Shown: positions 1 to 64,000, numbered from the stretch's first letter. The stretch is DNA of 64,000 bases from an uncultured bacterium (GCA_937863565.1 CALMGJ010000012.1:62001-126000), one strand, 5' to 3'. Notes: a model not told the origin generated them from the sequence alone. Numbers and translations: made by a program.

Positions 1-114
1 TTCGGCATTTTCATAATAGATCCTGGCATTGTACAAGTGTTTATCGAATTCATCCAGAGAAAAAACAGCAACTGCGGTAAGAACGGCTAAGAAAACGAGA
101 AGGATACGTTTCAT
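1..114 (-). CDS. Partial CDS running off the left edge; secreted protein (MKRILLVFLAVLTAVAVFSLDEFDKHLYNARIYYENAE...)
   Basis: Translated by hand; ATG at 114 with AGGAG upstream (ctcct 122-126); signal-peptide-like N-terminus. Confidence 0.7.
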   Translation of the reverse strand, partial: MKRILLVFLAVLTAVAVFSLDEFDKHLYNARIYYENAE

Positions 115-372
115 ATAAAAACTCCTAATTTAAGTAAAATAACATGCATTTTCTATACCAAAAAAACCATTAACCAACATTTCCCAATAAACAGCAAATT
201 AATATAGAACCATATAAACATTTATACTATATTTTACAACATTTATCTAATTTTTTCAACACCATTTTCCAAAAAACTTCATTTTCAGCATTACATACGG
301 CTTCGCTTGATGTCAGCAGTCCGGGAATTTAAAAAGGTTCAAGGTGAATATCACGGTGCCGGGAAGCCAAGT

Positions 373-401
373 TTGACAAAATCCTGTGTTTGCACTATAA
401 T
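373..401 (+). promoter_or_regulatory. Consensus sigma70 promoter for queE (leaderless)
   Basis: TTGACA(373-378)-17 nt-TATAAT(396-401), then 5 nt to ATG 407. Confidence 0.85.
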
Positions 402-406
402 AAAAT

Positions 407-1048
407 ATGACAAAACATACTTTTCTGATCTCGGAGATCTTCGAATCGATCCAAGGGGAAGGTCCGTATGCCGGTTACCCTAAACTTTTCATTCGCCTTG
501 CCGGCTGTAATCTCAAGTGCCCTTACTGCGATACCAAAATGAAATTGAAGAGAAAAGCCGTAAAGAAGATCCTCTTCACCGAAGTTGTGAAAAGGGTGGA
601 AAAAAGCGTCTTCGACATTATCATCACGGGCGGCGAACCGCTTCTTCAGAAAGCAGCCGTTTTTGCCCTTGTGGAAAGATTCCCCGATAAATCTTTCGAG
701 ATCGAGACCAACGGGACCATAGAGATAACAAGAAAGTATAGGAATGTCATCTGGGCTTTAGATATAAAAACGCCCTCTTCAAAGGGATTTTTCAATGAGG
801 AGAACTTAAAACATATCAGACGCAGGGACTGGATCAATTTCGTGATCACGGATAAAAAAGACCTTGATTTTGCGAAAAAATTCGTAAGATCGGGGAAATT
901 GAAAACGGATTTCATCTATTTCACGCCGGTTTACGGGGATATGGACCACGGATATCTCTGGGAACATATAGTAAAAAGCGAGATGAAAAAGGTCCGCCTC
1001 GGTTTCCAGCTTCACAAACTTATTTTCGGGAAGAAAAGTGAAAAATAA
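407..1048 (+). CDS. queE: 7-carboxy-7-deazaguanine synthase (radical SAM)
   Basis: EIFESIQGEG, CNLKCPYCD (CxxxCxxC), TGGEP, ETNG, QLHK motifs; overlaps queC. Confidence 0.92.
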   Translation: MTKHTFLISEIFESIQGEGPYAGYPKLFIRLAGCNLKCPYCDTKMKLKRKAVKKILFTEVVKRVEKSVFDIIITGGEPLLQKAAVFALVERFPDKSFEIETNGTIEITRKYRNVIWALDIKTPSSKGFFNEENLKHIRRRDWINFVITDKKDLDFAKKFVRSGKLKTDFIYFTPVYGDMDHGYLWEHIVKSEMKKVRLGFQLHKLIFGKKSEK

Positions 1049-1718
1049 AAGATCGGTCGTCGTCGCGTCCGGAGGAATGGATTCGGCTGTTTGTCTTGCC
1101 CTATCCGTAAAGGAAGGGTATGAGACCGCGGCCTTTCACTTGAACTACCGACAGATCACGGAGAAGAAGGAGTTTGAGAGCTTTGAACTTCTTACAGCCC
1201 ATTACCGTATCAAGGAGAAGATCGTTCTTTCAACGGATGCTCTTTTCAATATTGGGGGCAGCGCGCTCTTCCGGGGCGGAACAGTGGGAAAAACGGACTA
1301 TCAAGGCATCTTGAAAAGGGATCCGAAGGACATCCCTCCTACATATGTCCCCTTCCGCAACGGCATTATCCTTTCGCTTGCCGCTGCCTGGGCCGAAAAA
1401 CTCGGAGCTTCCGTGATCTTTATCGGTGTTGCCGCGATCGATTTCTCGGGGTATCCGGATTGCGGTCCTAAATTCATCAAATCATTCTCCGCCGCGCTTT
1501 CAACGGGAACGAAAAACGGCATTACAGTCGAAGCCCCACTTCTTAAATTGAGCAAACAGGAGATAGTGAAAAAAGGAATAGGGCTTAAGGTGCCTTTTGA
1601 GATGACCTGGTCATGCTACAAGAACGAGGACAGACCTTGCGGCGAATGCGAATCCTGTATTCTGCGCGCAAAAGGCTTTACCCTTGCCGGCGAAAGGGAT
1701 CCCCTTATCAGCGGATGA
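1038..1718 (+). CDS. queC: 7-cyano-7-deazaguanine synthase
   Basis: SGGMDS PP-loop, TYVPFRN, GYPDC, C-terminal CY...CGECESC Zn site; GTG start. Confidence 0.95.
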   Translation: MKNKRSVVVASGGMDSAVCLALSVKEGYETAAFHLNYRQITEKKEFESFELLTAHYRIKEKIVLSTDALFNIGGSALFRGGTVGKTDYQGILKRDPKDIPPTYVPFRNGIILSLAAAWAEKLGASVIFIGVAAIDFSGYPDCGPKFIKSFSAALSTGTKNGITVEAPLLKLSKQEIVKKGIGLKVPFEMTWSCYKNEDRPCGECESCILRAKGFTLAGERDPLISG

Positions 1719-2767
1719 AACGCCCCGCGGCCGATAATTCCTACACACCCGTACGCTGCATCTTTAAAGCCCTTTTCAATAGGGCTACCGTATATTCCAC
1801 TCTGGGTTCATACGGCAATGCTTCCGCGGACTATGAAACTATGCGCCGGATGCTTGAAGACGATCCTATATCCCTTACCGTCCCGTATCGGAAAGCCCTT
1901 ATGAATTATGCCTATATGCTAATAGACAAGACCCGTGAATACGACAAGGCGGAAACTTTGCTTGAGCACTTCCGCGCTTCTTTCGGAAAGAAGCTTCATA
2001 TCGTATCCGTCTCGCTTTGCAACAATCTCGGGCTTATATTCCAGGCTCGCGACGGAAATATTGGAAAAGCCCTCGAATATTACAAGAAAGGGCTCAAGAT
2101 AACGGAGCGCATTGAAGATAAAACGCTTGAATGGGCTCTTAATATCAATATAGGCAGATGCCATCAGGACACGGGGAAATTCGATGAGGCGAAGGTCTAT
2201 TATGAACGCGCGCTTGCGCTTGCCAAAGCGAAGAACAATCCGGCGGATATCAGTTCCACCCTTTCTAATCTCGGCATCGTCCATGCGGAGAAGGGGGATC
2301 TCGAAAAAGCCATGCTTTTCTTCAAGGAGGCACGGTCTATGGCGGAAAGGATCCGTTTTCTCCATGTGATAGCATACTCGTCCCTCAATCTCTCGCATGC
2401 GCTTGAATTGTGCGGAAGATGGAGGGATGCGATCGCCGAATACAGAAAACTCTATGCGCTTACGGTAAAACAGGGCTATGCCCGTCTCGGGCTCACTGCG
2501 ATGGCCTCTATTGCGGAACTCAGCGTAAAAACGGGACATCTCAAGGAAGCGGAATCGGCATATAAAAAGAGCATCGCTCTTTCGGAAGCGCAGGACAATA
2601 AAAAGAAAGAGGCCTATCTTATTCTGGAGCTTGCCGAATTAATGGTAAAGTCCGGCAGGAAAATAAATGCGAGAGAACTTATAAAAAAAACAGAGACCCT
2701 GAATTCACATCTGAAGGACGATGTTATCGAAAATAAGATCTCCGAAATGAAAATCCGCATATCATGA
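1715..2767 (+). CDS. Tetratricopeptide-repeat protein
   Basis: Repeated NNLG/NIG...A..YY..AL units; start placed at the ATGA overlap with the queC stop (ORF track starts at 1613). Confidence 0.8.
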   Translation: MKRPAADNSYTPVRCIFKALFNRATVYSTLGSYGNASADYETMRRMLEDDPISLTVPYRKALMNYAYMLIDKTREYDKAETLLEHFRASFGKKLHIVSVSLCNNLGLIFQARDGNIGKALEYYKKGLKITERIEDKTLEWALNINIGRCHQDTGKFDEAKVYYERALALAKAKNNPADISSTLSNLGIVHAEKGDLEKAMLFFKEARSMAERIRFLHVIAYSSLNLSHALELCGRWRDAIAEYRKLYALTVKQGYARLGLTAMASIAELSVKTGHLKEAESAYKKSIALSEAQDNKKKEAYLILELAELMVKSGRKINARELIKKTETLNSHLKDDVIENKISEMKIRIS

Positions 2768-2873
2768 CCAATCTGCCGCGATCCGGCTTATGCTTCATGC
2801 GGATATTCATGCAAATAAAGCTTTATTTAACGCTATCGCTTAAATAAAAATCCCTTTCATTAAAAAAAATATT

Positions 2874-2882
2874 TGATATAAT
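2874..2882 (+). promoter_or_regulatory. Extended -10 promoter for glyQ (leaderless)
   Basis: TGaTATAAT, then 5 nt to ATG 2888; no SD. Confidence 0.7.
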
Positions 2883-2887
2883 CTGAT

Positions 2888-3751
2888 ATGGAATATTTTC
2901 AGGACATCATAAGGAAACTTCAGGATTTCTGGGCCTTGCGAGGTGCCAATATCCTTTTTCCATACGACGAGATGATGGGTGCCGGCACCTTCCATCCCGC
3001 CACTTTCTTCAATGCGCTTTCCGATGAACCTTATTCGTGCTGCTATGTCCAACCGTCGCGCCGGCCCAAGGACGGCCGCTATGGAGAAAATCCGAACAGA
3101 TGGCAGAAATATTATCAGATGCAGGTGCTGGTCCATCCGTCACCCGAAAATATCCTGGCAGAATACCGCGAGAGTTTGAAGGCGATATCGATCGATGTTG
3201 AAAAACATGATCTTAAACTTATGGAAGACGATTGGGAATCCCCGACCCTGGGCGCCTGGGGGCTCGGGTGGGAGGTCTGGCTCGACGGCCTCGAGATAAC
3301 CCAGTTCACTTATTTCAGGCAAGTGGGCGGCATCACTCTGAAGCGGACCCCCGTTGAGATCACATACGGCCTCGAGCGGCTTGCCATGTTCATCCAGGAA
3401 AAGAAAAGCATAGCCGAAATCGAATGGTCGCCCGGGCTTCTGTACGGAACCGTTCACCTTGAAGAGGAGAAGGACTGCTCGTTCTACAATTTCAAACACA
3501 GCGATCCGAAGGCGCTGTTTCAGCTTTACGAAATATACGAGAGCGAAGCTCACAGGCTTCTGAAACTCGATAATATCTTCTCTGCCTATGAGAATATGCT
3601 GAGATGTTCCCATACATTCAATCTCCTGGATGCCCGCGGCGTTATATCGGTAACGCAACGTGCGAATTATATAAAAAAGATCCGCGCCATCGCATCTGCT
3701 CTTGCCAAAGCGTACAGAAAGAGGAACGGTAAAGATGGAAATAAAGGGTGA
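2888..3751 (+). CDS. glyQ: Glycine--tRNA ligase alpha subunit
   Basis: GAGTFHPATF, RPKDGRYGENPNR, WESPTLGAWGLGWEVW, EITYGLERL. Confidence 0.97.
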   Translation: MEYFQDIIRKLQDFWALRGANILFPYDEMMGAGTFHPATFFNALSDEPYSCCYVQPSRRPKDGRYGENPNRWQKYYQMQVLVHPSPENILAEYRESLKAISIDVEKHDLKLMEDDWESPTLGAWGLGWEVWLDGLEITQFTYFRQVGGITLKRTPVEITYGLERLAMFIQEKKSIAEIEWSPGLLYGTVHLEEEKDCSFYNFKHSDPKALFQLYEIYESEAHRLLKLDNIFSAYENMLRCSHTFNLLDARGVISVTQRANYIKKIRAIASALAKAYRKRNGKDGNKG

Positions 3752-4088
3752 TCTCTACGATGTCCCGCTGGACAGCCTGATAGAAATGATAGGACTTCAG
3801 GAGAAGACCGGTTTTCTGACGATCACGCGCAACGAAGATGTGGCCGTGCTTTATTTTCTGGACGGCCGCCTGTGCGGCGCGGTCAAAGGCGATCTTGAAG
3901 GCGAGGAAGTGATATACAATATCCTCAATTGGACCACTGGCGCTTTCATATTCAATGAAAGAATGGTCTCTCCTGGCGAGAACATCAAAAGAGAGGGGCT
4001 CTCCGTATACAAGGAGGGCTTAAGGAAGTTATTCGTTTTTTCGGCTTTAAGGAACATTAACATAAACTTGAAGGAGGAGAAAAAATGA
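3735..4088 (+). CDS. Stand-alone DUF4388 / PatA-N-like domain protein
   Basis: MEIKGDL...L.SLIEMI...KTG.L...G.L..A...GEE.IY.IL.W..G.F.F pattern; start moved to ATG 3735. Confidence 0.75.
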   Translation: MEIKGDLYDVPLDSLIEMIGLQEKTGFLTITRNEDVAVLYFLDGRLCGAVKGDLEGEEVIYNILNWTTGAFIFNERMVSPGENIKREGLSVYKEGLRKLFVFSALRNININLKEEKK

Positions 4089-5164
4089 GGGACTTGATCC
4101 TGATAGTGAACCCCGGCTCGACTTCGACGAAATTCGGCGTGTATTCAATGGGGAAGAGCACCTGTGTTTTCGAAAAGGAGATTGATCATCCGAAAGAGGA
4201 ACTGGAGAAATTCGACGGCCTGATCGCCCAGAAGTCTTTCAGGAAAGACCTTGTTCTGGAATCCGTGAAAAAGAACGGGTATGCCCTGGATGATGTGGCT
4301 GCAGTCGTCGGCAGGGGAGGTCTGCTCAATCCTAAGGAGGGCGGTGTTTACAGGGTCAGCGAGGCTATGCTCAACGATCTTTCATCCTTCAAATACGGTG
4401 TCCATGCATCTAATCTGGGCGCTATCATTGCGAACGAGATAGCTTTGGAACTCAAAGTCGATTCATTCATCGCGGACCCGGTAACGGTAAAAGAATTCGA
4501 ACCGTACGCGTACGTCACGGGGCTTAAGGGAACGGTAAGAAAATGCAGGGCGCATGTCCTCAATTTAAGGCAGGTAGGAAGGATGCTCGCAGAGAAGATT
4601 GGGAAACCTTTTACTGCGACCGCCTTCATCGGCGTTCATCTCGGCGGCGGTCTTACTGTTGCGGCTTTGCGCAACGGCAGATTCATAGACGTCAATAATG
4701 CCCTTCTGGGCGAAGGACCGTTCTCTCCGGAAAGAACCGGCACGATGCCTTCCGAGGATATCATTGATATGTCTTTTTCCGGGCAATATACAAAGGAAGA
4801 ACTGAAGAAATTGCTGACTAAAAAAGCCGGCCTCATATCGTATCTCGGCACATCCGATTTCAGGGAGATACAGAAAAGGTATGAAGCGGGCGACGAGGAT
4901 GCGAAATTCTACACCGGCGCTTTTGCTTACAGGATAGCGAAAACCATAGGCGAAATGGCGACGGTTTTCAGCGGTAAAGTGGACGGCATATATATAACGG
5001 GAGGCATCGCGCGCGCGAAGTTCCTGATGGACATGATCACGGAGCGGGTATCCTTCATCGCCCCGGTTCATCTTTTCCCCGGCCAGTATGAGATGACAGC
5101 CCTCGGGCGCAATGTCCATATGGCCCTCAAAAAGGAGATCCCCATCAATGAGTACGACGGATAA
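4085..5164 (+). CDS. buk: Butyrate kinase
   Basis: NPGSTSTK, GRGGLL, HASNLG, HLGGG, GPFSPER, TGGIA; SD AGGAGG. Confidence 0.93.
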   Translation: MRDLILIVNPGSTSTKFGVYSMGKSTCVFEKEIDHPKEELEKFDGLIAQKSFRKDLVLESVKKNGYALDDVAAVVGRGGLLNPKEGGVYRVSEAMLNDLSSFKYGVHASNLGAIIANEIALELKVDSFIADPVTVKEFEPYAYVTGLKGTVRKCRAHVLNLRQVGRMLAEKIGKPFTATAFIGVHLGGGLTVAALRNGRFIDVNNALLGEGPFSPERTGTMPSEDIIDMSFSGQYTKEELKKLLTKKAGLISYLGTSDFREIQKRYEAGDEDAKFYTGAFAYRIAKTIGEMATVFSGKVDGIYITGGIARAKFLMDMITERVSFIAPVHLFPGQYEMTALGRNVHMALKKEIPINEYDG

Positions 5165-5690
5165 CGACATCATATTTCTTGACGGCAGGAAGATCTACCT
5201 GCGCTCGCCGGAGAAAAGCGATATTCCGCTTTTCGTCAGATGGATAAACGATGAGAGGATAAGGAAATTCCTGACGGTACGCAAACCGATCTCAACGGAT
5301 AAAGAAGAAGAGATCGTGAAAAGATTCAATACGGGGAATAATGTTCATCTCGTCATCTGCGAAAAGACGAAAAGGATCCCTGTGGGTTCGGTCTCCTATG
5401 AGATCAACTGGATCAATCGGCGCGCTGAACTGGGGATCATGATCGGGGAAGTTGCCCTGCAGGGGAAGGGTTACGGCGAAGAGGCCATGCGGATCTTCAT
5501 TGATTACGGGTTTAAAACACTGAACATGCACAAGATCGTTCTTGAAGTATACGCATTCAATGAAAGGGCAGTGAAATTATACGGGAAACTCGGATTCAAA
5601 ACGGAAGGGGTGTTCAAGGAGCATTCATACAAGGAAGGGAAATATCACGACCTTCTTTATATGGGCCTTATCGACCGCGACTGGAAGTGA
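5148..5690 (+). CDS. GNAT N-acetyltransferase, RimJ/RimL/SpeG-like
   Basis: QGKGYG acetyl-CoA motif, NERA..LY.KLGF..EG; start moved to ATG 5148 behind AGGAG. Confidence 0.85.
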   Translation: MSTTDNDIIFLDGRKIYLRSPEKSDIPLFVRWINDERIRKFLTVRKPISTDKEEEIVKRFNTGNNVHLVICEKTKRIPVGSVSYEINWINRRAELGIMIGEVALQGKGYGEEAMRIFIDYGFKTLNMHKIVLEVYAFNERAVKLYGKLGFKTEGVFKEHSYKEGKYHDLLYMGLIDRDWK

Positions 5691-6629
5691 TCAGTCGCCG
5701 CACTCTATCAAGGGATAGGTATAGGCGGAACCGCCTGTCTGTTTTTTCTCTATTGACCGTATATATTGTCCGCAATTCGAACCGATCTTATTCTCCTCAA
5801 GATCCCCGATGCTGACGATCGTATCATATCCGGCCTTCTGCAGGTCGCCCATGAGTTCGTGAAAACCCTCCTGTCCAAGAAATGAACCAATGCCGTTCTC
5901 TCTGGCCTTTAAGGTCGGATTGACCGGTGTGAATTTTAAAACGAAGATCTCCGGAGAAAAATACTGCATCAATGCGGGAATGCTGAACGGCGCTTCTTCC
6001 GTCAGGGCAAAATTCAAAGTAACCTTTTTAGGCGCGATCGCTTTAAAGAACCTTTGCGAATATTCAGCGATCTCTCTGTATCCCCACTTTTTAAACGGGA
6101 TGATCCTGTCCCGGTATTCCGCGTCAGTGGAATGAATGGAAAATTGAAGCTGGAAATCCTTCAAACCCTCTTTAAAGATAAGCTCAAGCAGCTGTTCGAA
6201 AAAATGTTCTCTCCCCGCCGGTGCGACCGTTGAAAGAGAAGGTATATAACTTTTTAATTCGAATATTCGGGGTATATCTGCTATCGCCTTCAGAATATCA
6301 TCATTAAAGGACGGCTCGCCTATACGGGCGAATTGGACCTTGAACTTGCCGCAGTCTACTTTGCTGCCGGGGAATCTCGCTCCGATAAGCGTTCTGACCT
6401 GAAAAAGAAGTTCTTCATAAGGGACCGGGCCGGAATATCCGCCGCCTGCATCGCAGAACGCGCAGCGCACCGGACAACCGTATAGGGAAGAGAGGATGAG
6501 CACCCATTTTTCCCGGATATTCCCCGTAGGCGTTGATTCCACAAATTCGATGGACCTCCCAGTCGATCCGTCCGTTGCGATAAAAACCGCAGCCACATCG
6601 TTTTGAGGAGTTCTGTAGATAACTTTCAC
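5691..6629 (-). CDS. RlmN/Cfr-like radical SAM protein (non-canonical)
   Basis: SSLYGCPVRCAFC, RIGEP, SLST, QFSIH, C-terminal NCGQ; GTG start at the GTGA overlap with the upstream stop. Confidence 0.8.
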   Translation of the reverse strand: MKVIYRTPQNDVAAVFIATDGSTGRSIEFVESTPTGNIREKWVLILSSLYGCPVRCAFCDAGGGYSGPVPYEELLFQVRTLIGARFPGSKVDCGKFKVQFARIGEPSFNDDILKAIADIPRIFELKSYIPSLSTVAPAGREHFFEQLLELIFKEGLKDFQLQFSIHSTDAEYRDRIIPFKKWGYREIAEYSQRFFKAIAPKKVTLNFALTEEAPFSIPALMQYFSPEIFVLKFTPVNPTLKARENGIGSFLGQEGFHELMGDLQKAGYDTIVSIGDLEENKIGSNCGQYIRSIEKKQTGGSAYTYPLIECGD

Positions 6630-7510
6630 CGAGAATCCCTCCCGCTTTCCGCTGCCGCTATCTCCATCGCCGCCTTTATTCCGTCCGCCCACGCGATCGA
6701 TGCCATGCGGAATCCTCTGTTCTTAACATCGCCGGCCAGGAATATCAGACCGTTCTTTTTCAGATACGGCATTTTCCGCCTGAACTCCGGACCGATAAAA
6801 GAAAGTTCGGGCTTTCTGCCGACCGCAAGGACCAGAAAGTCGGCACGGCATTCCTTCAGACCGTCCCCGCCTCTGAAAACAAGGCATATTCCACGTCCAT
6901 TTTTAACCATCTCTTTAAAGCAGAATCCCCTGAAGATCGAGATGTTGCGGTTTTCTAAAACTTCCTTTACGAGATGATCGCTAGCCGAGATCTTATCCCG
7001 AACGAAAATGCTGACCTTATTGTTTTTCCCAAGGACGATCGAATGATCAAAGGCCGCATCACCGCCGCCTATCACGGCAATGCTCATTCCACTTACTCTC
7101 CTCAGTTTGCCGATCCCGTAGAATACTATGTTCTCGCGGGCGGGAACCGCAGTGATCCCTCCATTCTCAGGGTATGTGCCGGTGGCTATAACGAGTATCC
7201 CGCAGCGGGTCTTCCCCCCGTGCTCTTTTTCGAGAAGAAATCCTCTTGCGCCATATGAGATGTCCGTGATACGGTTCTTCTCCAACTTGATGCCGAATTT
7301 TCGGATCTTCATCTTAAGGGCGGATATCAATGCCCCGGCTTTTTCCGCTCGACCCGAAAATGAATTCCCCAGAAGTGATGCCTCATGAAGAAGTCCTCCC
7401 ACGCGATTCCTCTCAAAAACGACCGGATTGAATCCGAGCATCTTCAATTGTACGGCGCAGCCGACGCCGGCCGGTCCCGCACCTATTACGGCAATATCAG
7501 TTCTTTTCAT
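6626..7510 (-). CDS. FAD/NAD(P)-dependent oxidoreductase, thioredoxin-reductase-like fold, no CxxC
   Basis: GAGPAG, ATG, GGGDAA and AGD motifs. Confidence 0.82.
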   Translation of the reverse strand: MKRTDIAVIGAGPAGVGCAVQLKMLGFNPVVFERNRVGGLLHEASLLGNSFSGRAEKAGALISALKMKIRKFGIKLEKNRITDISYGARGFLLEKEHGGKTRCGILVIATGTYPENGGITAVPARENIVFYGIGKLRRVSGMSIAVIGGGDAAFDHSIVLGKNNKVSIFVRDKISASDHLVKEVLENRNISIFRGFCFKEMVKNGRGICLVFRGGDGLKECRADFLVLAVGRKPELSFIGPEFRRKMPYLKKNGLIFLAGDVKNRGFRMASIAWADGIKAAMEIAAAESGRDSR

Positions 7511-8159
7511 AATATTCGAGGATGTCTTCAGTCAAAAAAGGATCGGAAAAGCCGTTCATGAGACCGAGTAAAGCGCACAAGTGGAGTTCTTCATTGAAAG
7601 TTGCCGTGCCGTCCACCGGTATGATGGTCTTATACCCGCGGATGAAAGAGGATCTTGCCGTAGATTCACAGCAGAGGTGTGTGCATAAGCCTGTTATGAC
7701 GAGCATATCGACTGCCTCGTTGCGCAAGATATTATCAAGTTCTGTTCCGAAAAAAGCATCATACTGCTTTTTTTCGACAACAGTGCGATCTCCCGGCGGA
7801 AGGAGCGTAGAGAATCCCGACATCGGCGAATCCCTTTGTAGGAGGTCTCTCCAGTATGAGGCCATCATCCCGGCATCCTCCGCCGTATTGACATGCCTGG
7901 TAAAAATAACGGGAAAACCCTTTTTTAAAAAAAGATCGCGCAATTCCCGGATCACAGGTATCACCGCGCCGGCCGACGGTATAAAAGCATGGGAACCGGA
8001 TTCAAGAAAATATCTCTGCATATCAAGGATGAGAAGGGCTGGGTGTTCCCCGAAGGGATTTCCTTTGGGTTTTCTTGAACGTTTGATGAGCTTTTTCAGC
8101 ATCGCCCTGCTTTTTTGCCTTATATTAGCGGCAGTAAAATATTCCTCTTTATTCAGCAT
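7497..8159 (-). CDS. Isochorismatase-family cysteine hydrolase
   Basis: LILDMQ (Asp), EKKQYDAF (Lys), THLCCEST (Cys); start placed at ATG 8159 downstream of TGcTATAAT. Confidence 0.88.
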   Translation of the reverse strand: MLNKEEYFTAANIRQKSRAMLKKLIKRSRKPKGNPFGEHPALLILDMQRYFLESGSHAFIPSAGAVIPVIRELRDLFLKKGFPVIFTRHVNTAEDAGMMASYWRDLLQRDSPMSGFSTLLPPGDRTVVEKKQYDAFFGTELDNILRNEAVDMLVITGLCTHLCCESTARSSFIRGYKTIIPVDGTATFNEELHLCALLGLMNGFSDPFLTEDILEYYEKN

Positions 8160-8243
8160 AAAATTATTATAGCAATTTTTGTAAAAAGACAAAAAATATG
8201 CATCTATTATTTGGAAAATAAAAGAAAATGTTTATAATAAAGT

Positions 8244-8918
8244 ATGATCAAGGCGATTTTTTACGATCTCGGGGACATATTCTACAATAATTACAAATGG
8301 CGCTTGGCCCTGTATAGGGAATTACACAGAAAATCTTTGTTCAAGGGTGATTTTACGGCCTTTTATCTGTTATACGAACGTTATGTGGATGCCGTGTATA
8401 AAGGGCAGAAAAAATACAGGGACGGGTTCAGGGAATTCTTCGAAGCAAACAGCCTCCCGGATTGGAACGATTTTTTCGAGCGTTATCTTGGCAGAACTAT
8501 CTCTAAACCATATAAAAAGACTTTGCCGGGCATCATCCCCACTTTGAAAAAACTTAAAAGTCTCGGAATAAAGAATATCATCATAAGCGATGCCACTTCA
8601 ACAGGAGAGCAGCTTAGAGAGAGGATCCTGAAAGAGCTTGGGGTCGCTGAATATATAGACGACGTGATCTCATCCGCCGAAGTGGGTTTTACCAAGCCTT
8701 CGCCGGAGATATTCGAACATGCGCTCAAGAAGAACGGGCTCGCGATCGATGAAGTGATCTTCGTGGCTCACGATAAAGATGAGCTTGACGGAGCGAGGAA
8801 GATCGGGATCCGCACTGTCGAATTCAATAATTTCCTTAAACTCCAGATTGAAACGGACCATAAGATAAAAAAATTCAGTTCTCTTTTTAAAGTGGTGCGG
8901 TCCCTGAACGAGATCTGA
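8244..8918 (+). CDS. HAD-superfamily hydrolase (phosphatase)
   Basis: YDLGD motif I, KPSPEIF, VAHD..ELDGA; TATAAT-N5-ATG upstream. Confidence 0.85.
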   Translation: MIKAIFYDLGDIFYNNYKWRLALYRELHRKSLFKGDFTAFYLLYERYVDAVYKGQKKYRDGFREFFEANSLPDWNDFFERYLGRTISKPYKKTLPGIIPTLKKLKSLGIKNIIISDATSTGEQLRERILKELGVAEYIDDVISSAEVGFTKPSPEIFEHALKKNGLAIDEVIFVAHDKDELDGARKIGIRTVEFNNFLKLQIETDHKIKKFSSLFKVVRSLNEI

Positions 8919-8936
8919 TCCCGAACGAAAGAAGAT

Positions 8937-9998
8937 CTATTCGAGCATATCTTCTGTGATCGTTGTATCTTCCGGTATATCGCGCCCGGCTTTCCTGCCG
9001 AGTATTTTCTTCATATCATATGGAGGTATTCCCGTTCCCGGTCTTTTCAGTGTGAGAAGTTCGGCCGCTATTACAGCGCCTTTCGGTATATCGATGGCAG
9101 CGACAACGGACCTTCTCGCAAAATGCCGCGCATTGATCTCTCCGGGAAGGAAATTCTTGTAAAATGATCCGCCGGCTTTCTTTAAAAAGGCGATCCTTTT
9201 CTTCAGGATGACGATGTCCTGTATATCCATCGAATGATAATGCTCATTACCCGGCAGTGTTTTATCCAGCGTGAAATGCTTCTCGAGTACATGTGCCCCG
9301 AGAAGGAATGAAGCGGTGAGCACCTCCATATGCTTATCCGGGACCGTGTGATCGGAGTACCCTATCAGATAATCAGGGAACTCCTCACGGAGATTTTCGA
9401 TCATATAGATATTGGCGTCCTCGACCGGAGTAGGGTATTCCAGCACGCTGTGGAGGATGCATATATCGAAATTATCATTTTTCTCTATTGCCCGCACTGC
9501 GATACGGATCTCCTCCATACTTGCTGCGCCCGTCGAAAGAAGAATGGGCTTTTTCGTGCTTGCGATATATTCCAAAAAGGGAAGGTTCGTGATATCTGCC
9601 GAAGCGATCTTGTAAAAAGGCGTTATCTCATACAGATAATCGACCGATTCAAAATCGAATGGAGTAGAGAGAAAATCGATCTCCTTGCCCGTAGTGTATT
9701 CAGCCAGCTCCTTGTATTCTGCCGCGGAGAATTTATCGAATTTCTTGAAAAGTTCGAATTGAGATACGCTCTTTTCTTTTTTGGGACCCCAAAGCGGAGC
9801 CTTTTTCGTAGCAAGCGTATCGGCTTTGTAAGACTGGAATTTAACGGCGCTGACCCCGGCTTTTGCGGCGCAGTTGATCATGGTCTTCGCGGCCTCGAGC
9901 AGACTTAAACCCTCTTTCTGAGCCACCTCGTAATAATTAACGCCGATCTCTGCGATCAAGTAAGGGGTATTGCCGATTATATAACTTCTGAAGTCCAT
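8937..9998 (-). CDS. N-acetylneuraminate/nonulosonate synthase family (NeuB/SpsE) with C-terminal SAF domain
   Basis: IAEIGVN, VKFQ, STPFD, KIASAD, GYSDHT, EKHFTLD, KRPGTGI; SD GGAGGTGA. Confidence 0.92.
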   Translation of the reverse strand: MDFRSYIIGNTPYLIAEIGVNYYEVAQKEGLSLLEAAKTMINCAAKAGVSAVKFQSYKADTLATKKAPLWGPKKEKSVSQFELFKKFDKFSAAEYKELAEYTTGKEIDFLSTPFDFESVDYLYEITPFYKIASADITNLPFLEYIASTKKPILLSTGAASMEEIRIAVRAIEKNDNFDICILHSVLEYPTPVEDANIYMIENLREEFPDYLIGYSDHTVPDKHMEVLTASFLLGAHVLEKHFTLDKTLPGNEHYHSMDIQDIVILKKRIAFLKKAGGSFYKNFLPGEINARHFARRSVVAAIDIPKGAVIAAELLTLKRPGTGIPPYDMKKILGRKAGRDIPEDTTITEDMLE

Positions 9999-10134
9999 CC
10001 GATCACCTCCGCCCCCTTGCGGGCCTTTATAATGATATTATATAAAAAAAAGCGATAATAGTCCAATCCGCAAGAGCGTCTTCTTTACCTTAAAACATTG
10101 AATATTACCGCGGTTTATGGTAAACTTCCTTATT

Positions 10135-11586
10135 ATGGGTCAGTCTTTATATAAAAGGACACTTGATTCGGGGATCTGGAATTTCATCCTTCGAGCTTCG
10201 AAGATCCTTATGAACTTCGTAAAACTCATTATAATCGCGCGGATCCTCCCTCCGGACGAGATCGGCCTCTTCGGCGCCGCGCTGCTCGCCGTCTCGATAA
10301 TCGAAACATTCTCACAAACAGGGATATCTGCCGCGCTTATACAGAAAAAGGAGGATATCTCTGATTTTCTGGATACTGCCTGGAGCGTGCTTCTTTTAAG
10401 AGGCATCCTGATCTTTGCCGTTTGCTTCTTCTTCGCACCTGCCGCCTCCGCCTTTCTCGGTGAAAAGGGGTTAACGCCCGTGATAAGGGTGATTTCCGTT
10501 TCATTCCTGATCGCCGGATTCAATAATATAGGAATGGTATATTTCGAGAAAGAGCTCAAGTTCCAAAAGAAGTTCGCAGTGAATTTTATCGCCAATATAT
10601 TCGACTTCACTGTCACGGTCATCCTGACGCTCGTATGGAGGAATATAGCGGCTTTGATGGCCGGATACATAGTTAATGCCGTTGTGATAATGATACTCGG
10701 TTATTCATTGCATCCGCACAGGCCCAGGTTTTCCCTCAACCGGGAACGGACGGCGGAAATGTTCAAATTCGGCAAATGGATTACGTTGAGCTCCGTACTT
10801 CTCTTCCTGATAATGCACGGTGACGATATCTTCGTGAGCAAGTATCTCGGCCTTGCCATGCTGGCATTCTATCAATTCGCCTACAGAGTATCCAATATGC
10901 CTGCGACCGAGATCGCTGCCGTCGTAACCCAGGTATCTTTTCCCGCTTTTTCACTGATACAGGACGATCCCGTAAAGCTACGGACCGCATTCAGGCAGGT
11001 CCTTTCACTGACAGCGCTCGTATCTTTCTATCTTACTGCCGGGATCATGGTACTTGCTCCGGATATAATCGCCTATTTCCTCAAGCCCGAATGGATGGCC
11101 GCCGCGGTCCCTCTTCAGATCCTTGCCGTATGGGGTGCGGTGAGATCCATCGCGGGAATAAACACCTCTGTACTGAACGCAGTAAAAAGGCCCGATATCA
11201 TCACTAAGCTCAGTGCCGTGAAACTTTTGATCCTTGCAGTTCTGATCTTCCCTTTGACGAAAAAATGGGGAATAACCGGAACTTCCGTGGCGGTCGTCAT
11301 CTCCTCCGTGCTGATCACTCCGGTGACCTTGCTGTTTTCCTATAAATTGTCGCTGAAAGGAAGAATGAGAGATATCGCCCTTGCCTGTACTCCCCAACTT
11401 GCGGGTCTTCTTGCGGCCGCGAGCTCGATTCTCATCTTCAGGGAAAAACATGTGACTGTCATTCTTATGATAGAGAAGTTTCTGATCCTTTCAGTTCTTT
11501 ATGCGGCTGTTCTTATATCGGCGGATGCCATTACGGGCACGCCGGTACGCAAAAGCATCGCCGTGGTCCTGAGGAAAGCGAAGTGA
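10135..11586 (+). CDS. wzx: Polysaccharide flippase, Wzx/WzxC (PST family)
   Basis: IARILPPDEIGLF, ALIQKK, Y.FAYR...P motifs, about 12-14 TM; start 10135 or 10117. Confidence 0.88.
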   Translation: MGQSLYKRTLDSGIWNFILRASKILMNFVKLIIIARILPPDEIGLFGAALLAVSIIETFSQTGISAALIQKKEDISDFLDTAWSVLLLRGILIFAVCFFFAPAASAFLGEKGLTPVIRVISVSFLIAGFNNIGMVYFEKELKFQKKFAVNFIANIFDFTVTVILTLVWRNIAALMAGYIVNAVVIMILGYSLHPHRPRFSLNRERTAEMFKFGKWITLSSVLLFLIMHGDDIFVSKYLGLAMLAFYQFAYRVSNMPATEIAAVVTQVSFPAFSLIQDDPVKLRTAFRQVLSLTALVSFYLTAGIMVLAPDIIAYFLKPEWMAAAVPLQILAVWGAVRSIAGINTSVLNAVKRPDIITKLSAVKLLILAVLIFPLTKKWGITGTSVAVVISSVLITPVTLLFSYKLSLKGRMRDIALACTPQLAGLLAAASSILIFREKHVTVILMIEKFLILSVLYAAVLISADAITGTPVRKSIAVVLRKAK

Positions 11587-12869
11587 TGGATCTGCTGGAT
11601 ACAGTTGAAAAGGGAACGTGCACCGGCTGCGGTGTCTGCACTGCGGCCTGCCGTTACGGTGCCATAAAAATGGAGAAGACGCCGGATGGCTCATATGCCC
11701 CTTCAGTGAAGATATCCCTTTGCGTAGACTGCGGGAATTGCACGGCGATCTGCCCCGCTCTGAACATCTGCCCGTCGGGAATAAAAAAGGAAAGATCTCA
11801 CCGGAACAATGCCATCGGCAGTTTTGAAGAGATATTCACGGGGTATTCGCTGAACAAAGAAAGAAGATACACTTCCACTTCCGGCGGGGTCTTGCCCGAG
11901 ATAGCGGAACACCTCCTGCGAAAGGGAGCGATAGATGCCGTAATAGGGTTAGGCCGGCGGGAGGGGCTTTTCGAATATGTTCCGGGGATCTTCTCCGATG
12001 TTTCCGAACTCACAAGGGCCGTATATATCCCTGTTCCTCTCGATACCGTTCTGAAAGATATCGACAGATCTAAAAGATACCTTCTCATAGGGCTTCCCTG
12101 TCATGTGCATGGTTTGAAATGTCTCCTTGAAAAAGATCCCGAATTGAAAAAATGCATCAAATACGTATTCGGGCTCTTCTGCTCCCATACGATCTCGGAA
12201 ACAGGTGTGCGCACTGTTCTTGAGAACCGCGGTATCGACCCTGCCTCGGTCGATAAATTGTCTTTCCGGGGCAACGGTTGGCCAGGAGGCATCAGCATTT
12301 CCTTGAAAGACGGAAGAACGGCGCTGATCGCAAATCAGGATTCCGTCTGGAGTTTTCTGTATGGCGGTTATTTCTGTTCTTTCATACACTGTCTTTGCTG
12401 TGTAGACCATACAAATGAACTGGCCGATATCAGCTTCGGTGATGCATGGCTCAAAGAGGTCATGGCCGGGGATGATCAAGGCAGTTCTATGGTCATCGTA
12501 AGGGATCCGGAATTATTGAGCGTTCTGAACGAAATGAACGGCAGTACTCTGGCCCTCACTCCTTCGAATCCGAATAAAGCCGCGAAATCCCAGCGCGCTC
12601 CGCTTACCATAAAGAAATCCCTGTACCTCTCCCGGAAAAAAATACTCACTGCTTTCGGATACGGAGAGATCAGACCTTTCCTTGAAGGGGGCCTTCCCGA
12701 AAAATCCGGGTTCTTTCCCGCGGCATTCAACTTTATCCTACTTCTCAATGTGCTGTCCGGCCGCTCGTATATCATGCGACGCTTCGCTGCGAATGCCGGC
12801 ATCCCGATTTTAAGGACGCTCTACGGGATCTTCAAAGCACTTCTAAAAAAAGCAGGGGAGAACCGGTGA
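11583..12869 (+). CDS. Coenzyme F420 hydrogenase beta-subunit-like (FrhB) protein with N-terminal 2x[4Fe-4S] ferredoxin
   Basis: CTGCGVC, CVDCGNC..CP, STSGG, GLPC, GLFC, FRGNGWPG, ADISFGDAW. Confidence 0.88.
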   Translation: MMDLLDTVEKGTCTGCGVCTAACRYGAIKMEKTPDGSYAPSVKISLCVDCGNCTAICPALNICPSGIKKERSHRNNAIGSFEEIFTGYSLNKERRYTSTSGGVLPEIAEHLLRKGAIDAVIGLGRREGLFEYVPGIFSDVSELTRAVYIPVPLDTVLKDIDRSKRYLLIGLPCHVHGLKCLLEKDPELKKCIKYVFGLFCSHTISETGVRTVLENRGIDPASVDKLSFRGNGWPGGISISLKDGRTALIANQDSVWSFLYGGYFCSFIHCLCCVDHTNELADISFGDAWLKEVMAGDDQGSSMVIVRDPELLSVLNEMNGSTLALTPSNPNKAAKSQRAPLTIKKSLYLSRKKILTAFGYGEIRPFLEGGLPEKSGFFPAAFNFILLLNVLSGRSYIMRRFAANAGIPILRTLYGIFKALLKKAGENR

Positions 12870-14107
12870 AGGAACTTATTTTCTCCATTATCAATTCGCA
12901 TGCCAATAACCGGGGGGACGAAGCCGCCCAGAAGGCCCTTATCCTGATGATAAGAAAAGAACATCCGGGGTGCAGATTCAATATCTTCACGAATAATCCC
13001 TCCGCTCTTTTCGAGATGCCCGGCATTGCCGTAAAAAGATCCCCCGTGATCTCGAAAAAGGGCATTCTTGCATTTATAGCCGCATTGAACAGAGTAAGAA
13101 AAGGTATAAAAGGGGATAGAAGGAACAGCTTCGATGATCTTCTTTATGCTATAAAGGAAAGCAGTATCGTGATCTCTTCCCCCGGAGGGCCATATATCGG
13201 CGACCTCTATACGGACCACGAGATCAGCGAACATCTTTTCTCCATTTTCTGCGCCCATCTTCTAAAAAAGCCGGTAATGATATACGGCCCATCGATGGGA
13301 CCTTTCAATAGGAAATTCCGCAATATGATACGCCGGCATATATTGGGCCGCTGCAGGGCAATTACGGTAAGGGACGGTATATCGATGGAGCATCTGAGAT
13401 CACTCAAATTAAAAGGCCCTCTTACTGCTTTGACCGCAGACTCCGCATTTCAGGTCCCCGTTGCGGAATTTTCTCAAGCGTCTCCGGCCAATACGGACCT
13501 CATCGGAAAGGGGAACAGCCTGAAGATCGGTTTCACCGCCGCCGCTGCCGCATGGAATTTCAGGATGGAAAAAAATAAAGAGGAGCTCGAAGAAAAATAT
13601 GTGAACAATATCGCCGCCGCCCTTGATGCAATAATTGAGAGAACGGGCGGCCGCATCATCTGTTTCCCGCAGCTTTACGGCGCCGAGGAGGATCTGGTTA
13701 TTCATGAAAGAATAGGTTCCAGTATGAAGAACCCCGGGAATTACGGCATCCTTCCCAAAACTGCGGATTCCGACGAACAGCAGAAACTCATCGCCGGTCT
13801 GGATCTTTTTATAGGCAACAGATATCACAGCCTTATTTTTGCCTTAAAGAACACGATTCCATGTCTTGCTGTCTCCTATGAGCATAAAACGGATGATCTT
13901 ATGGCAAGATTCGGAATGTCCGGCTATTGCGTGAAAGCTGCCGGTTTAACGGAGGGACTTCTAACGGAGAGATTTTTAGCGCTCGCTGAAAAGGCGGGTG
14001 ATATTAAAAAGGCTATTGCATCTGCCCTTGAAAAAACGGTTGACGCAGCAGGGATCAATCATGTTTTTGCGGAAAAGCTTATCCGTGAGGCGGTAGAAAA
14101 GCAGTGA
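12866..14107 (+). CDS. Polysaccharide pyruvyl transferase family (WcaK-like)
   Basis: NRGDEA, GPSMGPF, TVRD..S, ADSAF, RYHS, YEHK. Confidence 0.9.
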   Translation: MKELIFSIINSHANNRGDEAAQKALILMIRKEHPGCRFNIFTNNPSALFEMPGIAVKRSPVISKKGILAFIAALNRVRKGIKGDRRNSFDDLLYAIKESSIVISSPGGPYIGDLYTDHEISEHLFSIFCAHLLKKPVMIYGPSMGPFNRKFRNMIRRHILGRCRAITVRDGISMEHLRSLKLKGPLTALTADSAFQVPVAEFSQASPANTDLIGKGNSLKIGFTAAAAAWNFRMEKNKEELEEKYVNNIAAALDAIIERTGGRIICFPQLYGAEEDLVIHERIGSSMKNPGNYGILPKTADSDEQQKLIAGLDLFIGNRYHSLIFALKNTIPCLAVSYEHKTDDLMARFGMSGYCVKAAGLTEGLLTERFLALAEKAGDIKKAIASALEKTVDAAGINHVFAEKLIREAVEKQ

Positions 14108-15249
14108 AACCGCGGTTAACCATACTCTGTCACGATGTTTCCAAGAACGCACTTGGCCGGGCCCATATATTCTATGACCTGTTGCATGAAGATTTCGATA
14201 TTGAGATAGCCGGCCCGTCTTCGACCGGCCGCATTTGGGAACCCCTCAGGGAAGAGAACATGAAGATAAAGGTCATTGACGGGCGGACTTGGCCGGAGAA
14301 AGTGATCAATATCTGCAAAGCGATCAAGGGAAAGACCGTGCTTTGCGTGAAACCGCTTTTTTACAGTTTCATTCCCGCGCTCTTGAAAGCCGCTTTTTGC
14401 GGAACCAAATTAATCCTCGACATAGACGATTACGAGAAAGGTTTTATCCGGGAGATATTCCGGGAAAAACCCCTATTGGGAAAACTGAGATACCTCCTCT
14501 ATTCCCTTTTCCGGTTCCCGTCGCCGGAGGCATTTTTTTCCGTAATGGCGCTGGACCTTGCCGCGCGTGCGGTGAAGTATAAAACAGTATCGGGCCTCGC
14601 ACTGAAAAGTATCTATGGGGGTACCGTTATACGGCATATAAAGTACCTGCCGCCCGTGCCGCCAGGGAAAAAAGAAGAGATCAGAAAATCTCTCGGCCTC
14701 GTCCACGGAGGAAAACTCGTGATGTTCCTCGGTACACCGCGTCCGCACAAGGGGCTCAAGACCCTTTTCCGCGCTATGGAGGATATGCCGTCCGATACAG
14801 TACTTCTTGTTGCCGGAGCTTCGGAGAACGAGGATCAGTTCCGCATGCAGGAGAAGAAACTTGAGGAGAAGATCGGGAAAAGGTATATCCGTCTCGGCTT
14901 CACTCCGCTCTCAGCCCTGGGAGGATATTTATCGGCCTGCGATGTCTTCGTGATCCCTCAACTGAGCACACCGTCCTCATTCGGACAGGTGCCCGCCAAA
15001 CTGTTCGATGCCATGGCGGCAGGCTGCGCTATAGCAGCCTCTGATGCCGGGGAAATACCGCTTATTCTCGGCGCCGCGGGAAAAACATATCCCTCAGGAG
15101 ATGCGGGAGCATTGAAGGAACTCCTTACTGCGCTTCTTTCCTCGGATGATGCAAGGGGAAGATTGAAATCCCTGGCCGCGGCAGCATTCGCTAAAGTACT
15201 TGAGGAGCAGAGGTCATCTGCTGCGCAACTGAAAAAGATGCTTCTATGA
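14104..15249 (+). CDS. Glycosyltransferase family 4
   Basis: GTPRPHKG, DVFVIPQ, PAKLFDAMAAG, SDAG. Confidence 0.85.
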   Translation: MKPRLTILCHDVSKNALGRAHIFYDLLHEDFDIEIAGPSSTGRIWEPLREENMKIKVIDGRTWPEKVINICKAIKGKTVLCVKPLFYSFIPALLKAAFCGTKLILDIDDYEKGFIREIFREKPLLGKLRYLLYSLFRFPSPEAFFSVMALDLAARAVKYKTVSGLALKSIYGGTVIRHIKYLPPVPPGKKEEIRKSLGLVHGGKLVMFLGTPRPHKGLKTLFRAMEDMPSDTVLLVAGASENEDQFRMQEKKLEEKIGKRYIRLGFTPLSALGGYLSACDVFVIPQLSTPSSFGQVPAKLFDAMAAGCAIAASDAGEIPLILGAAGKTYPSGDAGALKELLTALLSSDDARGRLKSLAAAAFAKVLEEQRSSAAQLKKMLL

Positions 15250-15263
15250 GCGGTCTTCCGGAT

Positions 15264-15292
15264 TTGAAAAAAACGGGAAAATGAAATAAAAT
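15264..15292 (+). promoter_or_regulatory. sigma70 promoter for the TPR gene (leaderless)
   Basis: TTGAAA(15264-69)-17-TAAAAT(15287-92)-5 nt-ATG 15298. Confidence 0.65.
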
Positions 15293-15297
15293 CGAAC

Positions 15298-17202
15298 ATG
15301 AATAAAGTGAAGGGCGATAACTCCGAAATATATTTTGACGCATTGCTGTTCCGTTCGGAGATCTACAGCCTTCTCGGCCAATACGAAAAAGCGATCGCGG
15401 ATATCCGTTCGGGCAGAACAACAGCCTCGGAGCTGGGCAAGATGCACTGGAGCGCTCAGTTCATAGCCCGTTTGAGCACAACATACGGGTATCTGAGCGA
15501 TTACGGCAAGATGAAAAAATACGCCGAAGAATCGGCGGTATTATTCGAAAAACTGCACGATGAGATCGGATTGGCGGGCTCGGTCAACAATCTCGGATAT
15601 GTTCACGATATCCGCGGCGAATACGATTCAGCAATAGAGTGTTACGGAAGATCTCTTCGTATAGCGAAGGCGTCGGGCGACGCCGGCGGTCAGGCGACCG
15701 CGTACAGCAATCTCGGCGAAGTTTATGTATCCAAAGGGGATTTCGTAAAAGCGAAAAGATACCAGGAACAGGCTTTTCGGATCAATGAGAAGAAAGGCGA
15801 TCTTCTGGGAAAGGCCAAAACATACAATAATCTCGGCCATGTTCATCAACTGACCGGCAATTACGACCTCTCCCTGAAGTTCCATGAAAAAGCGCTCGCC
15901 TTGAGAAAGAGGATCGGGGACCGCCACGGTCAGGCATCGAGTTTGAACAATCTTGCATACATGTATCAGATAACAGGCGATTATGAAGGCGCTTTGAGGC
16001 TTTACGAGGAATCTCTTTCGATCCGTCTGGAGATCGGGGATAGGGACGGGCAGGCTCAATCTTACAATAATATCGGCTACATCAGGCAGGTGAGAGGCGA
16101 ATACGAATGGGCAAAATTCCACTATGAAAGAGCGCTTGGGATATACAGTTCCATTCATGACCCTCACGGAGAATCCCTTGTTGAAGGGAATATCGGATAC
16201 ATACATTTTGCCAAGGAAGAGTATGGCGAGGCCCTATCCCGTTTTAAAAAAGCTGCGGATATACAAAAGAGGATAGGAGATAGACCGGGATTAGCCCAGA
16301 CATTCAATAATATAGGCACTGCATACCATCTTCTCGACGTCCTTGAAGAGGCTGAAAAGTACTTCAATGAATCGCTGAAGATACGAAAGGCGATCAATGA
16401 CCAGGCCGGCATCGCCCAGACCCTTCACAATATCGGATCGGTATATAGCGAACGGTCATTGTACAGGCAGGCGGCGGAGTTCTATGTAAGATCCCTTGAG
16501 ATCAAAAAGAGGATCAAGGATATGCAGAACATTACGGCCACCTGGGCTAATATGGGGTTCATCTTCGCCGCGATAGGAGAGCATAAGAAGGCCTTGGAAT
16601 ACTACAATGATTCACTGGCCGAGCGCCGCCGTATCGGTGACAAGGAAGGGTCCGAGTCAATGAAAATAGAGATTTCCAAGATCCACGGGGAACTCGGTGA
16701 TATGAAAAGAATGAGGGAATTCCTGTCTGCCGTGGACCAGGGGCATTTCAAAAGTGCAAATATCAAGATACGTTATCATATAGCGTTCGCGGAGCTGTTG
16801 AACCTTGAAGGAACAAAAACACGTGAAAATGTTCATCTGCGCGTTGCGTTGGACCTCGCCCGGCAGAGCGGCCTTAAACTCGGAACCGGCCGGTGCCTGG
16901 TGATCGAGGGCCGGTCTCTCCGGAAGGACGGAGATGCAGAGGCCGCAAAGAAGAGTTTTTCAGAGGGCATCGGACTTCTGCGCGAATCGGGCAGGGATTT
17001 CGAGCTTGCCAAAGCCCTTTTTGCGGCAGGCAGTTCCGGGATTTTTTCTTCCGGGCAAAGCACTGAATTCATCAACGCGGCCAAGAACATTTTCCTAAAA
17101 GTAGGGAATGATTTCTATCTTAAAAAAATACAAGATCCGTCCCCCGTTCCGGCAAGGAACAGAAATAGCGGCAAACCGCCGCTCCTTCCGGAAAATAAGT
17201 GA
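15298..17202 (+). CDS. Long TPR protein (40-aa TPR_12-like repeats)
   Basis: About ten clear A.S.NN(L/I)G..Y...G.Y..A...Y..SL.I...IGD..G repeats at 40-aa period. Confidence 0.9.
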   Translation: MNKVKGDNSEIYFDALLFRSEIYSLLGQYEKAIADIRSGRTTASELGKMHWSAQFIARLSTTYGYLSDYGKMKKYAEESAVLFEKLHDEIGLAGSVNNLGYVHDIRGEYDSAIECYGRSLRIAKASGDAGGQATAYSNLGEVYVSKGDFVKAKRYQEQAFRINEKKGDLLGKAKTYNNLGHVHQLTGNYDLSLKFHEKALALRKRIGDRHGQASSLNNLAYMYQITGDYEGALRLYEESLSIRLEIGDRDGQAQSYNNIGYIRQVRGEYEWAKFHYERALGIYSSIHDPHGESLVEGNIGYIHFAKEEYGEALSRFKKAADIQKRIGDRPGLAQTFNNIGTAYHLLDVLEEAEKYFNESLKIRKAINDQAGIAQTLHNIGSVYSERSLYRQAAEFYVRSLEIKKRIKDMQNITATWANMGFIFAAIGEHKKALEYYNDSLAERRRIGDKEGSESMKIEISKIHGELGDMKRMREFLSAVDQGHFKSANIKIRYHIAFAELLNLEGTKTRENVHLRVALDLARQSGLKLGTGRCLVIEGRSLRKDGDAEAAKKSFSEGIGLLRESGRDFELAKALFAAGSSGIFSSGQSTEFINAAKNIFLKVGNDFYLKKIQDPSPVPARNRNSGKPPLLPENK

Positions 17203-17220
17203 AAAAATGCCTGTTTTTTC

Positions 17221-17249
17221 TTGACAACCTTGTAAAAATCAAGTAAAAT
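17221..17249 (+). promoter_or_regulatory. sigma70 promoter of the pfkA operon
   Basis: TTGACA-17-TAAAAT; SD GGAGGT before ATG 17275. Confidence 0.8.
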
Positions 17250-17274
17250 ACATTAATTAATGTCGGAGGTTCAT

Positions 17275-18315
17275 ATGGGAAAGAGAATAGGGCTACTAAC
17301 CGGCGGCGGGGATGCCCCGGGACTTAACGCTGTGATCCGCGGCGCGGCATATCCGCTGATCCGCAAGGGTTACGAGGTTCTGGGATTCCATCTCGGCTGG
17401 AAGGGCATGCTCGAAAAGGATTTCGAGGTCCTCACGATCGAAAAGATCGCCGACATTCACCGTTTCGGCGGGACGATATTGGGCAGTTCCCGTACAAATG
17501 TCTATAAAAAGGAGAATGGCGTCGAAATAGTCAAGAAAAATTTCAAAGACATCCCCATCGATGCACTTATTGCGATCGGAGGGGATGATACGCTGGGCGT
17601 TGCGGCAAAACTTTTTACGGACGGTGTCAACGTCGTCGGCGTGCCGAAAACGATAGACAATGATGTGAACGGGACAGATTACACGTTCGGTTTCGATACG
17701 GCGATAAACAGGGTGATGGAAACGCTTGATTGGTTGCATACTACTACAAAAGCCCACAGGCGTGTCATGGTCGTTGAGATAATGGGACGCACGGCGGGGT
17801 GGATAACGCTTCACGGAGGGATCGCCGGCGGCGCGCACCTCATTCTGATACCCGAAGTGCCTTTCGATATCGACGAAGTCGCCGCCCAGGTCAAGGAAGC
17901 CCACAAGAAGAACGGCTATTGCATTGTGGCTGTCGCCGAAGGAGCAGAGGAACCGAAATTAAAGGCCCATATCATGAGATCGCAGGAGAAGGACGAATTC
18001 GGCCATGCCCAGCTGTGGAGCGGTATTGGCATCGGAGAGGTCATGGCTAGAGAGCTTAATGACCGTACGGGACTTGAAACGAGGGCCCTCGTTCTGGGGC
18101 ATCTTCAGAGAGGCGGCAATCCGTCTGCCTTTGACAGAGTGCTCGGCACCCGCTTCGGGGTCCGCGCTGCCGAATGCGTGATGAACGAAGAGTGGGGTAA
18201 AATGGTCTCTTTGAAGGGATCGGATATCGGCACCGTTCCCCTGCAGGACGCGCTTGCTGCGCTTAAGCACGTAACGAACGAGCGGTACGGCACTGCAAAG
18301 ATCTTCTTCGGATAA
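17275..18315 (+). CDS. pfkA: 6-phosphofructokinase (PfkA family, GGDD variant; ATP vs PPi donor not resolved)
   Basis: TGGGDAPGLN, GGTILGSSR, GGDDT, PKTIDND, MGR, LGHLQRGG. Confidence 0.95.
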   Translation: MGKRIGLLTGGGDAPGLNAVIRGAAYPLIRKGYEVLGFHLGWKGMLEKDFEVLTIEKIADIHRFGGTILGSSRTNVYKKENGVEIVKKNFKDIPIDALIAIGGDDTLGVAAKLFTDGVNVVGVPKTIDNDVNGTDYTFGFDTAINRVMETLDWLHTTTKAHRRVMVVEIMGRTAGWITLHGGIAGGAHLILIPEVPFDIDEVAAQVKEAHKKNGYCIVAVAEGAEEPKLKAHIMRSQEKDEFGHAQLWSGIGIGEVMARELNDRTGLETRALVLGHLQRGGNPSAFDRVLGTRFGVRAAECVMNEEWGKMVSLKGSDIGTVPLQDALAALKHVTNERYGTAKIFFG

Positions 18316-18318
18316 CAA

Positions 18319-18657
18319 ATGAAGTGGCTTGAGATACTCCAGAATGTCATACAGACACTTCTGACGGTATTCATTACTTTTCTTGTGTTCTGGCTCGCAG
18401 GTATCGTAAAGAAAAAATTCGGGAAAACCATGTCCGAGAAATATCTTAATGCCGCTCTGATGGCGGTCAAGATCACCGAACAACTCACAAGAACATCGGG
18501 AACTTCGGTGAATGGCCCGGGCAAAAAGACGATGGCCATAGGCATAGCTAAAGAGATCCTGGCCAAGGAAAATGAAAAGAATATAGACGAGGATATGCTT
18601 TCAAATATAATAGAGGCATCCGTCTACGAGATAAAAGGCAAAAAAAATGAAACTTAA
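18319..18657 (+). CDS. Small single-TM protein resembling LL-H-family phage holin
   Basis: N-terminal TM, then A..AVK..EQ....G.GKK..A....IEASV.E pattern. Confidence 0.6.
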   Translation: MKWLEILQNVIQTLLTVFITFLVFWLAGIVKKKFGKTMSEKYLNAALMAVKITEQLTRTSGTSVNGPGKKTMAIGIAKEILAKENEKNIDEDMLSNIIEASVYEIKGKKNET

Positions 18658-19819
18658 AACACTTGCGATCTTTATGATCGCCGCATCCATGCTGTCTGCT
18701 GAATTCCTTGACGGGATAGTGGCCCGGATCAATGAGGAGATCATTACAGATTTCGATGTGAAGATAGTCATGTTCTTCGATAAACAGGGCAAACTCACAT
18801 ATGAAAGTATCCTGAACGATCTTATCGACGAGCAGGTCATCATCGCCTCTGCAAAAGACATGAACTACGAGATCATCGATCAGGAGATCGATTATCATGT
18901 GGATCAGACCATCGCCAATCAGAGGTCGCAGTTCGAGTCGGAAGAAGAGTTCCTCGAGGCCATAAAAAATGAAGGGCTCACCCTGTCGTCCCTCACTGAG
19001 AATTACAGGAAACAAATAAAGAACCAGTTCCTCAAGGATAAGATCATTGATGACCGGATCAGGAAAAGGATTTCGATAACGACCCAGGAGGTAGAGGATT
19101 ATTATGCCGCCGCGAAGGACAGCTTCGTTGAAGGAGAACTCAGCTGGGACATCGATGTCATCTATTTTTCCGCCGTTGACAGGGGAGCGATGATCAAACA
19201 GTACGATCAGATCGTGCGCACCGGAAAGATCCCTTCTTCCGTTGAAAAGAAGGAATTTGCTCCTTTATATCTGGATTACCTGAGCGACGAGCAAAAAAAC
19301 CTGTTTTCAATCAGGAAGAATTTTACCGGATATATATTCACCGATAAGGGGCTCTGCTTCTACAGGATAATCAAATGGGAAGGAGAGAATCCGCATGTAG
19401 AATACTGCACGATGCCCTATGCGTCGAGCAAAAAATCCGCCGGCGAAGCTGCTTCCAGGGCTGAAGAGGTGCTTAAAAAGAATAAGGAAGGGGTCAGTTT
19501 CGAAGAGCTCAAACGCTTCAGCGAAGAAGATACGGAGAAACTGCTCTCCCCGGGGAATATCAAAGCGGGTAAAATCGATTCCGAATACAGGAAGGCTTTC
19601 GAGGCTGTAAAAAAAGGCGGCATCTTGACCGTCAGCACCACGCGGGGAATCTATCTTATAAAGATTCTTAATGTGAATTCCCCGAGAGCCCTTGCGATAG
19701 GGGATGTTTATCATAAGATATACGGAAAGATATACGACAAGAAATTCGAGGAACTCTACAAAGAATTCCTGAAAAATGCCAGAGCGGATAACTATGTGAG
19801 GATCTATAAAAATGAGTAA
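18647..19819 (+). CDS. SurA-like periplasmic chaperone
   Basis: Signal peptide, DGIVARINEEIIT SurA-N motif, degenerate parvulin region, C-terminal A.NYVRI. Confidence 0.8.
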   Translation: MKLKTLAIFMIAASMLSAEFLDGIVARINEEIITDFDVKIVMFFDKQGKLTYESILNDLIDEQVIIASAKDMNYEIIDQEIDYHVDQTIANQRSQFESEEEFLEAIKNEGLTLSSLTENYRKQIKNQFLKDKIIDDRIRKRISITTQEVEDYYAAAKDSFVEGELSWDIDVIYFSAVDRGAMIKQYDQIVRTGKIPSSVEKKEFAPLYLDYLSDEQKNLFSIRKNFTGYIFTDKGLCFYRIIKWEGENPHVEYCTMPYASSKKSAGEAASRAEEVLKKNKEGVSFEELKRFSEEDTEKLLSPGNIKAGKIDSEYRKAFEAVKKGGILTVSTTRGIYLIKILNVNSPRALAIGDVYHKIYGKIYDKKFEELYKEFLKNARADNYVRIYKNE

Positions 19820-20423
19820 AGACTTTCTGAACGACAAGAGAACGGACGCATTGAAAGAGCTTGGCAATATCGGAGCCGCACATGCGGCCACGGCATTGTC
19901 GCAGATGCTGGGGCATACTATCCAGATGACCGTCCCGCAGGTAACTTTCGTGAAGAAGACACAGATCGAGAATTCCGAAAAGTTCAAGGATAAAACGGGC
20001 ATCGCCATCTATACGGATATGTACGGAAAGATCAAAGGGAAAATACTCCTGTTCTTCGAATACTCCAATGCCGTGAACCTGGTCGAGATCCTTCTGAAAA
20101 GAGAAGCCGGGTCCGTGCAGAAGATCTCCGAGATAGAGGAATCTGCGCTTAAAGAGGTCGGGAACATACTTTCTTCGGCTTATCTCAATGCCGTATCCCA
20201 GATACTTGACGGCGTGCTTCTTCCCTCGATCCCTTCCATTTCGATCGATACGCTCTCCGGGGTTTTGAGTTTCTTCACCATGGAGTTCAAGGGAATGATC
20301 CAGAATGTGCTTTGGATCGAGACCGAATTAAGAAGCGAGAAAAGCGTAATAACCGGAGATTTCTTTCTATTCCCTCATGAAACCAGTCTGGATGTGATAT
20401 TCAATGCGATGAAGGTGGATTGA
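19812..20423 (+). CDS. cheC: CheC-family CheY-P phosphatase
   Basis: Two ExxN motifs: DALKELGNIG and SALKEVGNIL. Confidence 0.9.
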   Translation: MSKDFLNDKRTDALKELGNIGAAHAATALSQMLGHTIQMTVPQVTFVKKTQIENSEKFKDKTGIAIYTDMYGKIKGKILLFFEYSNAVNLVEILLKREAGSVQKISEIEESALKEVGNILSSAYLNAVSQILDGVLLPSIPSISIDTLSGVLSFFTMEFKGMIQNVLWIETELRSEKSVITGDFFLFPHETSLDVIFNAMKVD

Positions 20424-21226
20424 TGAGCATCAGGCTCCCGGCGCAAGCCGGAGCTTTCTATCCCTCCGGTGACAAAGAGATCGCTGAATTCTTCGGGTCC
20501 GTTCCCGAACCGGAGAAAAAAGACGCTGTCTGCGCGATAGTCCCTCATGCCGGTTGGATCTATTCGGGTTCCACGGCGCTTAAAGCGCTGAAGAACCTTG
20601 CTCCTGCTTCAACAGTGATCATGCTCGGACCCGATCATTACGGAATTTCCCGCCGCGCAGGCATCTATCCCCATGATTGCATCTGGAAACTACCGAACGG
20701 GGAACTTGCATGTTCCCCAAAAGTGAAAGAGATGAAGTCCGCATGCCCCTGGCTTTCGGAAGTTGATATCAAATATGACAGGGAGCATTCCCTTGAAGTG
20801 CTGTTGCCTTTCCTCATTGAACATTTCGGAAGTAGCGCTCAGCTGGTGCCGCTCATCATGTACGATTACGAAAAAGAAAAAATGAATGAGATCGCTGAAG
20901 CCGTTCTTGGGATCATCAGAGAAGGCAAAGGGAGCGCCGCCCTTATCGGAAGCAGCGATTTTTCCCATTTCGTTCCTGCAGCCCGTGCTCAAAAGAACGA
21001 TATGCTGGTCATAGATAGGATACTCGCTCTTGATCACGGAGCCCTGCATTCGGCCGTGAAGGAGAACGATGTTTCCATGTGCGGCCTGGGCCCTGTCTAT
21101 ATAACCACTTTTATCGCCGCCTCACTCGGCCTTAGACCGGAACTTCTTGAATACACATCGAGTGGCGCAGTGACAGGTGACGACAGGGACGTAGTGGCTT
21201 ACGCAGGCATCGTATTCAGAAAATGA
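20423..21226 (+). CDS. amrB: AmmeMemoRadiSam system protein B (MEMO1 family)
   Basis: AGAFYP, PHAGWIYSG, GPDH, EHSLEV, SSDFSH, MCG, VAYA. Confidence 0.92.
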   Translation: MSIRLPAQAGAFYPSGDKEIAEFFGSVPEPEKKDAVCAIVPHAGWIYSGSTALKALKNLAPASTVIMLGPDHYGISRRAGIYPHDCIWKLPNGELACSPKVKEMKSACPWLSEVDIKYDREHSLEVLLPFLIEHFGSSAQLVPLIMYDYEKEKMNEIAEAVLGIIREGKGSAALIGSSDFSHFVPAARAQKNDMLVIDRILALDHGALHSAVKENDVSMCGLGPVYITTFIAASLGLRPELLEYTSSGAVTGDDRDVVAYAGIVFRK

Positions 21227-22770
21227 ACATCTCTCCATATATCATGAGGACTTTCTCATCCTGTCCCAGGAAATACAGTTTTCAGTATCTGAAGGGATTA
21301 GGGGAGATTTACAAGGGTGATGCAAGGATGTTCAGTTACTCGAACCTTGTTCACAGCGCCCTTTTTGACATTTACGGAGATGATCCCGGAAAGGCGAATG
21401 TCAGAAAAGCTCTTTCCGAAGCGGCCGCAAGTTCGGGTATACGGGACAATTCGATGATAGACGAGGCGCGCAGCGCCATAGAGGATTATCTGAAAAGCTC
21501 TTCTTCTAAAGGAAAAGTTTTCCGCAACAACGAGAATATGACAGTGAAATGGGTGCAGAATGAATTCTTCATTCACTGCGACAGAATAGATATTTCAAAC
21601 GATATGCTGACCGTAATAGATTACAAAACGGGAAAGTCAAGACTGTCGGCCGACGAGGCGAAGGAAGATATCCAGAACGCCCTTTACAGGATCCTCACAG
21701 AAGAGAAGTTCAAAAAACCCGTAAAGGAGATCGTTCTTACCAATCTCACATCCAGACAGGAGATCAGACTCCGCCGGGAAGAACTGCTGCCGGAAGATCG
21801 CGCCAAAGGCCTTGTACGGACATTTATCGACGACCACAACAACATGAAGAAAGAGGGCTTTAAAGGCATTCCCGGCAGTCAATGCAAGTACTGCAATTTC
21901 AAGATCATCTGTCCTGATGCGGATGAGGATCTGAAATACTCGATAAACTACGATCCGATCTTGGGGGATATTTACAGGCTTAACGAGAAGATCAGGGAAC
22001 TGTCCGGGATACTGGACGAGAACATTCTTCATGGGAAGATACTGGAGGGATTCCTTGCATTGTCGGGCCTGCCTCACGCTGCGCTGGTCGATCCGGAAAA
22101 ACCGTCGATCAAGAGCGGAGAGAAAGTATTCTATATCAATGACGGGGCAGCGAATATCGCTGCGGTGAAAGCCAAAGGCGGCGACGATATTCCCTTCAAG
22201 AAGGAAGCGATTCTTGAAAGTTACCTGTCACAATCTGCGATCTTCCTTCATAATGCCAGGCTTTACCATAAAGCCAATACGGACAGGATGACGGGTTTCT
22301 ACCACCAGTCATTTTTAAAGAATTATATTGCCGGATTGATCGACGCCGGCTCGCCATTCTCGCTCATCATGTTCGATCTCGATCATTTCAAGAGCATTAA
22401 TGACACATACGGGCATCAAACGGGAGATATAGTTCTTATCGGGTTCGCTTCTTTGCTGAAGGAGAATATAAGACTCGAGAATGAAGATATAATCGCACGG
22501 TACGGCGGCGAGGAATTCGCCGTTCTGCTGTTCGAAAAGAACGTAAGATCGGCCGTGTCGATCGCGGACCGTGTGAGGGTAAAACTTGAGAAAAGCACAT
22601 TCCGGTCAGTGGACGGACGAACAATAAATATTACTGTGAGCGCCGGAGTGAACGGGTATGAACCGGGTAAGGGAAGTACGGCCTTGAATGTGATAGAGGA
22701 TTGCGATAAAGCGCTGTACGGCGCGAAAGAGACCGGACGCAACCGCGTCCATATGAATATTGAGGAGTAA
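21223..22770 (+). CDS. Fusion: PD-(D/E)XK (Cas4/RecB-like, 4-Cys) nuclease + GAF-like remnant + GGDEF diguanylate cyclase
   Basis: SSCPRKY, CDRID, IDYKTG, QNALY, CKYCNFKIICP; D.MTG, DLDHFKSINDTYGH..GD, RYGGEEF, D.ALY.AK..GRN. Confidence 0.88.
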   Translation: MNISPYIMRTFSSCPRKYSFQYLKGLGEIYKGDARMFSYSNLVHSALFDIYGDDPGKANVRKALSEAAASSGIRDNSMIDEARSAIEDYLKSSSSKGKVFRNNENMTVKWVQNEFFIHCDRIDISNDMLTVIDYKTGKSRLSADEAKEDIQNALYRILTEEKFKKPVKEIVLTNLTSRQEIRLRREELLPEDRAKGLVRTFIDDHNNMKKEGFKGIPGSQCKYCNFKIICPDADEDLKYSINYDPILGDIYRLNEKIRELSGILDENILHGKILEGFLALSGLPHAALVDPEKPSIKSGEKVFYINDGAANIAAVKAKGGDDIPFKKEAILESYLSQSAIFLHNARLYHKANTDRMTGFYHQSFLKNYIAGLIDAGSPFSLIMFDLDHFKSINDTYGHQTGDIVLIGFASLLKENIRLENEDIIARYGGEEFAVLLFEKNVRSAVSIADRVRVKLEKSTFRSVDGRTINITVSAGVNGYEPGKGSTALNVIEDCDKALYGAKETGRNRVHMNIEE

Positions 22771-22774
22771 AGGT

Positions 22775-23764
22775 ATGAAGAAAATAATACTGATGATAGC
22801 GGTCTTCACCGCGGCTTTGCTGATGGTAAACTGCAAGGGCAGGGAATGCGTTCCGCCGGAGATGACGAGGATAAATCTGGACGATTATCCGCTCACGGAG
22901 GACATCAAGGATAAGATAATAGTCGGGAAGACCGATGAAGGGATCGTTGTTACGGCACAAGATCTCTATGACTGGCTGGACCTGTTCTACTCCGGAAAGA
23001 AGAACATCATCCTCTCCGATCCCGCGGAAACGGAAAAGATAATAAACGACATTCTCGAGCAGAAGATCGGCGTTTATATTGCAAAAAGCCGCGGATACGA
23101 CCGCGAACCGGATTTCCTGAATTCTCTGCAGATGCTCAAGAAAAATTGGGAGGTTCGCGCCGAATATAATCTTGTGAAAAAACTCATCACCTTGGAAGTG
23201 GATAAAAGGATAGACCGGTCCGCTGCCGCACTGCGAAAATTCTACAGGGAGAACAAAAACGATATAGACAGATATTATGTGTATCTCATTATAACCCAAT
23301 GTTTCGAGAACAGCACTCAGGAAGAAGTGATAAGGGCTAAAAATAAGATCGAGGAGGCATACTCGCTTCTGAAAAAAGGAGAATCGTTCCCCAGCGTCGC
23401 GCGCATATATCTGGAGGGAAATCCCGACTGGGTCGCTCAGGGCGGTTTAATAGGATGGGTTCATCTCGGCGAGAGCTCCAAGGTGTTCGATTATAATCTT
23501 GAAAGAATGAAAGAGGGGAAATTCTCGGAACCCTTCCGGTCCCGCGAAGGCTGGGTGATCATCTATGTGGAAAAAATTGAGAAATTCGCGGAACGTGAGA
23601 ACTATATTAAAGCGCTCTACTATGATAAGATGGTCGGGCGGCTCAATATTCCCGTGAAAAAGGAGCTGGTAGGCCCCTATAAGAGGCAGATCTATCTCGA
23701 CACGCTCGATAAATACATCAAGGGAAAGATGAGCGAGGTTGAAAAGAGCATTCCGGAAAAATGA
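22775..23764 (+). CDS. Parvulin-type peptidyl-prolyl isomerase, probable lipoprotein (PrsA/SurA-like)
   Basis: Signal peptide ending ..VNC, GESF..VA, GGLIGW, SEPF.S..GW.I. Confidence 0.8.
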   Translation: MKKIILMIAVFTAALLMVNCKGRECVPPEMTRINLDDYPLTEDIKDKIIVGKTDEGIVVTAQDLYDWLDLFYSGKKNIILSDPAETEKIINDILEQKIGVYIAKSRGYDREPDFLNSLQMLKKNWEVRAEYNLVKKLITLEVDKRIDRSAAALRKFYRENKNDIDRYYVYLIITQCFENSTQEEVIRAKNKIEEAYSLLKKGESFPSVARIYLEGNPDWVAQGGLIGWVHLGESSKVFDYNLERMKEGKFSEPFRSREGWVIIYVEKIEKFAERENYIKALYYDKMVGRLNIPVKKELVGPYKRQIYLDTLDKYIKGKMSEVEKSIPEK

Positions 23765-24581
23765 TACCTTTATCCCCGAAAAGATATTGAAAGCTCCGGC
23801 GGCTCTTCTTCTGATCCTTACAGCCTCTTCATCATCCGCGGCAGAGGGTGCAGAGCATGTATTGGCGCACACGGAAACACTACCCTATTTTCTTATGCTT
23901 CTCGCTTCTTTTTTCATTTTACAGACAATAAGGATCAAAAAGATCAAAATAAGGGAGATCCCCGCCGTTCGCGCTATGGAAGAAGCCGTAGGCAGATCGA
24001 CGGAGATGGGAAAGCCGGTCCTTTTCATTACGGGATTGAAACCTATACCGGCAGTCTCCGCGATTGCTGCCGTGAATATACTCGGCGAAGTGGCATCGGT
24101 ATGCGCATCTTACAACACACCTATTGTTTCCCCGCACAGCAATTCCTTTACGATGCTTGCGGCGCAGGAAGAGATCCGTGAAGCATTCCAGAAAAAGAAC
24201 AATTTCGAACTCATCAATTCGAGCAGGATCTTTTTCGTAACGGATTCTCAGTTCCCCTTTGCCGCTTCCGTGAACTCCATTACAAATGAACTCAAACCCT
24301 CGGCCATCTTCTATATGGGCACTTTCTACGCTGAATCGCTCATACTCACGGAATACGGTCAATCCCAGGGAGCCGTTCAGATAGCCGGTACAGACTCGGT
24401 CGCGCAGATGCCGTTCTTCATAACGAGCTGCGACTATCTTCTTCTCGGCGAGGAGTTCTTTACGGCCAGCGCAATAATAAAGAACGATGAAAAGGAATTG
24501 CGCACTATCGCCGCTTTGGATGCGGCGAAGATCGTCACGATGGTCCTTTTGGTCTACAGCTTCGCAAGGTCGTTCCTGTGA
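23739..24581 (+). CDS. Membrane protein with soluble alpha/beta domain (resembles DUF6754)
   Basis: IREIPAV.A.EEAVGRSTEMGKPV, FYAESL..E, QIAGT, Q.PFF..CDY.LLGEE; start uncertain (TTG 23739 or 23787). Confidence 0.75.
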   Translation: MKRAFRKNDTFIPEKILKAPAALLLILTASSSSAAEGAEHVLAHTETLPYFLMLLASFFILQTIRIKKIKIREIPAVRAMEEAVGRSTEMGKPVLFITGLKPIPAVSAIAAVNILGEVASVCASYNTPIVSPHSNSFTMLAAQEEIREAFQKKNNFELINSSRIFFVTDSQFPFAASVNSITNELKPSAIFYMGTFYAESLILTEYGQSQGAVQIAGTDSVAQMPFFITSCDYLLLGEEFFTASAIIKNDEKELRTIAALDAAKIVTMVLLVYSFARSFL

Positions 24582-25234
24582 AGGAGACCGCTGTGCTCAT
24601 TATCGTTCTTATAGGCGGCATACTGATGATAGCCCAATATTTTCTCAACATACCTTTTCTGAACAGCCTTTATAAAAAAATCCTGGATTGGTCCATTGTG
24701 ATCTCAATATTCGCTCTCGTTATCGCCATCCGCTCGCTTCTTGCAAGGCAGTTCAAAGCGATCCGCGAAAGAACGGAGCATATAGTACTCCCCTTAACCA
24801 CGATCGTCTCGTTTTCCGCGGTTGTTATCATAGGGCTCATCTGGGGCGTCGGCGAAGGCGGATTCGTGGATACCGTTTATAAAAAATTCCTTGTTCCCAT
24901 GCAGGCGGCAATATTCTCCCTTCTCGCATTCTATATCGCCTCGGCCTCGTACAGAGCTTTCCGGGCAAAGAACTTTTCCTCGATCGTTCTTCTCGCTGCC
25001 GCCTCGATCGTGATAATCGGCCGGATCCCGCTCGGCGACGCATTGGCGGATATGACCACGGTTACCCTTAAAAGCGGCCCCTTCGCGCTTATAGATTTTC
25101 CCCGCTGGGCCGAATGGATACTCAATGTGCCCAATGTCGGGATTAAAAGAGCTTTCGCCTTCGGCATCACGATAGGTATCGTTTTCACTTCGCTTAAAGT
25201 GATCTTCGGCATAGAAAGAGGATATCTGAAATGA
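24578..25234 (+). CDS. Uncharacterised 6-TM membrane protein
   Basis: Six hydrophobic segments; FSLLAFYIASASYRAFR, GRIPLG, W.LNVP...KRA..FG; GTGA overlap. Confidence 0.8.
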   Translation: MKETAVLIIVLIGGILMIAQYFLNIPFLNSLYKKILDWSIVISIFALVIAIRSLLARQFKAIRERTEHIVLPLTTIVSFSAVVIIGLIWGVGEGGFVDTVYKKFLVPMQAAIFSLLAFYIASASYRAFRAKNFSSIVLLAAASIVIIGRIPLGDALADMTTVTLKSGPFALIDFPRWAEWILNVPNVGIKRAFAFGITIGIVFTSLKVIFGIERGYLK

Positions 25235-26028
25235 AGATCAAAAGGCAGTACATATACGCCGTATTATTCATTTCTGTGGTAATACCTCTTGCCACCGGAC
25301 TCACGTTCAAGGTCAGGCCGGGCCCTCCTGTAAAAAAATTCTATAGCGCTGTGAACGGTCTTAATGAAGGCGATTATGCCGCAGTAACGCTTTCTTACGA
25401 TCCCTCGACAAAGGCTGAATTGAATCCCATGGTGATCGCGCTCTGCGGTCATCTCTTCAGCCGTGATGTGAAGATCATCATGATGAACCCTCTGAATAAC
25501 AGCATAGGGAATCTGGGATATGAGCTTATAACCCGCGCGGCATCCCTATACGGAAAAAAGGAGAACGATGATTATTATTTCCTCGGTTATGTGCCGGGGG
25601 AGAAGTCCGCCCTCCAGAATATGGGAGAGGATTTCTATTCGGTTTATTCGAAGACATTCATGAAGGCCGAACTCAAGGACCTTCCTTTATACCGGGATAT
25701 CAAAACAATAGCCGACGCAAAGATGCTCATCGATATCTCTGACGGCAATTCCACGGTGGACCTTCTGACATATGTCAATACAAAATACGGCGTTCCCATG
25801 GCTGCGGGAACAACCGCCATCATGGCCGGAGAATACTATACATATCTCAATTCCGGCCAGCTTCTCGGCATGCTGGGCGGCCTCCGTGGCGCGGCGGAAT
25901 ACGAAACGATGCTCGGGGTGAACGGAAAGGGAAGAAGAGGAATGGCCGCGCAGACCTTTGCCCATATACTCGTTCTCCTTCTTGTGCTCGCCGGCAATAT
26001 AGAATATTTTTCGGGGAGAAGGAAATGA
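25231..26028 (+). CDS. Uncharacterised membrane-anchored protein (N- and C-terminal TM, soluble core)
   Basis: AELNP, DY..LGY.PG, YLNSGQL.G.LGGLRGAAEYE, M.AQ...H; ATGA overlaps. Confidence 0.8.
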   Translation: MKIKRQYIYAVLFISVVIPLATGLTFKVRPGPPVKKFYSAVNGLNEGDYAAVTLSYDPSTKAELNPMVIALCGHLFSRDVKIIMMNPLNNSIGNLGYELITRAASLYGKKENDDYYFLGYVPGEKSALQNMGEDFYSVYSKTFMKAELKDLPLYRDIKTIADAKMLIDISDGNSTVDLLTYVNTKYGVPMAAGTTAIMAGEYYTYLNSGQLLGMLGGLRGAAEYETMLGVNGKGRRGMAAQTFAHILVLLLVLAGNIEYFSGRRK

Positions 26029-26618
26029 TCCTCGATCTTATCACTCTTGCCCTCATCATCTGTATCTTTTCATTTCTCTTCAAGGATAATCCGTTCTTCA
26101 AATTTACGGAAAGGCTTCTCGTCGGCGTTTCTGCCGGATACGGATTCCTTATAATAATACGTGACGGCTTCCTTGCGAAATTCGTAGATCCGCTCCGGAC
26201 AGGTGACCTCTCTGTGATCATTCCGGGTCTTCTGGGGCTCATGTTCGTATTCACCCTTTTCAGAAGAACTGCTTTTCTCGCGAAGTATCCGCTGGCTTTC
26301 TTGCTGGGCACAGGCGCCGGCATGGAGATCGGCCCGAGGATAGAGACATCGATAATAAAGCAGATCTCGGCAATGGGATCGCACGTTTCAGGACCCGTGG
26401 AGATCATAAACAGAACAGTGCTTTTCATCTCCGCGCTTTCATCACTGTACTACTTTCTTTTTGCCGTGAGGAAAAATACGAAGTTCGATCGCTTCTTCGC
26501 CGGAACCGGTATCGTGTTCATGATGATAGCTTTCGGTGCCACATTCGGCTATACTGTGATGTCAAGGATATCGCTTCTTATTGATATCATCGATTCCGTC
26601 GTTCTGAGATTCTTCTAA
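26025..26618 (+). CDS. Uncharacterised 6-TM membrane protein
   Basis: SFLFKDNPFF...E...VGVSAGY, GTGAG, FGATFGYTVMSR. Confidence 0.8.
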   Translation: MILDLITLALIICIFSFLFKDNPFFKFTERLLVGVSAGYGFLIIIRDGFLAKFVDPLRTGDLSVIIPGLLGLMFVFTLFRRTAFLAKYPLAFLLGTGAGMEIGPRIETSIIKQISAMGSHVSGPVEIINRTVLFISALSSLYYFLFAVRKNTKFDRFFAGTGIVFMMIAFGATFGYTVMSRISLLIDIIDSVVLRFF

Positions 26619-27064
26619 AAAGTGTTCTTGCAGGTATTGCACTCGAAATAAAATACGGACGAGAAATGCTCCGAGAAAATAAAAAAAAATGGAATGAAAA
26701 GCAGAAGCGGGAATACAACTATGCAAAGGATTACGATATTCGGCTTAAGCTTGCGCATGGTATCTGTTCCACCGCAGAACGGGCATTTCCTGCCGGTTTC
26801 GTCGTCTATCTGATCTTCGGTAAGTTCATTCAGTGAATCATAAGCCTCATCAGGGGAAATGTCTATACCTTTTTCCAGGAGTTTCTCAGCTTCCTTCATC
26901 TGTTCCGGGGGCACGAGAATGTATGCTCCCTTGGTTCCGATATTCCCCGGGATCTTGTCTATCTTTATCTCGGCGTCTATGCCGTTATTCCGGAGAAATG
27001 TCTTCAGCATCTCGGCTTCGAAATCATTGTCCAGTGTTTTCAAAATGAGCATTTCATCGTTCAT
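26615..27064 (-). CDS. DUF2007-like domain + CxxC...CxxC zinc ribbon flanking one TM
   Basis: EAEMLK..L..NGI, ILVP.E...A..LL; CPFC / TM / CNTC. Confidence 0.7.
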   Translation of the reverse strand: MNDEMLILKTLDNDFEAEMLKTFLRNNGIDAEIKIDKIPGNIGTKGAYILVPPEQMKEAEKLLEKGIDISPDEAYDSLNELTEDQIDDETGRKCPFCGGTDTMRKLKPNIVILCIVVFPLLLFIPFFFIFSEHFSSVFYFECNTCKNTF

Positions 27065-28262
27065 CTGTTTTCCTCCGGAACAGCAGTAAAAAGAAGATCA
27101 CGGCGGCAAGGCTGAAAAAAGCGCCGGTGAGGAATGCAATTCTATAATTGAAATATCTCCAGAGAAGTCCGAAGAGAATTGAGGCGGGAAGTTTCGTGAT
27201 CCCCGTAATCCCGTTATAAAGTCCGAAAGCTTTTCCATGAGCTTCCTTGGGTGCAAGGTCAGCCACGAGCGCTTTCTCCACTCCTTCGGTCAGCGCGAAA
27301 TATATCCCGTACACGGCAAATATCACCCACACCATGATAGCCGAAAGATTCAGCGAGAAGATGAAATAAACGGCACAGTAAAGGATCCATCCCGCGATCA
27401 TCGGTTTGACTCTTCCTATCCTGTCGGACAACTTCCCGAAAAGTGGAGAGATCGAGATCTTGAAAAGGTGGAAAAAGGACCAAAGGACGGGGATGAGGAT
27501 AACGCTTATGCCGGCTTCCTTTGCTCTGAGTATAAGGAATGCATCGGATGAATTTCCCAAAGTGAAGATAAACAGCGCGGCAAAGAATATCCGGAGGTCT
27601 TTCCTTACCGGCGTTTTTCCCGCCGATGGCCTGCTTCGGGGATCGTGACCGGAACGGTCTTCCTTCACAAAGAAAACGAAGATCAGAACGGAGATGAGGC
27701 CGGGTGCCAGAGAAAGCCAGAATACGGCCTGATAATCGACAATACAGGGATAATGCGGGTCCTTGGCGAAAATGAGAAGAATGAGTGAGGCGGCCAGCGG
27801 CCCGATAACGGCTCCCAAATTATCCATGGCCCTGTGAAAGCTGAATGCGAATCCCCGGTTCTCACGGGGAGTAGAACCGGAAAGGATGGCGTCTCTCGGT
27901 GCAGTTCTTATTCCCTTTCCCACGCGGTCCAGGAACCTGAAGATGAAAAGAGTCCACCAATTCGACGCGAGCGCCATAAGCGGCCGCGAAGCATTGGAGA
28001 GCGTATATCCGGTTATAGCGAACGGTTTTTTAGACCTTGCCCTGTCAGAAAGCTCGCCAAACCAGTATTTCCCGATCGCCGCGACGGTCTCGGCAATACC
28101 CTCGATGATGCCGAGGATGAAAGTGGTCTGCACTCCGGAGACGGCGGAAAGGAAAAGAGGAATGAGCGGATAGATCATATCGGAAGCGATATCATTGAAC
28201 ATGCTGGCCAGCGAGACCGGGATCAGATTTTTAGAGAATAATTTTTTTCCGTCAGTCCTCAA
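27054..28262 (-). CDS. Major facilitator superfamily transporter
   Basis: G.LSDR twice, DRVGKGIRTAPRDA, HRAMD; about 12 TM; TTG start uncertain. Confidence 0.92.
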   Translation of the reverse strand: MRTDGKKLFSKNLIPVSLASMFNDIASDMIYPLIPLFLSAVSGVQTTFILGIIEGIAETVAAIGKYWFGELSDRARSKKPFAITGYTLSNASRPLMALASNWWTLFIFRFLDRVGKGIRTAPRDAILSGSTPRENRGFAFSFHRAMDNLGAVIGPLAASLILLIFAKDPHYPCIVDYQAVFWLSLAPGLISVLIFVFFVKEDRSGHDPRSRPSAGKTPVRKDLRIFFAALFIFTLGNSSDAFLILRAKEAGISVILIPVLWSFFHLFKISISPLFGKLSDRIGRVKPMIAGWILYCAVYFIFSLNLSAIMVWVIFAVYGIYFALTEGVEKALVADLAPKEAHGKAFGLYNGITGITKLPASILFGLLWRYFNYRIAFLTGAFFSLAAVIFFLLLFRRKTDER

Positions 28263-28986
28263 AGATGCACTCCTTATTTATTTCGAAAAGTACTTTCGAG
28301 AACCAGTAGGCAAGAATCCCGGCGGCAAAAATATCCGAGAACCAGTGCTTCCTGAGATAGACCCTTGCCAATGACGCTGAAAGGGCGATCAAAAAGAGCG
28401 TCACCCGCAGCACTTTGCTCTTCACGGAAAGTATGAGGGGGAATACTGCTGCGAAAATAATGATCGAATGCCCCGAAGGGTAACTTTTATAGTCGATCTT
28501 CCAGAGCCTTCCGGCCGCGGAAGAAAGGTCGAAGCGGAAAAAGTCCAGAGGCTCTCCTGTAATATAGGGTTTGGCCCTGTGGGTGATGAACTTGACGATC
28601 TGCGCCGCGGCGCCGCTAAAAAGGGATGATACGGCTGAAAGCGAGATCAGTCGTGAAGGCCTTCTGTCGTTCAGCAAAAGCGAAACGAGGAAAAGTCCGC
28701 TCAATGCGGGATACAGATACCGTCCGTCCCCGAATTTATTTGTGATCCTGAAAAATCCGCCGAGAAACCCTATCCTGCAAAAGTGCTCATCTATCTTTGC
28801 ATCGAAAAGAAAAATAAGGATCATTGTCATCGCCAATAAACAACAAAGACGGAGGATGTTCCTTCTCCCTTTGAACATGGCCGCACATGATCTGAAAAAG
28901 CCTCGCATAGTGCCGGTTTTAAAGGCGCGGATAACGATATAAGCCAGTAAGGCATAGGACGCGTATTCAAAAAACTTATGCATCAT
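28252..28986 (-). CDS. PAP2-family membrane phosphatase
   Basis: K....R.KP, SYPSGH, ARVYL.KHW.SD. Confidence 0.9.
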   Translation of the reverse strand: MMHKFFEYASYALLAYIVIRAFKTGTMRGFFRSCAAMFKGRRNILRLCCLLAMTMILIFLFDAKIDEHFCRIGFLGGFFRITNKFGDGRYLYPALSGLFLVSLLLNDRRPSRLISLSAVSSLFSGAAAQIVKFITHRAKPYITGEPLDFFRFDLSSAAGRLWKIDYKSYPSGHSIIIFAAVFPLILSVKSKVLRVTLFLIALSASLARVYLRKHWFSDIFAAGILAYWFSKVLFEINKECIFED

Positions 28987-29062
28987 GTGAAATTATACAC
29001 AAAAAAACGGTTTTTCCAAATAAACGGCTTTGCCCGGTCTGGGATTTATGATATATTTGAAT

Positions 29063-29947
29063 ATGAAAAGCACGGAAGAATATATCGGTCTCATTAAAAG
29101 GGAATTTCCCGGTTTCGGATACAGGGAGGTTCGTGATATAAGAATCGGCTGGGATCACGTAATACTCATCTTCGACGGAGAGCGCGTATTCCGTTTCCCG
29201 AAGACGGCGGAATACAGAGAAAGGCTTTCGCGCGAGGCCGCATTCACGGCATTTCTGAAAACCCGAACAGAGATAAGCCTTCCGGAATACGAATTCGTTG
29301 CCGCCGGCGGCTCTTTCGGCATATACAGGATGCTTCCCGGGGAAGAGCTCACATTGTCCGTTTACACTGCACTCCCCGCGAAAAAGAAGGAAAGGATCGA
29401 AGAGCAGATCTCCGGGTTCATAAAAATGCTCCACGGCACACCGCCGGCCGATACGGGCCTTGCATTTCCTTCGGAAAACCTTAGAGAGCAGGCCGAAACG
29501 CTGAGCGCCGATACAGAGAAATTCCTCGAACCCGTGCTTTCAAAAGAAGAATACGCAACAGCAAAAAAGCTTATCCGGGCATTCCTCGAAATGAGAGTGC
29601 GTACCGAGGACAAGGCTCTCGTACACAATGATCTCGGACCGGAACATATACTCTATGACGGAAATGACAGAATATCCGTCATCGATTTCAGCGATGCCGC
29701 GATAGGGGATATCTCCATCGATTTCACCGGGATAAGGCTTTACGGAAGACCCTTTTTCGACAGGGTCTGTTCGCTTTACGGCGCGGGGAACAGGGATGAT
29801 ATTTTCCGGCGGACGGAGATCTTTCTGGGACGCGCCATGGTGAGCCTTATGATCGATTCGTTCAAGGGTTTTCCGGTCAATTTCTCCGAATCTTACGCGG
29901 ATTTCAGGAATTTCATCGATAAATTCGGTGATTTTTCAATTTTATAG
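29063..29947 (+). CDS. Aminoglycoside-phosphotransferase (APH)-family kinase
   Basis: GWD, VFRFP, HNDL (Brenner-type), IDFSD; start moved to ATG 29063 after TGaTATATT-N5. Confidence 0.85.
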   Translation: MKSTEEYIGLIKREFPGFGYREVRDIRIGWDHVILIFDGERVFRFPKTAEYRERLSREAAFTAFLKTRTEISLPEYEFVAAGGSFGIYRMLPGEELTLSVYTALPAKKKERIEEQISGFIKMLHGTPPADTGLAFPSENLREQAETLSADTEKFLEPVLSKEEYATAKKLIRAFLEMRVRTEDKALVHNDLGPEHILYDGNDRISVIDFSDAAIGDISIDFTGIRLYGRPFFDRVCSLYGAGNRDDIFRRTEIFLGRAMVSLMIDSFKGFPVNFSESYADFRNFIDKFGDFSIL

Positions 29948-29958
29948 TATAATAATTT

Positions 29959-31368
29959 ATGAAAAAAGTAATAATACTCATCTTTTTCACGGCTATGGTG
30001 ATGTTCACCGTGAGCATTGAGGAATACATGGAAATGGCCCTCGAGAGATCCAATGCCTACAGGATCGCAGAAAGCGAATACAGGATGAAAGAGGTTTCCT
30101 ACCGCATCGCAAAAGGCGCTTTTCTACCCGAAGTGCTGTTCAAATTCCGCGCGCCCGACTATTCCTGGCGGGAGGACCTCATTAACTATTTCGGCCTTCC
30201 GCAGAGGATATCCTTCATTTCGGAAACGAACAATACCGGCGCCAGCCTCGGCCTTTCCCAATGGCTTCCCTTCTCCGGCCGCCTCAACATCACGGGCAGC
30301 TTCAGCAAATACAGATCCGAGTATAATCTTTACGACGATATTGATGAATTCGACCTTAACACGTCTCTAAGCCTGACCGTGCCGATACTGGAAGAAGACC
30401 TTCAGGTGGTCGAGGCGCGCAGAAAAAAATGCGATCTTCTCATCGCCAAAAACAAATTCGATAAAGAGAAAAAGACCATCGAAAAGAACGCCGCGTCATT
30501 CTATATAATGGCTCAGTTGTACGCGGTGAGGGAAATGATCGCCCGCGAGGAACTCTCCAATACGGAGCGGTTGTATGAAATGACCAGGGATAAATTGAAA
30601 ACAGGCATCTCTTCGGAGCTTGATCTTCTTGATATAGAGATCCGCCTTTCCGAAAAGAAGATAGGCCTTCTCGAAGCGGAGAATCAGAAGGGGATGGCCT
30701 TTAAAAAACTCAAGGATTTCGTGAACTCCGGCGCGGAGATCGCAGTTGATGAAGGGCAGGCCGAGCTTTTCGACGGGAAACCGGATTTTGATTATGAGGA
30801 CATTCTCTCCCGCGCGTTGAGAACTGATGAGAATCTCGACAGCCTGGAACTCCAGATAGGCCTCATTAAAAGAGAACTGCGATACGATGTATTCAGGAAA
30901 TATTTCTCCGCGAGCGTCAGCGCGGGGTACACGCTTGACGGGAAAGGTGAAACAGCGGACGAGGCCTTAGGGGATTTCAGGAAGAACTACTGGTTCGTTT
31001 TCCTCAATCTTTCAGTCCCGATATTCACCGGGTCCATAAAATCGAGCGAGATCAAATATAAGGAATTATCGCTTCAAAAGATCGAACTGGACAAGGATGA
31101 ATATGAAAAGAACCTAATCGAGCAGATCCGCACCTCATATGACAGATATACGCTTCTTAAAAAGAACCTCGACCTCGCGAGGATGCAGGCGGACAAAGCA
31201 AAAAAGCTCTTCGAGCTGACGGAATTGAGATATGCCAAAGGCCTGGAAAGCCTTGACAGGATGAAAGAGGTCGAAGTGGCTTATGAGAACGCCCGTTATT
31301 CGCTGGGCAATACCATTAAGGAACTCAATATCAGTTATCTTGAATTGATCTACTATTCGGAGGAATAA
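29959..31368 (+). CDS. TolC-family outer membrane protein
   Basis: Signal peptide, A...FLP, two repeats ending LSLTVPI / LSVPIF.G, RY..G. Confidence 0.85.
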   Translation: MKKVIILIFFTAMVMFTVSIEEYMEMALERSNAYRIAESEYRMKEVSYRIAKGAFLPEVLFKFRAPDYSWREDLINYFGLPQRISFISETNNTGASLGLSQWLPFSGRLNITGSFSKYRSEYNLYDDIDEFDLNTSLSLTVPILEEDLQVVEARRKKCDLLIAKNKFDKEKKTIEKNAASFYIMAQLYAVREMIAREELSNTERLYEMTRDKLKTGISSELDLLDIEIRLSEKKIGLLEAENQKGMAFKKLKDFVNSGAEIAVDEGQAELFDGKPDFDYEDILSRALRTDENLDSLELQIGLIKRELRYDVFRKYFSASVSAGYTLDGKGETADEALGDFRKNYWFVFLNLSVPIFTGSIKSSEIKYKELSLQKIELDKDEYEKNLIEQIRTSYDRYTLLKKNLDLARMQADKAKKLFELTELRYAKGLESLDRMKEVEVAYENARYSLGNTIKELNISYLELIYYSEE

Positions 31369-31369
31369 T

Positions 31370-32080
31370 ATGTGGTTTAAGATCCTTTTAAATCAGATCC
31401 TTGCACCCGAAAAAGCATATAACGACCTTGATCAGGAATACGGCAAGAACGAATTCTATGCTTATCCCTGGATCTTCGTGCTTCTGGTCTACTCGGCTAT
31501 AATGATCCCGGCCTCGCTCAGTATGACGCCGAAAATGAAGCAGTTCATTCCGGCCTTTGTCGAGAAGATGGCCGAAAAGAACGGTTTCAACGAAGCGATG
31601 ACGGCAAGAGTGATGACTTCAATGGAAAAGAGCATCTCTTTCCAATCCTACTTCATCCCGGTCAATCTCATCCTAATCATTCTTCTTGTATCTCTTCTTA
31701 CATGGATATACCTTTACTTGTTCTATTACAATCTGAGTTTCGGGAAGATATACACCGTGATGATGCTTTCATATGCTCCCGCTATTATCGGCTCCCTTGT
31801 CTCGATCGCATACCATCATGCCACGGGCTTCAAGGGTATTGCGGGATTCGGCGATTTTCAGAATATGACCCTGGGAGTGCATCTTTTCATCAAGGGGCTC
31901 AATCCCGTTCTGAAGAACTTCCTCTCTTTTGTTAATATCTTCAGCCTGTGGAGTCTTTTCGTAACTATAACGGGGATATCCGTGCTGTCCAAAAAGCCGT
32001 TCGCCAGAACGGCGTTCATCCTGTTCATCCCGTATCTTATTCTGAACGCCGGCCTTGCTTTCCTTCGTGGTAATGTATGA
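31370..32080 (+). CDS. Yip1-domain membrane protein (YknW-like)
   Basis: IL.PEK.Y, about 5 TM, NIFSLW; position before MFP. Confidence 0.7.
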   Translation: MWFKILLNQILAPEKAYNDLDQEYGKNEFYAYPWIFVLLVYSAIMIPASLSMTPKMKQFIPAFVEKMAEKNGFNEAMTARVMTSMEKSISFQSYFIPVNLILIILLVSLLTWIYLYLFYYNLSFGKIYTVMMLSYAPAIIGSLVSIAYHHATGFKGIAGFGDFQNMTLGVHLFIKGLNPVLKNFLSFVNIFSLWSLFVTITGISVLSKKPFARTAFILFIPYLILNAGLAFLRGNV

Positions 32081-33225
32081 ACCGTTCAAGGATCATCCTC
32101 TACTTTGTTCTCATCTTCATCGCCGTGACGATAGTTGTGGGCATCTTCAGCAAGAAGAAGGGCGCTTTAGAGAAGGTCAGATGCGTGGAAACCCTGCGTT
32201 CGGACTTCGAAGGTTATATATTCACGAACGGGTACTTGAAATACAGGATCATCGAAAAATACGGCGGCGAATACCAGGGTAGGATAAAGAAGATCTATTA
32301 TTCTCCCGGGCAATCGTTCAAGAAAGGCGATAAGCTTATGGAGATAGGGGATTCATCTTTCTTGTTCGACCTTTTCACCGATTATGCAAGGGCAAAGGTG
32401 AACTTCGATTCTCTCGAAGTAGAATACAACGGCGCGCTTTCTGTTTTCGATCGCGGCGGGATATCCTTAAGCGAGATGAACAAGCTGAAAGCCCGGTATT
32501 TTGAAGCGAAAACATATTATGAGAATCACAAATTCCTTTATTACCGGAATTCGGGGTACGGATACGATAACGGGGATTTCCTTGTCCGGGCGCCTTTCAA
32601 CGGAAAAGTGCTTTCCGTGAACTACCAGGACGGGGAGAATCTCAGCAAGGTGCAGACCATAATGGAAGTGTCAAGAGACACGGATATGTACGCCGTTCTT
32701 AATGTGAATATCCTTGATTCGAAAAAGATCAAGGTCGGCGATCCCGTCTCTATCACTTCGGACGTACTCCCGTCTTTCAAAGCGGAAGGCAAGATCGAAA
32801 GCGTTTCGCTCATCCCGAGGCAGCTCAATGAGACTCAGGTGATAGAGGTCCATGCGGGGATTGAGATGTCGGAAACCCTTCCGGACAATATACCCATAGA
32901 GGGTAAGATCGTATATGAAGTGCTGAAGGATGTTCTCAGCATCCCGCTCGAATCTCTCTCCGAGAACAAGAACTATTTCAAGAACAAGAAGAAGGAATCT
33001 TTGTATTATGTATTCGTGGTGAAACCGGAGGATGCCAAGAAGAGGCATGGCATCCTCGAGAAAAGGGATGTCCAGATCGGAATGCAGAACGATTTTTTTG
33101 CCGAGATCACGGATGGCCTCAAGGAAGGGGAGATGGTCGTGAATTATTCGGAGAAACCCGTTTTCAACAAAGAGGATGTTGAATATGAAATTGATAGAAC
33201 TCAAGAAGATATCAAAGATCTATAG
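32077..33225 (+). CDS. Efflux membrane-fusion (periplasmic adaptor) protein
   Basis: N-terminal anchor, lipoyl halves (G.I..I...G..FKKGD; RAPFNGKV), EITDGLKEGE.VV. Confidence 0.88.
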   Translation: MNRSRIILYFVLIFIAVTIVVGIFSKKKGALEKVRCVETLRSDFEGYIFTNGYLKYRIIEKYGGEYQGRIKKIYYSPGQSFKKGDKLMEIGDSSFLFDLFTDYARAKVNFDSLEVEYNGALSVFDRGGISLSEMNKLKARYFEAKTYYENHKFLYYRNSGYGYDNGDFLVRAPFNGKVLSVNYQDGENLSKVQTIMEVSRDTDMYAVLNVNILDSKKIKVGDPVSITSDVLPSFKAEGKIESVSLIPRQLNETQVIEVHAGIEMSETLPDNIPIEGKIVYEVLKDVLSIPLESLSENKNYFKNKKKESLYYVFVVKPEDAKKRHGILEKRDVQIGMQNDFFAEITDGLKEGEMVVNYSEKPVFNKEDVEYEIDRTQEDIKDL

Positions 33226-33871
33226 GATGGGCAAGATCGATGTGGCTGCCCTGCAAAGCATAGATCTGGATATAGATAAAGGAGAGTATCTCGCCATCAT
33301 GGGGCCTTCAGGGTCCGGCAAATCCACTTTGATGAACGTGATCGGCTGCCTTGACACGCCGTCTTCGGGAGAATATCATCTCACCGGAGATAATGTGAGC
33401 AGACTTTCGGACAATGAACTGGCGGCGATACGGAACAGGAAGATTGGATTCGTTTTCCAGACATTCAACCTTCTTCCTCGGATGAATGCCAGAAAGAACG
33501 TGGAACTGCCCCTCATTTACAGCGGAATGAAAAAAAAGGACCGCGAACATCGTGCAGTCGAACTTCTCGAGAAGGTCGGCATCGGCGACAGGGTAAACCA
33601 TCTTCCCGGGGAGCTTTCCGGCGGACAAAGGCAGAAGGTGGCCATTGCTCGCGCTTTGGCCAACAATCCGGACATCATACTCGCGGACGAACCGACGGGG
33701 AACCTTGATTCCAGGTCCGGCGAAGAGATCATGAAGATCTTCGACGACCTCAATAAGGAAGGTGTAACGCTCATCGTGGTGACGCACGAGAAGGATATCG
33801 CAAAACACATGCACTATATAATCCATCTCAAGGACGGCCTTATCGTGGAGAAAGAGATAAACGGCAAATGA
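33185..33871 (+). CDS. ABC transporter ATP-binding protein (LolD/MacB/YknY type)
   Basis: [29 protein letters not shown]. Confidence 0.95.
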
Positions 33872-35067
33872 GCGGATATTTCGAAGAACTGGTCCAGACA
33901 ATTTCAAGCCTCAAGGAACAGGCGATGAGGTCGCTGCTCACGATGATAGGCATCATCGTGGGCGTTATGGCCATAATAGGCATTGTATCCATCGGCCAGG
34001 CCGGCAAGAATTCGATAAAGAAGGACCTTGAAAGCTTCGGAACCAATATCGCCGCCATGTGGCCGGAGCGCCGCGAGAATTCCGTTTACAAACCCCTTAA
34101 TAAATACGATGCGGAATTTTTAAGGCACCTCGCCTTTATCGAGTCCGTTTCTCCCATCTACTACCTTTACAAGGAAGTGCGGTACAATGATTTCAAAACG
34201 ACCACGATGGTCAACGGGGTGAACGAGGGTTATTTCAAACTCAATAACAGAACGGTCTCGACGGGGCGTCTTTTTACGGAAAAAGAGAATACGGGGTCAA
34301 GGAGAGTGTGCGTCATTACCGAAGGTATAAAGAACGATATCCAGAAGAAATACGGCATCGTCAATCCCGTCGGCAGGATCATCAAGATAGGAGATTTCCC
34401 CTTCTATATCATCGGCGTACTGAAAAAACCGGAACTGAAATCATTCCTCTCTACGCTCATGAGCGAAGAGAGGGATGTGTATGTTCCGGAGAACGCCCTT
34501 AAGATAACATTTGGCAATTTCGATATCCGGTATCTGATCTTCGGTCTCAAGGAAGGCGTTAAACCGGAAAAGGCTAAAAACTCTCTCGAGTTCCTTTTCC
34601 GTTTGAGAAAGGGAAAGAACACTTATTACGGAATGAACTTTCTCGAAAGTCAGGTCAATGTTTTCACCGGAGTGATGAATAAGATCACTTTCATCATTAC
34701 CCTGATCGGCGCGCTGTCGCTCTTTGTCGGCGGCGTGGGCATTATGAACATCATGTTCATTTCGGTTACCGAAAGAACGAGGGAGATCGGAATAAGAAAA
34801 GCGCTTGGCGCTTCCCAGAACGCGATTATGAGGCAATTTCTCAGCGAAGCCGTCATCATCTCTTTTGCCGGATCGACGCTCGGCGTTCTTGTGGGCATAC
34901 TCATTACGATACTCATTGAAAGCGCCATAAAATGGGGGATCTATATCTCAGCCCTGAGCGTGGTCATTTCGTATGTGTTCTCCACTCTGATCGGTATTAC
35001 CTTCGGCCTGCTCCCGGCAAAGAAAGCCGCTTCGCTGAATCCGATAGACGCGTTAAGGTACGAATAA
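33868..35067 (+). CDS. ABC permease (MacB/FtsX/YknZ type)
   Basis: RSLLTMIGI, GGVGIMNIM..SV.ERTREIGIRKALGA, PA.KAA.LNPIDALRYE. Confidence 0.95.
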   Translation: MSGYFEELVQTISSLKEQAMRSLLTMIGIIVGVMAIIGIVSIGQAGKNSIKKDLESFGTNIAAMWPERRENSVYKPLNKYDAEFLRHLAFIESVSPIYYLYKEVRYNDFKTTTMVNGVNEGYFKLNNRTVSTGRLFTEKENTGSRRVCVITEGIKNDIQKKYGIVNPVGRIIKIGDFPFYIIGVLKKPELKSFLSTLMSEERDVYVPENALKITFGNFDIRYLIFGLKEGVKPEKAKNSLEFLFRLRKGKNTYYGMNFLESQVNVFTGVMNKITFIITLIGALSLFVGGVGIMNIMFISVTERTREIGIRKALGASQNAIMRQFLSEAVIISFAGSTLGVLVGILITILIESAIKWGIYISALSVVISYVFSTLIGITFGLLPAKKAASLNPIDALRYE

Positions 35068-35083
35068 AAAGAAAGGAGGTCAT

Positions 35084-35428
35084 ATGGACAAGATCCTTGC
35101 TTCATGCGGGCTCGATTGTGCAACATGCTGCGCATATATTTGTTTCAAGAATGATGATCAGAAGTTACGGATAAAATCTGCAGCCGAATGGTCTGAAAGG
35201 TATCATGCGGACGTGAAGCCGGAAGATGTGAACTGTTCGGGCTGTCTTGAAACCGGCCCGAAGATAAAGCATTGCAACGAGTGTGCGATGAGATTATGCA
35301 CGATAAAGAAGAACATCAAGCATTGCGGCCTCTGCGGGGATTATCCTTGTCCCGATCTCAATAAATTCTTCGAAATGGTCCCCGGAGCGAAAAAGACCCT
35401 TGATGATCTGAGAGCGGAAAAAAAGTAA
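35084..35428 (+). CDS. Cys-rich small protein (DUF3795-like)
   Basis: CGLDC..C, C.GC, C..C.MR.C, HCG.C..YPC; SD GGAGG. Confidence 0.8.
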   Translation: MDKILASCGLDCATCCAYICFKNDDQKLRIKSAAEWSERYHADVKPEDVNCSGCLETGPKIKHCNECAMRLCTIKKNIKHCGLCGDYPCPDLNKFFEMVPGAKKTLDDLRAEKK

Positions 35429-35430
35429 AT

Positions 35431-36309
35431 TCAGACCGAAGGGATTTTTCGCAATTCCTTTCCGATAAGCACGGATAACCCGCACAAAAAGAGGAAGAAG
35501 GCAATCCATCCTGCCGCGGCCGGTCTTTCGCCAAGCATTATTATTGAAAGCACGCCTCCGATGAATGGCGCTGCCATGAAAAGAGCGGCGGTTCTTGCCG
35601 CGCCTATCAATTTCAAAGAATCGATATAGAAAACCAGGCTGCAGCCGAAACTGAGGATACCGATAAGTAGGATGAGCGGCGCCTTGCTTGTCAGAAACGG
35701 GATTCGGAATACAACGGCATAAAGGAAAAGTATCGCTGCTGCAACCAACCCCTTGTATTTGGCAAGATCGACGGATCCGATCGAACGGATCCTTGCGGAA
35801 AGATTATTGTCGATAGCCCATCCGAATTGGGAGGCGAAAAGAAGGATGAAACCTTTAACGGAAAAAATTCCCTCCCCTCCCGAGTCAAGAAAGAAGATTC
35901 CCGCAGTGAGAAGCGCCACGGCGACCAGAAGATGGAGCGTGATCTTTTCTTTGAAAAAGATCCCTGCGATTAGAACGGTTATTACCGCTTCGAAACTGAG
36001 CGTCAGCGAAGCGGCGAAACCGGAAATAAGTGTAAGTCCGGTAAAAAGGCACAGCGGTGCAAATACCCCTCCCGATAATGAAGCCAGAAAAAAATAGATA
36101 AGATCTTTTGGCGTTATCCGCTCGTTCTTATCAGCCTCCTTCCGTTTAAATATTATCCCGTAAACGAAAAGGCCCAGAAAAGCGCCGGCGTAAAGGTACA
36201 TCGATATGGTGAGGGGATTTACCGAACCCAGCAGAGCTTTGCTCACCGGAATGCTTATCCCGAAGATCAATGCGGCAAAGATAGCGGGAATAAAATTCCT
36301 TGCCGGCAT
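35431..36309 (-). CDS. EamA/DMT-family transporter
   Basis: 10 TM in two repeats; WAIDNNL, IGAART. Confidence 0.88.
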   Translation of the reverse strand: MPARNFIPAIFAALIFGISIPVSKALLGSVNPLTISMYLYAGAFLGLFVYGIIFKRKEADKNERITPKDLIYFFLASLSGGVFAPLCLFTGLTLISGFAASLTLSFEAVITVLIAGIFFKEKITLHLLVAVALLTAGIFFLDSGGEGIFSVKGFILLFASQFGWAIDNNLSARIRSIGSVDLAKYKGLVAAAILFLYAVVFRIPFLTSKAPLILLIGILSFGCSLVFYIDSLKLIGAARTAALFMAAPFIGGVLSIIMLGERPAAAGWIAFFLFLCGLSVLIGKELRKIPSV

Positions 36310-36324
36310 CTTTTTTACTCCGTA

Positions 36325-37311
36325 TTACATCTTTTTCAGAAGCAGGATCATGCAGACAAAGACAAGGGCGCTTCCGATCATATATGCGAACAATTTGTCG
36401 TTCTTTCTTTCGTAGTATGTGCTTCTCGGAGAAGAAAGCAGTTTGGGTTTATCCACCTGCGTATGTTCTGAAAGATCGGGAAGTTCTTTGTATTCGAGCG
36501 CCGGTTTCCCGCCGGCAAGATATATCGTATAAATAAGATCGGCGTATCTTTTTGCCGCCTTACTGAAACGGTCATAGGTGAGTTCGCGCAATTCATCCCA
36601 GAGTATCTTGTAATATTTATCCGCCGAAAAAAGGGGGTCCTCCCCGCGCGCCATATCGTCCGCATCCAGTATACGCTCGACCGCCGCAAGCGACTCTTCA
36701 ACTATCCCGATCGCGAATTTTCTGATATTCCCGTAGCCGATATCCTCGGGTTCGGCCTCCACGCCATCTCCCCTTTTCCAGTACAGGTTTATCATCGTTG
36801 CCTCAAATCTGGAGTGTATCCCTTTGTTCCCCGTCAGCTGTCCGTCATAATTCCTTGTTGCATGAAGCGGCTGGTGAAGGTCTCCGATATAATGCGCGAG
36901 CACGGCAGAATAAACAGCGATCCTTATGTAGTCTTTTTTTTCGAAGGCCTGCTTCAGAAGCCCCGCATATGATTCAATGGCCCAGACAACAGTGCCGTTA
37001 TCTTTGAGAAATCCGGTTCCGTACGCCTTCTTAATATCCTCGAAATCGCTGTCCGGAGAGACCTTCGGCCGGGCAAGAAATTCCTCGTAGTCCATATAAT
37101 GATTCGGGGATTCCCCCGGATCGGATGTCTTCCATCTGTCGGGGAGGTCCGAGATTCTTGCAATAATATCGGCATAGGCCGTAAATCCCTTCCCCATTTT
37201 CTCCTCAAGCAGCGGTATGCCCGTTCTCGCTATCTCGTAATGAAGACGATATCCCCAGGAAAAGGCAAAAGCAGATATAAGAAGAGCCCCAAAGAGCGCA
37301 ATCCTCTTCAT
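36325..37311 (-). CDS. Zinc-dependent S1/P1 nuclease / phospholipase C family, secreted with C-terminal TM
   Basis: Mature N-terminus WG...H, PD, HYMD, HYIGDLHQPLH, H.RFE. Confidence 0.85.
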   Translation of the reverse strand: MKRIALFGALLISAFAFSWGYRLHYEIARTGIPLLEEKMGKGFTAYADIIARISDLPDRWKTSDPGESPNHYMDYEEFLARPKVSPDSDFEDIKKAYGTGFLKDNGTVVWAIESYAGLLKQAFEKKDYIRIAVYSAVLAHYIGDLHQPLHATRNYDGQLTGNKGIHSRFEATMINLYWKRGDGVEAEPEDIGYGNIRKFAIGIVEESLAAVERILDADDMARGEDPLFSADKYYKILWDELRELTYDRFSKAAKRYADLIYTIYLAGGKPALEYKELPDLSEHTQVDKPKLLSSPRSTYYERKNDKLFAYMIGSALVFVCMILLLKKM

Positions 37312-37316
37312 GGACC

Positions 37317-37368
37317 ATTATACACTTTTTCATGTTTTTTGCAATATCACAATATTTTCTGGTATAAT
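37317..37368. promoter_or_regulatory. Back-to-back leaderless promoters around one palindromic TTGCAA
   Basis: TATAAT(-) 37317-22 and TGgTATAAT(+) 37363-68, each 5 nt from an ATG; TTGCAA at 37339-44. Confidence 0.7.
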
Positions 37369-37373
37369 TCATC

Positions 37374-38216
37374 ATGGCATTGAAAAAAGCACTGAAATAT
37401 ATCCTGTTGGTACTGGCTGCTTCTTTAATGACGGCCGTTTTGGGCTTCATCGATTATATTACCGGTCCCGAGCTTTCTTTCTCCATCTTCTATCTTTTAC
37501 CGATACTCTGGATCGCCTGGAAGAAGGACGGTGTAACGGCCTATATTTTCTCCGTGATCTCCGCCATGATATGGTTCTATGCTGATAAAAAAAGCGGTTC
37601 CGAATATTCATTCGGCCATATCGGATACTGGAATGCCGCGGTCCGGCTTTGTTTTTACGATGTTATCATTTATCTTATCCTGAGACTGAAGAAGATCCTA
37701 AAAGAAGAAAAGGAATTTGCCCGGAAGGATTTCCTCAGCGGAATAAACAATCCTCGGTCATTCTATGATCTGGCCTCATATGCCATGCATATGAGCGGGA
37801 GGATCGGAAAAGGTTTCTCTGTCGTTTATTTCGATGTTGACGATTTTAAAAAGATCAATGACGATCTTGGCCATTCCACAGGGGATTTTGTTCTTTCCGT
37901 TATTGGCGGACATCTCGGACAATCGCTCAGATCAACTGATATACCCGCAAGGATAGGCGGGGATGAATTCATGATCTTTATGCCGGAAACGGATGTGAAA
38001 GCGGTCGAGTCCGTCATGAGTAAACTGATACCCGAGATGGCGGGAAAAGTGGCAAGCAGGGGGATTAAACTTTCCCTCAGCGTGGGCATAGTGTATTTCA
38101 GCAAAGTGCCTAAGGATATTAACGAAGCCATCAAGATAACCGATTCTCTCATGTATAAAGCGAAAAAAGAAGGCAAAGCACGCGTGCTCACGGCCGAATG
38201 GCCCGCCGGCACTTAA
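37374..38216 (+). CDS. Membrane-bound diguanylate cyclase (4-TM, DUF4118-like sensor + GGDEF)
   Basis: RSTD I-site, RIGGDEF, DVDDFK.IND..GH..GD. Confidence 0.92.
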   Translation: MALKKALKYILLVLAASLMTAVLGFIDYITGPELSFSIFYLLPILWIAWKKDGVTAYIFSVISAMIWFYADKKSGSEYSFGHIGYWNAAVRLCFYDVIIYLILRLKKILKEEKEFARKDFLSGINNPRSFYDLASYAMHMSGRIGKGFSVVYFDVDDFKKINDDLGHSTGDFVLSVIGGHLGQSLRSTDIPARIGGDEFMIFMPETDVKAVESVMSKLIPEMAGKVASRGIKLSLSVGIVYFSKVPKDINEAIKITDSLMYKAKKEGKARVLTAEWPAGT

Positions 38217-38240
38217 AGACCGGTCTTTGAAGGAGTGGAT

Positions 38241-39260
38241 ATGCCGAGAAAAGCGCTGATCTTGACCATTCCGGCGGTCGGTCATATACTCCCGGCGGCG
38301 ACTGTCATAAAAAAACTGGCTGAAGAGGGATATTCCGCCGACATTATCTGCGAAAAAAGATATGCGGCCTATTTTCATTCGCATGGCGCTTCAAGAGTAT
38401 TTACTATAAAAGGCTGTGGAACCCATACCCGTCTCAAGGGCATTCAAGCCCTGCTGTTCTTGAAGCTTTTTTATTATAACAGGATCGTCGGCGACCTTGC
38501 CGACAGCCATCTTGAAAGGGAAAGATACGATCTTCTTCTGTCCGATATGTTCATGCTTGCCGGTCCTCCTCTTGCATCAAAGCACGGCATCGGATATGCG
38601 GCGATATGTCCCATTATCTGGCCGTTCAGAACAGGCGCGGATCCCGCATACAATATCCCGGCGGAACTTCCGCGGGCAATGAACGTGGTACTGAACGGCA
38701 TATTCGGCCTGCTCCTTGATTCATTCGCTCCGGTGATAGGATCTTTCTACAGAAAGTACGGTGTGAAGGTAAAAAGCTACGGATGGCGCATACACACCGG
38801 ATATGAAAAGATCTATGTGACCATTCCGGAGAAATTCCATGCCTTTATGAGAGCAAAGCCGCGGAATATGATCTTCCTTGACCATATTCCAGAGGACAGA
38901 CCCCTCTTTAAAGGGGGGATAAGGTTGAAAGAAGATGCGAAATACATTATAATATCATTAGGGACTGTTTTTTACAGGACATCCCGGATAAGGTCTATCG
39001 TGAAGAAGTACGGGCTGAAAAAATTCCCGCACAAGATAATCGTTCTCGGCGATTCGGAGAGAACGGAGGATGGAGTGCAGTTTATGAAAGGAATCTCGCT
39101 CAATGAAATCCTGCCCTATGCCTCACTTTTTATAACTCACGGCGGGATCAATTCCCTTCTCGCTGCTTATCATCACAGAGTACGCACTCTTATCCTGCCT
39201 CAATCCGCGGAACAATTCGAGAATAAAAGGATATTCAAAAAAATACTGGAGGATATATGA
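38241..39260 (+). CDS. GT1-type (MGT/UDP-glycosyltransferase) protein
   Basis: PAVGHI, ISLGT, FITHGGINS, P.SAEQ..N. Confidence 0.82.
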   Translation: MPRKALILTIPAVGHILPAATVIKKLAEEGYSADIICEKRYAAYFHSHGASRVFTIKGCGTHTRLKGIQALLFLKLFYYNRIVGDLADSHLERERYDLLLSDMFMLAGPPLASKHGIGYAAICPIIWPFRTGADPAYNIPAELPRAMNVVLNGIFGLLLDSFAPVIGSFYRKYGVKVKSYGWRIHTGYEKIYVTIPEKFHAFMRAKPRNMIFLDHIPEDRPLFKGGIRLKEDAKYIIISLGTVFYRTSRIRSIVKKYGLKKFPHKIIVLGDSERTEDGVQFMKGISLNEILPYASLFITHGGINSLLAAYHHRVRTLILPQSAEQFENKRIFKKILEDI

Positions 39261-42200
39261 ACACCTACTGCAGGTTCCCATCGATTTGGAATGATCTCAT
39301 TGCTTTTGTTTGCGACGATGATCTCTGGGTAATGGATGCCGGCCTCAAGCCGCAGAGGCTGACCAACGGAAGGTCTCAGGTAACATTCCCCGTTTTTTCC
39401 CCCGACGGGAAATACATTGCCTTCACCGCTTATGAAGAGGGTGCGAATGAAATATACGTGATCCCCTCGAAGGGCGGCGAGGCAAAGAGGATCACCTATC
39501 TCGGTGCTGCGAGCACTGCTCTCAAATGGACATCAAAAAGCGAGATATTATTCCGGACCAATGCGGGTTATTTTACAAGAAGACAGAACAACTTGTTCGT
39601 CATCTCCCCGGACGGAGGCTCGCCCCGTCTGCGGGATTTCGGCCCGGCCAACCATATTTCATTCGAACCTTCAGGCAGGGGCGTTGTTCTTGGAAGGAAC
39701 ACCGGGGAACCGGCCAGATGGAAGAGGTATAAAGGCGGAACTGCGGGAGAATTGTGGATCGACCTGAAAGGCGATTTCAAATATAAAAAGCTCATTGACC
39801 TAAAAAGCAATCTCACATGTCCGCTGTGGATTGGTGAGCGTATCTATTTCATTTCCGATCACGAAGGCAATGGTAATCTTTATTCCGTGAACAAACTCGG
39901 CAAGAACATCAAGAAACACTCCGATCTTAAGGAATACTATGCGAGGAATCTGTCAACTGATGGAAGGAAGATTATATTCCACGCCGGCGGCGACCTCTTC
40001 GTATTCGATACGTCATCCGGAACTCTTGATAAGCTGATATTTCACGTGCCGGTGCCTAAAATGCAGGCGCGTCTTAAATTCGACCCCGCTTTAAGATATC
40101 TTGAGGATTTTCATCCGGCGCATAATGGGAAGTCCATCACATTCTCTGCCCGAGGCAATGTGTTCGCAATGGAGAATTTTCACGGCCCGGCCTACAGACT
40201 CCGGAATAAAATGAACGCAAGGTACCGCCTCCCGAAATTTCTCAAAAAGGACAATACCGTGATCGCGGTGGATGATGAGAGCGGAGAGGAAGAGATCAGA
40301 AAATACGATTTCAGGCACTTCGAGAGAGGCGAAAAGATCTGCTCAGGCTTCGGCCGCGCGGTCATGACGAAGATCTCTCCGGCCGAAGACAAGGTCGTGC
40401 TTTTGAACCATAAACAGGAGATAATGCTGATAGATATCGTGCAAAAAAGGACGCAACTCGTCCACAGGAATAAATTCGGAATGATCGCCGGGTTGAATTT
40501 TTCTCCCGACGGGAAATTCCTTACATATGCCGCGGGAATATCCGGTAAAAGGACGGCGATCTTCCTTTACGATACCGAAAAGAAAAGGGAAACACAGATA
40601 ACGGATCCCGTTCTGCAGGATCATTCGCCCTCTTTCTCGCCGGACGGTAAATATATTTACTTCATAGGCGTACGCGTTTTCAACCCCGTTTATGATCAGG
40701 CTCAGTTCGAGTTGAGCTTTCCTAAGGCCGAGAAGATCTATGCCATCCCTCTCAGAGCCGATGTAAAAGCTCCGGGAGAATTCATGCCTTTCGAGGAGCC
40801 GCCCGCGACCGATCCAAAGGATACGCCCAAGGAAGCAAAAAAGAAAGAAGAAAAGAAGATCACCGTTTCCGTAGACTACGAGAATATTAAGAACAGGATA
40901 AGAGAACTTCCCTTCCCTCTCGGGATCTACGGTGATGTCGAGGCGGAAGGAAAAAAGATATTCGCGCTGACGCTTTCGCCCCGCGGGTCTCTTGGAGATG
41001 ATTTCTTTGATGATGACCTTCCGCAAGGCAGCGTAGTCTATTATGACATCGAAAAAAAGAAATACGGTACATTCATTTCCAATGTTTCGTATTACTACCT
41101 CACAAAAGAGTATATCTTCGTCCGCATAGGTAGGGACGCAATAAAAGTTTTCTCCAATGCGGAGCCCGTGCCCGCCGAAATGCTTTCTAAATCAGGCAGG
41201 GAAGGCGGGAACATCGACCTTTCCCGCGCATCTGTGCTCGTTGATCCGGTGATGGAATGGAAACAAATGTACGGCGAGGCCTGGAGACTTCAGCGGGATA
41301 ATTTCTGGACGGAGAATATGTCGCATATAAACTGGAAAAAGGTGTTCGACCGCTACTATGTCCTTCTGGACAGGATCTCGACCAGAGCCGAATTTTCAGA
41401 TATCATCTGGGAGATGCAAGGGGAACTGGGTACTTCTCACTGCTATGAATTCGGCGGCGATTACAGGCATCCGGCGAATTACCCGGTCGGTGCCCTTGGA
41501 GCGGAGTTCTCCTGGAGCGACGCAAAGAAAGGCTGGGAGATCAAACGCATTTACGGAGGCGACTCATGGGAACCAAGATTCGCTTCCCCGCTTCAGACGC
41601 CCGGTTACTCATTCGGCCGCGGCGATGTGATAAAGAAGGTCAACGGCATTTCAGTGAAAAAGAATATCACGCTCGGCGAGATGCTGCTGAATGAGGCGGG
41701 AAAGGAAGTGGAACTTCTCGTTAAGCCGGCTTCGGGCAAGAAAGATTTCTCCGCTTTCATTAAAGCGGTCGGGAATGAGACCAATATACTCTACCGTGAA
41801 TGGGTCGAGAAGAACAGAAAACTCGTTCATGAGAAGACAAAAGGCCGCACCGGTTATGTGCATATTCCCGATATGGGGCCTTTCGGATTCTCGGAGTTCC
41901 ACAGATACTACCTTTCAGAAGTTGAACACGACTCTCTTATCGTGGACGTTAGGTTCAACGGCGGAGGTCATGTCTCTCCGCTCATATTGGAAAAACTGAA
42001 AAGAAAGCGTATCGGATATGATATAAAAAGATGGGGAAAACCGGAGCCGTATCCTTCAGACTCCGTTCTGGGCCCGATCGTGGTCCTTACAAATGAACAT
42101 GCCGGCAGCGACGGGGATATCTTCTCGCATTCGTCCAAACTTATGGAACTGGGCAAACTGATCGGCAAAAGGACATGGGGCGGCGTCATCGGCATCTGGC

Positions 42201-42460
42201 CTCGACATTTCCTGTCAGACGGTACGATCACCACACAGCCGGAATTCTCGTTCTGGTTCACAGATGTGGGATGGGGCGTGGAGAACTACGGCACAGACCC
42301 CCATATTCCCGTAGAGAATTATCCCGAGGATTACAAAAAAGGCTATGATCGGCAGCTCGATACGGCCATCTCGGAGATCCTGAAAGACCTCAAGAAAAAA
42401 CCGCCGGTGCATCCGGATTTCAAGAACAGGCCTAATCTTAACCCCGATAAAGGGAAATGA
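39257..42460 (+). CDS. Tricorn protease homolog (peptidase S41: beta-propellers + PDZ)
   Basis: FSPDG repeats, WKRYKGG, GELGTSH, DVRFNGGG, AGSDGD, GKRTWGG. Confidence 0.95.
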   Translation: MNTYCRFPSIWNDLIAFVCDDDLWVMDAGLKPQRLTNGRSQVTFPVFSPDGKYIAFTAYEEGANEIYVIPSKGGEAKRITYLGAASTALKWTSKSEILFRTNAGYFTRRQNNLFVISPDGGSPRLRDFGPANHISFEPSGRGVVLGRNTGEPARWKRYKGGTAGELWIDLKGDFKYKKLIDLKSNLTCPLWIGERIYFISDHEGNGNLYSVNKLGKNIKKHSDLKEYYARNLSTDGRKIIFHAGGDLFVFDTSSGTLDKLIFHVPVPKMQARLKFDPALRYLEDFHPAHNGKSITFSARGNVFAMENFHGPAYRLRNKMNARYRLPKFLKKDNTVIAVDDESGEEEIRKYDFRHFERGEKICSGFGRAVMTKISPAEDKVVLLNHKQEIMLIDIVQKRTQLVHRNKFGMIAGLNFSPDGKFLTYAAGISGKRTAIFLYDTEKKRETQITDPVLQDHSPSFSPDGKYIYFIGVRVFNPVYDQAQFELSFPKAEKIYAIPLRADVKAPGEFMPFEEPPATDPKDTPKEAKKKEEKKITVSVDYENIKNRIRELPFPLGIYGDVEAEGKKIFALTLSPRGSLGDDFFDDDLPQGSVVYYDIEKKKYGTFISNVSYYYLTKEYIFVRIGRDAIKVFSNAEPVPAEMLSKSGREGGNIDLSRASVLVDPVMEWKQMYGEAWRLQRDNFWTENMSHINWKKVFDRYYVLLDRISTRAEFSDIIWEMQGELGTSHCYEFGGDYRHPANYPVGALGAEFSWSDAKKGWEIKRIYGGDSWEPRFASPLQTPGYSFGRGDVIKKVNGISVKKNITLGEMLLNEAGKEVELLVKPASGKKDFSAFIKAVGNETNILYREWVEKNRKLVHEKTKGRTGYVHIPDMGPFGFSEFHRYYLSEVEHDSLIVDVRFNGGGHVSPLILEKLKRKRIGYDIKRWGKPEPYPSDSVLGPIVVLTNEHAGSDGDIFSHSSKLMELGKLIGKRTWGGVIGIWPRHFLSDGTITTQPEFSFWFTDVGWGVENYGTDPHIPVENYPEDYKKGYDRQLDTAISEILKDLKKKPPVHPDFKNRPNLNPDKGK

Positions 42461-44079
42461 AAAAAGCCTGGATCTTATTCCTTTTCATGTGCATTGCCGC
42501 GTGGGGAGAGGATCTTTTTCCTCCGGCTTTCAGGCAGGCTTTAACGGAGAGTTACGTTTATTTCGGCCCGGACCGCGTTTTTGATTTCACGAAAACCGTT
42601 GGCACCGGAAAAGAATGTTTCGGTCCGGTGGGTGATTTTATCGACCGCCCTTCAGAAGAATTCGATCATATGAACGATGTTCTCGGCAGGATAATTTCGG
42701 GAGAGACCTCATTCCTGTACGGCGTTCCCAAGAAAAAGATCAAGAAAGGAAAGGGTTCGGCGCTGTTGGAATTGACGGGTCTTTTAAGGGAAATGGACGG
42801 TTTCTTCCAAAGCGCCTTTGCTCTGCATATAAAGGAGGAAGTGAAAAAGCCCGCCGACTTGATGTTGATTTCTACCGATAAAGCAGCCGGTCTATTCAAA
42901 GCCGCCGGCCTGAGTGAAAAAACGCCGTTGTTCCAAAGGATAATCGCCTTAGCGGGGGATATAGACTGGAAGGGCCTTGCGGACCGGGATGAAGAGGGCC
43001 TTATATATTGCGGTGCGGACCGGAAGAGCGGCGATTATCTCATTTATGTGGACCGGTCGGGAGCTGATGTGGAATGCGTTCCGGTTTTAGGCCGGGCAAG
43101 GCTTTATGTGAAAACAGAGGATTGTAATGCGGTCAAAGGTTCGCCCGCCTCTGCTTTTTTCGGACTTTCGATCTTTTTAAACCTTGCGACTTCCTCCACC
43201 GAATATTCGGGAGAGAGCGCGATGAACGCCTTTCTGGGATTCTCATATTTCCGCGATGCCGGCGGAAATGATATATACAGGTATTCGGAATTCTGCGAGG
43301 CTGCTGCAGCTTTCGGGATAAGCTATCTCGTGGACGAAGGCGGGAACGACGAGTATTCGGCAGGAAGGTATGCTCAGGCTTTCACCCAAACGCTCGGCAT
43401 CGCGGTACTGAACGATCACTCCGGCAATGACATATATTTTTCGGGGAATAAGGACCTTCACGAACCCTTGTACAATGACAGATATCAATCACTGTCGCAG
43501 GGCTATTCGATCGGAGACAGAGAACAGGGATATGCCGGCGGCATCTCCGTACTGAGGGACGGAGGAGGCAATGACAGGTATATTGCCGATGTTTATGCGC
43601 AAGGATGCGGTTACTGGTATTCTCTCGGCGTCTTGATCGACGAGAAGGGCAATGATGTCTACTCGGCCCATATATACGGCCAAGGCAGCGGAGTACATCT
43701 TGCCGCGGGCATACTTTTCGACGGAGGAGGCAATGATGCTTTCTCCCTTCTTGACGGAGTCGGCCTCGGCGGCGGGCATGACCTGAGCCTCGGGATACTG
43801 ATAAATGCGAACATCGGCAACGATGCCTACCAGGGTTCCGGCATCACTATGGGTTCGGGGCATGCGAATGGATGCGGTATATTCTTCGATGAAGGTGGAA
43901 ATGACAGTTATGCGGGAGCGAAGGACATGATCATCGGCGGAACCGGTTTTGCCGACAGGGATGCGCCGAGTTTCGGCCTTTTCTACGATGGTGGCGGGGA
44001 TGACGCATATACGCGGAAGGAAGCCGGGAATTCGAAAGTCTGGCTCACTCCTCACGTGGGGGTCGGCATTGACAAATAA
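42457..44079 (+). CDS. Secreted protein with Gly/Asp-rich D.GGND.Y repeats
   Basis: Signal peptide; nine D.(G)GND.(Y/F) units in the C-terminal half. Confidence 0.78.
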   Translation: MKKAWILFLFMCIAAWGEDLFPPAFRQALTESYVYFGPDRVFDFTKTVGTGKECFGPVGDFIDRPSEEFDHMNDVLGRIISGETSFLYGVPKKKIKKGKGSALLELTGLLREMDGFFQSAFALHIKEEVKKPADLMLISTDKAAGLFKAAGLSEKTPLFQRIIALAGDIDWKGLADRDEEGLIYCGADRKSGDYLIYVDRSGADVECVPVLGRARLYVKTEDCNAVKGSPASAFFGLSIFLNLATSSTEYSGESAMNAFLGFSYFRDAGGNDIYRYSEFCEAAAAFGISYLVDEGGNDEYSAGRYAQAFTQTLGIAVLNDHSGNDIYFSGNKDLHEPLYNDRYQSLSQGYSIGDREQGYAGGISVLRDGGGNDRYIADVYAQGCGYWYSLGVLIDEKGNDVYSAHIYGQGSGVHLAAGILFDGGGNDAFSLLDGVGLGGGHDLSLGILINANIGNDAYQGSGITMGSGHANGCGIFFDEGGNDSYAGAKDMIIGGTGFADRDAPSFGLFYDGGGDDAYTRKEAGNSKVWLTPHVGVGIDK

Positions 44080-44929
44080 AGCTCTCTTTTTTATACTTTG
44101 CATTATTCTGTCCGTGAATATTCCCGCCTGCGAAAAAGAACTTCTTGAAGAATTATTCAAGACCGCCTCTTTGTGGGAGGTTGGAGATAATAAGGAGATC
44201 GTCCGGGACGCCCGTGAGCGCCTTGCCTCCTGCGGCCGGACCGCGCTCGATTATGTTTACAGAGATCATTTGACCGATTTTGATTCACTTGAAGAACGCG
44301 CGATCACTCATCTTTTCCTGAATGCGGCGGGCTCGGGGGATTTCATCGAAGAAAAATTGAAAACGGAAACGGACCCGGCCAGGATCCCGGTCCTCATATA
44401 TTATGCCGGTCTGAAAACGGAGGAAAGGTATCTGCCTTTTCTGAAACGGTACGCGGGAACCGATCAATACGGTTATGCCGCCGTAAATGCGCTTGCAAAA
44501 TACGGCATCATCGAAAACGAGGGGGAATTCCTGAAGATATTCAAAAAAGCACCCTCTTTAAAAAAGGTATGCCTTATCGTTATCGCTGCGGAGATCGGCA
44601 ATATGAATATTCTAAAGAAGATCGCGGCAAGCATTCTCGGCACGAACGATCCGCTCCTTTTCTTTTCGTTCATAATAGCATGCGAAAAATTACCTCCGGA
44701 AAAATTCATGGACGCATCGGGAGGGAACGAGGGCCTGATCTCTGCAGGTGCGTACAAGTACGACGATCCGGAGCATGTGTTCGAACAGGTATTCAGGGAA
44801 CACTTCCGCAAGGGTTCTCACGGAAGGAAACTGCGTGCTGCTATATATCTTTACCGCAACGGGTTGCTCAATAAAAACGAGATCACCGATAAAGTGATAT
44901 TGGAATCCCTGCCGGCCGCGGGCGGTTAG
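44069..44929 (+). CDS. Secreted HEAT-repeat-like helical protein
   Basis: TTG start with signal-like segment; LF..ASLW.VG...VRDAR..L helical repeats; start uncertain. Confidence 0.6.
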   Translation: MTNKALFFILCIILSVNIPACEKELLEELFKTASLWEVGDNKEIVRDARERLASCGRTALDYVYRDHLTDFDSLEERAITHLFLNAAGSGDFIEEKLKTETDPARIPVLIYYAGLKTEERYLPFLKRYAGTDQYGYAAVNALAKYGIIENEGEFLKIFKKAPSLKKVCLIVIAAEIGNMNILKKIAASILGTNDPLLFFSFIIACEKLPPEKFMDASGGNEGLISAGAYKYDDPEHVFEQVFREHFRKGSHGRKLRAAIYLYRNGLLNKNEITDKVILESLPAAGG

Positions 44930-45531
44930 ATCCGGTTCTTTAAGTGCTTTCTGATAACCGCTTCTACGGTCAACATTTTTCTGATCCCGCTCATCTCTAT
45001 TTTTTCTGGAACGATAACACGTTTCCCGCTTTTCTTTATGATCGTCTTGCCGGTCTTCATATTCAGTATCAGACTTCCTTTCTTGTCATTGCCTATGAGC
45101 TCGATGTCCGGAGTGAACTGATCCCAATCATAGAAATGTACTCTTCTTCGCGTTGCGACTATGAGCTTGCGGTCGGTGCCGATATACCAGCATCCGGATT
45201 TTGCGATATGCCTGATCGATGCGAGGATGATGAACACACCCGTAAGAACGAATATGACAAGGGCGCCCAATGTGACGATAATGATGATATTCTCAGGTGC
45301 ATGTGTAAGTTTGGCCGGGTCTGGGATCCAGCCTTTGAACGACTGATAGTAGAAGGAAAGGAAGAAAAAAAGGCCGTAGAATGTCCACGCGCCGCCCAGA
45401 ACAAGAAAGGGGATATTATTGATGGCGGCGGATGTGAATTTTGAGTGCAGTATGAATTCGATATTCTCACCTTCGAGCATATTGTAGAGTTCGGCTGAAA
45501 CTTTCACGCCGTTTATATCATATCTTTTCAT
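44926..45531 (-). CDS. 2-TM membrane protein with PH-like C-terminal domain
   Basis: GE.I.F, two TM, Y..TDRK.I, G.L pattern. Confidence 0.6.
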   Translation of the reverse strand: MKRYDINGVKVSAELYNMLEGENIEFILHSKFTSAAINNIPFLVLGGAWTFYGLFFFLSFYYQSFKGWIPDPAKLTHAPENIIIIVTLGALVIFVLTGVFIILASIRHIAKSGCWYIGTDRKLIVATRRRVHFYDWDQFTPDIELIGNDKKGSLILNMKTGKTIIKKSGKRVIVPEKIEMSGIRKMLTVEAVIRKHLKNRI

Positions 45532-45532
45532 A

Positions 45533-46258
45533 TTACAGCCGCCTCAATTTGTATGCAACCACGGCAAAGGAAACGGAGACGTTCAGGGATTCGACCCCTT
45601 CATTCATCGGGATGTTCAAAACGATGTCGCTCTCCTCCCTCAGTATATCCTTAATGCCCTTTCCCTCATTGCCGAGGATCAGGGCAATACCCTCGGGCGG
45701 CATCGAAAAATCATTAAGTGATGTCCCTCCGGCCATATCGAGGGAAACTATCTTCACACACCGGTCTTTTAAAAAACCTATATCATTGCGGAGATTGGAT
45801 GTTTCGCAGATCATCATATAGTTCACGGTACCCTGGGATATGCGTTCGACTTCTTCGGATATCTGGGCGCTCCCGTATTTCGGGATGATGATCCCGTTTA
45901 TTCCGAAGGCCGCGGCGGTGCGTATGATCGAACCGAGATTGCGGACATCCTGCACCCTGTCTATGAGCACGATGAAAGGCGGGTCATTGTTCGCCTTTGC
46001 AGAATCGAGTACCTCTGAAAGTGTGAAGAAAGTTTTCTTTCCGGCAACGAGCACTACGCCCTGGGCGCGAACCGGAAAGCGCGAATCGAAACTTTTACCT
46101 TCCACATATTCTATCTTCACCTTCCTATCCGCGGCGAGTTCCACGATCTCGCGGATCTTTTCGCCCACGATATTCTGTTTCAGCATTAGTTTTATGATCT
46201 CCCGGTCTCTGGATTTAAGCGCTTCGTAAACAGCGTTCCTTCCGTATATCTTCAGCAT
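45533..46258 (-). CDS. rlmB: 23S rRNA (G2251-2'-O)-methyltransferase
   Basis: YGRNAV.EAL, QGV, D.VQD..NLGSIIRTA, GNEGKG, SLNVSV. Confidence 0.9.
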   Translation of the reverse strand: MLKIYGRNAVYEALKSRDREIIKLMLKQNIVGEKIREIVELAADRKVKIEYVEGKSFDSRFPVRAQGVVLVAGKKTFFTLSEVLDSAKANNDPPFIVLIDRVQDVRNLGSIIRTAAAFGINGIIIPKYGSAQISEEVERISQGTVNYMMICETSNLRNDIGFLKDRCVKIVSLDMAGGTSLNDFSMPPEGIALILGNEGKGIKDILREESDIVLNIPMNEGVESLNVSVSFAVVAYKLRRL

Positions 46259-46263
46259 CGCGT

Positions 46264-47712
46264 CTATCCTTTGAGAACCGCTCGGGCTTTTTCGAACCGC
46301 GCAGAGAGCTCATCCTTGGAAAGAACGAAAAAGAAATGCTGCATCTCGGGACCTTCGTTCTTTCCGGTGAGGAACACGCGCATGGAGTGGTAAAGGTCTC
46401 TGCCCTTGAGCCCCGTCTTTTTTGAAATATTTTTAAAGAACGCCGGAAGCATCTGCATATTAGATAGATCGGCCGCGTGAATATCCTCTAACAGGCAGTC
46501 CAGAAGCGGAATGAATTTTTCCGGAGGATATTCCGAGAGCAACTCCTTGCTCAATCCGGGCTCGGCGAACTCTGCGAGTCTGCCTGTAACATCCCCCAGT
46601 GTATTGTAGTAATCCCTTGTTGCCTCGATATACTTCAAGGCCTTTTCCCTGCTGCCGCCGATGAAGGAATCCTCCAGAAGCGAAGGGGATAGTTCGAGGA
46701 TCTTCTCACCGGGCAGCTTACGAAGATGCATGCCGTTCATCCAGAGTAGTTTTTCGGTGTTCATGATAGCCGGGTTCTTTGAGACCCTGTCGAATCCGAA
46801 AAGACCGCACATCTCAGGAAGGTCCATGATCTCTTTCACTGCGCCGTCCTTCTCGGGCGGGGACCAGCCGAGAAGAGAGAGAAAGTTCACTACAGCCTCG
46901 GGCAAGAACCCGTTATTGCGGAACTCTTCCACTGATGTGGCCCCGTGCCTTTTAGAAAGGCGGGATCCGTCAGGCCCGAGTATCATCGACACGTGACCGA
47001 AAATAGGTGTATCGAAGCCGAGAGCCCTGTATATGAGCATCTGTTTTGGAGTATTGGAAAGGTGATCGTCACCGCGGATCACATGGGATATCTTCATCAG
47101 ATAATCATCCACGACGCAGGTGAAATTATACGTGGGGAATCCGTTGGAACGCTTTATGATGAAATCACCCAATATCGAGGAATCGAATTCGGTGTGTCCG
47201 TGAACAAGGTCCTCAACTGCGATCTTTTCGCCCGGGGGCACGCGGAACCTGATGCCGAAAGGCTTCCCGGAATCCAGGAGGGTCCTTACCTCTTCTTTCC
47301 GGAGTTTGGCGCATTTCCCGCTATACTTTGGCGGAAGGCCTTTTGCAGCCATTTCCTCCCTTTCCGCTTCGAGTTCCTCGTCCGTACAGAAGCATGTATA
47401 GCACTTCTCCTCGTCCAGAAGTTTTTGAACGTATCCGTTGTATATCTCAATCCTTTGAGATTGAAAATATGGACCGCACTCTCCGCCTTTTCCCGGCCCC
47501 TCATCCCAGTCCAATCCAAGCCATCTCAGACTGCCAAGAAGGTTCTCCACGGATTCTTCCGTAGAGCGCTCTATATCGGTATCCTCGATCCGGAGAATAA
47601 AGGCACCGCCTGTCCTTCTTGCGTACAAGTAATTGAAAAGGGCCGTCCGTGCTCCTCCTACATGAAGAAATCCCGTAGGTGACGGTGCGAATCTAAGCCT
47701 GATATCACTCAT
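46264..47712 (-). CDS. gltX: Glutamate--tRNA ligase
   Basis: RFAPSPTGFLHVGG, LRIEDTD, C.C Zn site, HVIRG.DH, RLSKRHG. Confidence 0.97.
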   Translation of the reverse strand: MSDIRLRFAPSPTGFLHVGGARTALFNYLYARRTGGAFILRIEDTDIERSTEESVENLLGSLRWLGLDWDEGPGKGGECGPYFQSQRIEIYNGYVQKLLDEEKCYTCFCTDEELEAEREEMAAKGLPPKYSGKCAKLRKEEVRTLLDSGKPFGIRFRVPPGEKIAVEDLVHGHTEFDSSILGDFIIKRSNGFPTYNFTCVVDDYLMKISHVIRGDDHLSNTPKQMLIYRALGFDTPIFGHVSMILGPDGSRLSKRHGATSVEEFRNNGFLPEAVVNFLSLLGWSPPEKDGAVKEIMDLPEMCGLFGFDRVSKNPAIMNTEKLLWMNGMHLRKLPGEKILELSPSLLEDSFIGGSREKALKYIEATRDYYNTLGDVTGRLAEFAEPGLSKELLSEYPPEKFIPLLDCLLEDIHAADLSNMQMLPAFFKNISKKTGLKGRDLYHSMRVFLTGKNEGPEMQHFFFVLSKDELSARFEKARAVLKG

Positions 47713-48640
47713 ACAGCGCAGGGTCCGCCTTGAGCGTTCTGATCAGGTCGGCAATGCCTGTCTCTATATCCCATTTAGGTTCATAACCGATCTTGGATGA
47801 AAGCGAGAGATCCGCTTGAGTGATCTCCTGATAAAATGCTCCGTAGGGATTATCGAAATATTCGGGTTTGAACGATGTATTCAGGTTCTTATTGATAATG
47901 GCAACTGTTTCATTGAAGGAAACGGCTTTCCCGCTGCCCAGATTGAATACGCCGCTTGTGCCGCTCCGCCAGGCGCCGATGATGCCCTCAACAATGTCTT
48001 TCACATAAACGAAGTCGCGCTTCTGATCGCCGAATTTGAAAAGCCTCGGATTCTCGCCTTTGAGCATCTTTACAGTGAGCTGATATACCATCGAAGCGAA
48101 ATTCCTTTTAAACCTTTCGCGTGGACCGTAGACATTGAAGAATCTGAGCCCTGTTATCCTTGCTTCATGATTCTCTTCCATGAAATGCCTTGCCGTGTTC
48201 TCCATCATGAGTTTGGAAAAAGCGTACACATTAAGCGGCGAATCACCGTCCTCTATCCTGTTCGGCGCGGGTTTCTTTCCGTAAACGGATGCCGAAGAGG
48301 CATAGATCACAGGCACGTGCATGGGTGCGAGGATCTCAAGCATATAGTAAAAGGATTCCGTATTGACGCGGTTCATTGCTGCCTGGTCATTTACCGTTGT
48401 GTCCGTAATAGCGCCGATATGGAATACCGCATCGAATCTTACCTTACGTAAAAGTTCAAGGAATCCCGCGTCACATACGCTGTAAGGAAAAAATATCCCT
48501 CTGTATCCGGCGAGATTGAGAAAATTGCCGGACCAGAAGTCGTCAACTGCAAAGATTCCCGCTTCGGGATAACGTTTCTGAAGTTCAAGAGCAAGCGTGG
48601 AGCCGATAAAACCTGCAGCGCCTGTTACTAATAATTTCAT
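47705..48640 (-). CDS. rfaD: ADP-L-glycero-D-manno-heptose 6-epimerase (extended SDR)
   Basis: GAAGFIG, AITDTT, YASSASVYG, P.NVYAFSK, RFFNVYGP, ASM, RDFVY. Confidence 0.85.
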   Translation of the reverse strand: MKLLVTGAAGFIGSTLALELQKRYPEAGIFAVDDFWSGNFLNLAGYRGIFFPYSVCDAGFLELLRKVRFDAVFHIGAITDTTVNDQAAMNRVNTESFYYMLEILAPMHVPVIYASSASVYGKKPAPNRIEDGDSPLNVYAFSKLMMENTARHFMEENHEARITGLRFFNVYGPRERFKRNFASMVYQLTVKMLKGENPRLFKFGDQKRDFVYVKDIVEGIIGAWRSGTSGVFNLGSGKAVSFNETVAIINKNLNTSFKPEYFDNPYGAFYQEITQADLSLSSKIGYEPKWDIETGIADLIRTLKADPALYE

Positions 48641-49755
48641 TTTGCACCTTTAAAGAACTCAATGATCTTGCCGGCAACATATCCTATCTCGTCCTCCGTT
48701 AACTCAGGGAAAACGGGAAGGGAAAGCACTTCTGCCGCGGCCTTTTCAGCTTCGGGGAAATCTCCCTTTTTGTATCCGAGATATGCAAAGCATTTCTGAA
48801 GATGAAGAGGTACGGGATAATAGATCGCGCATCCGATCTTGTTATCGTCAAGAAAAGCCTTCAGGGCGTCTCGCCTGCCGGAGCGGATCGTATACTGATT
48901 GTAAATATGATAATTCACCGATGATTCGTATGGGATCACGATGTCTCCTGCGCCGTCTAAGAACTTTGCGTATGTTCTGGCATGCTCTCTTCTCTGTTCG
49001 TGCCAGTTGCCGAGGTATTTCATCTTGATGGAAAGCACCGCTGCCTGCAGCGCGTCGAGCCTCGAATTGTATCCGATGAAATCATGATAATACTTCACCG
49101 ATTCCCCGTGCATCCGCATGCTTTTCAGCTTTTTGGCATCGCCTTCCTCGCGGACCGTGATGATGCCGCCATCGCCGAAAGCGCCGAGGTTCTTTGAAGG
49201 GAAGAACGAAAAGGCGCCCGCAGATCCGATAGAACCTACTTTTCTCCCTTTGTATTTCGACCCGATCGCCTGGGCGCAGTCCTCTATGATCTTTAGGCTG
49301 TTCTTTTCGGCGATCTCGGTTATGAAGTCCATATCCGCTGCTTGTCCGAAAAGGTGAACGGGAAGAATGGCCTTTGTTTTTTTAGTTATCTTTTCTTCTA
49401 TCCTGTCTGCGTCGATATTGAAGGTATCAGGTTTGATATCCGCAAAAACGGGCTTTGCCCCCAGCCTTGTTATCGCCGAAACGGTGGCGAAAAACGTGAA
49501 CGGGGTCGTTATGACCTCGTCGCCCTGTCCTATTCCGGCAAGGTCCAGAGCAAGGATCAAAGCGTCCGTACCGCTCGCCACGCCTACCGCATAAGGGGTT
49601 TCGCAATACTTGGATATCTCGCTCTCGAGTTTTTCCACATGAGCGCCCAGAATGAAAGTCTGAGCTTCACAGATCTCGTTCAATTTGGCCTGGACCTCGG
49701 TCTTGATGTATTTATACTGGCGTTTGAGGTCGAGCAAAGGGACTTTCATTTCCAT
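48637..49755 (-). CDS. DegT/DnrJ/EryC1 PLP aminotransferase (WbpE/GnnB-like)
   Basis: SGTDAL, EDCAQ, SFFPSKNLG.FGDGG, GYNSRLD. Confidence 0.92.
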   Translation of the reverse strand: MEMKVPLLDLKRQYKYIKTEVQAKLNEICEAQTFILGAHVEKLESEISKYCETPYAVGVASGTDALILALDLAGIGQGDEVITTPFTFFATVSAITRLGAKPVFADIKPDTFNIDADRIEEKITKKTKAILPVHLFGQAADMDFITEIAEKNSLKIIEDCAQAIGSKYKGRKVGSIGSAGAFSFFPSKNLGAFGDGGIITVREEGDAKKLKSMRMHGESVKYYHDFIGYNSRLDALQAAVLSIKMKYLGNWHEQRREHARTYAKFLDGAGDIVIPYESSVNYHIYNQYTIRSGRRDALKAFLDDNKIGCAIYYPVPLHLQKCFAYLGYKKGDFPEAEKAAAEVLSLPVFPELTEDEIGYVAGKIIEFFKGAK

Positions 49756-49760
49756 AATTC

Positions 49761-50810
49761 TTACCTTCCAAGCCTGCATTTGGAGGGAGTGAATGGCAGC
49801 GTTATCATCCGAGACGTTTCAGCCGATTCATATATTGCCGTTATGATCTCGAGAGATTTCCTTGCTTCAAAGCCGTCGATGAGGCCCTGTTTATTGTTGA
49901 CAATGCCGTCGATCACATGTTCCAGATATGCCCTGTGCCCGAATCCGTAAACATCCGGCGGATTCTGATTGAATTCGGTTGCGATTCGCCCGTCTTCATC
50001 TGTCATCCGGTCGAATTTCCAGGTGGATATCCTGTTCATTGCGAAACCTCCGATCTCCACGGTCCCATTTTCCCCGTATACATTGATCGAACCCTCAAGG
50101 TCCTCCGGAGAAGTGTTCGTTGTGGCCTCGATGATCCCGACCGCGCCTGAACGAGCCTTCAAAAGAGCTACCCCGATATCCTCCACTTCGATCTTGTGAA
50201 GCATGGTGTCCGTCATTGCGAATACATTACTGATCGGTCCGAGCATCCACTGGAGCATATCAATATGATGAGAGGCCTGATTTGTCAGAACGCCTCCGTC
50301 CATTGCCCAGGTCCCATGCCAATCGTCCATATCGTAGTAATCCTGCATCCTTCTCCAGTGAACCCTGACGGTGGCAAGATATAACTTCCCGAATCGCCCA
50401 TGGTCTAAAGCTTCCCGGAGCTTGATGATGGGAAGATTGAATCTGTTCTGTTTTACTATGAAAAGCCGGCTTTTCTTTGATGCGCAGGTCTCTATCATCC
50501 GGTCAGCATCGGCAAGTTTCAAGGCCATAGGTTTCTCGCAGATGATATTTGGAACTTTTCCCGCGCAATTAATTGCATGTTCGGCATGCATCCCCGAAGG
50601 CGTGCAGATATTGACTGTATCGGGATGCTCCGTTTCCACCATCTTTAAATAATCGGAATAGAAGGGTACATTGAATTCCTTGGCGAATTTTTCCGCCCTT
50701 TCGGCCTTTATGTCGCAAACAGCCGCCAATTCCGCCCCGGAGATATCCGAAAGCAGTCTGGCATGTCTGATGCCGATACGGCCGCAGCCGATCAAACCGA
50801 ACCTCAGCAT
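49761..50810 (-). CDS. Gfo/Idh/MocA NAD-dependent sugar-nucleotide 3-dehydrogenase (WbpB/WlbA/GnnA-like)
   Basis: GCGRIG, EKPMA, KQNR.N, DGG...NQASH; SD GGAGG before ATG 50810. Confidence 0.88.
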   Translation of the reverse strand: MLRFGLIGCGRIGIRHARLLSDISGAELAAVCDIKAERAEKFAKEFNVPFYSDYLKMVETEHPDTVNICTPSGMHAEHAINCAGKVPNIICEKPMALKLADADRMIETCASKKSRLFIVKQNRFNLPIIKLREALDHGRFGKLYLATVRVHWRRMQDYYDMDDWHGTWAMDGGVLTNQASHHIDMLQWMLGPISNVFAMTDTMLHKIEVEDIGVALLKARSGAVGIIEATTNTSPEDLEGSINVYGENGTVEIGGFAMNRISTWKFDRMTDEDGRIATEFNQNPPDVYGFGHRAYLEHVIDGIVNNKQGLIDGFEARKSLEIITAIYESAETSRMITLPFTPSKCRLGR

Positions 50811-50829
50811 ATATGCCTCCAAATACCGT

Positions 50830-50858
50830 ATTATACCATTTTTTTACCCTATAACCAA
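50830..50858 (-). promoter_or_regulatory. sigma70 promoter for the dehydrogenase-aminotransferase-rfaD-gltX-rlmB operon
   Basis: TTGGTT-17-TATAAT with extended TG on the minus strand. Confidence 0.65.
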
Positions 50859-50952
50859 AGATGAGCACGTAAAAATCCATCCGCTCATTACTCGGTGCGG
50901 CTTCCCTGCTCTGCTGTTTTTATATTTCCCTTTATTTCTGTTATAATCAATC

Positions 50953-51930
50953 ATGAAGATCCTGTTCATGAACACCGCCGGTGATCTTTGGAAGAAAAGA
51001 ATCACGGAACTGGCCCTTGCGTATCCGCATCACGAATTTATTATAGCGTTGGATGCCGCCGTGCAAAAAAAGCACCTTTCCTCGGCGGAGATCATTGTTT
51101 CCGGACATATCGGAACGGAAGAAGTGAAGAAAGCAAAAAGCCTTAAGTGCTTCATTGTACCCTGGGTAGGTGTCAACAATATGCCGTTCAAATTATTCTC
51201 ACAAAGAGGGATAATACTCGGCAATGCTCCCGGCAATACGAAAATAGTAGCTGAACGCGCGCTCGGCCTTGCCCTAACGTTGACGGGACGCATCGCGGAA
51301 TTTCATGAGGACATGAAAGAAAGAAGAGAATGGCACAGAAGCGGTCTTCCGGAAGATGATTGGACCTCGATATACGGGAAGCGCATTGCCATCATCGGTT
51401 TCGGCAATATCGGAAAACGGATCGGAATGCTCATGCAGCCTTTCGGAGTGAAAATAAACGCGTTCAAGAGAAGTATTCCGCGGCAGCCTCCCCGGGGAGT
51501 GTTCATTACCAACTCGCTCGAGAAAGCATTGAAGGGAGCTTTTCTGGTCTTTGTATCGCTTCCCCTTACATCGGAAACCAAAGGTATAATAGGTGAGAAA
51601 GAACTTGGGATGATGGCCGGGAAATATCTTGTAAATGTGTCAAGGGGAGAGCTGATTGAGGAAGAACCCCTTTACCGGGCTTTGAAAAACTGTATGCTTG
51701 CCGGCGCAGCCGTAGATACATGGTATCGCTACCCTTCAATTGCCGAAATGAGGCCGGAACCCTCCGGATATCCGTTCCGGGAACTCCCCAACATCATTTT
51801 CTCGCCCCATTGTTCGATGCATACTTTAGAAGGCAAGATGCTGGATATCCGTGATACGCTCGCCAATGTTAAACATTATATTGAACAAGGAGCACTGAAA
51901 TACAGGATAGATCTGGAAAGAGAATATTGA
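50953..51930 (+). CDS. D-2-hydroxyacid dehydrogenase family
   Basis: GFGNIG, LPLT.ET, NVSRG, D.W, SPH. Confidence 0.9.
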   Translation: MKILFMNTAGDLWKKRITELALAYPHHEFIIALDAAVQKKHLSSAEIIVSGHIGTEEVKKAKSLKCFIVPWVGVNNMPFKLFSQRGIILGNAPGNTKIVAERALGLALTLTGRIAEFHEDMKERREWHRSGLPEDDWTSIYGKRIAIIGFGNIGKRIGMLMQPFGVKINAFKRSIPRQPPRGVFITNSLEKALKGAFLVFVSLPLTSETKGIIGEKELGMMAGKYLVNVSRGELIEEEPLYRALKNCMLAGAAVDTWYRYPSIAEMRPEPSGYPFRELPNIIFSPHCSMHTLEGKMLDIRDTLANVKHYIEQGALKYRIDLEREY

Positions 51931-51987
51931 AAACACCTTGTTTTTTCAGTATAAAAAGTTTAAAATAACACTATGCGGAGTAGAAAA

Positions 51988-52986
51988 ATGAAAAAATATA
52001 TTCTAATACTTATGATCTTTGCGGCCGTGATCATTGCGGCCGAATCGAAGGTCCCTGTTGCGGTCATCGATCTTATCCAGAAATCCGGCGTTTCTAAGGA
52101 TACCGCAGAGATGATCTCGGACTATCTCCGCACCCAGCTCGTCAATGAGAATAAATTCATCGTCGTGAGCAGGGATAACATGAATTCCATTCTCACCGAA
52201 CAGAATTTCCAGACCGCCGCTTGCAATACGGAAGAATGCATGGTGCAGGCCGGTAAGCTGCTCGGAGTTTCGATGCTGTTCACCGGGACGCTCGGAAAGG
52301 TAGGAACGCTTTATCTTCTGAACATAAAAATGCTGAACGTAGAAACGGGCGAGATCGGAATGGCCAAGTCGGAAGAGACGAAGAATGAAGAAGGCCTTCT
52401 CGAAGCGGTTAAAAAGATCGTAGCGGAGATCGGGGGAAGAACATATGCCCCGCAGAACGTTCAGGGCGGATCAGAGGACAAGAACGCCCTACTTGAGAAA
52501 TTAAGGGCGGAAAAAGCGGCGCAGAACAATGTCCCGGACCCGAGAATGAAATTGAAGAACTTCATCTCGTTCCGTCAGGACGGGTTTTTCATGATGAACG
52601 GCGAGAAGAAGACCTATAAGGAGATCAAGGATTTTCTCAGGGCGCAGCCTGCAACAAAACGGTTGATATTGAAGCAGGACCTTTCGGATAAATCAGGAGG
52701 CCTGATCGTTTTCATGATCGTATCTGAAGTGGTCTGCGTGGGAAGCGGGATGATCTGGCTTATCACACTTCTCGATGAAGAACTCTCGGATTCTCCTTTT
52801 CATCATACCTGCGGAACGATATCCGCCTACTCGAGTATTCCGTTCCTTTTAAGCATTGTCGGCTGTATCGTCACTAATCCGGGCAGCAAGACTGCGTTCA
52901 ATAAAGCTCTGAAAACGCACAATGGCTCTCTCAGTCTGCTCGAAAAAAACGGCGCATACTTTTTATCTGTAACCGGAAATTTCTAA
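51988..52986 (+). CDS. Secreted protein: CsgG/FlgO/TolB-N-like domain + 2-TM C-terminus
   Basis: Signal peptide, VAVIDL, V.R..M..IL.EQ, C..EC...AGKLLGV, NVETG. Confidence 0.72.
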   Translation: MKKYILILMIFAAVIIAAESKVPVAVIDLIQKSGVSKDTAEMISDYLRTQLVNENKFIVVSRDNMNSILTEQNFQTAACNTEECMVQAGKLLGVSMLFTGTLGKVGTLYLLNIKMLNVETGEIGMAKSEETKNEEGLLEAVKKIVAEIGGRTYAPQNVQGGSEDKNALLEKLRAEKAAQNNVPDPRMKLKNFISFRQDGFFMMNGEKKTYKEIKDFLRAQPATKRLILKQDLSDKSGGLIVFMIVSEVVCVGSGMIWLITLLDEELSDSPFHHTCGTISAYSSIPFLLSIVGCIVTNPGSKTAFNKALKTHNGSLSLLEKNGAYFLSVTGNF

Positions 52987-53008
52987 TAAAAGCCGATCTC
53001 TACGTCCG

Positions 53009-53035
53009 GCGAACCATTCACGGTTTGCTTTTTTT
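53009..53035 (+). terminator. Intrinsic terminator
   Basis: GCGAACC-attcac-GGTTTGC stem-loop followed by T7. Confidence 0.75.
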
Positions 53036-53072
53036 ATTTAAAACCATTAAAATTATCTATTAGGAGAGCGTG

Positions 53073-53885
53073 ATGAAAAGAACGGTTTTAATATTCCTTT
53101 TTGCGGCGGGCATACTCCTTTCAGCGGAGGACAGGACCCCTGTTGCGGTCATCGACCTTATCGAGAAATCCGGCGTTTCGAAGGATACGGCTGATATGAT
53201 ATCGGATTATCTCAGAACCCAGCTTGTCAATGAAGAAAAGTTCATAGTTGTAAGCAGGGATAATATGAACGCGATCCTTACCGAACAGAATTTTCAAGCG
53301 GCGGCCTGCGATACTGAGGAGTGCATGGTGCAGGCCGGTAAACTTCTCGGTGTTACTATGCTGTTCACGGGAACTCTCGGGAAGGTGGGAACGCTTTTCC
53401 TTCTCAATCTGAAGATGCTCAACGTTGAAACGGGTGAGATCGCAAAAGCAGTTTCCGAAGAAACGAAAAATGAAGAGGGTCTTCTCGAAGCGGTGAAGAA
53501 GATCGTCGCGGAAATAAGCGGAAAGGATTATAAACCGGCCGCTTCGCCAAGCATGCCGGGCGATCCGAGAACATCAAGGCGCCAGGCGCTTCAATCGGTC
53601 GTAAAAGATAAGATGCAGGCCGCGGAGAACACGAAACTGAACCCCGGAAATATTACCGTTTTCTCCGGAAGCTTTCTCAAGGAATCCGGCGCGCTCGCCG
53701 AACTGAAAAAATTAAAAGACCTGGGATACAATACTTTATCTGTCGTCAAGGTCAAGGTCCTTATCGCGGGAAAAAAGAAAACAGTCTTCAGCGTGAGGAT
53801 AGGGGATTATGATGAGCCCTCGGCGAAAAGGCTTGCCGAAGGCCTGAAGGGAAAAGGGCACGAAGCCTGGATAAGAGAAAAATAA
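53073..53885 (+). CDS. Paralog of the preceding gene: CsgG/FlgO-like domain + SPOR-like domain
   Basis: Near-identical N-terminal domain; C-terminal GSF....A...L...GY...V.IG.Y....A..L...L..KG.EAW. Confidence 0.75.
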   Translation: MKRTVLIFLFAAGILLSAEDRTPVAVIDLIEKSGVSKDTADMISDYLRTQLVNEEKFIVVSRDNMNAILTEQNFQAAACDTEECMVQAGKLLGVTMLFTGTLGKVGTLFLLNLKMLNVETGEIAKAVSEETKNEEGLLEAVKKIVAEISGKDYKPAASPSMPGDPRTSRRQALQSVVKDKMQAAENTKLNPGNITVFSGSFLKESGALAELKKLKDLGYNTLSVVKVKVLIAGKKKTVFSVRIGDYDEPSAKRLAEGLKGKGHEAWIREK

Positions 53886-53926
53886 ATAAAATATTTAAGT
53901 CTTTCAGCTGAACGGCCGGCAGGCTG

Positions 53927-55294
53927 TTATGCCGGCGGCGTATCGTCCTCATCCCCCGTAAGCGCGGCATCTTCACCGGAAGGGAGTTCCTGGAATGTTT
54001 GAACATTTGAAAGTCTTTTAGATATCTTCTGAGAACTTCTCTCCGCTCCTTCAATGGCGTCCGAGGCCTCGGTGAGTTTCTTTTTCGTCTTCTCAAGCAT
54101 ATCGCCGAACTTACCGAATTCTTTCTTGATGACGGTAAGGAGCGACCATACTTCGCTCGATCTTTTCTGGATGGCCAGCGTCCTGAACCCCATCTGCAGG
54201 CTGTTCAGGAGAGCGGCCATTGTAGTCGGTCCCGCTATTATGACGCGGTTCTCTCTCTGCAGTGTTTCGATGATCCCGGATATCCTCAATACTTCTGCGT
54301 ACAGGCCCTCGACGGGCAGGAACAAAATGGCGAAATCCGTCGTATTGGGCGGGTCAATGTATTTTACCGATATTTCCTTGGCGCATCTTTTTATATCATC
54401 CAGAAGGGCCTTTCTGAATGAATCCACGCTTTCAGCGTCGGCTCTGTCATATGCGTCAAGAAGGTTCTGAAAATTTTCGGTAGGGAATTTCGAATCTATG
54501 GGAAGCCAGACGCTTTTCCCGGGATCTTCACGGCCGGGAAATTTGACCGCGAACTCCACATATCCCCCCGATGCCTCTTTTGTCTTGACATTCTGTTCAT
54601 ATTGATCGGGAGAGAGGATCTGTTCCAGTATATTGCCCAGTTGATATTCTCCGAGGACGCCTTTCGTTTTCACATTGGATAACACTTTCTTGAGATCGCC
54701 AACGCCCGCCGCAAGGCTTTGCATCTCGCCCAGGCCCTTGTACACCTGCTCGAGCCTTTCGCTCACGAGCTTGAAAGATTCGCTCAAGCGCTTTTCAAGC
54801 GTGGTTTGAAGTTTTTCGTCCACCGTGGCGCGCATCTCGTCGAGTTTTTTCGTGTTCTCCTCGCGCAGTGTCTCAAGCTTTTTCTCCACCGCTTCCCGTA
54901 TCTTCTCGAGTCTTCCTTCAATATCGTTCCTGAGTCCCTCCAGCCTGGCCAGGAATTCGGTGAACTTTGCGCCTTGGAATTCCAAGGCATCCTTCTGGCT
55001 CAAGCCGTATTTTTCCTCGAAAGATCTTAAAGAGGAGCCAAGTTCGGTCCGATTATCCTTGAACGAAGCATTGAGCTCCCCCCTTGTTTCCTTGAGCGCT
55101 CCCGATATCTCGGTGCGGTTCCGGAGAAATTCGTCCTTCAAAGCGCTTTCCATCTTGCCGATATCCCGGAGAACATCCTTAAGTTCGCCTTCGAATGATC
55201 CCGGTCCTCCGCCCTGTCGTCTTCTTAAAAGAAGAAATACAAGGCATGCGCAGGAAACGGCAAGAATAAGGACTAGAAGAATATCCGTAAGCAT
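53927..55294 (-). CDS. rmuC: DNA recombination protein RmuC
   Basis: N-terminal TM + coiled coil, K..G..GE..L, PIDSKFP, KYI.PP.TTDFA..FLP.EGLYAE, GPTT. Confidence 0.93.
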   Translation of the reverse strand: MLTDILLVLILAVSCACLVFLLLRRRQGGGPGSFEGELKDVLRDIGKMESALKDEFLRNRTEISGALKETRGELNASFKDNRTELGSSLRSFEEKYGLSQKDALEFQGAKFTEFLARLEGLRNDIEGRLEKIREAVEKKLETLREENTKKLDEMRATVDEKLQTTLEKRLSESFKLVSERLEQVYKGLGEMQSLAAGVGDLKKVLSNVKTKGVLGEYQLGNILEQILSPDQYEQNVKTKEASGGYVEFAVKFPGREDPGKSVWLPIDSKFPTENFQNLLDAYDRADAESVDSFRKALLDDIKRCAKEISVKYIDPPNTTDFAILFLPVEGLYAEVLRISGIIETLQRENRVIIAGPTTMAALLNSLQMGFRTLAIQKRSSEVWSLLTVIKKEFGKFGDMLEKTKKKLTEASDAIEGAERSSQKISKRLSNVQTFQELPSGEDAALTGDEDDTPPA

Positions 55295-55397
55295 ATCAGG
55301 GTTCTTCGCGGCGTTTATTTCTCATACGCATAATTATATAAAAATAAGGGAATTAAATCAAACGGGGGATCCGCATGCAGGAATGGATATGTGTTAG

Positions 55398-56144
55398 TCA
55401 GAATCCGAAGAACTCCCGCGCATTGGCGGAAAGCACTTCATCCGCCTTATCGAAAGTAAGACACTTGATGTCCGCGATCTTCTCGATGACATAGCGGATA
55501 TAAGAAGGCATATTGAGCTTACCTCTGAACGGCATGGGCGCAAGATACGGCCCGTCCGTCTCGGCCATGATCCTTTCGATGGGGCAGAATGCGGCCGTGT
55601 CCCTGACCTTGTCTGCTTTCCTGAACGTAACTACTCCGGTGAAGGAGATATGAAAACCCGCATCAAGCACTATCTTCGCCTCTTCCTTCCCGTAAGGGAA
55701 ACAGTGAAAAACGGCCTTTTTGATCTTGAAATTGCTCATGATGGAGATCGTATCGTCGAAAGCGTCCCTCGAATGCACGATCACGGGGCTTCCGAATTTC
55801 TCCGCATAGGCCAGTTGTACTTCGAAAAGGTCCGCCTGTTTTGCTCTCGGGCAGAATTCATTGAAATAATCGAGCCCTATCTCGCCTACGGGATGCCCGT
55901 CGAAAAACCGGGCGATCTCGTCTATATACTTTAATTCTATTTTCGTTCCTTCCTCAGGATGAATGCCGTAGGCAGGAAAGATAAAGGGATGCAGCGTGGC
56001 AAGGAATTTCACCGCTTCTATCGAAGAAGGGTTCGTTGAAGGCACGACGATCTTCTCGATCCCGGCCCTCTCTATGTCGCGTATCAGTTCTCCCCCGATA
56101 TCCTGATATCTGGGATCGTCGAGATGGCAATGGGTATCTATCAT
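55398..56144 (-). CDS. tatD: TatD-family DNase
   Basis: DTHCH, GIHP, GEIGLD, HSR, HCF, ETD.PYLAP. Confidence 0.93.
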   Translation of the reverse strand: MIDTHCHLDDPRYQDIGGELIRDIERAGIEKIVVPSTNPSSIEAVKFLATLHPFIFPAYGIHPEEGTKIELKYIDEIARFFDGHPVGEIGLDYFNEFCPRAKQADLFEVQLAYAEKFGSPVIVHSRDAFDDTISIMSNFKIKKAVFHCFPYGKEEAKIVLDAGFHISFTGVVTFRKADKVRDTAAFCPIERIMAETDGPYLAPMPFRGKLNMPSYIRYVIEKIADIKCLTFDKADEVLSANAREFFGF

Positions 56145-56902
56145 TTTTTCGCCATCATATAAGAATAGGCGAAAAGCGCGGCGGCGGTCTGAAGATTAAG
56201 CGAATCGATCCTCATTCCTGCTCCGCTCTCTATACGGACGGAAGCCCCTGCGCCCTCGATGATGTCTCTTGATATGCCGGACCCTTCATTTCCGAAAATG
56301 TAAATATCCCCGTCCTTGAACTCGAATTCACGAAGCGGAATCTTTCCGTTCTCGTATACGGCCACAGTGCGGAATCCATTAACGGAAATGAAGGAGCTGA
56401 TATTCTTCACCATTCTCATCTTCACGGAGAAAACGGCGCCGACAGATGCGCGTACCACCTTGGGATTGAAGGGTTCCACGCACTCGTACAGGAATATCTC
56501 GCCTATCCCGAACCAGGCGCAGGTGCGTATGATATTGCCGAGGTTCAGAGGATCCTGAGTTTTGTGAAAGAGGAAGGAGGCGGGCTTCGAGGGATTTTCT
56601 GCGATCCCGACAGAAGGGGTATCGTAGATGCCCACTGCCACCATGTTCTTTTCCGTATCTGTGATCTTTTTGATCAAGTGGCTTTCCCCGTGGTCGATCA
56701 CGGTTTTCTTCTTCGCGAATTCGGAAAATGTGTTCTTGAGCTTCTCCTTTTCGTTCTCGTCCACAAGAAGGTAAACGGGGAATATGCCGCGCTCGGCAAG
56801 GTCCTTTATCACCTTCACACCTTCTGTCAGGGTCTGCCCGTATTCTACGCGGTATTTCTTTTCCTTGAGGCGCAGCGCTCTTTTATAAAGAATGTCGTTC
56901 AT
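56141..56902 (-). CDS. TrmH/SpoU-family RNA methyltransferase
   Basis: QDP.NLG.IIRT..WFG, GNEGSG, DSLN. Confidence 0.9.
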   Translation of the reverse strand: MNDILYKRALRLKEKKYRVEYGQTLTEGVKVIKDLAERGIFPVYLLVDENEKEKLKNTFSEFAKKKTVIDHGESHLIKKITDTEKNMVAVGIYDTPSVGIAENPSKPASFLFHKTQDPLNLGNIIRTCAWFGIGEIFLYECVEPFNPKVVRASVGAVFSVKMRMVKNISSFISVNGFRTVAVYENGKIPLREFEFKDGDIYIFGNEGSGISRDIIEGAGASVRIESGAGMRIDSLNLQTAAALFAYSYMMAKK

Positions 56903-59235
56903 TTTTTTACAGGGAAGACCTCTTCCCAGAGAGCGCCTATTCCGGATACGGTCTTTATCTTGAGTTTTTTGGTGATCTCCGCGGGTATCTCGCTTAAGGA
57001 CTTCTTATTATCCTCGGGGATATAAACGGTGCTGATGCCGCTTCTTAAAGCGGCAAGGAGTTTTTCCTTCAGGCCGCCGATGGGAAGCACTTTGCCGGTC
57101 AGCGTGAGTTCCCCCGTCATCGCCCGGTTCCACGGAACGGTTCTTCCGGTGAAAGCGGAAAGCACCGAAGTGGCTATCGCAATGCCGGCGGAAGGCCCGT
57201 CCTTCGGTATGGCGCCTTCGGGGATATGAATATGTAGTTCGTTCTTTTTGAATTTCTCCGGATCAACGCCGAGCGTCTTGTGATTTGCCTTGATATAGCT
57301 CACCGCTATCTGCGCGGATTCCTGCATGACCTTTCCCACATGTCCCGTGATCTGGATCTTCCCCGTTCCCGGCGTGAGTATAGTTTCTATGGAAAGTATC
57401 ACTCCGCCGTAGCTTGTCCATGCAAGGCCGTTCACAACTCCGCGTATATCCTTCTTCAGTAGTTTCCCGGAGCGGTATTCGTCAACGCCGAGATATTCCT
57501 TGAGTTCATCGGGGCCGATTTCAAACGGGAATTTGGCTTTATCTCTTCCGTCCATCACGATCTTCGTGGCGATCTTTCTTAAGATCTTCCCGATCTGCCT
57601 TTCAAGGCTCCTCACTCCGGATTCGAGCGTGTAGTTCTCGATGATCTTCATTATCGAGTCCTTGGAGAACTTCACCTCCTCCGGTTTAAGGCCGTTCTCG
57701 GAGATCTGCCTCGGCACGAGATAGTTCTTGGCTATATGATATTTCTCGAGTGAAGTATAGCCGGAGAGGAAGATCACCTCCATCCTGTCGCGAAGCGGTT
57801 CGGGTATCTGATAGAAATTATTTGCAGTCGTTATGAAAAAAACGCCGGAGAGGTCGTATTCGGCGTCAAGATAATGGTCCTCGAACATGAAATTCTGCTC
57901 GGGGTCAAGCGCCTCAAGCAGCGCCGATGCCGGATCGCCCCTGAAATCTGCGGAGAGCTTGTCGATCTCATCCATGAGGAAAACAGGGTTTCTTACGCCT
58001 GCTCTTTTCATCGTTTGGATGATCTTGCCGGGTAAAGCTCCTATATATGTGCGCCTGTGCCCCCGGATCTCCGCCTCGTCCCTGATGCCTCCCAGGGAAA
58101 CACGGACGAATTTCCTGCTCATGGCCCGCGCGATAGATTTTCCGAGCGAGGTCTTGCCGACGCCCGGAGGCCCCACGAAACACAGAACGGGCCCCTTTTT
58201 CGATTCGGAAAGCTGCCTTACGGCAAGTATTTCCACAATGCGCTTTTTTATCTTATCCAGTCCCCAGTGGTCCTTCTCAAGTATCGAAGAGGCCTTCTTC
58301 AGGTCCTTGTTCTCCTCGGAGGCCGATGTCCAGGGTAGCGAAATGAGCCAATCAAGATAGTTCAGTATCACAGTGTATTCAGGCGAATAATTCGGAGTGT
58401 ACTCGAGCTTCTCGATCTCCTTCATCGCCTTGGTCATGGCGTCGCCGGTCATGCCGGACCCCTTCACCTTGGCTTTGAGGTCCTCGATCTCCCCGGCCTG
58501 GCCTTCGAGCGTATCGAGTTCCTTTTTAATGCTCTCGAGTTCCTGGGAGAGGATGATCTTCTTCTGTGTTTCATCGAGCTTTTTCTTGACATTCTCGCGG
58601 ATCTTGCTCTGGATCTCAGTTATCTCGAATTCCTGATTGACATAGATAAGAAGTTTGTTGAGGAATTCTTTGAGCGACTTCACGGAAAGAAGCTTCTGTT
58701 TGTCCTCGAAAGGCACGGGAAGCTGGAACGCTATCGTGAAAGCAAGGTCCACGGGATTGGTCTCCATCTTAATGCGCTCAATGATATCTTCATCGAATCC
58801 TGCAGGCCCTATGAGATGGACCATCTTCTCAAAAACGGCGGAGATCTCTTTTGTAACCGCCTTGCATTCATTGGTGAACTCGCCCGTAAAGGGGATCTTC
58901 TCTATCTCCACTTCGAAATAAGGTTCTTCGCGCACGATCTTTTTCAGAACGGCCCTGTCGGAAGCCTTAACGAGGACTTTCGTGGTATTGTCGAATTCGA
59001 TCTTCTCCTTGAGTACCTTCGCTATCACCCCGATCGGCTCCATATCCTTCATTTCCGGCTCCGCGTTCGCCCCGTCTTTTTGGACGGAGAGGAATATAAG
59101 CCCGCTTTTCGCATCCACCGAATTGAGGGCTACGAGGGATTTTGGCCTGCCCACTATGAAAGGGAACACTACATTAGGGAAGGGGACGAGGTTCCTAAGG
59201 GGGATATAAGGAAGTAAGAGGTTTTCTTTGTTCAT
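56899..59235 (-). CDS. lon: Lon protease
   Basis: GPPGVGKT, DEIDK, PKDGPSAG, GLKEK. Confidence 0.97.
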   Translation of the reverse strand: MNKENLLLPYIPLRNLVPFPNVVFPFIVGRPKSLVALNSVDAKSGLIFLSVQKDGANAEPEMKDMEPIGVIAKVLKEKIEFDNTTKVLVKASDRAVLKKIVREEPYFEVEIEKIPFTGEFTNECKAVTKEISAVFEKMVHLIGPAGFDEDIIERIKMETNPVDLAFTIAFQLPVPFEDKQKLLSVKSLKEFLNKLLIYVNQEFEITEIQSKIRENVKKKLDETQKKIILSQELESIKKELDTLEGQAGEIEDLKAKVKGSGMTGDAMTKAMKEIEKLEYTPNYSPEYTVILNYLDWLISLPWTSASEENKDLKKASSILEKDHWGLDKIKKRIVEILAVRQLSESKKGPVLCFVGPPGVGKTSLGKSIARAMSRKFVRVSLGGIRDEAEIRGHRRTYIGALPGKIIQTMKRAGVRNPVFLMDEIDKLSADFRGDPASALLEALDPEQNFMFEDHYLDAEYDLSGVFFITTANNFYQIPEPLRDRMEVIFLSGYTSLEKYHIAKNYLVPRQISENGLKPEEVKFSKDSIMKIIENYTLESGVRSLERQIGKILRKIATKIVMDGRDKAKFPFEIGPDELKEYLGVDEYRSGKLLKKDIRGVVNGLAWTSYGGVILSIETILTPGTGKIQITGHVGKVMQESAQIAVSYIKANHKTLGVDPEKFKKNELHIHIPEGAIPKDGPSAGIAIATSVLSAFTGRTVPWNRAMTGELTLTGKVLPIGGLKEKLLAALRSGISTVYIPEDNKKSLSEIPAEITKKLKIKTVSGIGALWEEVFPVKK

Positions 59236-60413
59236 CAGACAGCTTTCTTTCGTATCACCGCCGGAGGCGTATTGCCCGTTACAGAATCCTCGGAGACGAT
59301 CACTTTCTGAACATCCTGCATGGAGGGGAGTTCGTACATCGTATCCAGAAGAAGGTCCTCCACTATCGTTCTCAGCCCGCGCGCTCCCATTTTCTTTTTA
59401 ATGCACACGCGAGATATCGCGGAGATGGCCTCTTTGGAAAATTCCAGGGTTATATCGTCATATTCGAATATTTTTTTATACTGCGAGATGATCGAGTTCT
59501 TCGGTTCGGTAAGTATCCGTGAAAAATCCTCCTCCGTGAGTTCATTGAAACCTACCCTGACGGGTATCCTTCCAATGAGCTCAGGTATCAGGCCGAATTT
59601 CACAAGGTCGTCGCTTTCCACCGCCTGTATGAGCTTTTCGTACCGCACCTGTTCTTCGTCCGTGTTCTTGAAACCGATCACCTTCCGGTTGAGACGCTCG
59701 GCGATGATCTTTTCAAGTCCGCAGAAAGTGCCCCCGAGTATGAAAAGGATATTGCGCGTGTCCATCGGCCGGTACGGTTGATGCGGATGTTTGCGGAGTG
59801 AATCGACAGGAATATTGGCCACGGTGCCTTCGATGATCTTGAGAAGCGCCTGCTGCACGCCCTCTCCGCCTACATCGCGGGTGATCGAGGGATTCTCGGC
59901 CTTTCTTCCGATCTTATCTATCTCGTCGATGTAGATGATGCCGATCTCTGCCTTTGCAAGATCGTTATTGGCGGCAAGGTAGAGTCTTGCGAGAATATTC
60001 TCAACATCTTCACCCACATAACCCGCTTCAGTGAGCGTCGTAGCGTCGGCAATCGCGAAGGGTACATCTATGAAACGCGCTATCGTCTGCGCCAGAAGCG
60101 TTTTACCGCAACCCGTAGGCCCGATGAAGAGGATATTGCTCTTTTCGATCTCTACATCGTCCTCTTTTCCGGCCTTTCTGTTGTGGAACACTCTTTTGTA
60201 ATGATTGTATATGGCCACCGAAATGACCTTTTTTGCGTCTTCCTGCCCGATGACATAACGGTCAAGGTATGATTTGATCTCCTTGGGCTTGGGAAGATTG
60301 ATCTCGCTGAATGTTGTCGTCTCGGCGAAGCATTGCCCGCAGAATAACTGCCCGTTCCTCTCTATGAGCTCCTCGGGCGGGAATTCCTTTTTGCATCTTT
60401 CGCATTTATCCAT
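59235..60413 (-). CDS. clpX: ATP-dependent Clp protease ATPase subunit
   Basis: [27 protein letters not shown] loop, GARGL. Confidence 0.97.
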
Positions 60414-60419
60414 AACTTT

Positions 60420-61016
60420 TTATTTTCTTCTCTCGATCACTTCGTCGATGAGGCCGTATTGTTTGGCTTCAACGGCCGTCATGAAATGGTCTCTGTCCGT
60501 ATCCAGTTCTATCTTCTTCAGGTCCTGCCCGGTGTGTTTCTGAAGGATCTTATTGAGGCGTTCCTTGGTCTTCAGTATCTCTTCGGCGTGGATCTTGATG
60601 TCGGAAGCCTGACCCTGGATGCCGCCCATGGGCTGATGGATCAGGATATTGGAATTGGGCAGGGCGTATCTCTTGCCTTTTGCTCCCGCGGTGAGTATCA
60701 CGGCTCCCATGCTTGCGGCCTGCCCTATGCAAACGGTAGCCACGTCGGGTTTGATGTACTGGATCGTATCATAGATGGCCAGTCCGGAGGTCACCCACCC
60801 GCCGGGCGAGTTTATGTAGATGTATATGTCCTTCTCGTTGTTCTCCATTTCAAGAAAGAGAAGCTGGGCGATTATGCTGTTGGCCACATAGTCGTCGATC
60901 GGCGTTCCCAGGAAAATGATCCTGTCTTTGAGAAGTCTCGAATAGATGTCGTATGCCCGCTCGCCGCCGGCGCCCGGTTCGATAACATAAGGGATGAGGT
61001 TCTTTCCCGTTGTCAT
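60420..61016 (-). CDS. clpP: Clp protease proteolytic subunit
   Basis: [23 protein letters not shown]. Confidence 0.97.
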
Positions 61017-62335
61017 GTTTTATTCTCCTTTTCTTTTTCTTCTTCTTTTTCCTTTTTATGCTTCTTCTCGTGCTCTTCGGGCGAAACATATTTGATCTTG
61101 GCCGAGCCGTAAAGCACGTCATCCACCTTGTCGGTGATAAGGTCGTTCTTCAGGTTCTCCATATATTTCTCGTTGGATTTATAGAACGACTTCACACTTT
61201 CGAGGCTGATATTGTTCTCCACCGCGATCCTCATGAAGAATTTATCGATCTCCTCTTCGGATACTTCGAGCTTTTCCTGCTCGATTATGAATTTGCGGAT
61301 ATTGTTCACCTTGATGCCGAAAGCGACATTGGAGCCGATGCTCTCTTTCGAGATATTAAGCTGCTCCATCGACATCCCGTACTGCTTCTTATAGTTCTCG
61401 TTCTCCTTTTCGTAAACTTCTTCTTTCATCGCCTCAAGATAATTGGGCGGAAGCTCGAACGGGTTCTCTTCCACGATCTTCTCGAATATGTGCATGATGG
61501 AATGTTTCTTCCTGTCCGCCTTTGAAGATGTCTCAATGTCCTCGCGGAGTTTCTTCAGCACTTCGTTCTTGGACTTGGCATCTTTCACTATCTTTCCGAA
61601 AAGCTCCTCGGTCTCATCGGGAAGTTTTTTCCTCTTAAGATCGGAAACGGAGAATTTGTAGTTCACTTCTTTGTTCCTGTAATGCTCGGGGGCGTCCTCT
61701 CCGTATTTGGCGTTGAAGTCGTGTTGCTCACCCTTTTTCACTTCTTTAAGCTTATTGTAAAGGGGCGCGGGTGTTTTACCGTCCTGATAGAGTATAGGGA
61801 ATTTATCCATCTTGTGAAGTTCCTTGCCCTCCATGGTCTCAATGTAATCCTTGAGTTCCAGAAGCACATCGTTTTCAACGGGTCCGTCGTAATCCTCCCA
61901 GGTGCCGAGATTGTTCAGGATATCCTTGTATGTTTTCTGCACATGCTCGTCGGTTATCTTTATCTCGACTTCTTCCACTTCTATGCCCTTATATCTTTTG
62001 AACTTGATCTCGGGCATGTACTCGATCTCGAATTTCGCGGTGCCTTCCGAGAGTTTGAACTCCTTGAGGCCGAAATGGATAGGGTCTTTCTTATCGGCGA
62101 TCAGTTTCTGGTAGAAATCCCGTACGATGTCCTCCTGAATGGCCTGATCGATATAATCCCTGAACATCGAGATCACTACATATTCGGGCGCTTTGCCCTT
62201 TCTGTATCCGGGTATGTTCTGGCTGCTTTTGATCTTCTGGATCAGCGCGCTTCTTTTAGCGGCTACTTCCTCTTTCGTGAAGACGATATCGTATTCCGTA
62301 AGATAGTCCTTTACAGACGCTTCTTTGTATTCCAT
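61013..62335 (-). CDS. tig: Trigger factor
   Basis: [10 protein letters not shown] ribosome-binding signature; synteny with clpP; SD AGGAG before ATG 62335. Confidence 0.9.
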
Positions 62336-62351
62336 GCGAACTCCTAACAAT

Positions 62352-62436
62352 TGGTGCGAGAGGTGGGACTTGAACCCACACCCGTTTCCGGACAGGATCC
62401 TAAGTCCTGCGTGTATGCCAATTTCACCACTCTCGC
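62352..62436 (-). tRNA. tRNA-Leu (TAG)
   Basis: Cloverleaf with long variable arm, anticodon arm CAGGA-CTTAGGA-TCCTG, GTTCAA T-loop, CCA end. Confidence 0.95.
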
Positions 62437-62438
62437 GA

Positions 62439-62513
62439 TGGTGGGCTGTGAAGGGCTCGAACCTTCAACCTACTGATTAAGAGTCAGTTGCTCTACCATT
62501 GAGCTAACAGCCC
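62439..62513 (-). tRNA. tRNA-Lys (CTT)
   Basis: Anticodon arm ACTGA-CTCTTAA-TCAGT, GTTCGA, CCA end. Confidence 0.95.
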
Positions 62514-62519
62514 TGTTAC

Positions 62520-62595
62520 TGGGGTGGGTGATGGGGGTTGAACCCACAACCGACGGAGCCACAGTCCGTTGCTCTGCCATTGAGCTACACCCACC
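62520..62595 (-). tRNA. tRNA-His (GTG)
   Basis: Anticodon arm ACGGA-CTGTGGC-TCCGT, G-1 and C73, CCA end. Confidence 0.95.
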
Positions 62596-62613
62596 ATCGG
62601 CAAAATAAAAGCA

Positions 62614-62642
62614 ATTATAGCAAAATATCGTTTTTTAGTCAA
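62614..62642 (-). promoter_or_regulatory. sigma70 promoter of the tRNA-tig-clpPX-lon unit
   Basis: TTGACT-17-TATAAT with extended TG on the minus strand. Confidence 0.8.
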
Positions 62643-62761
62643 ATAATTTGTAAAAACCGTTATAATTCCGCAAATACGGAAAAATCGCTCCGTTTTTCAA
62701 AGGAAAACTTCCCTTTTTTTAGTGAAATACTGTATAATTATTATAAAAAGGGAGCAAAGGA

Positions 62762-63172
62762 ATGAATACTGAAGAAGAACGCGAATTCTACGGTAATGAC
62801 GGTCGGGAAAAGGAGGAGGTCCGCTGGGAAAAAAAACCTATTGGCCTGCTCATCCGTATCATATTATGTATATGCGGTGTCCTGATGCTGAAAAAGTACT
62901 GGCCTCAGATCGCAACGGGCACGATTGAATGGGCGCAGGGCGCAAGAGGTGATCCCGAGTATTCTTATATCTATCGCACTGTTGGGCCTGAAGGCCTGAT
63001 CGCCGCAGCTGTTACCTTCATCGGCTGGGCTGTCGGTTTTCTAGGTTTTGCCGTTTTTCCCAGATTCTGCGTTAAAAATATCAAGTATGTTGTTCTGTGG
63101 TATATCATTTGTATAATCGCGATGTTCGCAATGCGGCATTTTTCAATCCATATCGCAACCCTGAAAAGCTGA
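62762..63172 (+). CDS. Hypothetical 3-TM membrane protein
   Basis: TATAAT and GGAG upstream; three hydrophobic segments. Confidence 0.65.
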   Translation: MNTEEEREFYGNDGREKEEVRWEKKPIGLLIRIILCICGVLMLKKYWPQIATGTIEWAQGARGDPEYSYIYRTVGPEGLIAAAVTFIGWAVGFLGFAVFPRFCVKNIKYVVLWYIICIIAMFAMRHFSIHIATLKS

Positions 63173-63173
63173 C

Positions 63174-63656
63174 ATGAGGATTACCGGATTCATAGCTGTC
63201 CACCGGGGCGGAACGCTGACAAAAGAAAAACACCGCCTTCTGATGAAGTGGGCCCGCATCTGCGCGGAACATGTCCTTCCATTACTCGGCAGTAATATCG
63301 ACAGAAGATTGGTCTATGCGCTCAAGACCGCATCGGAATGGGAGGCGGGGAAAACGCCGACAGGTGCCGCGATGAAGGCGTCACTGGGCGCTCATGCCGC
63401 GGCAAGGACATATACCGATTCGGCGAAGACAGCCGTTGCCCGAGCGATCGGTCAAGCCGTCGCAACCGCCCATATGGCGGAACATTCCCTCGGCTCGGCA
63501 TTGTATGCCCTGAAAGCGGTTGCTCTTTCCGGCGGTTCAGTGAAAAAGGAAGGAAAATGGCAGTGCGGGCAGATCCCCGCAGGCCTTAAAATCCTTGTGA
63601 AGCGCGCTCTTTCGGAAAAAGGGAAACACTTCCGTTTGCCCAAAAATCCTCTTTGA
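63174..63656 (+). CDS. Imm5-like putative immunity protein
   Basis: WA..CAEHVL, A...W..G, AHAAAR, ARA.GQAVATAHMA.H..G.A.YA.KA, E..WQ. Confidence 0.78.
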   Translation: MRITGFIAVHRGGTLTKEKHRLLMKWARICAEHVLPLLGSNIDRRLVYALKTASEWEAGKTPTGAAMKASLGAHAAARTYTDSAKTAVARAIGQAVATAHMAEHSLGSALYALKAVALSGGSVKKEGKWQCGQIPAGLKILVKRALSEKGKHFRLPKNPL

Positions 63657-63702
63657 TCTTCACGATTAACTCCAGATCGGAAATTTCACCTTTTTCAACC
63701 TC

Positions 63703-63852
63703 CGTCCCTCTTTACGTCCCTCCTTACTCACTGCGCCGCGCCCCTAACCTCTAGCCTCTTTTGTAATTCTCCATTCTCCATTCTCAATTGTTAATTTAAT
63801 TAAACTTTTCACTCTTCACTCTTCACTTTTCACTATTTCTCGCCTCCCGCCT
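63703..63852 (+). repeat. Cluster of short tandem repeats (one 12-mer, four different 7-mers)
   Basis: CGTCCCTCYTTA x2; CTARCCT x2; MATTCTC x3; CTYTTCA x4; CYCGCCT x2. Confidence 0.85.
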
Positions 63853-63895
63853 CTTTTCCTTGTATTTTGGTAGAATTAGTGGTATAATTATAATC

Positions 63896-64000
63896 ATGAA
63901 GATGATTTGCGTTCATAAAGGGCAATATAGTGACATTACGGAGACATTATTCAAACCATTCCGTGTAAAATTTGTCCTCCGAAAATATAAAGACCAGATA
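63896..64000 (+). CDS. Partial CDS running off the right edge (MKMICVHKGQYSDITETLFKPFRVKFVLRKYKDQI...)
   Basis: Open frame to the window end; TTGTAT-17-TATAAT promoter 7 nt upstream. Confidence 0.55.
   Translation, partial: MKMICVHKGQYSDITETLFKPFRVKFVLRKYKDQI

Follow-up and report, generated by a model that had tools for sequence, protein, structure and literature searches.

A widespread four-gene unit built around a DUF6754 protein: a candidate bacterial membrane complex with two inverted halves

The locus lies in a 64,000-nucleotide stretch of DNA from an uncultured bacterium, analysed as a whole and hereafter called the window, in which four plus-strand genes, A, B, A' and B', form a tight chain. 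Gene A (23739..24581), an open reading frame read from the sequence, encodes a DUF6754 protein of 280 aa from a TTG start; an alternative TTG at 23787 gives 264 aa and corresponds to the database gene model (P0001). B (24578..25234) starts with GTG and encodes a polytopic protein of 218 aa with six TM segments, A' (25231..26028) a 265-aa protein of TM-domain-TM layout, and B' (26025..26618) a further polytopic protein of 197 aa, also assigned six TM segments; the last three belong to no Pfam family. Direct reading of the open reading frames and junctions confirmed the 4-nt RTGA overlaps noted in a first-pass annotation of this DNA, i.e. GTGA at 24578-81 and ATGA at 25231-34 and 26025-28, and the start codons of A' and B' are each preceded, at a distance of 8-12 nt, by a purine-rich stretch. 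Upstream on the same strand, five co-oriented genes with overlapping ends (18647..23764) encode a SurA-like PPIase, CheC-like, Memo-like and PD-(D/E)XK+GGDEF proteins and a PpiC-type PPIase, and are probably cotranscribed with the quartet in the window's lineage; a promoter-like site is found at 18584-18611, such sites being no commoner here than in shuffled sequences. By Pfam scan and gene annotation, the interval 18647-26618 contains no ATPase or binding-protein gene, as the annotation had it, nor any nucleotide-binding subunit of the ABC or ECF type. The window also holds a MacB-type ABC system at 29959-35067, a separate and complete unit.

The product of gene A matches DUF6754 (PF20539) with an E-value of 2.8e-76 and a score of 256.5 bits (cut-off 27); residues 52-273 align with positions 20-241 of the 257-position profile, and this HMM match bears out the resemblance noted in the first-pass annotation. 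All 94 aligned A relatives match DUF6754, which is absent from A', B and B' both in the window proteins and in per-member scans. The family has no assigned function, and we found no paper mentioning DUF6754 or PF20539. The A protein comprises a signal-like or TM0 segment, a TM helix, a Rossmann-like domain of six beta-alpha units and a C-terminal TM helix. The AlphaFold2 models of A (pLDDT 89.2, pTM 0.82) and A' (pLDDT 94.7, pTM 0.91) display the same order of elements (TM, alpha, six beta-alpha units, TM), in agreement with the TM, alpha/beta domain and C-terminal TM proposed earlier for both; the alpha/beta domain measures ~175-200 aa. A' itself has no Pfam or NCBIfam match up to E = 1, and scanning 78 A' sequences returned only scattered weak matches; its second TM helix carries the conserved residues Q241, H245 and N256. 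Before its first hydrophobic segment, the window A' reads K-R-Q in place of a twin-arginine motif, and we did not retain it as a Tat-exported protein; of 120 A' homologues, 68 have RR with two hydrophobic residues behind it, a pattern that has been lost or varies in the clade to which the window belongs.

For the polytopic subunits, B has six hydrophobic segments, and B' has four strong and two weaker, Gly-rich ones, TM2 and TM4 being only weakly hydrophobic. The Gly-rich motifs reported for both are present and fall on invariant or nearly invariant columns (G196 and G200 in B; G34, Y39, G95, G99, G171, F174 and G175 in B'). Just after TM4 of B, R126 is invariant and R129 nearly so. Neither protein has a conserved acidic residue inside a TM segment or an invariant Cys. 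In Pfam and NCBIfam, the best match of the window B is 7TMR-DISM_7TM at E 0.45, with nothing lower, and the window B' matches nothing at E-values up to 1; when 75 B and 71 B' sequences were scanned one by one, only scattered sub-threshold matches appeared, the commonest being TMD0_ABC (17 of 75, best E 0.0043). By these HMMs the polytopic subunits belong to no known transporter or channel family, and PDB sequence profiles of the quartet gave nothing better than E 0.36. Overall, no transporter, channel or enzyme family was matched, and no clear match to a characterised complex, which would have spoken against novelty, was found.

We compared the best 79 loci encoding A relatives, taken from a one-genome-per-species set in which at least 608 of 623 candidate stretches encode such a relative. 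Of the related A genes, 66 have 2400 nt or more of sequence behind them, and 63 of these are followed by B, A' and B' in that order, an arrangement far beyond chance; in the neighbourhood survey called for earlier, the synteny of the quartet is thus conserved. Carriers are MAGs under more than 12 phylum-level names, including Marinimicrobia, Zixibacteria, WOR-3, Planctomycetota, Nitrospira-labelled MAGs and many candidate phyla, which bears out the existence of similar quartets in uncultured bacteria, and the B' family counts 2924 representatives at 50% identity (E<=1e-3). The genes remain close in relatives, with median junction gaps of 10, 2 and 5 nt (n = 85, 83 and 76). Two or three tandem quartets are present in 11 of the 79 loci, and when two Zixibacteria genomes are compared, corresponding copies are 75-86% identical in all four genes, versus 35-58% with the other copies. 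Natural A'-B' fusions occur in 3 of the top 150 B' representatives, and at one locus (L038) a 185-aa A'-type domain sits within the TM3-TM4 loop of B, 41% identical (E 1e-43) to the A' of the same locus. Mean pairwise identity over 69 quartets is highest for A (52%), followed by B (44.5%) and B' (44%), and lowest for A' (39%). A multi-subunit membrane assembly, as proposed in the first-pass annotation, is the natural reading of the tight coupling, the duplication of whole quartets and the A'-B' fusions. Since the four genes are inherited, duplicated and sometimes fused as one unit, the four proteins very likely form a single inner-membrane complex.

The quartet had been described as two pairs of paralogs, A with A' and B with B'. 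We detected no homology within either pair: BLASTP gave E 0.29 for A against A' and 1.1 for B against B', and hhalign gave 0.038 and 0.028, respectively, with probabilities of 1.3-1.7%. A second hhalign run yielded E-values of 0.012 (23 columns, TM to TM) and 0.024, and the profile scores were no better than the reversed-profile control (21.3 versus 20.1; 20.5 versus 16.9). The word paralog is thus an interpretation rather than an observation, with no sequence support, and because the A-A' and B-B' homologies are undetectable, the two halves can be called equivalent in architecture only.

The distribution of charged residues predicts how each subunit lies in the membrane. In A, the 15 residues after TM1 hold on average 4.28 K+R, versus 0.56 before it, and long forms of A carry a signal-like segment and an N-terminal ectodomain of ~100 aa ahead of TM1; the soluble domain is thereby predicted to be cytoplasmic. 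In A', the N-tail (3.58) and C-tail (4.05) are richer in K+R than the domain side (1.81 and 2.51), which predicts a first TM helix oriented N-in, a periplasmic domain and a C-tail inside. K/R-dense regions are the N-tail and even loops in B and the odd loops in B', for which we predict N-in/C-in and N-out orientations, respectively. Exactly one hydrophobic segment is found in each of the three A'-B' fusion linkers and in 32 of 34 long N-terminal extensions of B', as expected if A' ends inside and B' starts outside. Charge bias, fusions, extensions and the L038 insertion hence all point to opposite orientations, i.e. to an inverted 2x2 design instead of the parallel one that had been put forward, and we consider the inverted arrangement of the halves probable. 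The identity ranking, from A at the top to A' at the bottom, agrees with constraint on the cytoplasmic side of the complex and variability on its outer side.

These predictions bear on the function first suggested, in which a parallel heterotetramer of two paralog pairs would move peptides or amino acids, working as an ion-coupled secondary transporter or as a channel. The operon lacks an ATPase, Gly-rich helices and charged residues near TM ends are conserved, and quartets are duplicated within genomes, as is often so in transporter families, all of which would suit such a transporter; however, sequence comparison detects no paralogy, the halves are predicted to be inverted and no acidic residue is conserved inside the TM segments of B and B'. 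Moreover, the substrate had been drawn from a tricorn protease gene (39257-42460) and an acetate/butyrate-kinase-like gene (4085-5164), which lie 12.6 and 18.6 kb from the quartet, and neither gene appears among the recurrent neighbour clusters of the 79 loci. We therefore set the peptide or amino-acid assignment aside and find this reading distinctly unlikely; an ion-coupled transporter or channel of some kind is a bare possibility.

The lack of an ATPase does not extend to the system as a whole. A GlmL-family ATPase (PF13941, E 4e-124) lies near the quartet in 23 of the 79 loci, a 375-aa protein with an RnfC/NqrA-like N-terminal part in 24 and a small hydrophobic-hairpin protein (~114 aa) in 22, at least one of the trio adjoining 30 of the 79 loci (about a third), upstream or downstream and in varying order, in more than 10 named lineages. 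Members of the 375-aa family match RnfC_N (17 of 22, best E 1e-7) and NQRA_N (13 of 22). One could then view the quartet as the membrane module of a seven-gene ATP-driven machine, in which the ASKHA ATPase and the 375-aa protein would dock on the cytoplasmic DUF6754 domain and the trio would, in this genome, be encoded elsewhere. The recurrence of the trio on either side of the quartet in many lineages, the extreme conservation of the 375-aa protein (60% mean column identity) and the predicted cytoplasmic location of the most conserved surface of A speak for such a machine. Yet the trio is absent from the window (hmmsearch, E<=1) and from many loci whose flanks are long enough to show it, among them the Zixibacteria loci with three quartets, and GlmL-family proteins are otherwise tied, by their NCBIfam names, to soluble B12 mutases. 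Given these absences and the apparently larger size of the 375-aa family (at least 8000 scored matches, against 2476 for the A family, counts that are not strictly comparable), the link to the quartet may be facultative or indirect, and we regard the seven-gene machine as doubtful.

The soluble domains raise the question of catalysis. In 94 sequences, A has 23 invariant columns, with invariant residues at the C-terminal ends of strands 3-6 (D153/Q155, G178, G201/T202, D216, G221/E222/E223), as in Rossmann-type active sites. Conserved strand-end residues in a Rossmann-like domain usually mark an enzyme or a ligand sensor rather than a component of a transporter, a point against the translocator reading preferred below. 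Foldseek searches with A and A' returned generic Rossmann-like proteins only, with TM-scores of 0.19-0.38 by query length; normalised by target length, the highest score was 0.54, reached with short targets. Those of A' include GT-B C-terminal domains as well as the IF-2B-type proteins ribose-1,5-bisphosphate isomerase (3a11_B) and eIF2B (7kmf_F), which have the lowest rmsd among the matches listed (4.6-4.8 over 176-177 columns, probability 1.00); their TM-scores by query length are 0.32-0.33 with E-values that are not significant, and, unlike A', IF-2B-type proteins are soluble. In Pfam, 10 of the 94 A members match IF-2B weakly (best E 0.053, below significance). A membrane-bound enzyme or biosynthetic complex of the envelope, with a phosphorylated sugar, nucleotide-sugar or lipid-linked intermediate as its substrate, A and/or A' as catalytic subunits and B/B' as scaffold or flippase-like parts, would make sense of the strand-end residues and of these matches. 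It is nevertheless unlikely, as the structural matches are all generic, nucleotide sugars would be out of reach of a periplasmic A' domain, and biosynthetic genes are not among the conserved neighbours, those for CdsA and a lipid kinase recurring only in Marinimicrobia-type loci.

Soluble domains predicted on both faces could also belong to a signalling or scaffolding complex, in which A' would sense a periplasmic ligand and A report to the cytoplasm without transport. The CheC-like and GGDEF proteins encoded in the same operon of the window's lineage suit this idea; against it, the upstream gene order is shared with only one of the other 79 loci (L001), no known signalling output domain is present and at least 14 TM helices exceed what signalling needs, so we judge it very unlikely.

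The layout can also be compared with that of Rnf/Na+-NQR complexes. These contain two six-TM subunits of ~200 aa that lie in the membrane the opposite way round, two anchored subunits whose domains face the periplasm in one and the cytoplasm in the other, and a soluble subunit that includes an RnfC_N/NQRA_N barrel-sandwich domain. The quartet, with two ~200-aa six-TM subunits of opposite predicted orientation and one domain predicted on either face, reproduces this layout together with the 375-aa neighbour of related loci, whose RnfC_N/NQRA_N-type domain has no counterpart in the window. A distant, cofactor-less analogue or relative of these ion-translocating complexes is nonetheless highly improbable: no Rnf-Nqr match was found for the window B and B' at E<=1, or among the first 25 of 87 (B) and 25 of 36 (B') families in the per-member scans; B and B' show no conserved Cys, and the quartet no flavin-attachment or Fe-S motif, no RnfD/NqrB counterpart and no NADH or ferredoxin module, and the enzyme beside related quartets is an ASKHA ATPase, not a redox module.

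The reading that we prefer, with a probability of about 0.4 for the whole, is one inner-membrane complex made of two inverted, architecturally equivalent halves and acting as a translocator of a new type. In the first half, A, with its conserved DUF6754 Rossmann-like domain in the cytoplasm, would pair with B (six TM, N-in); in the second, A', whose Rossmann-like domain of the same secondary-structure order would face the periplasm, would pair with B' (six TM, N-out). A solute or an envelope precursor would cross the membrane along a path formed by B and B'; the fast-evolving A' domain would serve as receptor or specificity element, and the slowly evolving A domain, besides binding a conserved ligand or partner, would couple or gate the passage. 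In about a third of relatives, the GlmL-type ASKHA ATPase, the 375-aa protein with its RnfC/NqrA-type N-terminal barrel-sandwich and the hairpin protein may energise or regulate the complex. The translocator role is the tentative part, and no clue to the substrate exists. A bolder version, rather unlikely as a whole, would be an ancient and widespread envelope machine of an undescribed class, born when a two-gene module for a bitopic Rossmann-domain protein and a six-TM protein was duplicated and one copy inverted, with a pseudo-twofold axis in the membrane plane and equivalent soluble domains on the cytoplasmic and periplasmic sides; it would couple events on both sides, by transport or transduction, and would be driven or controlled in many lineages by the ATPase through the RnfC/NqrA-like adaptor.

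Such a complex would partly resemble known systems. Antiparallel membrane pairs of dual or inverted topology are found in EmrE-type transporters, Fluc and RnfA/RnfE, and B and B', whose genes lie close together with A' between them, are likewise similar-sized and polytopic, with opposite K/R bias. Known antiparallel pairs are recognisable homologues, however, whereas the similarity of B and B' does not exceed the reversed-profile control, and each half of the quartet carries a large soluble domain, which would place domains on opposite faces. Other transporters use a tethered or separate periplasmic receptor, as in TRAP/TTT systems and the TM-ectodomain-TM units of MacB/FtsX type; the A' domain, predicted periplasmic, held between two TM helices and the fastest to evolve, is comparable, but A' has no sequence or structure homology to them and a single Rossmann-like lobe instead of a two-lobe binding protein, and the quartet has no ABC ATPase. 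DUF6754 covers A only, leaving the partners B, A' and B' outside any family; with no family model for three of the four proteins and no solved relative for any, the quartet would represent a widespread bacterial complex that has not been described. A conserved complex of 14 or more helices with ordered domains on both faces likely has a basic role in the envelope or in transport, in lineages that are dominant in marine and sediment communities. The inverted two-half design, if real, would show that the principle of the antiparallel dimer, known from small transporters, also applies to a multi-subunit complex that carries soluble domains; it would be open to test through the natural fusions, the insertions and those carriers among Planctomycetota or Ignavibacteria that can be cultured.

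The four genes follow one another on the + strand of the window, at 23739-24581 (A), 24578-25234 (B), 25231-26028 (A') and 26025-26618 (B'). The junctions read from the sequence are GTGA for A-B and ATGA for both B-A' and A'-B', so that every start codon in the quartet overlaps the preceding stop. The first-pass annotation had correctly described four overlapping open reading frames, the motifs it quoted are present, and the DUF6754 label it suggested for A was recovered with a Pfam match of E 2.8e-76. Note that 23739 is the earliest possible start of A (TTG), and that the database model of the same protein (P0001, 264 aa) begins at TTG 23787. B, A' and B' have no match in Pfam or NCBIfam (best E 0.45), and the sequence profiles of the four proteins found no significant match, hence no solved relative, in the PDB. 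Promoter and terminator scans gave the same result as in shuffled sequences.

Searching a one-genome-per-species collection with the A profile gave at least 608 confirmed loci, of which we retained the 79 closest, all from MAGs or SAGs. Among the submitter labels are Marinimicrobia/Neomarinimicrobiota, WOR-3, Zixibacteria, Stahl-, Eisen-, Fermenti-, Edwards- and Coatesbacteria, Latescibacterota, Planctomycetota, Lentisphaeria, Ignavibacteria, Muiri- and Mcinerneyibacteriota and Myxococcota. Matches at the protein level bring in Nitrospira, Calescamantes and Chloroflexota labels as well. Family HMMs place B, A' and B', in this order and on the same strand, after 63 of the 66 A genes with 2400 nt or more of DNA downstream, confirming the conserved synteny that the first-pass annotation had proposed to check. 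The three exceptions are an ordering artefact from a spurious long ORF (L073), a solitary second A (L017) and a solitary A (L037). Across the relatives the junctions are tight (median gaps 10, 2 and 5 nt). The B' family, searched exhaustively with its profile, counts 2924 representatives at E<=1e-3, of which 2254 reach E<=1e-10 and 767 reach E<=1e-30. In the ESM Atlas, queries with B and A' found just unnamed orthologue clusters, with structure matches for B at TM 0.2-0.34; the sole novelty was a set of long Chloroflexota forms of A' with N-terminal zinc ribbons.

The quartet also evolves as a unit. Two or three tandem quartets are present at 11 of the 79 loci. In Zixibacteria, each of the four genes of a given copy is 75-86% identical to its counterpart in the same copy of another genome and 35-58% identical to other copies, which indicates duplication of whole quartets followed by joint divergence; the three copies are old. 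One MAG carries a quartet on each of two contigs (L050 and L053), so a genome can also have several quartets that are not in tandem. Among the 150 best of the 2924 B' representatives, three are A'-B' fusion proteins (P0399, P0425 and P0503; 579-598 aa) with a ~85-aa linker that contains one extra TM segment. At L038, in a Planctomycetota MAG, B (L038:1255-2598) carries a 185-aa insert in the TM3-TM4 loop that shares 41% identity (E 1e-43) with the soluble domain of the A' of the same locus, so that this locus has two A'-type domains. Because quartets are duplicated as units across syntenic loci, A' and B' are sometimes fused, and an A' domain is inserted in B at L038, a physical complex of the four proteins is the natural inference. 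The four-chain complex prediction gave a median score of 0.71 with A' as partner and 0.70 in the control with chain A replaced, a difference that speaks neither for nor against binding. We also observed inserts of 112-353 aa in the TM4-TM5 loop of 15 of the 150 best B' representatives; the one inspected (P0440) resembles a coiled coil, and EF-hand motifs (Pfam) are present in two of seven scanned B' proteins with inserts (P0420 and P0458).

The proposal that A and A', and B and B', are paralogs finds no support in sequence comparison. BLASTP gave E 0.29 for A against A' and E 1.1 for B against B', and profile-profile comparison gave E 0.012-0.038 with a probability of 1-3% for the two pairs. 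The hhalign scores are close to those of the reversed-profile control (21.3 vs 20.1 for A-A', 20.5 vs 16.9 for B-B'), and its global and low-mact modes gave no signal above this control for either pair. AlphaFold2 models computed with family alignments (pLDDT 89.2 and pTM 0.82 for A, 94.7 and 0.91 for A') display an identical order of elements, namely a TM helix, a helix, six beta-alpha units and a long C-terminal TM helix, with a short extra helix before strand 3 in A and an insert after helix 3 in A'. The AGT and LLG motifs noticed earlier lie where strands 5 and 6 end, in A as in A', and are spaced by 20 residues in each model. As hhalign leaves the motif pair unaligned, we treat this placement as a lead only, with no significance attached to it. 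Foldseek searches of the PDB with A and A' returned only generic Rossmann-like alpha/beta proteins, at query-length TM-scores of 0.19-0.38. These folds bear on a rival reading, that of a membrane-bound enzyme complex: the lowest-rmsd PDB matches of A' are ribose-1,5-bisphosphate isomerase and eIF2B, and 10 of 94 A members have IF-2B Pfam matches, which are weak and non-significant.

We then considered the membrane orientation of the four proteins. In A, the 15 residues after TM1 contain on average 4.28 K+R and those before it 0.56, and in A' the tails are K/R-rich (3.58 for the N-tail and 4.05 for the C-tail, vs 1.81 and 2.51 towards the domain). K and R are concentrated in the N-tail and the even loops of B, and in the odd loops of B', the N-tail of which is K/R-poor. 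Long forms of A carry a signal-like segment and a ~100-aa N-terminal ectodomain ahead of TM1, with an fn3 match (Pfam, E 0.005) in 1 of the 94 members, and 32 of the 34 B' N-terminal extensions longer than 60 aa contain exactly one hydrophobic segment. Exactly one extra hydrophobic segment is also present in each of the three A'-B' fusion linkers, and the A'-type insert of L038 occupies a B loop placed outside by charge bias. Charge bias, long forms and fusions or insertions thus agree in arguing for opposite orientations of the two pairs: the A domain is predicted to be cytoplasmic and the A' domain periplasmic, with B N-in and B' N-out, so that the second pair would mirror the first and the apparent 2x2 design would be an inverted one. 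The two-pair appearance described in the first-pass annotation is retained; its ion-coupled transporter, taken as a parallel assembly, is a rival reading. Most A' proteins (homologues P0129-P0242) carry a twin-arginine-like D-R-R-x-I/L-F motif ~12 residues from the start. The clade of the window's own A' has K-R-Q, K-K-E and similar in its place (window 25231-25260), and a Tat signal in this A' was rejected since the conserved DRR is lost.

Conservation differs between the four proteins. Pairwise identity, averaged over the 69 complete quartets, is 52% for A, 44.5% for B, 44% for B' and 39% for A'. In an alignment of 94 A sequences, 23 columns are invariant; they cluster in the helix that precedes strand 1 (R70, T72, E73, G75) and at the C-terminal ends of strands 3-6. 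In A', six columns are invariant in 78 sequences, including Q210, G213 and E225, and N256 in the C-terminal TM helix, where H245 is nearly invariant. The constant part of the quartet is its predicted cytoplasmic face and the variable part its predicted periplasmic face.

When the ORFs in the flanks of the 79 loci were clustered, three recurrent neighbour families emerged, at least one of which is present at 30 loci. The first is a GlmL-family ASKHA ATPase of ~600 aa (23/79; Pfam 'MutL' PF13941, E 4e-124) that scores under the cut-offs of the NCBIfam GlmL models. The second is a highly conserved soluble protein of 375 aa (24/79), with 60% mean column identity and 56 invariant columns in an alignment of L005:4406-5530 and 21 relatives, and the third is a protein of ~114 aa in which a hydrophobic hairpin is conserved (22/79). 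They are found up- or downstream of the quartet, in varying order, in more than ten named lineages. A seven-gene ATP-driven machine would account for this recurrence; the trio is found neither anywhere in the 64-kb window nor at many well-flanked loci. The 375-aa protein has a barrel-sandwich N-terminus of RnfC_N/NQRA_N type (RnfC_N match in 17 and NQRA_N in 13 of 22 members), a feature on which a further rival, an Rnf/NQR-like analogue, would draw, and a KOW-like C-terminus. Its family is very large (at least 8000 scored matches or clusters), and its profile has no significant match in the PDB. In databases its members are labelled just 'hypothetical', or 'biotin carboxyl carrier protein' by automatic annotation; the MKM biotinylation motif is absent.

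In the window, the quartet closes a run of co-oriented genes, with five genes with overlapping ends directly upstream (18647-23764, + strand) encoding a SurA-like PPIase, CheC-like and Memo-like proteins, a PD-(D/E)XK nuclease domain fused to GGDEF and a PpiC-type PPIase. The order of this run, together with a phosphofructokinase further upstream, is conserved in L001 at 37-80% identity and in no other locus (the A proteins of the two are 58% identical). A signalling complex, another rival, might be read from the CheC-like and GGDEF genes; this context was rejected as a general functional clue, being common to L001 alone among the related loci. Peptide or amino-acid substrates had been suggested from two genes of the window, those for the tricorn protease and for an acetate/butyrate-kinase-like protein, which lie 12.6 and 18.6 kb from the quartet; no comparable gene recurs near quartets at the 79 loci, and we do not retain this suggestion. 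Downstream, a convergent - strand gene (26615-27064; DUF2007 domain, zinc ribbon and C-terminal TM segment) shares 4 nt with the end of B', including its stop. Separate from the quartet, and 3.3 kb downstream of it, a tripartite efflux unit of MacB type is complete at 29959-35067, with genes for an outer-membrane factor, a Yip1-domain protein, a HlyD-type adaptor, an ABC ATPase and a MacB/FtsX permease. ORFs of 341, 540 and 326 aa without Pfam match flank the tricorn-type protease at 39257-42460 (window 38235-44929), a pair of neighbouring genes for CsgG-like lipoproteins, of which the second has a SPOR domain, is located at 51973-53885, and an Imm5-like immunity protein gene (63174-63656) lies near the window end.

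In the part of the literature available to us, no paper was found on the quartet, DUF6754, PF20539 or PF13941, and none of relevance on GlmL with NqrA or on GlmL/MutL/ASKHA/hydantoinase. Rnf/NQR, antiparallel membrane-protein pairs and TRAP/MacB-type systems are the known systems with which the quartet was compared. Overall, it fits no known family or system. With low confidence, we propose that it is a translocator of a new type, in which A' would be the outward-facing specificity domain, B and B' would together form the membrane path, and A would act as the conserved cytoplasmic coupling domain, with the GlmL-type ATPase module as a possible accessory in many lineages.
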